Shown one piece after another: positions 1-32,000 of a stretch of DNA of 32,000 nt. How positions within the stretch are numbered: the first letter of the stretch is position 1; each line of letters opens with the position of its first letter. The stretch is from assembly GCF_002310835.1 (NCBI RefSeq), contig NZ_CP011041.1, positions 2,100,001-2,132,000 on the forward strand, given 5' to 3'. A model generated the notes under the pieces. It had not been told where the DNA came from and made no database searches. It saw nothing but the letters and a program-made list of their open reading frames with translations. Made by a program: the position numbers and the translations under genes. Source of the stretch: Pseudoalteromonas tetraodonis (GTDB lineage Bacteria > Pseudomonadota > Gammaproteobacteria > Enterobacterales > Alteromonadaceae).

Positions 1-539
1 TGAATGATCTCTTTTTGCTTAGCACTGAGCAACGAAATTCCCTCTGCAACAATATCGTATACCTTCCACTGATTGTTATTACCTAAACGCAATTTAAAGT
101 GCAAATCAATGGTTGGCTTATTCGGTTCAATAATTTGCGTTTTAACCGTAGCAAATTTAGAGTCGCTTGCAGCAGCGTCTTGCTCAAATATTACATCCTG
201 CCCTGTGTACTTCATAAGCGCACCGGCATAAGTCCCTGTTAAGTAATGCTCTACAGCATTAATAAACGCAACACCTTGGTCGCGGTTAATACCTTTAATA
301 TGCTTACCTAATAATTTAAAAGACACAAACTTAACATCAATATGTGGCATTAAACGCTGCTGAACAATTAACGACATGGCTTCTTTGCTGGCATCGCCTT
401 TGGCATTTACCTGTCCAATATCGTTAAATAATGATTCTGCTACAGTTTGCAATAACTGCTTAGGTGATGGCTGCGTTTGTGCATACAAAGCGCTACTGAA
501 AAAAACAGCAATAACCACTAAAAGCTTTATAAGTTTCAT
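1..539 (-). CDS. MlaC/Ttg2D-family periplasmic lipid-binding protein (C-terminus lies beyond the window edge)
   Basis: Not in the ORF track because the window truncates it. Hand translation of the reverse strand from ATG at 539-537 gives a signal peptide (MKLIKLLVVIAVFFSSALYAQ). MlaC-like sequence follows (FVSFKLLGKHIKGINRDQGVAFINAVEHYLTGTYAGAL ... NNQWKVYDIVAEGISLL). Confidence 0.6.
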   Translation of the reverse strand, partial: MKLIKLLVVIAVFFSSALYAQTQPSPKQLLQTVAESLFNDIGQVNAKGDASKEAMSLIVQQRLMPHIDVKFVSFKLLGKHIKGINRDQGVAFINAVEHYLTGTYAGALMKYTGQDVIFEQDAAASDSKFATVKTQIIEPNKPTIDLHFKLRLGNNNQWKVYDIVAEGISLLSAKQKEII

Positions 540-602
540 AAAAAATGCATAGTTTAAATAATTAATTTAAGCGTAATTTACGCAAATAACAGGCAATAAA
601 AA

Positions 603-671
603 AGGCATAAATAAGCAACTTATTAATGCCTAATTGGCACCAATTGAATTAATTAAATAAATTCAATTGGT
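603..671. promoter_or_regulatory. Two AT-rich inverted repeats in the divergent promoter region between the MlaC-like and PagL-like genes
   Basis: First repeat: AGGCATAAATAAG (603-615) / CTTATTAATGCCT (619-631), 13-nt arms with 1 mismatch and a 3-nt loop. Second repeat: ACCAATTGAAT (639-649) / ATTCAATTGGT (661-671), perfect 11-nt arms with an 11-nt spacer. No gene ends here, so they are not terminators for a flanking ORF. Confidence 0.3.
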
Positions 672-785
672 TAAATAAATCAGTTAACAAGCCATATACA
701 AGCGGCTTTTTGTCCTCATTGAAAACACCAATTCACCGCCCTTATTATCCCTTTACTATTTTGACTTAAACCCTAGTTGGCAGTT

Positions 786-1322
786 ATGAAAACCTCATAC
801 AACAGACTTTTAGTTCTTGTTTTTACCCTGTTTATATTGGCTACCAAAGCCGCTTATGCATCCTCTAACCATGGTTATGCCGTCGATCTTTTAAAAGGAG
901 AAGGCAATGTAACAGGGGCAAAGCTTGCGTATCAATATCACCCTCAAGGAATGCAAAACTTTGTTGGCGATGCTCGTTTTTATTTAGAAAGCAGCGTTAA
1001 CGTGTGGCAATACCGCCATGATCAACAATCACAATCCAACGTAGTCTTGGCTGTGTCACCGGTGGTGCAATTTCCAGCATTTAGTGTATACAACACCCCC
1101 TTTTATGTAGAGGCTGGCATTGGTTTTTCATTACTTGATGAGCGCTATTTTGCTGGTAAAAACCTAAGTACTCACTATCAGTTTGAAGATAGGATAGGCC
1201 TAGTGGCAGATTTTGGTGAAACTAATGTAGCGCTGCGAATTATTCACTATTCAAACGCCGGGTTTAAAGCGCCAAACCCAGGCATTAACTTTTTAACGTT
1301 ATCGGTGGCACAACGGTTTTAA
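786..1322 (+). CDS. Acyloxyacyl hydrolase, PagL-like lipid A 3-O-deacylase family outer-membrane protein
   Basis: ORF 777..1322; I prefer the ATG at 786 (MKTSYNRLLVLVFTLFILATKAAYA signal peptide). The body alternates in a beta-barrel-like pattern and the C-terminal IIHYSNAGF...NPGINF motif matches the His/Ser (HxSN) catalytic signature of the PagL family. It ends in an aromatic residue (F), as typical for OMPs. Confidence 0.65.
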   Translation: MKTSYNRLLVLVFTLFILATKAAYASSNHGYAVDLLKGEGNVTGAKLAYQYHPQGMQNFVGDARFYLESSVNVWQYRHDQQSQSNVVLAVSPVVQFPAFSVYNTPFYVEAGIGFSLLDERYFAGKNLSTHYQFEDRIGLVADFGETNVALRIIHYSNAGFKAPNPGINFLTLSVAQRF

Positions 1323-1407
1323 TTGCTTATTTACAGCCCTAGAGAGGATTGCAGCTTTTATTTAAAGTGGTCATAATTATCGCTTAATAAAAAATAAGAG
1401 CATCGCA

Positions 1408-1557
1408 ATGCAAATTTGGCAAATCGTACTCGTTATCGTGATTGTACTGGCTATTGTTATCGGCAATTTAGTACTGCTGCGTTTAAGTGCAAAAAGCGAG
1501 TTTAAACCCTCAGCACCACGCTCATCTGCGCAAAGCAAAGAAACAAAAAAGCCCTGA
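1408..1557 (+). CDS. Small (49 aa) single-pass membrane protein, DUF2897-like
   Basis: Below the ORF-track size cutoff and read by hand: ATG 1408, TGA 1555-1557. Translation is MQIWQIVLVIVIVLAIVIGNLVLLRLSAKSEFKPSAPRSSAQSKETKKP. A strong terminator hairpin begins within the last codons of this ORF. Confidence 0.5.
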   Translation: MQIWQIVLVIVIVLAIVIGNLVLLRLSAKSEFKPSAPRSSAQSKETKKP

Positions 1558-1577
1558 ATAGTCAGGGCTTTTTTTCG
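1543..1577. terminator. Bidirectional rho-independent terminator
   Basis: Stem AAGCCCTGA (1549-1557) / TCAGGGCTT (1562-1570) with a 4-nt loop. An A-run lies upstream and a T-run downstream. It sits between the convergent small ORF (+) and the YjiH-like gene (-). Confidence 0.7.
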
Positions 1578-1591
1578 TTTAAATGATTGTT

Positions 1592-2980
1592 CTAGCCAAC
1601 TAACCAGTGTGCCATTAAGGCAATAACTGGCAAGGTTACTAAAGTTCTGAGAATAAAAATAACAAATAACTCAAAAATATTAACCGGTATTTTACTACCT
1701 AATAAAAGTGCGCCCACTTCAGACATATAAATAAGTTGCGTTACACTCATTGCCGCAATAATAAAACGTGTTACATCGCTTTCAATTGAGCCTGCGGCTA
1801 AAATAGACGGAATAAACATATCTGCAAATCCCACCATAATCGTTTGCGCCGCCATTTCGGCTTCAGGTATTTGTAGTAATTCTAAAAATGGAATAAACGG
1901 CATACCTAAATATTGAAATATTGGCGTGTACTCAGCAATAATTAAAGCAAATGTACCCACAGCCATTACCACAGGTAATACTGCAAACACCATATCAAAT
2001 GCGTTGTGTAAGCCCTCTTCAATTGTGCCTTTTAAGCCTGGTGCTTTTTCTGCTTTAGTTAATGCAACATCAAGTGAATGCTTAAATAATGTTTTGCCTT
2101 CAGGAACCAATTCAGCGTTTCCATCGGGCTCTTCACCATCAATAAGCACGTCCTTTTTAAAACGCAGTGGCGGTAAACGCGGAACAATTATCGCAGCCAC
2201 TACACCCGCTAAACACACGGTTAGGTAAAAAGGTGCAAATAAATATTCAAGCTTTACTTGGCCAATAACAACCAAACAAAAGGTAATTGATACAGCAGAG
2301 AAAGTGGTACCAATAATCGCAGCTTCACGTTGAGTGTAGTATTTATCTTCATACTGGCGTGCAGTCATCAAAATACCGACACTGCCATCACCTAACCACG
2401 AAGCAACACAGTTAACTGCACTGCGCCCCGGCACCCCAAACAATGGACGCATTACTTTAGTAAGTAAGGTACCCACCAGCTCAAGTAAACCAAAATTAAG
2501 TAATAACGGCAGTAACAAGCCCGCTAAAATAAACACCGAAAACAACACCGGTAGTAAATCTTTTAATACTAATAAACCGGTATTTTCTGAGGTAATAGCA
2601 TGCGGCCCAACTTGAAAATAAGTTAAAAGCACAAACGCCATACCAAATAACCGTGTTACTAACCAAATCCAACTCACATTAAACAAATGATTTAATAAGC
2701 GAAATTTGGTTAAGCTTTTCGGTTTAAACACACTAAATATCAACGACATAACGCCAGTAATACAAATAATTGTCGCTATTAGCCCTAGTGCTATTTCACT
2801 AAATAAGGCTTGAATTGCTTTTGCCATTACCGCAATAGGGATCGTCATTATTTCGCCAGACGGTACTGGCGTCATGAACAAAAAAACACCGATTAAAGAA
2901 GGAATTAAAAAAACCAACCATACTTTCAAATCATAACTTTTTTGGACTGGTGCTGGGCGTGATGAATCTAACTGAGACAT
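1592..2980 (-). CDS. YjiH-family / nucleoside-recognition (Gate) domain multi-pass inner-membrane protein
   Basis: ORF 1592..3004; the likely start is MSQLDSS at 2980. The protein is highly hydrophobic with many TM segments, and its overall look matches long YjiH/YjiG-type Gate-domain proteins. The family call is from memory. Confidence 0.6.
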   Translation of the reverse strand: MSQLDSSRPAPVQKSYDLKVWLVFLIPSLIGVFLFMTPVPSGEIMTIPIAVMAKAIQALFSEIALGLIATIICITGVMSLIFSVFKPKSLTKFRLLNHLFNVSWIWLVTRLFGMAFVLLTYFQVGPHAITSENTGLLVLKDLLPVLFSVFILAGLLLPLLLNFGLLELVGTLLTKVMRPLFGVPGRSAVNCVASWLGDGSVGILMTARQYEDKYYTQREAAIIGTTFSAVSITFCLVVIGQVKLEYLFAPFYLTVCLAGVVAAIIVPRLPPLRFKKDVLIDGEEPDGNAELVPEGKTLFKHSLDVALTKAEKAPGLKGTIEEGLHNAFDMVFAVLPVVMAVGTFALIIAEYTPIFQYLGMPFIPFLELLQIPEAEMAAQTIMVGFADMFIPSILAAGSIESDVTRFIIAAMSVTQLIYMSEVGALLLGSKIPVNIFELFVIFILRTLVTLPVIALMAHWLVG

Positions 2981-3045
2981 ATTTTCAACCTGTAAAAACC
3001 ACAAAAAGAGCTAAGTGCTCTTTTTGTGGGAAGTATTTATATTTA

Positions 3046-4104
3046 TTAAATTTTAATACCGCGCTTGATTAACGCCGCTTCTAATGCTTGTTGTAACCCA
3101 TTCATTGTACCTGGTTCAAGCGTTTCGCCTTTGTCATCCATCCACGTTAGACTGGTGCCACCTTGTTTGGTTTTGCTAACCAAAATTTGGTATTGACCTT
3201 CATCAATTGGAAGCTCTGTTGGTTCATCGCCCCAAATTGAATCCCACACACTGCTTTCTACTTTCGCATAATCTGCTGTAATTAAACCTGTCTCTTGGTT
3301 TACTTCAACAATTGTGAACGACAAACGCTCTAAAAATCCAGAAAAGCGATCGAATACGGTGTCATACGTTTGCTCAGTAACAAGTGCGGCATTGCCTTTG
3401 TTATCAAACCCGAGTTCTAACGAGATGATCCCTTGACGCTTACGCATATCAACTTCAAGCTGACGGTAGCGGTAATCAAACTCGCTCACTACTTGGTTAA
3501 GCGCACGCACTTCAAGCTGTTGTTTTAATAAATCAGTTAGCGGCTTATCACCTTTAAAATCAATAAGCTCAGCGGTTAAAGACGCTGTGCGTTGGTGTTC
3601 TTTTTCTTCAATGGTAAATTTAAAACGCTCTAAATCAACGCTTTCATCATTGCCCCATAACCAGCTTTCTTCAGGCTTTACAATAGCGTACCAATCGGTT
3701 ACGAGTGTTCCTTGCGTTTTATCTTGCTGTGTTGCGTTAATGTTATTATCAGCAAGCACCGCTTGAATCGAATCCCAAATAAACACATCTAAATCTTCAA
3801 TGCCGTCATTTTTATCAAAATAAATACGCGCTTGTTTATCTGCTTCCTCAACCCAACTGCCTTTAGCAATGGTTAAAACTTGCGCCGGCGGACGATAGTT
3901 TGTTGCCTCCGGATTATTATCATATTGACCCACATCCATTTTATAAACAGGATCTTGAGCGGGTTGAGATAACGATGCAGGCGCTTTAACCGGCTCATGG
4001 GCGCGGTAATTACGCTCATTATGAGCATCACTTGTAAATACACTACACCCTGACAAACTTACCAATACACTTACTGCTAGTGCTTTTGGGATCCAATACT
4101 GCAC
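3046..4104 (-). CDS. bamC: Outer membrane protein assembly factor BamC (NlpB lipoprotein)
   Basis: GTG start with GGAGA about 7 nt upstream and a lipobox LSGC. Matches to E. coli BamC include RPPAQ, TL(V/T)TDW, and a C-terminal KG(E/H)TL...ALxxAxxK region. Confidence 0.8.
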   Translation of the reverse strand: MQYWIPKALAVSVLVSLSGCSVFTSDAHNERNYRAHEPVKAPASLSQPAQDPVYKMDVGQYDNNPEATNYRPPAQVLTIAKGSWVEEADKQARIYFDKNDGIEDLDVFIWDSIQAVLADNNINATQQDKTQGTLVTDWYAIVKPEESWLWGNDESVDLERFKFTIEEKEHQRTASLTAELIDFKGDKPLTDLLKQQLEVRALNQVVSEFDYRYRQLEVDMRKRQGIISLELGFDNKGNAALVTEQTYDTVFDRFSGFLERLSFTIVEVNQETGLITADYAKVESSVWDSIWGDEPTELPIDEGQYQILVSKTKQGGTSLTWMDDKGETLEPGTMNGLQQALEAALIKRGIKI

Positions 4105-4459
4105 AGATAATTCTCCTTAGCATACCCTTAATTGTTTTAACAAATATATGAGTGGGTAATGCCGATTTGGTTCAGTGTAAAATCAATATTAACTTTACAT
4201 TTATAATTTGCTTGCCTAACTGCATTCAGCCTATGAGATAACAAACGGACTAGGCTACAAATAGACACATTTTTGCTATGGTACTTTCACAAGCTTGTAA
4301 AAACAAGAAACACTGCACTATTAACCGCCTAAAATTAACCGCTGCTATAGTTTAACGCGGGTTTTGTGTTAAACTTTGCCGCCGTGCAACGCTACGTGTT
4401 TATTTTTTTGTTGCCAAGTCGGTTGTTTTCATCCAAGTAACTTAGGTACTTTAAAACCC

Positions 4460-4993
4460 ATGACTGCATTTTCAAATCATCAAATTGTTTTAACCGCAAT
4501 TGGCGAGGATAGATCGGGCATCGTCAGTGAACTTACGCAACTCGTAAGCGATTGCCACTGTAATATTATAGATAGCCGTATTGCAATTTTAGGCAACGAA
4601 TTCACCTTTATTATGCTACTTAGCGGTGATATGTCAGCCATTAGCCGCATAGAGCATACATTACCGACCAAAGGCATGGAGCTTGGCCTGCTCACTATGA
4701 TGAAGCGTACTTCAAGCCATAATCAAAGCGAGTTTTGTGCAGGCTATACCTTAGAATATACCGGCATAGACACCCCTGGCACATTAAGTAAAGTAACGCG
4801 TTTTTTTGCAGATAATAATATTAATATTTGCTCATTAAAGTCAGACACCTACGAAGAAGAAACTGAGCTAAAAATGCGTTGTGAACTTGAATTTAATATT
4901 CCCGTTGACGTTGATATTGACCAATTTAAAATTAGTTTTGAAAACCTTTCGCACGTTTTAAACGTAGATTACATCTTTCGACGTATTCGCTAA
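4460..4993 (+). CDS. gcvR: Glycine cleavage system transcriptional repressor GcvR (tandem ACT domains)
   Basis: ORF 4376..4993; start taken at ATG 4460 (MTAFSNHQIVLTAIGEDRSGIV...). It is closely collinear with E. coli GcvR (ITALGADRPGIV, CNIEDSRLAMLGEEFTFIMLLSG). gcvR-bcp adjacency is as in E. coli. Confidence 0.85.
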   Translation: MTAFSNHQIVLTAIGEDRSGIVSELTQLVSDCHCNIIDSRIAILGNEFTFIMLLSGDMSAISRIEHTLPTKGMELGLLTMMKRTSSHNQSEFCAGYTLEYTGIDTPGTLSKVTRFFADNNINICSLKSDTYEEETELKMRCELEFNIPVDVDIDQFKISFENLSHVLNVDYIFRRIR

Positions 4994-5003
4994 GGAGTTT
5001 AGC

Positions 5004-5483
5004 ATGAACAAAATTACCCCATTACAAAGTGGCGACACAGCACCGGCTTTTAGCTTACAAAACCAAAATGATGAAACCGTCGTGCTCAGCGAGTTATTAA
5101 AAGAAAAACAAGTACTGGTGTACTTTTACCCTAAGGCGTCAACGCCTGGCTGTACCGTACAAGCCGAAAACCTGCGTGACCAACAAGCCGAGCTTGCTAA
5201 ATTTAACACCCATGTTGTTGGCATAAGCCCAGATCCGATTAAGCGTCTTAAAAACTTTGAAACAAAAAAAGAGCTTAACTTTGACCTACTCTCAGATGAA
5301 GATCATGCCATTGCTGAGGCATTTGGGGTGTGGGGCTATAAAAAGTTTATGGGCAAAGAGTACGACGGTATCCACCGCCTCACTTTCTTAGTAGGCCAAG
5401 ACGGTAAAATTAAACACTTGTTTGATAAATTCAAAACCAAAGATCACCACCAAGTGGTATTAGATTATTTAGCAGCTGAATAA
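5004..5483 (+). CDS. bcp: Thioredoxin-dependent peroxiredoxin Bcp
   Basis: 159 aa with the YFYPKASTPGCT peroxidatic-Cys motif and a GGAG RBS upstream. It lies immediately downstream of gcvR. Confidence 0.9.
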   Translation: MNKITPLQSGDTAPAFSLQNQNDETVVLSELLKEKQVLVYFYPKASTPGCTVQAENLRDQQAELAKFNTHVVGISPDPIKRLKNFETKKELNFDLLSDEDHAIAEAFGVWGYKKFMGKEYDGIHRLTFLVGQDGKIKHLFDKFKTKDHHQVVLDYLAAE

Positions 5484-5538
5484 AGGCTAAAGGCTAAAGG
5501 CTAAAGGCTAAAGGCTAAAGGCTAAAGGCTAAAGGCTA
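5483..5538 (+). repeat. Heptanucleotide tandem repeat (AAGGCTA) x 8, perfect
   Basis: Read directly. The first unit overlaps the last base of the bcp TAA stop. There are 8 identical units (56 bp), followed by AACAAGATAAAATAAAAGCG... Confidence 0.95.
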
Positions 5539-5552
5539 AACAAGATAAAATA

Positions 5553-5581
5553 AAAGCGTTGCTCAATGGCAACGCTTTTTT
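5553..5581 (+). terminator. Rho-independent terminator of gcvR-bcp
   Basis: Stem AAAGCGTTGC (5553-5562) / GCAACGCTTT (5569-5578), loop TCAATG, then a T-run. Confidence 0.8.
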
Positions 5582-5657
5582 GTATTTATCGCTTTAGTAC
5601 TTTAGCATTCCTGCCGATAGTTAAATTAGTAACAAATAACATTATGGATAATAAACC

Positions 5658-6104
5658 GTGATACAGCTAAATAAACACTCAGCCTTTGACGTTAAAATTA
5701 CAGCCGAAAAAACAAATATTACACAACAAACAAAAGACACAACAAAAAATCAGGACAACACTGATTATCAATTATCAGACAAAGAACGCAATAAACTCTC
5801 AGGAAAAGAGGCTGAGCAAAACGCTGAAAAAACAGCAAATTCAGAAATGCCTGAATATATCGCAAAAATGATAGAGCAACTTAAAGAGCTTAAACAGCAG
5901 CTTGAACAACAAAAAGAGCTACTCTCTCAATTAAAAACTCAATCCGATCCGGAAGACGAGGTCATACAAGCACAAATTGAAGCACAGGCAAATATTGTTT
6001 CATCAACACAATCTCAAGTAGTCGCGCTGGTACAAATGATTAGCCAAGCCATGAAAGACGCCGGTATTACTGACGCAGGTGCACTTGTTAGTGCCATTGT
6101 TTGA
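5658..6104 (+). CDS. Hypothetical Q/E/K-rich coiled-coil protein (FlxA-like flavour)
   Basis: 148-aa ORF with a GTG start and a weak RBS. Low-complexity N-terminus, then a heptad-like segment (YIAKMIEQLKELKQQLEQQKELLSQLK...IQAQIEAQ). The start codon is uncertain and the family assignment is tentative. Confidence 0.4.
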   Translation: MIQLNKHSAFDVKITAEKTNITQQTKDTTKNQDNTDYQLSDKERNKLSGKEAEQNAEKTANSEMPEYIAKMIEQLKELKQQLEQQKELLSQLKTQSDPEDEVIQAQIEAQANIVSSTQSQVVALVQMISQAMKDAGITDAGALVSAIV

Positions 6105-6237
6105 ATTTTCAGAGCCAAGTATTCAGCGTTATACAAATCTACCTTACAAAGGCGGCTTTATTTTTATCATCGGCTTATTATTTCAATGATAAATATGCCT
6201 ACCCTAGCGGTTAAAAAACCACGTTGTGCTTGCGTTC

Positions 6238-7728
6238 TCACTCTTCATCTAACAGTGCTTGCTGATAAATTTTATTAAACTGTTCAGCAGGTAAGTCAGC
6301 CGCAAAGTGGTATATAAGCGCTTTATATTCATCGCTTTGAATTAATTTTGAGAGTGTATTATTAAAGTTCTGCATAAATTTTATATTTTCTTCACTGCGC
6401 TCACACATTAAATGCCCAACAGTAAACGATGTTTTTAATTTCAAATCAAAGGAGTGAATATCAGCATCTGTTATATCGTGCCAATACGTGGCTACATCAC
6501 TGGGGTATTCAATAGACGCATCAAACTCTTGCAACTTCGCTAATTGTTGTAATCTAGAGAATATATTAGTGGGAGCTGGTTTTATTTTAGTTTTATCTAC
6601 CTCTTCAAGTAGAGACATAATGTCTTCGGAGAATATTCTGAATTTTGATAACCCCAACCTTAATCCACTTTGTGACACCAACTCGTCTAAATTTTTTATA
6701 TGTTTAAATTGAGCCAAGTTATTTGGAGAATAAAGTCGCGGTGCGAGATACAAAGAAAACGGCTTTGATATTAAATAGCGGCTTGCTCGTTCTGGCGTGT
6801 TAATTTTATTGGCGAAACAATGACTAATGCCAAATTGCACCTCAACATTGGTATCTGGCGCTTTTACAAACTCAATTCTGTAATCTCGCATTTCAGCCAA
6901 AATTAACTTATAAAGCTGCGCGTCGAGTGATTTTCCTTCGGTAACTGAGTTCAGTCGTAGCAAAGACTCATCGTTACTACTTAATACGATTTTTGTTTTA
7001 TTTGCGTCAAACTCTGCAAAACGCGTATTTTCATAATCTAATTTATATAATGCCTGCAACCGTCCCGATGATTTTAATTTTGGCATTGTTTGGTCAAATT
7101 TTCTCGCCAAGGCTTTCCCTTTTTCATTATTCGAAAAGGCTAAATAAATAGGCCTTGCTGGCACAACCTCTACATAATTAAGCTTTGATTTGTACTCTTT
7201 GGGAATGTTGTAGTCAAAATCAACGAAAGCATCTATGCGTTTATTGAGTAGCAGTGCCACTGCGTTTTCAATAGTAGAAGCCGGGTAATAATCGTGTGGG
7301 TATTCAATAAACTTATCGAAATTGTAGCCATCGAGCCAGCTTAATACTTTGTTGTTTAAATCAGACAGTTTATTAAACTTATGAGCAGAATCTACAAAAT
7401 ACGCATTAATTGGGTAATCGTAGTCTAAATACCAATTAGGATAATAAGCTAAAGGAATATCCTCTTTAGCAACACCAACAACAATATCATATTGTTTTTG
7501 TTCAAATAAATTGGTAATTCGTTTGTAAGTACTAAAATCAAACTCGAGCTGTTCATCCGCATAAACTTCTTTTAATAATTCAATATAAACGCCTGTTTCA
7601 TCCGGATTAGTGTAATCAACCCAGTGAGTCACGCCCACTTTTACACTAGCAAAAGCCGAGTTTATAAAAACATAAGAAAAAACAAACAACAGTAGTAGGT
7701 ATTTAGCCAAGCGCATTCTCCCAATCAC
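6238..7728 (-). CDS. Secreted protein with two tandem type-2 periplasmic substrate-binding-like (SBP_bac_3-like) halves
   Basis: 496-aa ORF with a signal peptide (LAKYLLLLFVFSYVFINSAFA). Both halves resemble amino-acid-type SBP folds (DIVVGV..., RIDAFVD...). Start is either GTG 7728 or ATG 7716. No ABC permease or ATPase gene is adjacent. Confidence 0.6.
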   Translation of the reverse strand: MIGRMRLAKYLLLLFVFSYVFINSAFASVKVGVTHWVDYTNPDETGVYIELLKEVYADEQLEFDFSTYKRITNLFEQKQYDIVVGVAKEDIPLAYYPNWYLDYDYPINAYFVDSAHKFNKLSDLNNKVLSWLDGYNFDKFIEYPHDYYPASTIENAVALLLNKRIDAFVDFDYNIPKEYKSKLNYVEVVPARPIYLAFSNNEKGKALARKFDQTMPKLKSSGRLQALYKLDYENTRFAEFDANKTKIVLSSNDESLLRLNSVTEGKSLDAQLYKLILAEMRDYRIEFVKAPDTNVEVQFGISHCFANKINTPERASRYLISKPFSLYLAPRLYSPNNLAQFKHIKNLDELVSQSGLRLGLSKFRIFSEDIMSLLEEVDKTKIKPAPTNIFSRLQQLAKLQEFDASIEYPSDVATYWHDITDADIHSFDLKLKTSFTVGHLMCERSEENIKFMQNFNNTLSKLIQSDEYKALIYHFAADLPAEQFNKIYQQALLDEE

Positions 7729-7792
7729 TTAGTTTAATATAAGCACCACCTAATACACTTTGCAAACTTGGGTTTTAGTTTGGTACTTTAAA

Positions 7793-8345
7793 AAGGTTCA
7801 AGGTTCAAGGTTCAAGGTTCAAGGTTCAAGGTTCAAGGTTCAAGGTTCAAGGTTCAAGGTTCAAGGTTCAAGGTTCAAGGTTCAAGGTTCAAGGTTCAAG
7901 GTTCAAGGTTCAAGGTTCAAGGTTCAAGGTTCAAGGTTCAAGGTTCAAGGTTCAAGGTTCAAGGTTCAAGGTTCAAGGTTCAAGGTTCAAGGTTCAAGGT
8001 TCAAGGTTCAAGGTTCAAGGTTCAAGGTTCAAGGTTCAAGGTTCAAGGTTCAAGGTTCAAGGTTCAAGGTTCAAGGTTCAAGGTTCAAGGTTCAAGGTTC
8101 AAGGTTCAAGGTTCAAGGTTCAAGGTTCAAGGTTCAAGGTTCAAGGTTCAAGGTTCAAGGTTCAAGGTTCAAGGTTCAAGGTTCAAGGTTCAAGGTTCAA
8201 GGTTCAAGGTTCAAGGTTCAAGGTTCAAGGTTCAAGGTTCAAGGTTCAAGGTTCAAGGTTCAAGGTTCAAGGTTCAAGGTTCAAGGTTCAAGGTTCAAGG
8301 TTCAAGGTTCAAGGTTCAAGGTTCAAGGTTCAAGGTTCAAGGTTC
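7793..8345 (+). repeat. Heptanucleotide tandem repeat (AAGGTTC) x 79, perfect (553 bp)
   Basis: Read directly. 553 nt = 79 x 7 with no variant unit. This is confirmed by the uninterrupted QGSRFKV 21-nt periodic translation in the ORF track. It begins about 65 bp upstream of the GTG (77 bp upstream of the ATG) start candidates of the minus-strand SBP-like gene. Confidence 0.97.
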
Positions 8346-8388
8346 AACAAAATAAAAACAAAAGCGCTGCTCAATAACAACGCTTTTA
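8346..8388 (+). other. Conserved tail module of the heptamer arrays (degenerate terminator-like hairpin)
   Basis: AACAAAATAAAAACAAAAGCGCTGCTCAATAACAACGCTTTT aligns with the tail after the bcp array (AACAAGATAAAATAAAAGCGTTGCTCAATGGCAACGCTTTT). By hand that is about 85% identity with one 1-nt indel. The stem here is weakened to AAGCG/CGCTT plus mismatches. Confidence 0.5.
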
Positions 8389-8545
8389 AATATTAGCTTT
8401 TCTTAAAAATCATAGAAAAGTTAGTGATAGTAATATCTTAGGTAATTTGTTAAAACTTTACAGAAGAAAAGTGAGCGTGGTATGGATATAAACCTGCACG
8501 ACTCGCGCACTATAAGATTATTAAATCGCTCAATAAGGACAAGTA

Positions 8546-9010
8546 TTGAATAAAGAAGAGTACAAGGAAAGTGGGATCTTATATGCGGTGTTTACTACCG
8601 TTTTATTATATTTCTTTTTTAAGATTACTTTAATTTTCTCTATGGGGTTAGATTGGAGCTCAATTTGTCTAAGCTTCCTTTGGGATAATATTGATACTGC
8701 AATTACACCTTTTACGGCATTTTTAATAGTGGCAGTTTTAAGCTGTGTCTGGTTTTTTTATTGCGCCATAAAGTACAAACGAAAAGTTGGCAAATCAGCA
8801 TATTTCCTATTGGCTGTTGGAGCGGTGTTTTATTACTTTTGGTTCAAAGGCTTTTACGGTTTTTGGCAGCTAATGAGCTACGAGAAAAAAGAAATTACTT
8901 TACAAGAGTTTTATGAAAAAACGGGTGGTACAGAAAGGTTGAAATTTTTGTTTGGTAATAAACTTAACGAAAATGTATTGTGCAAATCGCAATTGAACAA
9001 AAAAAATTAG
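8546..9010 (+). CDS. Hypothetical multi-pass membrane protein (about 4 TM, aromatic-rich)
   Basis: 154-aa ORF with a TTG start and AAGGA about 7 nt upstream; there is no in-frame ATG until MGLDW. Four hydrophobic segments are followed by a charged about 50-aa tail. I recognise no family. The local sequence looks AT-rich. Confidence 0.45.
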   Translation: MNKEEYKESGILYAVFTTVLLYFFFKITLIFSMGLDWSSICLSFLWDNIDTAITPFTAFLIVAVLSCVWFFYCAIKYKRKVGKSAYFLLAVGAVFYYFWFKGFYGFWQLMSYEKKEITLQEFYEKTGGTERLKFLFGNKLNENVLCKSQLNKKN

Positions 9011-9126
9011 AAGTGGGATAAAAACAGATTATTTTGTTCGTTCCCAACAAGTTATTGCCAACTATTTTCTGCCGTTTATTTACGGCGTTAACATGTTATA
9101 CACTTTTCAAAAAATGGAGTTTGAAA

Positions 9127-9429
9127 ATGAGAAAAGAGTTCGAATTCACGGTCAAGGGTCATAAAATTAAAATTGTTAACTCATGGTTTGGTGGTGCAAA
9201 ACTATATGTTGATGGCGATTTTCGTGATCAAGATTCTACTTTTATTGTTAATGGCAAAACAGCACTTCTTTCAGCTAAACTTGCTGATCTTGGTATTTTA
9301 GAGATTTTCCCCATATCTGCTTTAATATCTGTAGAAATGGATGCATTTTTAATTACGGACGATGAAAGGTTGCAAGTATACAGCTCACATAAGCGTTTAA
9401 CCTTAACACAGCAGCGATTAGCAAAATAA
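9127..9429 (+). CDS. Hypothetical small soluble protein (100 aa)
   Basis: ORF track gives 9034..9429 from a TTG. I prefer ATG 9127 (MRKEFEFTVKGHKIKIV...), which is preceded by GGAG. I recognise no family. Confidence 0.45.
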   Translation: MRKEFEFTVKGHKIKIVNSWFGGAKLYVDGDFRDQDSTFIVNGKTALLSAKLADLGILEIFPISALISVEMDAFLITDDERLQVYSSHKRLTLTQQRLAK

Positions 9430-9444
9430 ACACATAGGTAAAAT

Positions 9445-9717
9445 ATGAAACTATTAATGGCCCCTTTATTACTCATTATTGCTGGATGCAGTAGTGTTGC
9501 GCAAAAAGATGAAAAATATTCGCCGTGCTCTGAGGCATGGTTTAACTATGTTGAGCAGCAAATTAATACCGGTGACGGTTATGGACATGGGCCAGACATT
9601 GGCTCTTTAGAATGGCGCTCTGTGATCATGTTTAAACTCGGTATTAGAGATAAGCCAAATGTACCAGAATTAAATACACAGCTGTGGTGTCAGTTTATTG
9701 ATGAAAATTATATTTAA
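9445..9717 (+). CDS. Hypothetical small lipoprotein (90 aa)
   Basis: Signal peptide plus lipobox (LLLIIAGC). It starts 15 nt after the previous ORF. Two further Cys residues (C28, C82) could form a disulfide. Confidence 0.55.
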   Translation: MKLLMAPLLLIIAGCSSVAQKDEKYSPCSEAWFNYVEQQINTGDGYGHGPDIGSLEWRSVIMFKLGIRDKPNVPELNTQLWCQFIDENYI

Positions 9718-9756
9718 AGCCAGCTTAACTTTATGAGTTGAAATTTGTTTAGTTCG

Positions 9757-9777
9757 GTTGGGTTTATAACCCAACCT
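9757..9777. terminator. Hairpin between the convergent lipoprotein gene and queE
   Basis: GGTTGGGTT (9757-9765) TAT AACCCAACC (9769-9777): a perfect 9-bp stem, followed by TTGT. Confidence 0.6.
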
Positions 9778-9824
9778 TGTATCTACGTAATATAACTTAA
9801 CGCAGAGCAGCTTACAGCTGCCCT

Positions 9825-10502
9825 TTAACTAATCCCCAAATACTTATGAACTTGAATTGATAAGCGCCAGTTTTTGACGATACAAGTATCAATGGCTAAT
9901 TTAGTGGCTGAGGTTTTTTGGCTGATTGGCTGCAAATATACCAGTTTTGGGTTTACGCCGGTGGCGGTAAATAGCTCTTCCAGTTCTTCTACGTGTTTTT
10001 GCATAGCAACCGGGTGTTTAATTTCATCGGCGCGTTGCATAGCACTGCTCAATACTTTGTAACCACCGCGCATATTAATTTTTGGCGATACCGTGACCCA
10101 CGTTTGTGCAGGGGCGAGTATTTCGAAGGTGCCACTGGTTTCTATTTGTGTGCTAAAGCCATGATCATGCAGTAAATTACATACTGGGTTCAAATCATAC
10201 ATGCAAGGTTCGCCACCGGTTATAACAACATGCTTGGCGGTATAGCCACGGGATTTAAATAACTCCAGTACTTGCGAGGCACTGGCCTCAGCCCAATGAT
10301 CTGAGTCGGCTTTTTTTTCTACCGTGTCATCAAGTGATACTTTATATACGTTATCAACATCCCAAGTTTGCTTTGTGTCGCACCATGAACATCCCACAGG
10401 GCAACCTTGCAGGCGTAAAAAAATAGACGGCGTACCAGTAAAACTCGCTTCACCTTGAATGGTTTCAAACACTTCATTAATTTTGTACAAAAGAAATCTC
10501 AC
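9825..10502 (-). CDS. queE: 7-carboxy-7-deazaguanine synthase QueE (radical SAM)
   Basis: FETIQGEASFTGTPSIFLRLQGCPVGCSWCDTK is nearly identical to the E. coli QueE N-terminus, including the CxxxCxxC cluster motif. The ORF start is GTG 10502; a TTG four codons in (giving MYKINEVF) is an alternative. Confidence 0.9.
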   Translation of the reverse strand: MRFLLYKINEVFETIQGEASFTGTPSIFLRLQGCPVGCSWCDTKQTWDVDNVYKVSLDDTVEKKADSDHWAEASASQVLELFKSRGYTAKHVVITGGEPCMYDLNPVCNLLHDHGFSTQIETSGTFEILAPAQTWVTVSPKINMRGGYKVLSSAMQRADEIKHPVAMQKHVEELEELFTATGVNPKLVYLQPISQKTSATKLAIDTCIVKNWRLSIQVHKYLGIS

Positions 10503-10634
10503 TTACAACCTGACGGAAAATTGTTACTATTAGAAATCACAAAGCACGGTGCAAAAATTGTCATTTATGCCTTGGCCGTGTAGTATATCGCGCCCTGATA
10601 TAAACCTCTATCAAAACTAAAGAGCAAACCACGT

Positions 10635-11291
10635 ATGACGCAAAAAGTAGTTGTTATTTATTCCGGCGGTATGGACTCATTTACTGTATTAAATAAAGCC
10701 CTGCAGCAAGGCCATGATGTTTATGCCCTCTCGTTTGATTATGGTCAGCGTCATGTTAAAGAACTTAAAGTCGCCGCCAGCGTATGTGAAAAGCTAAATG
10801 TACCGCACAAAATTGTTGATATATCGGCAATTAATCAGCTTATTGGTGGTTCGTCGTTAACGGACGATATTGATGTGCCAGAAGGCCATTACGAAGAAGA
10901 AAGCATGAAAAGCACCATTGTGCCTAATCGCAACATGATTTTACTTTCTTTAGCGGTAGGTTATGCGGTGTCGCTTAAAGCAAGCAAAGTATATTACGGT
11001 GCGCATTCGGGCGATCATGCTATTTACCCAGATTGCCGCCCTGAGTTTGTTAAAAAGATGGATGATGTGTGTCGTATTGCTAATTACGATGCGGTAGAAA
11101 TTTTTAGCCCGTATTTAAATAATACTAAAATCGATATTTTAACCGATGGTATTAAAATGGGATTAGACTACAGCCAAACATGGACCTGTTATAACGGTCG
11201 TGATAAGGCCTGTGGCAAATGTGGCGCTTGCCAAGAACGTTTAGAAGCCTTTGAGCTGAACAACGTAACCGACCCGCTTGAATACGAGTAA
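10635..11291 (+). CDS. queC: 7-cyano-7-deazaguanine synthase QueC
   Basis: SGGMDS PP-loop motif and a C-terminal zinc-binding Cys cluster ([18 protein letters not shown]). It is divergent from queE. Confidence 0.92.
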
Positions 11292-11313
11292 AGTTTAAAA
11301 TAAGCACACTATA

Positions 11314-11337
11314 AGGCTACCAAGGGTAGCCTTTTTT
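11314..11337 (+). terminator. Rho-independent terminator after queC
   Basis: AGGCTACC (11314-11321) / GGTAGCCT (11325-11332), 3-nt loop, then a T-run. Confidence 0.75.
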
Positions 11338-11351
11338 AGTATGAAAAAACA

Positions 11352-11801
11352 TTAAAGCCAGCGTTTTACCCGCGATTTGTAATCCTCAAATTGCTCACCA
11401 AATAACTGATGTAACGCCCGCTCTTCGGGAATGATTTGAAACAGCGTTAAATAACCAACGTAGCCCACAATACCTAAAAAAGCCCAAATAGAGCTTAGCC
11501 ACACGCCCCACCCCGCCAGTATAAAAGCAAAGCCTAAATACATAGGGTTACGTGAGAGTTTATATACCCCTGAGGTAACTAAGCTTGTTGCTTGCTCAGG
11601 TTTATTTGGTAGTACCGTGGTTTTGGCTAAACGAAAACTGACGACCCCAGCAATACAAAAGAAACAACCTATGCCGACTAATCCTAATGCTAGGTAAGTT
11701 ATGAAGGCGGTAAAGTCTATTACTGTGTAATGCGCAATCAGTGCCATAACAGCAGCGAAAAATACCACAACGACAACCGGTGGAATTTTATTATTTAACA
11801 T
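11352..11801 (-). CDS. Isoprenylcysteine carboxyl methyltransferase (ICMT/PEMT) family membrane protein
   Basis: 149 aa with 4 TM segments, a RNPMYLG motif and a C-terminal EE..L...FG..F..Y pattern typical of this family. Confidence 0.7.
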   Translation of the reverse strand: MLNNKIPPVVVVVFFAAVMALIAHYTVIDFTAFITYLALGLVGIGCFFCIAGVVSFRLAKTTVLPNKPEQATSLVTSGVYKLSRNPMYLGFAFILAGWGVWLSSIWAFLGIVGYVGYLTLFQIIPEERALHQLFGEQFEDYKSRVKRWL

Positions 11802-11966
11802 ACCTATTCCTTGTATCGATTAAAAAAACTACATGGTTACTATATGGTGGCGGCACAAATAATAACAATGACTTTATAAATACAAATAAAGTTACAATTT
11901 ATTGCCTTTATCGGCGCTTAATTATGGTTATAATTTAAACTTAAAATAAAATTAAAGGAAGTAATT

Positions 11967-12209
11967 ATGTCTGGCACAACAATGATAGTTCTCATTGTAC
12001 TTATTTCTGTAGGTTCGGGGGTTATTTACGATATGTATAAAAAGCACCTTGAATTTAAACATAAAGTTCAAGACAACAATCAAGATGCTCATAAGCAACT
12101 AGCAGAAGTAACCGCGCAAGTGACTGAACTCAAACAGCGAGTACAAACACTTGAAGCCATTGTTACCGACTCAAGCTATAGCGTAAAACAAGAAATAAAC
12201 AAACTATAG
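11967..12209 (+). CDS. Small single-pass membrane protein with a C-terminal coiled coil (PspB-like architecture)
   Basis: 80 aa with AGGAAG RBS upstream. An N-terminal TM segment is followed by LKQRVQTLEAIVTD, reminiscent of E. coli PspB RIQALESILD. No pspA or pspC is adjacent, so I assign no symbol. Confidence 0.45.
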   Translation: MSGTTMIVLIVLISVGSGVIYDMYKKHLEFKHKVQDNNQDAHKQLAEVTAQVTELKQRVQTLEAIVTDSSYSVKQEINKL

Positions 12210-12220
12210 CCGTCCCTTAG

Positions 12221-13234
12221 TTATAAATAATTAGGGTATAAATGTGCATTTTCTGGCTGCTCTATACCATGGGCAGCTAAAAACCCGCCAATGGCTTGTC
12301 CACACCCTTGGGGTGCCCTGCCGCTGTCTATTTCAAAGTTTAACTGATTCGCCTCTTGCTTACCCATAGAACATAAACTAACTGAACTGGGTGAACGCAT
12401 GGCAATGCTTAGCTCCCCTACCTGCTCTGCGTGTACATCTTTACTAAAGCGCGCAAAGCCTCGGTATTTAAAATGCTCACTCACATACTCGTTACTTACA
12501 GCAACCAGTGCGGCAATAAAGCTATGTAAAAAGCTGTTGGTTGTTGCATCAGGTGCTAAAAATGACAAGGTTTTATTATTAAATTCGCTTAGCTGACAAC
12601 TATCGCAATGAAGTTTAACCGTATACACCTGCTCGCCGGTGATTATGGCTTGGCAGTTAATTAGCGCAATTTTATTATCCGCAAACACCAGGCGCTCTAT
12701 CAGGTCGTTCAATGAAATATTTTTAAACGATGTGCTTTTAACAAGCTCAGGGTTTTGCGCCATAACAGGTAAATCATGATGATTATTAAACGGCGTGCTG
12801 GTTGCGCCTTGATGCTGCAGCTGAAAAAGCTCTCTTACTTCATGCTCGCGTGCCACTTTCAATGCTAAAAATGCTGTTTGAATAAGCTCTGAGGTTGGCA
12901 AATTTTGCTCTACTGGCCAGCGACGACCAAACAGTAACTTTTTTGCTTTGTTCTCAGCACGGTAATTATCTGGACTAAGTACCGCCACTTGCAGATAAAT
13001 ATCACTGTTTTTTTCTGCAGCTAACACACTAAAGTGGGTAGAAAAACTAATGTCGTTAAGCACTTCATTAACGCTGGCTAGCGTATGTTTGTAACGTAAA
13101 AAATGCTGGGGAACAATCCAGTTATTATTGGCCAGTTGTACTAACGGCGCATACGAAATCGGTTGCTCGTAACTGTGTTGCCACTTTTGCCCATCGCCTA
13201 ATAATGGCTCAATTTTTATATTTTTATCTGACAT
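12221..13234 (-). CDS. Hypothetical protein (337 aa), no recognisable domain
   Basis: A long uninterrupted ORF, convergent with the small membrane protein with only 11 nt between their stops. I cannot place it in a family from sequence. Confidence 0.55.
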   Translation of the reverse strand: MSDKNIKIEPLLGDGQKWQHSYEQPISYAPLVQLANNNWIVPQHFLRYKHTLASVNEVLNDISFSTHFSVLAAEKNSDIYLQVAVLSPDNYRAENKAKKLLFGRRWPVEQNLPTSELIQTAFLALKVAREHEVRELFQLQHQGATSTPFNNHHDLPVMAQNPELVKSTSFKNISLNDLIERLVFADNKIALINCQAIITGEQVYTVKLHCDSCQLSEFNNKTLSFLAPDATTNSFLHSFIAALVAVSNEYVSEHFKYRGFARFSKDVHAEQVGELSIAMRSPSSVSLCSMGKQEANQLNFEIDSGRAPQGCGQAIGGFLAAHGIEQPENAHLYPNYL

Positions 13235-13328
13235 ATATAAACCAAATAAATCCGCCTGATGGCAAGATATTAACTATGAAGCACTTTACGTAGTTAATCA
13301 CAAAAACCGATCACACTGACAGGAGTAT

Positions 13329-13994
13329 TTAGCATTCAAATACTCGTTGATACTCTGTTATAACTTTTTGATAGTAAAGTCTATCTTTATTGAGCATTCG
13401 AGTATAATGGTTAAGCAATTGCTGCTGATATTGATGATGTTGTGGATTGTGTTTATCCCACATTTGAGCACCGGTTTGAGTGAGTGTTTGGCTGGCATTT
13501 ACACTAACGTGTAATACTTCGTAAAAACGTTTGTTTTCAACAATAATTTGCTCGTTTTCGAGCTTTAAATTACAGGCTTTTAAACCTTCGCGCACTTTGT
13601 AAAGATGCTGAATGGGGCAAATAATAAAACTGAGTTGGTGCAAGCTTTGCGGGTTGTTGGCAATAATTTGTTCAATAAGCTTTAAACATAAATCGCCCCC
13701 CACACCAGCAATAACCACCACTTGCTTTGCAGCTGTTGGCAATTTAATTTGCGCAACATCTTCGCAGCGCACTTGCCATGAAGGTAAAGATTTACCTTGC
13801 TCAAATTGTTGCAGCGACTGTTCGAGCGCTTCCATTAATGTTGGAATAATATCCACAAAATTTATATGTTTTGCTATACCGCGCTCAAGTAACGCCATCC
13901 CTAAAAAGCCATGATCGCAGCAACAATCCCAAACAATATCGTAAGGCTCTGTAATTAATGAATTGATGGCGTTTAAACGTTTACTCAGTTTCAT
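13329..13994 (-). CDS. TrmK-like tRNA (adenine-N1)-methyltransferase family protein (class I SAM MTase)
   Basis: The N-terminus MKLSKRLNAINSLI...DCCCDHGFLGMALLERG resembles TrmK/DUF633 (MKLSKRL...D.GSDH..L). It is the last gene of the uvrB operon. Confidence 0.6.
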   Translation of the reverse strand: MKLSKRLNAINSLITEPYDIVWDCCCDHGFLGMALLERGIAKHINFVDIIPTLMEALEQSLQQFEQGKSLPSWQVRCEDVAQIKLPTAAKQVVVIAGVGGDLCLKLIEQIIANNPQSLHQLSFIICPIQHLYKVREGLKACNLKLENEQIIVENKRFYEVLHVSVNASQTLTQTGAQMWDKHNPQHHQYQQQLLNHYTRMLNKDRLYYQKVITEYQRVFEC

Positions 13995-14002
13995 TTAACT
14001 CA

Positions 14003-14932
14003 CTATGTTTTTGTTTTGTACACCAATGCTTTTAAGCTTTTATCGCTATCAATTTCAATAAAGCGATCAGTCGGTTCTAGGCGTTTAACAAACTCAATAG
14101 CACCTTGAGTATGTTCTTGAATAAGTGCTTTAAAGTCGTTTTCTGAAAGCTCTGGGCTATTAGCGCATAACAACAGCTGTGTAGTATCGTTTAAAAGCTC
14201 AGGAAGTCTGCGCAGCACTTTTTGGTAGTCTTTTGTTAATATAAAACTGCCTTTTTGAAAGCTGGGTGGATCAACAATAATTAAATCAAACGGTGCGGCT
14301 TTTTTTAGCTTACCAAACGACTTTAAAATATCATGCGGTAAAAAACTGACGCCCCTATCAACATTGTTTAATTGATGGTTTTGCTTACCGACTTTTAACA
14401 CGCCTTTGCTCATATCCATGTTCATCACATGATCGGCACCGCCGTGCATAGCCGCTACCGAAAAACCACAAGTATAAGAAAACAGGTTAAGTACTTTGGC
14501 GTGTTTACTATTTTGCATGACAAACTCACGGCCTTTTCGCATATCTGGAAAAATACCGGTGTTTTGCTTACTCATTAAATCAACCAAAAAACGCACACCA
14601 TTTTCGGCTACGCTATGGCGCGCGGGCAATTGCCCGTGAACAAGGGTGTTATGGCTTTGTAGCCCCGCTCGCTGCTGATACACCAATGCAGTAATTAGCT
14701 CTGGATGATGTTGTTGTGCCCACTGCCATAATGTATCGGTGAGCGTAGTGAGTGTTACCTCATCAATTTCACTGTATGACACCAAAAACAAACTCGGTGG
14801 ATAAAAGTCTAAGTTAATATGGCTTAGCGCTTCTACGCTGTGGCCGCGACCATGAAATACGCGGCATAATTCGTTATCTGCAAAAGGCGTGTCTGCTAAT
14901 GCATTAATAAGAGGAGTAAAATCGATTGTCAT
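14003..14932 (-). CDS. Class I SAM-dependent methyltransferase, RlmI/RlmK-type catalytic domain (no PUA domain)
   Basis: VLNLFSYTCGFSVAA (motif I) and DLIIVDPPSF (motif IV, DPP). Its ATG directly abuts the uvrB TAA (TAAATG). Confidence 0.7.
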   Translation of the reverse strand: MTIDFTPLINALADTPFADNELCRVFHGRGHSVEALSHINLDFYPPSLFLVSYSEIDEVTLTTLTDTLWQWAQQHHPELITALVYQQRAGLQSHNTLVHGQLPARHSVAENGVRFLVDLMSKQNTGIFPDMRKGREFVMQNSKHAKVLNLFSYTCGFSVAAMHGGADHVMNMDMSKGVLKVGKQNHQLNNVDRGVSFLPHDILKSFGKLKKAAPFDLIIVDPPSFQKGSFILTKDYQKVLRRLPELLNDTTQLLLCANSPELSENDFKALIQEHTQGAIEFVKRLEPTDRFIEIDSDKSLKALVYKTKT

Positions 14933-16927
14933 TTAATTAATCAACTGTTGTTGTAGTTCATGTATTTCATCGCGTACAGAGGCGGCTTTTTCAAATTCTA
15001 AATCACTGGCGTAGGCATGCATTTTGGTTTCAAGCTGCTTAATTTGCGTGGCAATTTCTTTCGCACTAAGAATTTTTTTAGACTCTTTACGAATAAGCTG
15101 TAAGTTATCTTGTGGTGAAGCATCTTCACCTACATCCATTACATCGAGTATCTTTTTGATCAGTGCTTTAGGCTCAATACCGTGCTTAACATTATAAGCA
15201 TGCTGTATATCGCGGCGTCGCTGGGTTTCATCAATGGCTTTGGCCATCGACTTAGTGATTCTATCACCGTATAAAATAGCACGACCATCAAGGTGGCGCG
15301 CAGCACGGCCTATGGTTTGAATAAGCGAGCGAGCTGAGCGTAAAAAGCCTTCTTTATCGGCATCTAAAATAGCTACTAATGCCACTTCTGGCATATCTAA
15401 ACCTTCACGTAGTAAGTTAATGCCTACTAACACATCAAACACACCGGCACGTAAATCACGAATAATTTCGACCCGCTCTACGGTGTCTATGTCAGAGTGT
15501 AAATAGCGTACTTTTACATTATGTTCGCTTAAATAATCAGTTAAATCCTCAGCCATGCGTTTGGTCAGTGTTGTTACTAACACGCGCTCGCCTTTTTCAA
15601 CACTTTTATAAATTTCTGAGAGTAAGTCATCAACCTGATCGCCAACCGGGCGCACTTCTATTAATGGGTCAAGTAAGCCGGTTGGACGAATAACTTGTTC
15701 AGCAACCTCGCCATTGCTGCGCTCTAATTCAAAATCACCCGGTGTGGCCGACACATAAATAGTTTGCGGTGCAATGGCTTCAAATTCTTCAAAACGCAGT
15801 GGACGGTTATCCATGGCCGAGGGCATTCTAAAACCGTATTCAACGAGGTTTTCTTTACGACTTCTATCGCCTTTATACATAGCGCCAATTTGCGAGACAG
15901 TTACGTGCGATTCATCAATAATCATTAATGCATCGTCGGGTAAATAATCGAGTAATGTTGGCGGTGGATCACCAGGTGTACGCCCCGATAAGTAACGACT
16001 GTAGTTTTCAATGCCTGAGCAATAACCAAGCTCGGTCATCATTTCTATGTCGTATTGGGTACGCTGCGCAATACGTTGCTCTTCAACTAATTTATTAGCG
16101 CTGAGTAATTGTGCCCTGCGCTCTTTAAGCTCAACTTTTATTTTTTCGATGGCTTCGAGTATTTTTTCTCGTGGCGTTACATAGTGAGTTTTAGGGTAAA
16201 TAGTTGCACGCACTATATGTTTTTCAACAGCACCAGTGAGGGGGTCAAAAATACTTAGGCGTTCAACTTCATCATCAAACATTTCTACACGTACTGCATA
16301 GGTATCTGATTCAGCGGGAAATATATCCACCACTTCGCCGCGAACACGATATGTACCACGACTAAAATCAATATCGTTACGGGTGTATTGCAGCTCTGCA
16401 AGGCGGCGCAGCATATCGCGCTGGTCGACTTTTTCGCCCACTTTTAAAAGCAGCATCATTTTCATGTATGAATCAGGATCGCCCAGACCATAAATCGCCG
16501 ATACCGACGCAACGATTATGGTATCGCGACGCTCTAACAGCGCTTTAGTGGCGCTGAGCCGCATTTGCTCAATGTGTTCATTGATGGATGCATCTTTTTC
16601 AATAAAGGTGTCGCTGGCTACCACGTAGGCTTCTGGTTGGTAGTAATCGTAGTAAGATACAAAGTACTCAACTGCATTATGCGGGAAAAATTCTTTCATC
16701 TCGCCGTATAATTGCGCCGCTAAGGTTTTATTGTGCGCCATAATAATAGTGGGGCGATTTAAATCACTAATGATGTTAGCCATCGTGAAGGTTTTTCCCG
16801 TCCCTGTTGCGCCCAATAAGGTTTGATGAGCAAGCCCTGCTTCTAAACCTTCGCACAACTGAGCGATAGCGGTAGGCTGATCCCCAGCGGGTTTAAATTT
16901 TGATTCTAACTGAAAATGATCGCTCAA
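14933..16927 (-). CDS. uvrB: Excinuclease ABC subunit B
   Basis: 664 aa, collinear with E. coli UvrB from residue 1 ([14 protein letters not shown]...[12 protein letters not shown]), with helicase motifs and a C-terminal UVR domain. The start codon is TTG (16927-16925), preceded by AGGAG, and it overlaps the stop of the upstream MATE gene (cATTGAgc). Confidence 0.97.
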
Positions 16928-18303
16928 TGACTACACTCCTGTAATGCTTGACTGCTTAACGCTTCAATTTCTTTCATAAACCACTTATAGGCTACAAGGG
17001 CTGTGAATAAATTACCAATGGCCGCGCCAATAAACAAGCCGATTAAACCTGCCAGTTCATTCCCGATATACGCAAAGGGAACATAAAAAATAAATAACCG
17101 AATTACGCTCAAAACTAAGGCGTTCATGGGTTTGTGTAAAGCGTTAAACGAGGAGTTGGATAAAATGATCACTCCTTGCAAGCCATAACTTAATGGGATG
17201 GTATAAATAAACAGTTTTATGACATCAACAACGGCTTGCTCCTTACCAAATATTTCACTGATGACGCCTGAGAACATAATTAATAAAATATAAATAACAA
17301 ACTGCCATAACATCACAAATTTTAAGGTTCCTAGGTAGGCATCCTTTACGCGAAAAAAATGACTGGCTCCAAAGTTTTGACTAATAAAAGGTGGCAAAGT
17401 CATCGATAATGCTAATACCACCAAACTCGCTATTGATTCTATTCGACTCCCTACTCCAAAAGCAGCCACAGCCTCTGGACCATGATGTGCAACCAATGCT
17501 GTCATTACTGCCATAGCAACCGGTGTTAGCATGTTAGCACCTGCTGCGGGTAAGCCTATTTTTAATATTTTACGAATAGCTCCAATAACCGTTTGCGACC
17601 CTGCTTTTAAACTCAATAAGCGCTTTTTAGCAATTAATAAGTATAAAATAATTGCCACAGCAACTGCCCATGCTATAACACTGGCGATGGCGGCTCCTTT
17701 AATGCCAAACGCAGGAATGGGGCCAAAACCAAAAATAAGTACAGGATCGAGTACCGCATTGATAAGCCCCGCTCCACCCATAATAATACTCGGTGTTTTA
17801 GTATCGCCACTGGCACGCAGTACAGAATTACCAATCATCGGGGTAATTAAAAATACACTGCCTAAAAACCAAATACTGATATATTCATGAATGAGCGGTA
17901 ATACTTGCTCCCCAGCTCCGAGTAAAGTAAAAATAGGATCAATTAATAAATAGCCACACGCAGATAAAACCAACACTAATACCACCGCAATCAACAACGA
18001 TATACTGGCATCAAAACGCGCTTCTTCAATATTGTTACTGCCTAATGCTTTTGCTATTACCGCTGAGGTACCTATGCCTAAACCAATCGCTAAACTAATA
18101 ACGGTAAAAGTGACGGGAAATGTAAAGCTCACTGCAGCAAGCGGCTCAGTACCCAATAAGCTAATGAAAAAAGTATCAACTATGTTGAACATCATTAGGG
18201 TGATCATCCCAAAGATCATCGGAATGGTCATTTTCTTTAATGTAGGCAAGATTGGGGCGGTGAGTAAATCAGGGCGAGTATGTGATTGAGAATGTGCGCG
18301 CAT
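16924..18303 (-). CDS. MATE family efflux transporter
   Basis: 459 aa with about 12 TM segments. The N-terminal [27 protein letters not shown] and repeated-half topology are typical of MATE/NorM-type proteins. Confidence 0.85.
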
Positions 18304-18703
18304 AAAATAAATAAGCCTCTTTTACTGAACGGCATATTTTAAAGCATCCGAGCTGTTCAAGCCATGCTTTATTAAATCTAAACAATTAATTAAACGTTTA
18401 ATCTACAAACTGTTATTTTTATGCCTTTGTAAACAAATTTTGCGCTAACACACTAAAAACCAAATAAAATACATTTATGTAACTTTTGCAACATTTATTT
18501 TTTAGGTTTTGTTGATTTATCACACAGTCAGAGACTGTGTTTTATCGTCACGAAAAATTTTATTTATCGATTAAGTGAGTAACTTAGCTGAATCGTAAGC
18601 TATTGTTTTTAAATGTATAAAAAAAAAGCTTTTAAATACTTGAAATCGTTGTAGCGCCCTACAATGCTGGGGGTGCTGATGTTCTTAAAGTTTCATAAAC
18701 AGA

Positions 18704-18750
18704 GTTATCCACAGAAACCGTGGATAACTCAATCAACCCCACGTTTATAA
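18704..18750. promoter_or_regulatory. DnaA-box cluster: inverted pair of consensus boxes plus a degenerate third box (DARS1-like candidate)
   Basis: TTATCCACA on the + strand (18705-18713) matches the TTATNCACA consensus exactly. TTATCCACG on the - strand (18727-18719) lies 5 nt away. Together they form the palindrome GTTATCCAC-N7-GTGGATAAC. A third box, TTATAAACG on the - strand (18750-18742), has 2 mismatches. The cluster is about 400 bp upstream of the MATE-uvrB operon. Confidence 0.55.
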
Positions 18751-19286
18751 AGGGCTACAACCGAGTGCTAAATTGTCTGATCATTTGGTTTTTTCCGTTA
18801 CCAATATGCAAACAGCATTGTATGCCCCTGTTATGTGTATGAAGGTGATTTTTTCTTAGACTAATATCAGTGAGTAACACACTCAAACAGGTAGCTAACT
18901 CATTGATTGTTTTATTTTTGTACAAAGCATTGCTGCTGCAGTCAAAATTTATATTATGTTTTAGCGCTATTTTAGTTTACGTAACTAATACGCATTTAGT
19001 TCAACCGTTTTAACGTACCAAAAATAAAAAGGAGCCATTTATTTTAAATAAGTTAATTATCGCTTTATAAAAATACAGGAAATAGAACGCGTTTTTGCTA
19101 TTAAAAGCCGTTTTCTTAAATTTTACTCATCACTTTATTAGCTCAAATTACAAACTTCATGCAAATATTACCCTGTTTTTATAAAACAATATCACTGCGC
19201 TTTACTTAAATAGTGTTACAAAACGCGCAGATTGCACATAAAAACAACGAATAGACCTCTTTTTTGAATTTATGATCTTTTATATG

Positions 19287-19315
19287 TTGACACTTTGCTA
19301 TGCGGTCATTAATAT
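19287..19315 (+). promoter_or_regulatory. Sigma-70 promoter of the tRNA-Asn array
   Basis: TTGACA (19287-19292), 17-nt spacer, TAATAT (19310-19315). The upstream flank is AT-rich (UP-like) and a GC-rich discriminator (TTCGCCCCG) follows. The promoter lies about 27 nt before the first tRNA. Confidence 0.6.
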
Positions 19316-19341
19316 TTCGCCCCGTTGAAAGGCAAGACGCT

Positions 19342-19418
19342 TCCCCCTTAGCTCAGTTGGTTAGAGCGACGGACTGTTAATCCGCAGGTCCCCCGTTCGA
19401 GTCGGGGAGGGGGAGCCA
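19342..19418 (+). tRNA. tRNA-Asn (anticodon GUU), copy 1
   Basis: 77-nt cloverleaf folded by hand: acceptor TCCCCCT/AGGGGGA, D arm GCTC-AGTTGGTTA-GAGC, anticodon arm ACGGA-CTGTTAA-TCCGC, T arm CCCCG-TTCGAGT-CGGGG, discriminator G, encoded CCA. It closely resembles E. coli tRNA-Asn. Confidence 0.93.
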
Positions 19419-19439
19419 AGTTTTTCAGCCATAAACGAT

Positions 19440-19516
19440 TCCCCCTTAGCTCAGTTGGTTAGAGCGACGGACTGTTAATCCGCAGGTCCCCCGTTCGAGT
19501 CGGGGAGGGGGAGCCA
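19440..19516 (+). tRNA. tRNA-Asn (GUU), copy 2
   Basis: Identical 77-nt sequence. The spacer to copy 1 is AGTTTTTCAGCCATAAACGAT. Confidence 0.93.
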
Positions 19517-19537
19517 AGTTTTTCAGCCATAAACGAT

Positions 19538-19614
19538 TCCCCCTTAGCTCAGTTGGTTAGAGCGACGGACTGTTAATCCGCAGGTCCCCCGTTCGAGTCG
19601 GGGAGGGGGAGCCA
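19538..19614 (+). tRNA. tRNA-Asn (GUU), copy 3
   Basis: Identical 77-nt sequence. The spacer is identical to the previous one, giving a 98-bp tandem unit. Confidence 0.93.
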
Positions 19615-19635
19615 AGTTTATGTTTATGATGTAGT

Positions 19636-19712
19636 TCCCCCTTAGCTCAGTTGGTTAGAGCGACGGACTGTTAATCCGCAGGTCCCCCGTTCGAGTCGGG
19701 GAGGGGGAGCCA
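19636..19712 (+). tRNA. tRNA-Asn (GUU), copy 4
   Basis: Identical 77-nt sequence with a different 21-nt spacer (AGTTTATGTTTATGATGTAGT). Confidence 0.93.
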
Positions 19713-19735
19713 AATCATGAAAAGTATATTTTAGT

Positions 19736-19812
19736 TCCCCCTTAGCTCAGTTGGTTAGAGCGACGGACTGTTAATCCGCAGGTCCCCCGTTCGAGTCGGG
19801 GAGGGGGAGCCA
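19736..19812 (+). tRNA. tRNA-Asn (GUU), copy 5
   Basis: Identical 77-nt sequence with a 23-nt spacer (AATCATGAAAAGTATATTTTAGT). Confidence 0.93.
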
Positions 19813-19985
19813 ATTTACTACAATCACATAGACATACCCTCCAATTTGCTCTACCATTCTTCTTTTAAAATAAAAACTTTTTTGCTTAAAAAACTAACCA
19901 TTTGATAACTATTGATATCGAGCTATAATTAGTTTAATAATCATGAGGTTGTGTCCTCCCCCATTTGACATAAAAAGATTAAATA

Positions 19986-21929
19986 ATGGCAGCTTTCAAA
20001 AAACTTATTCTTATACAACTGTTAGCTTGGCTGGTACTTGTGTCCGCTGGTAGTTATTTTATTAGCCAAAATTTTGATAATGCCATCGGCAACGCTCAAA
20101 AAAATGCACAAGCGACCGTTGAGCAATACATTAAAAATCTCTCTGCGACAGATATATCAGCAGAAAATCTTAAAAACACGCTTGCAACTAGTGAAACCTT
20201 TTCAAATTTTGTTTTACGTGACTATCAAGGCGTTGAAGTATTTTCGGTTAACAATGCAGTGCAATTACCTTTTATTGCTGAGCTTATTCAATCTAGTAGC
20301 AACTCAGTACGTCCTCAGTACGCCACAAATAATAACGCCGATATAAAAATTGAATTTAAATTAAACATTACTCACTTGGGTGAGCAGTTTCAAACCGCGT
20401 TTTTTGTTATTTTAATTGTTAGCACCCTACTCGCCCTAATACCTATTATATTGATGAAAACTATTGTTAAGCACATTAACGACAATATATGTACGGACGT
20501 TGCTGATGTTATTGATGTATATATCAATCAAAACCAACTAGGTGATGATTTTGCAACTAAAATTGATTCACCTGAGTTAGCTAAGTTGGGGAAAAGTTTA
20601 ATTCCTAGCTTTAATCGTTTATCGCACTTTTTAAAAAGCAAAAACGACAATATAAAAAATGCAGCCCACGATATTAAACGTGAAGCCTACAAAGACGGCG
20701 TTACTGAATTAGGTAATCGCAATATGTTTGTTGATTACTACGAAAAAAATATAGAAAACACCGAAATAAGTACATTTGGCTCTTTAGCACTTGTCCGCTG
20801 TAGTGAGTTACAGTCAATTAATCAAAGTCGAGGCTATCAAAAAGGTGATGAGTACATTAAGTCGGTTGCAGATATCATAGTAAATATCAGTGGTACCTAT
20901 TCCGGCAGTCAAGTTTTTAGAGTAAACAGCTCTGACTTTATAATTATATTGCCGAATACCCCGTTAAAAGAAGCTGAAAAATTTGGTGAAAACTTACAAT
21001 CTCGCTTTACTCAATATATGCAAAACCAAGAGCTTAGCTCGGTTGCAAACACAGGTATTGTGGGGTACGAAAAAGCCAAACCTTTAGGTGAGTTGCTCTC
21101 TATCGTTGATAACGCAATGAGTATGGCGCAATCTAAGCAAGCTAATGCGTGGCATGTGCAGCGCGATACTGATCTTGTTAATAATGTGAGCGCAGGGTTT
21201 GGTAACCAAAACTGGCGTAAAGTGATTAACGAAGTGATCGAGTCTAAAAGTGTCCATTTAGTGATCCAAAATATTATGCCATTAGGTAAAAGCATTAAAG
21301 CCTATGCTGAAATTCAAGCCCGCTTCAAAACAGAAGAAAATCAAGCTTTGCCTACCGCTTCATTTTTAGCAATGGCTGAAAAGCTCGATATGGCAATAGA
21401 AATTGATAAGTTAATTATAGAATCGTCATTAGAAAGAATAAAATCGAGTAATTTATCTGAAAAATACTTTGGCTTAAATATTACCCCTTCAAGTGCGCAC
21501 AGTGACCAATTTATGATTTGGTTAGAGCGTCGTTTGCTTAAAGATACCCATATTGCTTCTAAGTTAATTTTTGAGGTGAGTGAATTTGGTCTGCAACAAA
21601 ACATTAAAGCAAGCAAACGTTTTATTGATATGGTGCATCGCGTTGGAGCCAGAATTACTGTTGAACGCTTTGGTGTAGGACTCACATCATTTAAGTTTTT
21701 CAGAGATTTAAAACCAGACTTTATTAAAATGGATGCAAGTTATACCCGAGGCTTAGAGGATGATAAAAATAATCAGTATTTTATGCGTTTAATGGTCGAC
21801 CTTGCACACCGAATTGGCGTCAGTGTTTTTGCTGAGGGCGTTGAAAGCCAAGAAGAAAAACACATTGTAGAAACGTTATGCCTAGATGGTGTTCAAGGTT
21901 ACTACATTGAAAAGCCCAAAGACATCTAA
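19986..21929 (+). CDS. LapD-like inner-membrane c-di-GMP receptor (periplasmic domain, HAMP-like linker, degenerate GGDEF, degenerate EAL)
   Basis: 647 aa. Two TM segments flank a periplasmic domain of about 120 aa. The GGDEF motif is replaced by RVNSSDF with no RxxD I-site. The EAL domain reads EIQ at the EAL position and ERFG at DDFG, but keeps IKMD, AEGVES and GVQGYY. ERFG, the EAYKDGVTELGNRNMF linker and the overall length resemble my recollection of Pseudomonas LapD (QRFG, about 648 aa). Confidence 0.7.
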   Translation: MAAFKKLILIQLLAWLVLVSAGSYFISQNFDNAIGNAQKNAQATVEQYIKNLSATDISAENLKNTLATSETFSNFVLRDYQGVEVFSVNNAVQLPFIAELIQSSSNSVRPQYATNNNADIKIEFKLNITHLGEQFQTAFFVILIVSTLLALIPIILMKTIVKHINDNICTDVADVIDVYINQNQLGDDFATKIDSPELAKLGKSLIPSFNRLSHFLKSKNDNIKNAAHDIKREAYKDGVTELGNRNMFVDYYEKNIENTEISTFGSLALVRCSELQSINQSRGYQKGDEYIKSVADIIVNISGTYSGSQVFRVNSSDFIIILPNTPLKEAEKFGENLQSRFTQYMQNQELSSVANTGIVGYEKAKPLGELLSIVDNAMSMAQSKQANAWHVQRDTDLVNNVSAGFGNQNWRKVINEVIESKSVHLVIQNIMPLGKSIKAYAEIQARFKTEENQALPTASFLAMAEKLDMAIEIDKLIIESSLERIKSSNLSEKYFGLNITPSSAHSDQFMIWLERRLLKDTHIASKLIFEVSEFGLQQNIKASKRFIDMVHRVGARITVERFGVGLTSFKFFRDLKPDFIKMDASYTRGLEDDKNNQYFMRLMVDLAHRIGVSVFAEGVESQEEKHIVETLCLDGVQGYYIEKPKDI

Positions 21930-21947
21930 CGCCTCTACTCCAATTAA

Positions 21948-21979
21948 CGTAAAAAAGAGCATGTATGCTCTTTTTTACG
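21948..21979. terminator. Rho-independent terminator after the LapD-like gene
   Basis: Palindrome CGTAAAAAAGAGCAT-GT-ATGCTCTTTTTTACG: a GAGC/GCTC core stem with flanking A and T runs. Confidence 0.75.
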
Positions 21980-22173
21980 TTTTAAAGTGTGCTTTTATGA
22001 ATTTTCAGCCGTTAAAATGCTGACAGTTTTTTAATTGCAAAGTCCCTTGATTTTAACCCTTTACAATTAGCCCATTATTTAACGTTGTTTATTTAACTGA
22101 TAATCACTCAACGTGTTGTTAATCACAGTAGAAAAAAGGATAATACACGGGATTTTATTAGCGTGAGGCACAC

Positions 22174-22755
22174 ATGACAGAATACGTCTTGTTATTAATT
22201 GGAACAGTGTTAGTCAACAACTTTGTATTAGTACAATTTTTAGGCCTTTGCCCGTTTATGGGCGTGTCGGGGAAACTTGATACAGCCATAGGTATGTCTT
22301 TGGCAACCACCTTTGTGCTAACGCTTGCCTCTGTGACAAGCTATTTAGTAAATGAGTATATTTTATTACCATTGGATATTACCTATCTGAAAACAATGAG
22401 CTTTATTTTAGTAATAGCTGTTGTTGTACAATTTACTGAAATGGTTGTCAGAAAAACCAGTCCAACGCTTTACCGGTTACTGGGAATATTTTTACCTTTA
22501 ATAACCACCAACTGTGCGGTACTTGGTGTTGCTTTATTAAATATCAAAGAAGATCACACGTTTTTACAATCGGCCGTTTATGGCTTTGGTGCTGCGGTGG
22601 GTTTTTCATTAGTATTGGTTTTATTTGCTGCATTGCGCGAACGTTTAGCCGCAGCAGACGTACCAACCCCATTTAAAGGTGCCTCAATCGCAATGATAAC
22701 GGCAGGTTTAATGTCAATGGCCTTCATGGGTTTTACTGGATTAGTGAAGTTTTAA
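22174..22755 (+). CDS. rnfA: Rnf/Rsx electron transport complex subunit A
   Basis: 193 aa; [32 protein letters not shown] is canonical RnfA. It is the first gene of a contiguous rnfABCDGE cluster. Confidence 0.95.
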
Positions 22756-22756
22756 T

Positions 22757-23311
22757 ATGACCTTGTTGTACGCTTTAATAGCGCTGGGTTTGCTGGCGTT
22801 AATTTTCGGATTAATTTTAGGGTTTGCAGCAGTACGCTTTCGAGTAGAAGGTAATCCTGTTGTAGAACAAATCGACACCATTTTACCGCAAACACAATGC
22901 GGCCAATGTGGTTACCCTGGCTGTCGTCCTTATGCAGAAGCCATTGCCAATGGCGATGAAATAAATAAATGCCCTCCAGGTGGTGAAGCGACCGTTAAAA
23001 AGCTAGCTGATTTAATGGGGGTTGAGGCTAACCCCCTCGCTGGCGGCGAACAAGCAGATCCGGTTAAAACAGTGGCGTATATCCGCGAAGATGAATGTAT
23101 TGGCTGTACTAAATGTATTCAAGCCTGCCCTGTTGATGCGATTGTGGGTGCAACACGTCAAATGCATACCGTTCTAATTGACGAATGCACTGGCTGCGAT
23201 TTGTGCGTTGAACCTTGTCCGGTCGATTGTATTGACATGCTACCTGTTGCACCAACAAAACAAACCTGGAAATGGCAATTAGACGCTATTCCTGTTACCC
23301 AAATAGATTAG
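22757..23311 (+). CDS. rnfB: Rnf complex subunit B (Fe-S)
   Basis: N-terminal TM segment, [15 protein letters not shown] motif, and two CxxCxxCxxxCP ferredoxin motifs. Confidence 0.95.
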
Positions 23312-23319
23312 AGGTTTGA

Positions 23320-25710
23320 GTGGAAAAGTTACTTGAACAAATAAAAAAAGGCACCGTTTGGGCATTTCCTGGCGGCGTACATCCTCCTCAGCAGAAATCA
23401 TTATCTAATAGTGCGCCTATAGCCAGACTCCCTTTGCCTGAAAAACTTGTTCTGCCTTTAAAGCAGCACATTGGCGCTAGTGGTAAATTAATAGTTGAAA
23501 AAAACCAGCACGTCTTAAAAGGCCAAGCGTTAACAAAGCCATCAGCTAATTGGTCGGTGCCAATACATGCACCGACTTCCGGCACTATTATTGATATTAC
23601 GCCTATGCCGTCGGCGCACCCTTCGGCATTACCTGAATTAAGCATTATTATTGAGCCCGATGGCAACGATACCTGGTGTGAATTATCGCCTTTAGCAAAC
23701 CCAGCCACTGCATCACACGATGAACTGGTTGATGTTATTCATAATGCGGGTATTTCTGGTATGGGCGGCGCAGGCTTCCCAACCTATGTAAAAGCTGATA
23801 TTAAACAACCTATTGAATTTTTGATTGTTAATGCGGTTGAGTGTGAACCTTACATCACGGCTGACGATACCTTAATGCGTGAGCACGCCGCTGAAATAGT
23901 CAAAGGTATTGAGCTAATGCAGCAGTTACTTAATCCGACGCTGTGTATTATTGGTATTGAAGACAATAAGCCCGAGGCTATCACAGCCATGACAGAAGCG
24001 GCGAATCATAACGAGCATATCTTAATACAAACCGTGCCTACTGTTTACCCTTCTGGCGGTGAAAAACAGCTAATAAAACTGCTCACTAACCGTGAAGTAC
24101 CAAACGGCGGTATCCCAGCTGATATCGGCATTTTAGTACATAACACCGGCACTTTATTTGCGATACAGCAAGCTGTATACGAAGGTAAACCGTTAATTGA
24201 ACGTGTCGTTACCGTTACCGGCAATACTATACATAATCCTGGCAATGTATGGGCGTTATTAGGTACTGAAATTAAGCACTTACTTGATTGCCAAGGTTTT
24301 TCACCGGTGCCACAACAACGCGTGGTCATGGGCGGCCCTATGATGGGCTTTACCTTACCCACAGTTCGTATTGGCGTTGTTAAAACAACAAACTGCATAC
24401 TTGCCCCAGATCATAAGGAATTAGCAGAGCCTGGCCCAGAAAAAGCCTGTATTCGCTGCAGTGCCTGTGCCGATGCCTGCCCTGCCTCGTTATTGCCACA
24501 ACAATTACAATGGTTTGCTAAATCAAAAGAATACGACAAACTCCAAGAGCATAACTTATTTGACTGTATTGAATGTGGTGCCTGTGCCTATGTATGCCCT
24601 AGTGAAATACCACTTGTTCAGTATTATCGCGTTGCAAAAGTTGAAATTAAAGAGCAAATTGCCGAGAAGATAAAATCAGATCGCGCTAAAGAGCGCTTTG
24701 ATGCACGTAAAGCGCGTTTAGAGCAAGAACAAGCTGAGCGAAAAAATCGCCATAAACGTAAACCTGCCCCTAAATCGACCGAAGAGCAGCAAAAAGTAGC
24801 CGATGCCCTTGCCCGCGTTAAAGATAAAACTAGCGATGGTGACAATAAATCAGCTGTAGCAGCGGCAATTGCGCGCGCTAAAGCGAAAAAGCAAGGTGGC
24901 GAACTCGAGCCAGATAACAGTGAAGTTGCAAAAGAGCGCGCAGCACGTAAAGAACAAGCTCGCCTTTACAAAGAGCAAAAGGCACAAAATAATGGTGATG
25001 ACGAGCCTGTAGATGATAAAAAATCAGCCGTTGCTGCCGCTATTGCCCGTGCTAAAGCCAAAAAAGCAGCACAAGCCAATGAACAAGCGCAAAGTGATGA
25101 CACAGAAAGTGAATCGCCAGTCGCTGCCGATGATAAAAAAGCCGCGGTAGCTGCTGCTATCGCCCGTGCAAAAGCTAAAAAGGCAGCACAAGCAAATGAG
25201 CAGACAGCAACTGATGACACTGCAAGTGAATCTCCAGTTGCTGCAGATGATAAAAAAGCTGCCGTCGCTGCCGCTATTGCCCGTGCTAAAGCCAAAAAAG
25301 CAGCACAAGCAAATGAGCAAGCAGTAAGTGATGACGCAGTAAGTGAATCACCTGTCGCTGCCGATGATAAAAAAGCTGCCGTCGCTGCCGCCATTGCCCG
25401 TGCTAAAGCCAAAAAAGCAGCACAAGCTGCTGAGCAAACACAAAGCGATGACGCAATAAGTGAATCACCTGTCGCCGCCGATGATAAAAAAGCCGCCGTG
25501 GCTGCCGCTATTGCCCGTGCTAAAGCCAAAAAAGCAGCACAGGCTGATGAATTAGCAAAACAAAGTGAAAACACTGAGCCACAAAGCAACGATGAATCTT
25601 CAGAAGGCTCACAGCAAACAGCTCAAGAAAAAAAGAAAGCCGCCGTAGCCGCCGCTATTGCTCGCGCTAAAGCTAAAAAGCAACAAAAAGAAGGAAATGA
25701 TCAGTCATGA
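23320..25710 (+). CDS. rnfC: Rnf complex subunit C with an expanded repetitive Ala/Lys-rich C-terminal tail
   Basis: GTG start with GAGG upstream. SGMGGAGFPT NADH/FMN-type motif and two 4Fe-4S motifs (CIRCSACADACP, CIECGACAYVCP). The last roughly 330 aa are low-complexity and contain 7 copies of (A/S)AVAAAIARAKAKK. Confidence 0.93.
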   Translation: MEKLLEQIKKGTVWAFPGGVHPPQQKSLSNSAPIARLPLPEKLVLPLKQHIGASGKLIVEKNQHVLKGQALTKPSANWSVPIHAPTSGTIIDITPMPSAHPSALPELSIIIEPDGNDTWCELSPLANPATASHDELVDVIHNAGISGMGGAGFPTYVKADIKQPIEFLIVNAVECEPYITADDTLMREHAAEIVKGIELMQQLLNPTLCIIGIEDNKPEAITAMTEAANHNEHILIQTVPTVYPSGGEKQLIKLLTNREVPNGGIPADIGILVHNTGTLFAIQQAVYEGKPLIERVVTVTGNTIHNPGNVWALLGTEIKHLLDCQGFSPVPQQRVVMGGPMMGFTLPTVRIGVVKTTNCILAPDHKELAEPGPEKACIRCSACADACPASLLPQQLQWFAKSKEYDKLQEHNLFDCIECGACAYVCPSEIPLVQYYRVAKVEIKEQIAEKIKSDRAKERFDARKARLEQEQAERKNRHKRKPAPKSTEEQQKVADALARVKDKTSDGDNKSAVAAAIARAKAKKQGGELEPDNSEVAKERAARKEQARLYKEQKAQNNGDDEPVDDKKSAVAAAIARAKAKKAAQANEQAQSDDTESESPVAADDKKAAVAAAIARAKAKKAAQANEQTATDDTASESPVAADDKKAAVAAAIARAKAKKAAQANEQAVSDDAVSESPVAADDKKAAVAAAIARAKAKKAAQAAEQTQSDDAISESPVAADDKKAAVAAAIARAKAKKAAQADELAKQSENTEPQSNDESSEGSQQTAQEKKKAAVAAAIARAKAKKQQKEGNDQS
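25012..25545 (+). repeat. In-frame 117-bp (39-aa) tandem repeat inside rnfC: four full units plus a partial fifth
   Basis: Unit starts (GATGATAAAAAA...) are at 25012, 25129, 25246, 25363 and 25480, exactly 117 nt apart. The unit encodes DDKKAAVAAAIARAKAKKAAQANEQxxxDDxxSESPVAA. Diverged single motifs lie at about 24847 and about 25630. Confidence 0.9.
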
Positions 25711-26765
25711 AACTAACCATGGCCAGTTCACCCCACAATCATAGTCACAAATCTGTGACACGTTTAATGTTAACTGTGATTGCGGCCTGTATTCCTGGTG
25801 TTATTGCACAAGTTGTATTTTTTGGTACCGGTGTACTTATCCAATTATTATTAGCGTTAGTGTGTGTAAGCGCATTTGAAGCAGCCATTATGCTAATGCG
25901 TAAGCGCCCTATCTGGCCTTCATTAAGCGATGGCAGCGCATGGCTAACCGGCGTGCTATTAGCGATTAGTGTTCCGCCTTTAGCGCCGTGGTGGGTTATT
26001 GTTATAGGATGTTTGTTTGCCATTGTTATTGTTAAGCAACTTTATGGTGGTTTAGGCTTTAATTTATTTAACCCTGCAATGGCAGCTTATGTACTTTTAT
26101 TAGTGTCGTTCCCTGTGCAAATGACGGCCTGGTTACCCGTTACAGAGTTACTCAATACGGGCATTACTTTTAGCCAGCAACTTAGTCTAATATTTAGCGA
26201 CTTTACAACTCTTGGATATAGCTTAGATCAGCTCAGAGTGGGTATTGATGGCAGCACAATGGCCACCCCTCTTGATACCTTAAAAACAGATATTGCTCAT
26301 AGTCTTACCGTCACTGAAAGTATGCAAAAACCGGTATTTAATGAATGGGTAGGCCTAGGTTGGGGTTGGGTTAATTTAGCCTTTTTACTTGGTGGCCTTT
26401 ATTTATTAAAAACGAAAGTGATTAACTGGCATATACCAGTGAGTTTTATTGCCAGTTTAAGCCTATGCGCTGCAATTGGTTATATTGCCTCGCCAGGCAC
26501 TGAGCCGGGTCTGGTATTTCACTTATTTAGTGGTGCGACTATGCTGGGAGCCTTTTTTATCGCCACCGATCCTGTATCAGCTACGACCACTAATCGAGGC
26601 CGCCTTATTTATGGTGCCGCGATTGGTTTAATTGTGTATTTAATTCGTACATTTGGTGGCTTTCCGGATGCCGTTGCATTTGCCGTATTACTGATCAATA
26701 TTGCAGTTCCGCTTATTGATTACTACACACAACCAAGAACCTATGGCCATGGAGCAGTAAAATGA
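25707..26765 (+). CDS. rnfD: Rnf complex subunit D
   Basis: 352 aa polytopic membrane protein with ATGA overlap with rnfC. It carries the FMN-attachment region (GSTMATPLD) and typical RnfD/NqrB sequence. Confidence 0.95.
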   Translation: MKLTMASSPHNHSHKSVTRLMLTVIAACIPGVIAQVVFFGTGVLIQLLLALVCVSAFEAAIMLMRKRPIWPSLSDGSAWLTGVLLAISVPPLAPWWVIVIGCLFAIVIVKQLYGGLGFNLFNPAMAAYVLLLVSFPVQMTAWLPVTELLNTGITFSQQLSLIFSDFTTLGYSLDQLRVGIDGSTMATPLDTLKTDIAHSLTVTESMQKPVFNEWVGLGWGWVNLAFLLGGLYLLKTKVINWHIPVSFIASLSLCAAIGYIASPGTEPGLVFHLFSGATMLGAFFIATDPVSATTTNRGRLIYGAAIGLIVYLIRTFGGFPDAVAFAVLLINIAVPLIDYYTQPRTYGHGAVK

Positions 26766-27400
26766 TTATTTCTTCAATGGTAAAAAATGGCGCAATATTA
26801 TGCGGCTTCGCACTCCTTACAACAGGGTTAGTGGCCACCATAAACTCGTTAACGGCCGATAAGATTGCAGAGCAAGAGCAACTGCAATTAACTAATCAGT
26901 TACAAGAAGTATTACCGCACAGCAAGTACACTAATGAACTTTCTCAAGATTGTGTGATTATATCAGACCCTTTACTTGGGCCATACGACAACCAAGTAAT
27001 TTACCGTGCACGTAAAGATGACGAGCCCGTTGCATTAGTCATTCGTCATGTCACTCCTAGCGGCTACAGTGGCGATATAAACTTGCTTAGCGCGGTATAT
27101 CGCGATGGCAGCGTTGCTGGTGTAAGGGTTACTAAGCATGAAGAAACCCCTGGTTTGGGCGATAAAGTCGAAATTAAAAAGTCAGACTGGATCACCTCAT
27201 TTAATTCAAAAACAGTACAAAGCGAAAGTGACGCGCGTTGGGCCGTTAAAAAAGATGGCGGTCAGTTTGATCAATTTACTGGCGCAACCATTACGCCTCG
27301 CGCCGTTGTTGGCTCAGTTAAAAATGCGGTAGTGTATGCACAAAATAACTTTGATGATCTTTTTGCAGCAGCGAATGCTTGCCCTGAGGTAACACCATGA
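26762..27400 (+). CDS. rnfG: Rnf complex subunit G (FMN-binding)
   Basis: N-terminal anchor, FMN_bind motif [14 protein letters not shown], and ATGA overlap with rnfD. Confidence 0.92.
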
Positions 27401-28095
27401 GTGAATTAAAAACCCTTTACAAAGAAGGCTTATGGGGAAATAACCCCGCCTTAGTACAGTTATTAGGTTTATGTCCTTTACTTGCTGTTACCTCCACGAT
27501 TACTAATGCGCTAGGTTTAGGCTTAGCAACCTTGTTAGTTTTAGTGGGCTCTAATATTACCGTATCATTTGTGCGCAATTGGGTGCCTAAAGATATCAGA
27601 ATACCGGTTTTTGTAATGATCATTGCCGGTTTTGTGACGATTGTGCAGCTGTTAATGAACGCCTACACTTTTGGCCTTTATCAATCTTTAGGGATTTTCA
27701 TTCCGTTGATTGTGACTAACTGCGCCATTATTGGTCGTGCTGAAGCATTTGCCTCTAAAAATCCAGTGCATTTATCTGCCTTTGATGGCTTGATGATGGG
27801 CTTAGGCTTTATGCTGGTACTAGTTGTACTTGGCGCTATGCGAGAGCTGATTGGCCAAGGCACCTTATTCGATGGCGCCGATTTATTACTCGGTCCTTGG
27901 GCTTCAGCTTTACGCATCGAAGTATTTAGCTTTGATAGCCAGTTTTTACTGGCCATTTTACCACCAGGCGCATTCTTAGGGCTTGGGCTGCTGATCGCCG
28001 CTAAAAACGTCATTGATGCACAAATAAAATCAAAACAAGTAACGCCGCCAGAAGCTGAAAAAGGCCCACGTGCACGTGTTACTAGCTTAACTTAA
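27397..28095 (+). CDS. rnfE: Rnf complex subunit E
   Basis: 232 aa; [16 protein letters not shown] and [11 protein letters not shown] motifs (RnfA/E family). ATGA overlap with rnfG. Confidence 0.95.
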
Positions 28096-28100
28096 GGGGA

Positions 28101-28132
28101 AAACGCATTAACTGAATAAAGCTAATGCGTTT
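28101..28132 (+). terminator. Hairpin between rnfE and nth (possible partial terminator or processing site)
   Basis: AAACGCATTA (28101-28110) / TAATGCGTTT (28123-28132): a 10-bp stem with a 12-nt loop and only a short T-run. nth starts 9 nt later, so read-through is likely. Confidence 0.4.
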
Positions 28133-28140
28133 TAAGTTAC

Positions 28141-28773
28141 ATGAATAAAGAAAAACGTCACCAAATACTCACGCGCTTACGCGACGACAACCCACATCCT
28201 GAAACGGAGCTTGAATACTCAAGCCCGTTTGAGTTACTAGTTGCCGTTACGCTCTCTGCACAAGCCACCGATGTTGGGGTAAATAAAGCCACCCGAAAAC
28301 TCTTTCCAGTGGCAAACACACCGCAAGCTATTTTAGATATTGGCCACGACACACTGCGTGATTATATAAAAACCATCGGGTTGTTTAATTCCAAAGCTGC
28401 GAACGTATACAAAATGTGCCAAATATTGGTAGATCAGCATAACGGTGAAGTGCCAGAGAATCGTGAAGCCCTAGAAGCCCTTCCTGGCGTTGGCCGTAAA
28501 ACTGCTAACGTAGTATTAAATACAGCCTTCGGCTGGCCGACAATTGCAGTTGATACGCATATTTTCCGTGTATCAAACCGTACTAAACTTGCTATGGGTA
28601 AAGACGTGGTTGCGGTTGAGCAAAAGCTCGAAAAGGTGATCCCTAAAGAATTTAAAGTCGATGTACACCACTGGCTGATACTGCATGGTCGTTATGTTTG
28701 TACAGCCCGCAAACCAAAATGCGGCAGTTGTATAATTGAAGATTTGTGTGAGTTTAAAGATAAGACTGAGTAA
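28141..28773 (+). CDS. nth: Endonuclease III (DNA glycosylase/AP lyase)
   Basis: 210 aa with LVAVTLSAQATD, the HhH-GPD region (LPGVGRKTANVVLN...D), and the C-terminal 4Fe-4S loop CTARKPKCGSCIIEDLC. The position after rnfE matches E. coli rsx-nth. Confidence 0.95.
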   Translation: MNKEKRHQILTRLRDDNPHPETELEYSSPFELLVAVTLSAQATDVGVNKATRKLFPVANTPQAILDIGHDTLRDYIKTIGLFNSKAANVYKMCQILVDQHNGEVPENREALEALPGVGRKTANVVLNTAFGWPTIAVDTHIFRVSNRTKLAMGKDVVAVEQKLEKVIPKEFKVDVHHWLILHGRYVCTARKPKCGSCIIEDLCEFKDKTE

Positions 28774-29009
28774 TGTTTAGACTGCTTTGATACGATAACG
28801 GACATTAGCATCAATAGTTTTCAGAGATATTTTTAGTATCCATTAAACGTAGAGCTATCATCATCTTGACAGTCAACTAAGCCGCCACATTGATCATATA
28901 AACTTTAATTAAAAACACCAGTAGAAACTAAGACTTCACTTTAGAATTCATTACTCTAAGATATATAACCCTAATCATAATGAAATAAGGCAATACGTTT
29001 TCTATTATT

Positions 29010-29717
29010 ATGAAAAATCTATTATCCATCCGCTCCTATAGCACAAAGCCAGTTCGTCACTCACATCAATTTAATCAGTTGGTTCTACCTTTACGTGGTG
29101 TCATAAATATATGTGTTGGTGATTTCAATGGAAAAGTTGCACCAAGTGAATGTGTTGTAGTTAAAGCCAACGAAGAGCACCTGTTCACTGCAAACACTGA
29201 AGCTAGGTTTGTAGTCGTAGATATGAAAAATCTTCCGCTAAATATTTCATCTTCACAATGTATTGTTTTTGCAATTAACTCATCTCTTAGAAGTTACTTA
29301 ACTTTTATCGAAAACCAACTAGAAAACAAAGTTAATGCTCAATTAGAACAGGCGATGTTCGAAATGTTCAGCTTACTGCTGGCAGAGCAAACTTTATTAC
29401 CAAAGGTAGATAGTCGCATTGGTACAGCAATATCCTTCATAGAGCAAAATATTGCAGAGCAGCTTCAAATTAAATGTTTAGCTGAATCTGCTTTCCTGAG
29501 TGAAACACAGTTTAAGAAACTATTTAAAATACAAACAGGTATGACCGTGATGAAGTACGTAACAAAACTTCGAATGGAAAAAGCCCAAGCATTACTTACG
29601 CATACAGATTATCCGTTACCAATTATTGGTGAAAAAGTAGGTTATAAAGAACCCTCAGCCTTTAGCCGAAAGTTTTCACAATACTTTGGTCTATCACCAA
29701 CTAAATTCAAAAAGTAA
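29010..29717 (+). CDS. AraC family transcriptional regulator (cupin-like N-terminal domain plus HTH_18)
   Basis: The C-terminal dual HTH (FLSETQFKKLFKIQTGMTVMKYVTKLRMEKAQALL...IGEKVGYKEPSAFSRKFSQYFGLSPTKFK) is the canonical AraC/XylS signature. Confidence 0.85.
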   Translation: MKNLLSIRSYSTKPVRHSHQFNQLVLPLRGVINICVGDFNGKVAPSECVVVKANEEHLFTANTEARFVVVDMKNLPLNISSSQCIVFAINSSLRSYLTFIENQLENKVNAQLEQAMFEMFSLLLAEQTLLPKVDSRIGTAISFIEQNIAEQLQIKCLAESAFLSETQFKKLFKIQTGMTVMKYVTKLRMEKAQALLTHTDYPLPIIGEKVGYKEPSAFSRKFSQYFGLSPTKFKK

Positions 29718-29818
29718 ACTTAGTCGGAATTGTTAACTATTGCGTCTTAATTGTTAAAAACACCCTACATAATTAGCATACTATTTCTATATTGAAGTTA
29801 TTATAAATAAGTCTCATT

Positions 29819-30721
29819 GTGGAAAATCATCACGGAAGTTTTAAAGGTGTAATGGCGATTATTGTTGCTAGTTTCTTGTGGGGGACAACTGGTACTGCTG
29901 CAAGCTACTCCCCAGATGTAAGCTCTTTGGCTATTGGTGCATTCTCTATGGGGATAGGAGGAGTGTTACTTGTAATCACAGCTCGAAAAAAGCTACTTAT
30001 AGATTATAAGCTGATGCTCGAACAGCCTAAAATATTTCTCTTAGGTGTCGCTTCTGTCGCTATTTACCCATTAGCATTCTATACCTCAATGCGCTTATCA
30101 GGTGTTGCCATTGGTACTGTAGTATCTATAGCCACTGCACCTTTTTTTGCTGGAATCCTTGAACGTCTTATTAGCAAAAAGGACATTTCATTGCAATGGA
30201 TGTTGAGCTTTGTCATTGGTGCTATAGGTATTGCTCTGTTAACTTTAGGTAAAGACCAGAGTAATAATAATGCTTACAGTATCAATCAACAGGGTTTGGG
30301 GATTATTTTAGGTTGTATTGCTGGTTTAACTTATGCAGGTTATTCATGGGCGGCAAGGTGTTTAATTGAAAGTGGCGTTCACTCAACATCGTCCATGTCT
30401 GGGCTATTCGGTTGTGCTGCACTATTGTTACTTCCTTCATTATGGTTTACGGGTGATAACTTATTTTCAAGTTCATCTAATGCTTTCGTATCTTTATATA
30501 TGGCAATAATTCCAATGTTTTTAGGATATTTATTATTTGGTTTTGGCTTGAATTATATAGATGCAAGTAAAGCGACATTAATCACCTTAATTGAACCATT
30601 AGTTGCAACTGTTTTAGCTATAGTCATTATTGGGGAAAAATTTAAAGTAATAGGTTGGGCAGGCGTAGCTTTAGTATCACTATGCCTATTGATGCAAACA
30701 ATCAAACCTCAAAAAAACTAA
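29819..30721 (+). CDS. EamA/DMT-superfamily transporter
   Basis: About 10 TM segments in two EamA-like halves. The ORF begins at GTG 29819; ATG 29852 (MAIIVASFLWG, AAGGTG upstream) is a plausible true start. Confidence 0.85.
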   Translation: MENHHGSFKGVMAIIVASFLWGTTGTAASYSPDVSSLAIGAFSMGIGGVLLVITARKKLLIDYKLMLEQPKIFLLGVASVAIYPLAFYTSMRLSGVAIGTVVSIATAPFFAGILERLISKKDISLQWMLSFVIGAIGIALLTLGKDQSNNNAYSINQQGLGIILGCIAGLTYAGYSWAARCLIESGVHSTSSMSGLFGCAALLLLPSLWFTGDNLFSSSSNAFVSLYMAIIPMFLGYLLFGFGLNYIDASKATLITLIEPLVATVLAIVIIGEKFKVIGWAGVALVSLCLLMQTIKPQKN

Positions 30722-30850
30722 GGTTAGCCGTCAAAACAATGTAGATATATAGCCCTAAATATGCTCCTGAATTTGCTAAGGCTTAATGTCAGCATATGGC
30801 TAAAAGCAGTCCATAGGTTTTCCTTTTGCTATCTACCTTAATTATCTTTT

Positions 30851-31093
30851 GGCTGGCCGACTATCGCGGTAGACACGCATATTTTTCGTGTATCTAACCG
30901 TACCAAGCTTGCCATGGGTAAAGACGTGGTAGCGGTTGAGCAAAAGCTCGAAAAAGTGATCCCCAAAGAATTTAAAGTAGACGTGCACCACTGGCTCATT
31001 TTACATGGACGTTATACCTGTGTGGCGCGAAAGCCAAAGTGTGGCAGCTGTATTATTGAAGATTTATGTGAGTTTAAAGATAAGACTGAATAG
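30851..31093 (+). pseudogene. nth: Orphan 3' fragment of an nth allele (last 80 codons plus stop), with no 5' part
   Basis: It aligns without gaps to nth 28531-28773, with about 37 mismatches in 243 nt by hand count. The translation GWPTIAVDTHIFRVSNRTKLAMGKDVVAVEQKLEKVIPKEFKVDVHHWLILHGRYTCVARKPKCGSCIIEDLCEFKDKTE* differs from Nth only at two residues. Similarity continues about 36 nt past the stop (31094-31128 vs 28774-28809). Confidence 0.85.
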
Positions 31094-31297
31094 CTCCCAC
31101 CTGTTAAGATACGAAAGCGTACCTTAGCTTTGGCTTACCCAGTGTCATGTTGCGACATCGCTGGCTTAAGTTGTGTCGATTTCCACCCAAAAAAGAACAG
31201 ATAGGTAGCAAACTGATCTTTTAAATAAATTAACCACAAGATGTGCTTAGTAACTGTCTTCAGTAAATTAATGTTACATCTATATTCTTGCAGGGGG

Positions 31298-31852
31298 TTA
31301 TGAAGCAACCCCACTCTTGAACGATAAAAAAGCTAAATGTGCTGCCTTACCTGAACTGTAATTATCTAGATGACTCATCTTGTAACCTGCGTACAATAAA
31401 CCTTCAAAAAAATAAAAACCCCAATCAACACAGAAGTGCTTACTTAATAACCCCTCATCTTTCGCAAGTTTTATCAATTCTCGTATCTCGTTATCTTGCT
31501 GTTGTATACGAACTTGAAGCTTTTCACTTTTCTGAAACATCTTCTCGAATTTTTGCAAAAAAGCGAATTCCTCGTATAACGGCAAAGTATTTTCGAATAC
31601 AAGCCTAATAGCATCCAATGAGTCTTTAGCTTTATTTTCAACGGACATATTTACTTCATCAAAGCGGTCTAAACAATATAACGCAATCTCTTCTTGAAGC
31701 GCTTCCTTATGCTTAAATTGGCGGTACACCGTTGCTCTACCAACTTCAGCCCTTTTAGCCACGTCAACTAGCGTTGAGTCCTCGTTTTGAATAAACAGTT
31801 TTAACCCCGATTGAATAATTTTTTTTCTCGAATTATTTGTTCTTGCATCCAT
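31298..31852 (-). CDS. TetR/AcrR family transcriptional regulator
   Basis: 184 aa with an N-terminal HTH (IIQSGLKLFIQNEDSTLVDVAKRAEVGRATVYRQFKHKEAL). Confidence 0.85.
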   Translation of the reverse strand: MDARTNNSRKKIIQSGLKLFIQNEDSTLVDVAKRAEVGRATVYRQFKHKEALQEEIALYCLDRFDEVNMSVENKAKDSLDAIRLVFENTLPLYEEFAFLQKFEKMFQKSEKLQVRIQQQDNEIRELIKLAKDEGLLSKHFCVDWGFYFFEGLLYAGYKMSHLDNYSSGKAAHLAFLSFKSGVAS

Positions 31853-31858
31853 TTTATG

Positions 31859-31908
31859 AGACAGTCTTGTATCATCTATTAAGTTCCATTATGATACAGC
31901 AATGTCTC
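31859..31908. promoter_or_regulatory. Nested inverted repeat in the TetR / downstream-gene divergent promoter (candidate TetR operator)
   Basis: GAGACA (31859-31864) N3 TTGTATCAT (31868-31876) N14 ATGATACA (31891-31898) N4 TGTCTC (31903-31908). Confidence 0.4.
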
Positions 31909-31941
31909 AAAAGTTAAAAATGAATTCTGTGGAGCAAGAGA

Positions 31942-32000
31942 GTGAATAGACTAATCGGTATTGACTTTGCAAGAGCGTTAGCGCTCTTTGGTATGGTTAT
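31942..32000 (+). CDS. 5' end of a membrane protein gene (DUF418/acyltransferase-like N-terminus), truncated by the window
   Basis: GTG 31942 with GGAG about 8 nt upstream. It reads VNRLIGIDFARALALFGMV..., a pattern typical of YeiB/DUF418-type proteins. It is divergent from the TetR gene. Only 19 codons are visible. Confidence 0.3.
   Translation, partial: MNRLIGIDFARALALFGMV

Follow-up and report, generated by a model that had tools for sequence, protein, structure and literature searches.

The DARS1 locus of Escherichia coli is a non-coding cluster of DnaA sites that recharges the replication initiator, and Fujimitsu et al. reportedly placed it, in 2009, in the bioD-uvrB intergenic region. 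Two residues of DnaA, Gln208 and Leu290, are needed for the release of ADP, which takes place as ADP-DnaA oligomerizes on the site. A DARS is further expected to delay initiation when deleted and to stimulate it in vivo when present in extra copies. By definition, the core of a DARS has a DnaA box I that faces the opposite way from boxes II and III, with 5 bp between I and II and 3 bp between II and III (PMC6868365; PMC5742627). In E. coli, a head-to-head AAA+ contact between DnaA molecules is followed by ADP release and ATP rebinding (PMC6868365; PMC11724364). DARS1 overlaps with one of the uvrB promoters, uvrBp3, on which DnaA acts as a repressor (PMC6015884), and the element has been reported to be independent of IHF (PMC4245941). 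The other E. coli locus, DARS2, is found in the rppH/ygdT-mutH intergenic region (Kasho et al. 2014, PMC4245941), and its IHF region adjoins the PciI site mentioned in PMC11724364. DnaA boxes also form the double-box operators of nrdA, dnaA, and rpoH (PMC11317965). Outside E. coli, a DARS-like sequence near uvrB of Vibrio cholerae was predicted by Fujimitsu et al. 2009, according to PMC6090056; in the literature that we searched, biochemical or in vivo work on DARS was found for E. coli only.

We have analyzed a 32-kb stretch of Pseudoalteromonas DNA (hereafter, the window, i.e., the whole stretch at its full length) that has DnaA boxes clustered at 18693-18727. Judging from its sequence and position, this cluster is likely to be the Pseudoalteromonas orthologue of E. 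coli DARS1. It would be a new example of a known element, since DARS-like sequences near uvrB had already been predicted elsewhere, V. cholerae included (PMC6868365 and PMC6090056). New here are the breadth of the conservation, the corrected box III, and an IHF-like site and a distal DnaA box located at fixed distances.

On the plus strand, positions 18693-18727 read TCATAAACA gag TTATCCACA gaaac CGTGGATAA. Box II (18705-18713, plus strand) is a perfect consensus, TTATCCACA, or TGTGGATAA when read toward uvrB, and is presumed to be the high-affinity nucleating site. Head to head with it is box I (18719-18727, minus strand, TTATCCACG), with one mismatch at position 9. The two are separated by a 5-nt spacer (18714-18718, gaaac on the plus strand) whose length is invariant across loci and whose letters are free, and the inverted repeat at boxes I and II is a near-perfect 25-bp palindrome. 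Both boxes had been reported in the initial annotation, as a perfect one and an opposed near-perfect one 5 nt away, and both were confirmed; the former is the only perfect DnaA box in the 32 kb and the latter one of 12 one-mismatch matches in the window. Since the perfect box is box II, and box III lies 3 nt beyond it, box III has to be the 9-mer at 18693-18701 (plus strand, TCATAAACA), in the same orientation as box II and with 2 mismatches. By a weight matrix made from 19 box III sequences from outside Pseudoalteromonas, it falls in the top 0.023% of the 9-mers of the window, and it is the homologue of TAATACACA in E. coli. Boxes II and III together correspond to the “double DnaA box” seen in E. 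coli by ChIP-seq (PMC11317965). Single boxes (≤1 mismatch) show no enrichment in the window (13 versus 7.95 expected); it is their arrangement that is informative. For two boxes placed head to head 5 nt apart, with ≤1 mismatch between them, the chance expectation is 0.02 per 32 kb, as calculated from 6.4 Mb of first-order Markov sequence with the composition of the window. The 1038-bp spacer that holds the cluster has only two boxes with ≤1 mismatch to TTATCCACA.

A third, weaker box had been annotated at TTATAAACG (18742-18750, minus strand), 14 nt beyond box I. The position is right, but as a meaningful DnaA site this 9-mer had to be discarded. It is on the wrong side, past box I, a place at which DARS elements carry no box, and taken as box III, it would leave the element inverted relative to uvrB, which the actual element is not. 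Moreover, 9-mers with 2 mismatches number 870 in the window, which is rich in AT (ca. 1 per 37 bp), with 49 in the spacer. In six other Pseudoalteromonas, where the equivalent position reads TTATAAATG, TTATTAACG, TTATAATTG, TTATTCTAT, or TTATTTTTA, the CACA end needed by DnaA drifts, and it is the TTAT end that stays. The only part of the site kept in these congeners, GGCCTTTAT, belongs to a weak inverted repeat beside box I, on the side away from uvrB (18735-18757), whose loop holds TTATAAACG. The arms of this repeat (AGGCC/GGCT-type) recur across genera and its loop sequence drifts; the uvrB-proximal arm, GGGCTGG or GGCTTTG, located 7 to 10 nt from box I, recurs from E. coli to Rheinheimera. 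Besides the weak version in the window, the repeat was found just 5′ of box I in E. coli (L001, ca. 2085-2100) and in loci L002, L003, L016, and L086-L091.

The cluster is located in a 1038-bp spacer without ORFs (18304-19341), in agreement with the ca. 1-kb non-coding region upstream of the uvrB operon described initially. The first gene downstream codes for a MATE efflux protein (16924-18303, minus strand) and overlaps by 4 nt uvrB (14933-16927, minus strand), with which it probably forms an operon. This puts the cluster 1.8 kb upstream of uvrB and, measured from box I, 424 bp upstream of the MATE start codon. Downstream of uvrB there are genes for an RlmI-like and then a TrmK-like methyltransferase. 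On the other side of the spacer, and divergent from MATE-uvrB, are five tandem identical tRNA-Asn(GTT) genes (19342-19812, plus strand), followed by a GGDEF-EAL gene and rnfABCDGE-nth. A promoter scan of the spacer recovered only the consensus-like promoter of the tRNA-Asn genes (19287-19315) and none beside box III. The 32-kb window has none of the typical neighbors of oriC (dnaA, dnaN, gidA, and mioC), as had been pointed out before to discard an origin, and no AT-rich unwinding element was found at the cluster. It also lacks mutH; the locus is linked to uvrB and does not have the location of DARS2. At some distance, the ORF at 7760-8377 (205 amino acids) matches the “grass antifreeze beta roll” family PF21300 (E = 1.2e-19), and its product is probably a repeat-rich secreted protein.

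The MATE protein shares 87 to 88% identity with those of the Pseudoalteromonas distincta/arctica/fuliginea group, and identical copies are found in one NCBI assembly and in marine metagenome contigs, which assigns the window to Pseudoalteromonas. The assembly with the identical protein (L082, 1590-1962) has four copies of tRNA-Asn, located between the GGDEF-EAL gene and the spacer, versus five in the window; either the copy number of the array varies or the array was collapsed in the assembly. In P. prydzensis (L087, 1-2350) and P. lipolytica (L088, 1-2331), small unannotated ORFs replace the array within 3 kb, and this insertion ends ca. 230 to 250 bp short of box I, with the core intact. The translational coupling of MATE and uvrB through the 4-nt overlap recalls the SOS-linked MATE gene of E. 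coli, dinF. No LexA box (CTGT-N8-ACAG, ≤1 mismatch) was found between the core and the MATE gene, and the sole match to the LexA pattern in the spacer (19063-19078) is on the tRNA side and at chance level.

The analogy with the region upstream of uvrB had been drawn even though a MATE gene is interposed, and it is reinforced by the finding (tblastn) of the same arrangement, with MATE between the site and uvrB, in Colwellia, Paraglaciecola, Rheinheimera, and Arsukibacterium. Being common to these genera, the MATE insertion is an old feature of that branch and not a local accident. In Vibrio, Photobacterium, Rodentibacter, and the enterics, the core immediately precedes uvrB. One tRNA-Asn gene, transcribed toward the core, lies between the core and uvrB in Aeromonas and Tolumonas, an arrangement that recalls the control by tRNA read-through reported for datA (PMC10950094). 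A tRNA-Asn(GTT) divergent from uvrB was seen in most of the loci checked (window, L002-L012, L015, L020, L021, L024, L026, L027, L033, L043, L044, L052, and L078), which indicates an old synteny across Gammaproteobacteria. It must be older than the core or independent of it, since Pseudomonas has the synteny without the core.

We assessed the conservation of the element by scanning species-representative genomes with the UvrB of the window, which provided 80 gammaproteobacterial uvrB loci with 6-kb flanks, and by searching them for two boxes separated by 5 nt (≤2 mismatches). Exactly one pair was present upstream of uvrB in 21 of the 80 loci (Arsukibacterium, two Rheinheimera, three Aeromonas, Tolumonas, Photobacterium, three Vibrio, Paraglaciecola, two Colwellia, six enterics, and Rodentibacter), a set drawn from Alteromonadales-type, Aeromonadales, Vibrionales, Enterobacterales, and Pasteurellales taxa. 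The other 59, from Pseudomonas, Legionella, Xanthomonadales, Halomonas, and others, had no upstream pair, and a relaxed scan gave the same result. Toward uvrB, the positive loci all have first an imperfect box I, then, after 5 nt, TGTGGATAA, which is invariant, and after another 3 nt TGTKnnTKA. Altogether, the I-5-II-3-III layout of the window was found in 25 other loci upstream of uvrB, including six Pseudoalteromonas and E. coli DARS1, always with box III on the uvrB side and box I on the far side. All of the uvrB-linked loci (26/26) have a box I that is imperfect at position 9, 4, or 1, without any compensating change in box II, which is TGTGGATAA throughout.

Within the genus, the core is kept in all seven Pseudoalteromonas loci, the six additional ones coding for MATE proteins 71 to 87% identical to that of the window; their box III is TGTTTAT[G/T]A, with TGTTCATGA in one locus. 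When the seven spacers were aligned with MAFFT, the mean pairwise identity was 0.90 over the 40 columns of the core versus 0.32 over the whole spacer, and no other block exceeded 0.59. The cluster as initially annotated implied conservation in relatives, and the comparison across uvrB loci bore this out for box I and box II, though not for the third box noted. With the whole spacer as query, blastn retrieved nothing relevant from 5,426 E. coli genomes. The element is too short and its flanks too diverged for blastn, and therefore only a comparison anchored on the motifs works; homology with the E. coli locus rests on motif architecture, fixed offsets, and synteny. Complete I-5-II-3-III cores, with TGTTGAAAA as box III, were also detected just upstream of pyrD in Marinobacter and in an Oleiphilaceae MAG (L026, 12336-12370; L043, 12308-12342; L044, 8244-8278), from a few hundred bp to 4 kb past the 3′ end of uvrB, and a perfect pair in opposed orientation lies 290 bp past uvrB in a Moraxellaceae MAG (L030, 8293-8315). 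DARS-type cores are thus also found outside the enteric/Vibrio/Alteromonas clade, in another gene context.

Set side by side with the E. coli reference (MG1655 bioD-uvrB region, L001), which reads toward uvrB box I TTATCCACT, attcc, box II TGTGGATAA, cca, box III TGTGTATTA, the reverse complement of the window reads box I TTATCCACG, gtttc, box II TGTGGATAA, ctc, box III TGTTTATGA. Both have three boxes with box I opposed, gaps of 5 and 3 bp, a consensus box II, and imperfect boxes I and III. In both, box III is toward uvrB, and the next start codon follows at ca. 420 bp (from box I, 424 bp to MATE in the window and 419 bp to uvrB in E. coli). Both also have a distal DnaA box near +203, and their flanks past box III look alike over a short stretch (TTAGAAAAC for E. 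coli, TTTAAGAAC for the window). On the other hand, a MATE gene separates the site from uvrB in the window, the neighbor on the other side is the tRNA-Asn array instead of bioD, and box III has 2 mismatches versus 1 in E. coli. An IHF-like site at +119 has 1 mismatch in the window, 0 in several other genera, and 2 in E. coli (+121), and such a two-mismatch remnant fits the reported IHF independence of E. coli DARS1. On these sequence data, the initial proposal of a DARS1-type site is supported by architecture, spacing, quality of the boxes, orientation, and synteny.

DARS2 of E. coli (L092; box I TTATTCACC, ttttc, box II TGTGGATAG, agt, box III TGTGAAGAA) has the same core, together with an IHF site ca. 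100 to 120 bp from box I on the same strand and a further box near +200 to +211; in E. coli, the IHF region is at +93/+109 and the consensus box at +211. It differs in its mutH locus, in having weaker core boxes, and in the opposite orientation of the distal box. DARS2 also needs Fis (FBS2-3) in addition to IHF (IBS1-2), whereas a crude pattern search of the window and its relatives gave no consistently placed Fis-type site. The Vibrio loci share the core, upstream of uvrB and divergent from tRNA-Asn, but they lack the MATE gene, and no IHF-like site was found at +119 in the Vibrio loci sampled. The double-box operators resemble boxes III/II, head to tail and 3 nt apart, without the opposed box at 5 bp that defines a DARS. 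With datA and oriC, the likeness is limited to clusters of DnaA boxes with an IHF site, and numbers, orientations, and spacings of the boxes are different.

To look at the extended architecture, the loci were lined up at the first base of box I, in the direction of uvrB, and all offsets are counted from there. Next to box III on the uvrB side is a flank (18653-18692, minus strand) that reads, toward uvrB, AACTTTAAGAAC ... TAGGGCGCT and that matches in position the ca. 50-bp regulatory flank of DARS1 and the uvrBp3 region of E. coli. Within it, AAnTTTAAGAAC is nearly invariant in the seven Pseudoalteromonas and resembles gagTTAGAAAAC of E. coli and TGTAAGAAC of Colwellia at the same offset. The flank as a whole is strongly conserved in Pseudoalteromonas. 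The window and E. coli have in common, at matching offsets, the short motifs TTnAnnAAC (+38) and TAnnnGGC (ca. +65), but the overall similarity is so low that homology with the stimulatory flank of E. coli would be only tentative. Past box III there is a promoter candidate, TTTAAG-17-CATTGT, which would be weak judging from the consensus; E. coli has TTAGAA-18-GAATAC at matching offsets.

Two IHF-consensus-like sites were found on the minus strand of the window with the pattern WATCAANNNNTTR (≤1 mismatch). The one at +82 (18633-18645, TTTCAAGTATTTA, 1 mismatch) is present in four of the seven Pseudoalteromonas (window, L086, L087, and L088), with 0 mismatches in L087. The one at +119 (18596-18608, AAACAATAGCTTA, 1 mismatch, with an A/T tract preceding it) is far more widespread; a site at +119 to +122, on the same strand and also preceded by an A/T tract, appears in 16 of 26 loci, representing ca. 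7 of 9 families, against a background of 0.0077 per locus (P ~5e-14 counted by family). These include five of the seven Pseudoalteromonas, together with Rheinheimera, Aeromonas, Tolumonas, Paraglaciecola, Colwellia, Kosakonia, Klebsiella, and Rodentibacter. A DARS1 is characterized by a high-affinity core that needs neither IHF nor Fis, and the conserved site at +119 hints at something different here. Farther on, at +203, there is a distal DnaA box (18516-18524, plus strand, TTTATCACA), with 1 mismatch to TTWTNCACA and the orientation of boxes II/III. Of the 26 loci, 16 likewise have a box at +201 to +207. The six other Pseudoalteromonas have it in a perfect form (TTTTACACA or TTTTGCACA), and it occurs also in E. 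coli, Citrobacter, Aeromonas, Tolumonas, Vibrio, and Rodentibacter. The loci with these extended offsets are the window, L003, L004-L006, L008, L009, L011, L013, L018, L021, and L086-L091. Overlapping the distal box in the window there is a perfect 8-bp inverted repeat (18522-18540, ACACAGTC aga GACTGTGT) followed by TTTTAT, which is not conserved in the other Pseudoalteromonas spacers.

The IHF-like site is roughly midway between the core and the distal box, ca. 90 to 100 bp from each, and the distal box could be brought back onto the core by a sharp bend at that point. A tentative and rather doubtful extension of the DARS1 assignment is that the DARS1 lineage was ancestrally a looped, DARS2-like module of ca. 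210 bp, made up of the core, an IHF bend ca. 85 bp past box III, and a distal box ca. 70 bp farther on. DARS1 and DARS2 would then be paralogues over their whole length, reactivation would be gated by IHF in Pseudoalteromonas and most of its relatives, and the IHF-independent 101-bp DARS1 of E. coli would be a decayed derivative. No description of such an extended DARS1 architecture was found in the literature searched, Fujimitsu et al. 2009 lying outside it.

Several other functions could be considered for the cluster. It might be only a transcriptional operator, at which DnaA represses or times the distal promoter of MATE-uvrB, or affects the tRNA-Asn promoter, without nucleotide exchange. 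The boxes of E. coli do repress uvrBp3 (PMC6015884), pairs of DnaA boxes 2 to 3 nt apart are the usual form of a DnaA operator in ChIP-seq (PMC11317965), a further box is found toward the gene (+203 in the window), and the distance to the start codon is conserved. However, an operator needs only the box II/III pair, and yet the opposed box I is kept at exactly 5 bp in every lineage. Box I also stays imperfect in all of them, a feature that in E. coli is tied to ADP release (PMC6868365), and the identity of the first downstream gene, be it uvrB, MATE, or a tRNA (Aeromonas), makes no difference to the retention of the cluster. A perfect box II next to an imperfect box I in every uvrB-linked locus examined agrees with an ordered assembly and would be difficult to account for at a plain repressor site. 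A purely transcriptional role seems unlikely to us.

The perfect high-affinity box, its cooperative neighbors, and the IHF-like site at a fixed distance would also suit a sink for DnaA or a datA-like site, acting by titration or by IHF-aided ATP hydrolysis and not by nucleotide exchange, and deletion of DARS1 in E. coli does lower the DNA-bound fraction of DnaA (PMC12371093). Nevertheless, I-5-II-3-III is the signature of a DARS, common to both E. coli DARS loci, and the synteny is with DARS1 and not with datA, which makes this function very improbable. Even less credible is that the inverted repeat acts as an RNA hairpin or intrinsic terminator on the minus strand, or as the operator of another dimeric regulator of the MATE pump. 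A terminator scan does give a 13-bp stem, closed by a 3-nt loop and followed by a T-rich tail (18730-18702, minus strand), in keeping with the near-perfect 25-bp palindrome, but across 16 distinct sequences no compensatory change was seen in any of the nine stem pairs. Box I varies alone, at positions 1, 4, 5, and 9, and breaks the pairing, and the letters of the spacer are free to vary. This is the pattern of a protein-binding site and not of an RNA or DNA stem, and the terminator reading was rejected. The arms are invariant DnaA-box sequence and it is the “loop” that varies, nothing upstream on the minus strand requires termination, and there was no Rfam match, a permissive threshold giving only the tRNAs and sub-threshold noise over them. 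The palindrome is found as well in taxa without the MATE gene, which rules out a pump-specific operator.

We thus keep to the DARS1 orthologue, and its mode of action is proposed here by analogy with E. coli. DnaA would bind first to the perfect box II; a second molecule would be recruited to the imperfect box I, head to head at 5 bp, and a third one to the weak box III, head to tail at 3 bp. The head-to-head AAA+ contact of ADP-DnaA across the 5-bp gap would then loosen the ADP, and the apo-DnaA would leave and rebind ATP, restoring initiation-competent DnaA. Release of ADP at the cluster is what the E. coli precedent predicts. From motifs and offsets, we infer that DnaA would occupy the site and that the IHF-like site and distal box may have roles in it; the bound DnaA probably would also repress a weak distal promoter of MATE-uvrB starting just past box III, as it does at uvrBp3 in E. 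coli.

The spacing and orientation of the DARS1 core have been kept to the base from the enterics to Pseudoalteromonas, despite the insertion of MATE and the complete turnover of the spacer around it, and this retention argues that the architecture for nucleotide exchange, and not just the repression of uvrB by DnaA, is under selection across the clade. The set of loci, in which box I is always imperfect and box II always perfect, provides a natural test set, and TTATCCACN-N5-TGTGGATAA-N3-TGTK beside uvrB or tRNA-Asn can serve as a marker for the annotation of DARS1. The shared IHF-like site and distal box suggest that the minimal DARS1 of E. coli may under-represent the ancestral element, and such features at fixed distances raise a testable idea about the relationship between DARS1 and DARS2. 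If the extended module were real, DnaA reactivation in Pseudoalteromonas would be tied to the cell cycle or to the growth phase.

Follow-up and report, generated by a model that had tools for sequence, protein, structure and literature searches.

The locus analysed here, in a 32,000-nucleotide stretch of Pseudoalteromonas tetraodonis DNA (the window), raises the question of how the 3' end of nth, the endonuclease III gene, came to be present twice, with two other genes between the copies. An original prediction, made from the letters alone, had proposed an insertion scar in nth, left either by a decayed or trans-mobilised island that uses nth as its attachment site or by capture of the cargo through homologous recombination. 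Our analysis indicates, with a probability of about 80%, that positions 28531–30850 are a 2,320-bp non-autonomous integrative cassette lying at the attachment site of a large serine recombinase (LSR) family in nth codons 131–134.

The repeated 3' end of nth and the genes between its copies

An ungapped comparison of the 243-nt direct repeats at 28531–28773 (copy A) and 30851–31093 (copy B), both on the plus strand, revealed 37 mismatches in 243 positions (84.8% identity), and a repeat search returned 28528–28772 and 30848–31092 with 85% identity and a spacing of 2320. Third codon positions accounted for 32 of the mismatches, first positions for 3 and second positions for 2 (dN = 0.022 and dS = 1.34 by the Nei-Gojobori method); the sole difference between the two 80-aa translations was RYVCTARKP in copy A and RYTCVARKP in copy B. 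Past the stop codons, the cassette-borne element GATACGATAACGGACATTAGC (28789–28809, plus strand) matched the native element GATACGAAAGCGTACCTTAGC (31108–31128, plus strand) at 17 of 21 positions; a terminator scan of this post-stop element found no terminator. The repeat, its roughly 37 differences with two residue changes and the 17/21 similarity after the stop codons had all been part of the original prediction and were borne out.

The intact nth gene (28141–28773, plus strand) encodes a 210-aa product that scored 294.5 bits against NCBIfam TIGR01083, above the cut-off of 211.7, and has the Pfam domains HhH-GPD, HHH and EndIII_4Fe-2S, as expected of endonuclease III; against NF007978 it reached 392.7 bits, under the cut-off of 405. 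The DNA between the repeats (28774–30850) contains only two genes, both on the plus strand. The first encodes an AraC-family transcriptional regulator of 235 aa (29010–29717; Pfam HTH_18 2.5e-20, HTH_AraC 4e-12), which matched no NCBIfam equivalog above its cut-off and is present as the exact protein in 252 blocks of the sequence collection. The second encodes an EamA/DMT-family transporter of 300 aa from a GTG start (29819–30721; Pfam EamA), which matched NCBIfam TIGR00950 at 8.5e-36, under that model's cut-off; gene callers differ on its start, some placing it later (289–297 aa). As had been predicted, this is the sole cargo, and it is more AT-rich than the backbone: the GC content is 35.2% in 28774–30850 compared with 43.9% in rnfA-nth (22174–28773). 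Pfam scans of the open reading frames in 1–18300, Pfam annotation of the remainder and tblastn with the family recombinase revealed no integrase, transposase or serine recombinase in the window, nor was an LSR found within the 10 kb downstream of it. The original prediction was therefore right about the absence of enzymes. It had also seen no terminal repeats, and there it needs amending, because a specific 20-nt end motif lies at 30831–30850.

An empty site in a conspecific contig

A conspecific metagenomic contig (L117) contains an intact nth without the cassette and thus provides the empty site that the original prediction had suggested looking for in close relatives. The first 390 nt of the window gene (28141–28530) were identical to L117 at 390/390 positions, and the 3' end of the L117 gene was identical to copy B at 243/243 positions but only 84.8% identical to copy A. 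The next 907 nt were 99.9% identical between the two, and GATACGAAAGCGTACCTTAGC occupies the same place after the intact gene of L117. What distinguishes the window from L117 is a precise 2,320-bp unit comprising copy A, a short 3' UTR, the AraC and EamA genes and the 20-nt end motif. Further, copy B shares a TCV signature with its closest relatives, and copy A shares VCT with more distant Pseudoalteromonas; the identity to the 3' ends of the closest relatives is 85% for copy A and 88–90% for copy B. Because copy B is the L117 allele and carries the TCV signature, copy B, and not copy A, is the native 3' end, displaced from its gene, and copy A (80 codons plus stop, inside the inserted unit) is the imported replacement, in agreement with the earlier claim that one copy was imported. 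The window nth is consequently chimeric, its native 5' part being joined to an imported 3' end.

Only 11 nt (GGCTGGCCGAC) are common to both junctions and the empty site, and the first mismatch diagnostic of copy A or B lies 11 nt after the start of the core. The alignments place the crossover inside GGCTGGCCGAC, in nth codons 131–134; RecA recombination and k-mer mis-assembly would both need more than the 11 nt shared at the junction. The expectation that the breakpoint leaves nth intact was also correct, the replacement 3' end being contained in the cassette. A second, independent pair of occupied and empty loci was found in L018, whose last nth fragment and flank match the intact 3' end and flank of L017, the homology beginning within 3 nt of the core. 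As far as the sequences go, the difference between L117 and the window can be read either as insertion or as excision.

All ten contigs with an identical Nth protein have the same arrangement as the window, which could be taken as a sign of an ancient, fixed tandem duplication of the nth 3' end into which unrelated genes drifted later. This explanation is refuted by L117 and retains practically no probability: a functional allele identical to copy B exists, nearly all differences between the copies are synonymous and, rather than the identical duplication in all relatives that the original prediction had held against itself, we found that arrangement and cargo vary between species.

The end motif and the recombinase of related elements

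The right end of the cassette (30831–30850, plus strand) is the 20-nt motif ATCTACCTTAATTATCTTTT, which we interpret as the recombinase-proximal attP half-site (P arm). The end motif ATCTACCTTnATTATCTTTT matched the window only here (0.03 matches expected by chance), and it marks 45 equivalent junctions across Alteromonadales (43 distinct sequences in the fetched loci), from Pseudoalteromonas, Thalassotalea, Colwellia, Paraglaciecola, Aliiglaciecola, Alteromonas, Psychrosphaera and Neiella, with the motif on the nth strand in every case. The consensus, ATCTAc.TT.aTTATCtTTt, is conserved over exactly 20 nt, and the information content directly upstream is ∼0. At the left junction (28531–28541, plus strand), the core GGCTGGCC (GAC), within the shared 11 nt, follows native nth seamlessly, so that the intact gene again resembles an unoccupied attachment site; the consensus of 82 intact sites reads TTt, then GGCTGGCC, then.ACcAT.GC.GT.GAcAC. 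The sites have dyad symmetry: GTAGAT is 14 nt away from the core in each of the two arms (P and P'), and in nth the distance is 10 nt. The window cassette has the P arm of the family plus the core at its right end, where copy B starts with the core and forms an attR-like junction, and a seamless nth core without a P' arm at its left end; the window carries one of the two canonical hybrid sites. The architecture proposed originally (gene 5' part, replacement 3' end, cargo, displaced 3' end) is exact and recurs in many genomes.

In eleven loci, representing nine distinct elements, an LSR gene (product of 552–572 aa) starts 45–70 nt from the motif. This LSR clade (at least 49% identity) adjoins the motif, the core and an nth fragment in all eleven; the loci are from Pseudoalteromonas, Shewanella, Lacimicrobium, Brumicola and Vibrio cholerae, with others on metagenome contigs that are unassigned. 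Relatives therefore encode the recombinase that the window cassette lacks. The LSR assignment was made by Pfam for L118, L116 and L102, where the open reading frames abutting the motif matched Resolvase (1e-14 to 1e-15) and Zn_ribbon_recom, and by homology for L119–L128. The clade profile matches the integrases SPbeta SprA, phiC31 and TP901-1, and within the clade R16/S18 and four cysteines of the zinc ribbon do not vary; a single-sequence search gave no direct PDB match. One clade member (L127) has no adjoining nth fragment.

The autonomous elements, of about 8–12 kb or more, are prophage-like (L119 and L125, with S24 repressor, KilA-N and HNH), mobilisable (Mob_Pre/VapE) or defence islands, with a type II R-M fusion, a helicase-DUF2290 pair and a TIR/ThsB-like protein as defence cargo. 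In four complete elements (L118, L120, L121 and L128), the inverted motif lies in frame within nth at the other end. An attP rebuilt from the two junctions reads motif, GGCTGGCY, inverted motif, the 20-nt arms being inverse complements, and L112 has such a joined P-core-P' site. Integration of the autonomous elements results in translation of the inverted motif in frame and in an Nth of 219–220 aa; we place the 10-residue insertion three residues ahead of the catalytic Asp (numbering of Escherichia coli Nth). No recombination directionality factor was identified in the nth-associated elements.

An LSR gene is thus a property of the relatives only, and the window cassette, which lacks one, is a non-autonomous derivative rather than a complete member of the LSR element family. 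Similarly, tblastn with the LSR was negative on 80 species loci as well as on the window, and for the 72 in-array open reading frames, which matched 135 families, the 25 commonest families listed included none of recombinases.

Arrays, spread and possible movement of the cassettes

The locus is an array of two cassettes that continues beyond the window. The second, older cassette starts with a TetR-family regulator (31298–31852, minus strand), followed on the plus strand by the beginning of a DUF418/acyltransferase gene (31942 to the window end at 32000), and ends past the window with a second motif, a core and a decayed nth fragment. In L001, which is the window plus 10 kb, ATCTACTTTTATTATCTTTC is joined to GGCTGGCC at 15006 and followed by a partial nth fragment and a decarboxylase gene, also found downstream of nth in relatives. 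The order nth, AraC-EamA, fragment, TetR-DUF418, decayed fragment is that of tandem cassettes. Among the 80 species loci (the best nth matches), extra nth fragments were present in about 30 and at least one clear motif-core junction in 18. The array cassettes are small (0.9–4.7 kb, one to four genes) and promoter-poor, with accessory-type cargo, and the distal nth fragments decay along the array (the third fragment in L001; 73/64/62% in L042). One Phage_integrase gene (L123/L124) is part of a separate insertion.

In L012, an additional cassette lies between nth and AraC-EamA. The AraC-EamA cassette itself is ∼100% identical there, in a block that includes the post-stop element at 28789–28809, on a core that is only 88% identical; a relative of this element was found in L063 near position 6960. 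By these identities, the AraC-EamA cassette has spread horizontally. Its cargo is found behind nth 3' ends that differ between loci (79% identity between copy A and fragment f1 of L012), so that imported end and cargo have not always travelled together and homologous recombination contributes. Consistent with this, conspecific nth genes form a mosaic, with about 90–96% identity in the 5' part, 84–96% in copy A and 88–100% in copy B, whereas flanks and cargo are 98–100% identical. Further, the block shared with L012 ends within short stretches conserved in all nth alleles, and the divergent tracts of copy B end at variable positions. Comparison of the alleles thus indicates that homologous recombination additionally reshuffles nth segments among strains.

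These same observations would also be expected if the cassette had been captured purely by homologous recombination, that is, by RecA crossover through nth homology with no site-specific enzyme, either by Campbell-type integration, in a single crossover, of a circle with a 3' fragment of nth, or by a double crossover with arms in the nth 5' part and the downstream nth fragment. However, the ends of the indel between the window and L117 share only GGCTGGCCGAC, there is no donor polymorphism in the 390 nt to its left or the 243 nt to its right, a 20-nt motif foreign to nth is kept at 45 junctions across families while its upstream neighbour is unconserved, and autonomous relatives encode a dedicated recombinase beside the motif. 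We consider such capture quite improbable. Of the two origins proposed initially, an island at nth is upheld by the conserved site of the LSR clade, and capture by homologous recombination is not favoured.

The window cassette could alternatively be a decayed autonomous element, now a fixed relic, from which the LSR gene was deleted and the inverted motif lost by gene conversion. The left junction has the inverted motif in all four LSR elements with both ends visible, and its seamless form in all LSR-less cassettes could thus be secondary; the decay of distal nth fragments with array position and the frequent homologous recombination in nth point the same way. This reading is unlikely, however. 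No recombinase remnant was detected by tblastn, and the distance from the EamA stop to the end motif is only 110 nt; a precise conspecific empty site exists; LSR-less junctions (45) far exceed LSR-bearing elements; and a compact, LSR-less 2.06-kb cargo on 88%-identical cores, behind different nth 3' ends, suggests spread in the present form.

For the preferred reading, a non-autonomous cassette, we propose that a family LSR supplied in trans would insert, or could excise, the window cassette by recombining its motif-core site with the core in nth. The cassette brings a replacement 3' end, which keeps nth intact, and the native 3' end is displaced downstream to the head of the older TetR/DUF418 cassette. 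Because the left junction is seamless, intact nth would regenerate a usable attachment site and cassettes would accrete next to it; homologous recombination between conserved nth segments may afterwards reshuffle them among strains. Mobilisation in trans is likeliest for a cassette without its own recombinase, by analogy with recombinase-less SCC cassettes. The seamless left junctions imply that LSR-less movement would need a non-canonical pair, motif-core-nth with nth-core-nth. To our knowledge, canonical serine integrases do not normally recombine pairs of this type, and no direct support for such non-canonical pairs was retrieved from the literature; if true, it would represent natural relaxed site choice in serine integrases outside staphylococcal SCC. 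More speculatively, and with odds we put clearly below even, nth codon 131 may be an LSR-driven, integron-like accretion platform for single-half-site cassettes, which would use a non-canonical, directionality-factor-free reaction with the enzyme supplied by autonomous islands. After each reaction nth would be functional again and offer a new site, so that stacking would be open-ended, and small adaptive gene sets would be exchanged between families.

The likeness of the arrays to integrons (small recombinase-less, promoter-poor accessory cassettes beside a fixed site, a terminal recombination site and the newest cassette apparently next to the platform) could suggest a tyrosine-recombinase or Xer-dependent system acting at the motif. 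An integron cassette was rejected because no IntI was evident among the listed array families or next to the sites and, by inspection, the motif is unlike attC core sites. In its broader form too this explanation has a negligible probability: the families listed for the 72 open reading frames in the arrays include no tyrosine recombinase, nor does one lie beside the motif, inspection of the site revealed no GTTRRRY/attC or dif-like arms, and the motif-adjacent enzyme is a serine recombinase, which is not resident at the platform. The nth arrays also differ from integrons in having, by inspection, no attI/attC hairpin sites and no evident common promoter platform and in that the cassettes have their own regulators.

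A close parallel is with SCCmec/SCC-like and Enterococcus cassette chromosome (ECC) elements (3' end of rlmH, CcrAB), which likewise integrate towards the 3' end of a conserved housekeeping gene and leave it active, use a large serine recombinase and att sites with dyad symmetry, and form tandem arrays downstream of the target, with cargo that varies widely and includes defence genes. They too include recombinase-less cassettes (ACME, COMER and defence cassettes), and in SCC-type systems there is precedent for movement of such cassettes by a neighbour's LSR (PMC11470126, PMC6222049), as for ACME/COMER by the SCCmec Ccr recombinases. In contrast, the nth family has one recombinase gene, not a ccrA/ccrB pair; its hosts are marine Gammaproteobacteria; its target at codon 131 is 80 codons from the stop, so that each element carries a 243-nt replacement end rather than a few codons; and autonomous elements leave an in-frame half-site (about +10 aa), whereas LSR-less cassettes are seamless.

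Serine-integrase prophages and intervening elements (phiC31, TP901-1, A118 in comK, SPbeta in spsM and skin in sigK) have the same enzyme family, with Resolvase domain and zinc ribbon, an int gene adjacent to attP and a quasi-palindromic attP of about 50 bp with a short central crossover, and some nth elements are prophage-like. Elements of the phiC31/A118/SPbeta/skin type usually interrupt their target gene, which stays inactive until they excise. At nth, function is instead kept by the replacement 3' end, and recombinase-less derivatives are abundant in arrays. In the same order, 'additive' flexible genomic islands at tRNA/tmRNA genes have been described in Alteromonas (PMC4898812); these are also hotspots of cassettes that vary in number and kind, each with a direct repeat of a part of the target gene, and near-identical cassettes occur in divergent species (PMC4898812). 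Their targets are mostly tRNA/tmRNA genes, with no occurrence of nth in PMC4898812, compared with a protein-coding target and a serine recombinase here.

The searchable literature yielded no description of an nth-targeting serine-recombinase family, and this element family is apparently undescribed. It explains an island scar inside a DNA-repair gene without a recombinase, and makes nth a candidate addition to island-prediction tools and the LSR, with its roughly 48-bp attP and natural attB, a new candidate among the serine integrases for genome engineering. The anti-phage cargo of the autonomous members suggests that nth may be a hotspot for defence islands and accessory genes. Overall, a widespread integration hotspot with defined sites is uncovered, and Vibrio cholerae and Shewanella have this system too.

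The duplicated end of nth and its empty-site counterpart

The nth gene (28141–28773) lies downstream of rnfABCDGE, and its last 243 nt (28531–28773, copy A) were recovered a second time at 30851–31093 (copy B), with orientation and frame unchanged, as the original prediction had described. The two copies differ at 37 of 243 nt (84.8% identity), with 32 of the 37 mismatches at third codon positions, and their translations differ at the two residues expected (dN = 0.022, dS = 1.34), which bears out the mostly synonymous divergence noted earlier; similarity also continues past both stop codons (17/21). Between the repeats, just two genes were found, encoding an AraC-family regulator (29010–29717) and an EamA/DMT transporter (29819–30721), which together are a modest regulator–transporter pair. 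The GC content of this interval is 35.2% versus 43.9% in the rnf–nth backbone, in line with the AT-richness suspected by eye. The window encodes no recombinase of any kind, just as no integrase or transposase had been seen there, and terminator and promoter scans of the cassette (28531–30850) revealed nothing above background. The window matches CP152390.1, and strain SM9913 has the same locus.

The original prediction held that one copy was imported and suggested looking for an empty site in close relatives. A precise one was retrieved by scanning metagenome contigs with junction patterns. This contig, L117, represents a closely related strain (RnfE 100% identical, upstream DNA 96–97% identical, rnfC of different length) in which a TetR gene comes directly after nth. 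The nth 5' part of L117 is that of the window (390/390 identical), its intact nth 3' end is identical to copy B (243/243) but only 84.8% identical to copy A, and the next 907 nt after nth are 99.9% identical to the window. Thus, the window equals L117 plus a 2,320-bp unit (28531–30850). The only bases common to both junctions are GGCTGGCCGAC (nth codons 131–134, hereafter the core), and because an overlap of 11 bases is too short for RecA-mediated exchange or an assembly collapse, the difference between L117 and the window is a site-specific event at a defined point, with which insertion and excision both fit.

As to which 3' end is native, copy B bears a TCV signature and is 88–90% identical to the 3' ends of the closest relatives, and copy A bears the VCT signature seen in more distant species. 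Both signatures agree with the comparison to L117: copy A, which now completes the functional gene, is the import and copy B the native end. A second, independent pair of loci shows the same pattern: in L018, the last nth fragment with its flank matches the complete nth 3' end with its flank in L017, and this homology begins ≤3 nt from the core.

An end motif shared with large serine recombinase elements

Directly 5' of nearly every displaced nth fragment we found a 20-nt non-nth sequence, ATCTACCTTnATTATCTTTT, after which comes GGCTGGCC. The only match in the window is at the cassette end, 30831–30850 (0.03 expected by chance). Over 45 junctions (43 distinct), the consensus of this motif is ATCTAc.TT.aTTATCtTTt, and the information content immediately upstream is approximately zero. 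The motif is always on the nth strand, except in genomes with its exact inverse complement in nth; in L063, L072, and L086, this inverse complement lies inside nth, in frame, directly after GGCTGGCT. Within the window, AAAGATAA (28753–28760), part of the last nth codons (TTTAAAGATAAG), is inversely complementary to TTATCTTT (30843–30850), part of the motif, which gives the exchanged unit 8-nt inverted ends. The match goes no further, and we rejected it as a meaningful pair of ends; it is probably coincidental.

In three metagenome contigs (L118, L116, and L102), the opposite-strand ORF abutting the motif encodes a 553–572-aa protein whose catalytic domain is of the Resolvase family (E = 1e-14 to 1e-15) and which also has a recombinase zinc ribbon, the features of a large serine recombinase (LSR). 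Because the gene adjoining the motif is a serine recombinase, readings of the motif as a Xer/dif site, an integron attC site, or the end of a transposon (TIR plus TSD) were dropped. The LSR clade comprises ∼54 clusters at ≥49% identity, with the next relatives at ≤42%, and occurs in Pseudoalteromonas, Shewanella, Paraglaciecola, Brumicola, Lacimicrobium, Thalassotalea, Aliiglaciecola, Saccharobesus, and Vibrio cholerae. The clade shows no variation at R16, at S18, or at four cysteines. A PDB search with a single LSR sequence returned no match, but a profile of the clade does reach solved serine integrases, namely SPbeta SprA/YokA (7.5e-5), phiC31, and TP901-1.

In eleven loci (nine distinct elements), 45–70 nt separate the LSR start codon from the motif, and after the motif come the core and an nth 3' fragment. 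Both ends are visible in four of these autonomous elements: L118, L120 (Lacimicrobium alkaliphilum), L121 (V. cholerae), and L128 (Shewanella avicenniae). All four read, from the left, rnf–nth 5' part, GGCTGGCT, inverted motif (in frame; Nth of 219–220 aa), and replacement 3' end and, onward, ∼6–10 kb of cargo, the recombinase gene, the motif, GGCTGGCC, and the displaced native 3' end. The reconstructed attP is a near-perfect palindrome in which GGCTGGCY is flanked by two 20-nt arms. The distance of the hexamer GTAGAT from the core is 14 nt in each attP arm versus 10 nt in the nth right arm, an offset that, we presume, resembles the attP/attB half-site register shift of serine integrases. No free or phage-borne attP was present in the viral contigs scanned with the junction patterns, and in plasmids and phages, a blastn search with the junction matched ordinary nth genes only. 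Metagenome contig UZWX01004604 (L112, ∼4230–4290 in nth orientation) carries, within a cassette array, a complete site of motif, GGCTGGCT, and inverted motif, with a divergent nth 3' end following; this joined, attP-like site is what a cassette would leave on entering an occupied attL, and it could have arisen in that way.

In L063 (6394–6420), L072, L086, L118, L120, L121, and L128, Nth has ∼9–10 extra residues (GW-LKDNEGRYFL-AVDTH). These are encoded by the inverted attP arm and lie three residues ahead of the AVDTH Asp, which we take to be the catalytic Asp (D138 in E. coli).

The cargo of the autonomous elements includes matches to PADLOC models for a type II restriction–modification (R-M) fusion, a helicase–DUF2290 pair (998 and 273 bits), and a TIR/ThsB-like protein, together with Mob_Pre/VapE genes and modules resembling prophages. 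For type I and type III R-M genes in nth-inserted elements, the assignment is from Pfam annotation only. Anti-phage cargo was seen in the nth-inserted elements L121 and L122 (V. cholerae), L118, L086, L126, and L128. In Saccharobesus litoralis (L127, CP026604.1), a clade recombinase (54% identity) adjoins neither the motif nor an nth fragment; an nth fragment is ∼9.5 kb off, beyond a czc/RND metal-efflux cluster and on the recombinase's strand, opposite to the usual arrangement, and the element in L127 may have been rearranged or may use a different target. In Shewanella sp. (L123:8256–9581 and L124), the nth fragment that adjoins the serine recombinase is followed by three co-oriented genes, encoding a 441-aa Phage_integrase protein and then proteins of 548 aa and 774 aa without a Pfam family, and these genes may be part of a distinct element nested in this hotspot.

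Cassette arrays and recombination at nth

The locus is an array of cassettes. With 10 kb of downstream sequence added to the window (L001), the order is nth, AraC–EamA, copy B, TetR–DUF418 acyltransferase, a third, decayed nth fragment, and an ornithine/lysine-type decarboxylase gene (Pfam OKR_DC_1), which is also downstream of nth in the relative L011. Such insertions recur at nth, which is a hotspot for them: of the 80 species loci fetched around nth, ∼30 have extra nth 3' fragments behind the gene, frequently as tandem sets of two to four. Among the genera concerned are Pseudoalteromonas, Thalassotalea, Colwellia, Paraglaciecola, Aliiglaciecola, Alteromonas, Psychrosphaera, Catenovulum, and Neiella. 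The displaced fragments mostly begin at codons 125–133 and are separated by cargo segments of 0.9–4.7 kb, which encode regulators (AraC six times, TetR, MarR, AsnC, and LytTR), beta-lactamase-fold proteins, esterases, GSTs, glyoxalases, and similar products. The 25 commonest of the 135 Pfam families, as listed for 72 in-array ORFs, include no recombinase family, a screen that singletons could escape; tblastn with the LSR was negative for the arrays and closed this gap for the LSR family. Integrase-sized ORFs beside nth in L063, L086, L043, L061, L062, and L081 were considered as recombinases and rejected, as they encode RND efflux, TIR, two-component system, or beta-lactamase-fold proteins or peptidases.

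In strain L012, AraC–EamA cargo with ∼100% nucleotide identity to that of the window sits on a core genome region only 88% identical, and thus the cargo spreads horizontally. Between nth and this cargo, L012 carries one more cassette, which fits new cassettes joining at the nth end. A 3.3-kb block starting from the motif and nth fragment is 95% identical between Pseudoalteromonas ostreae (L016:9351–12630) and Thalassotalea castellviae (L038:7810–11089), which indicates that array segments have recently passed between genera that are only distantly related. In Pseudoalteromonas sp. SM9913 (L099:10359–11561), an IS of the Transposase_mut family lies between the DUF418 and decarboxylase genes, in the position of the array's third, decayed nth fragment.

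A second layer of variation points to homologous recombination. Among conspecific strains, whose flanks and cargo are 98–100% identical, identity is 90–96% in the nth 5' part, 84–96% in copy A, and 88–100% in copy B. The divergent tracts of copy B start exactly at the core and have variable ends. The AraC–EamA cargo is joined to different upstream 3' ends in different strains, and the block common to the window and L012 has its limits in the conserved nth tail (28747) and in the core (30861). We rejected the idea that cargo and imported 3' end are always transferred together, as the L012 cargo is ∼100% identical and its upstream nth segments only 79%. This mosaicism of nth is best explained by recombination between conserved nth segments of different arrays or alleles, and nth is a local recombination hotspot. 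However, homologous recombination accounts for neither the precise core-to-core indel nor the motif. Compared with L091–L099, nth (28100–28750) is 90–96% identical, including the likewise hypervariable 5' part upstream of the core, and rnfE just upstream and the downstream cassettes are 98–100% identical.

Proposed mobilisation and relation to known systems

The finding is real, and the empty site, the end motif, and the LSR-bearing relatives support the original prediction of an insertion using nth. Our reading, to which we assign a probability of roughly 0.8, is that the window carries a non-autonomous cassette in the nth attachment site of an LSR element family. The cassette occupies the attachment site of this family and ends with its P arm, and it brings a replacement 3' end that keeps nth intact while itself having no recombinase. 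It has a precise empty-site counterpart and has spread between lineages. We propose that it would be mobilised in trans by a clade recombinase arriving on a phage or island, a step to which we give even odds. As precedent, the recombinase-less ACME/COMER and defence cassettes are moved by SCCmec Ccr enzymes (PMC11470126; see also ECC, PMC6222049). The left junction has the inverted motif in autonomous elements, whereas it is seamless in the window and in all other recombinase-less cassettes; therefore, moving the latter would need recombination between a motif–core–nth site and a plain nth site.

Serine integrases are already known, as are targets in the 3' portion of housekeeping genes, cassettes in tandem, and passengers that lack a recombinase, and SCC/ECC is the closest system. 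Unlike SCC, the nth family has a single recombinase gene, its elements bring an 80-codon replacement gene end, its autonomous members translate a half-site in frame, and a seamless variant exists in the far more numerous recombinase-less cassettes. The closest phenomenon in Alteromonas is that of "additive" islands at tRNA genes, in the description of which nth is not mentioned (PMC4898812). We found no report of nth or endonuclease III as an integration site or serine-recombinase target in the literature searched, the coverage of which was incomplete, so this is absence of evidence only. The cassette leads to a well-defined family, to all appearances not yet described, of serine-recombinase elements that target nth, with their cassette arrays, in V. 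cholerae and marine Gammaproteobacteria.

Upstream of nth, the C-terminal half of RnfC (rnfC, 23320–25710) is a run of ∼39-aa repeats (…DDKKAAVAAAIARAKAKKAAQANEQ…), because of which rnfC gives blastn self-hits, and the length of RnfC is polymorphic among close strains (679, 775, 796, 797, 805, and 835 aa).
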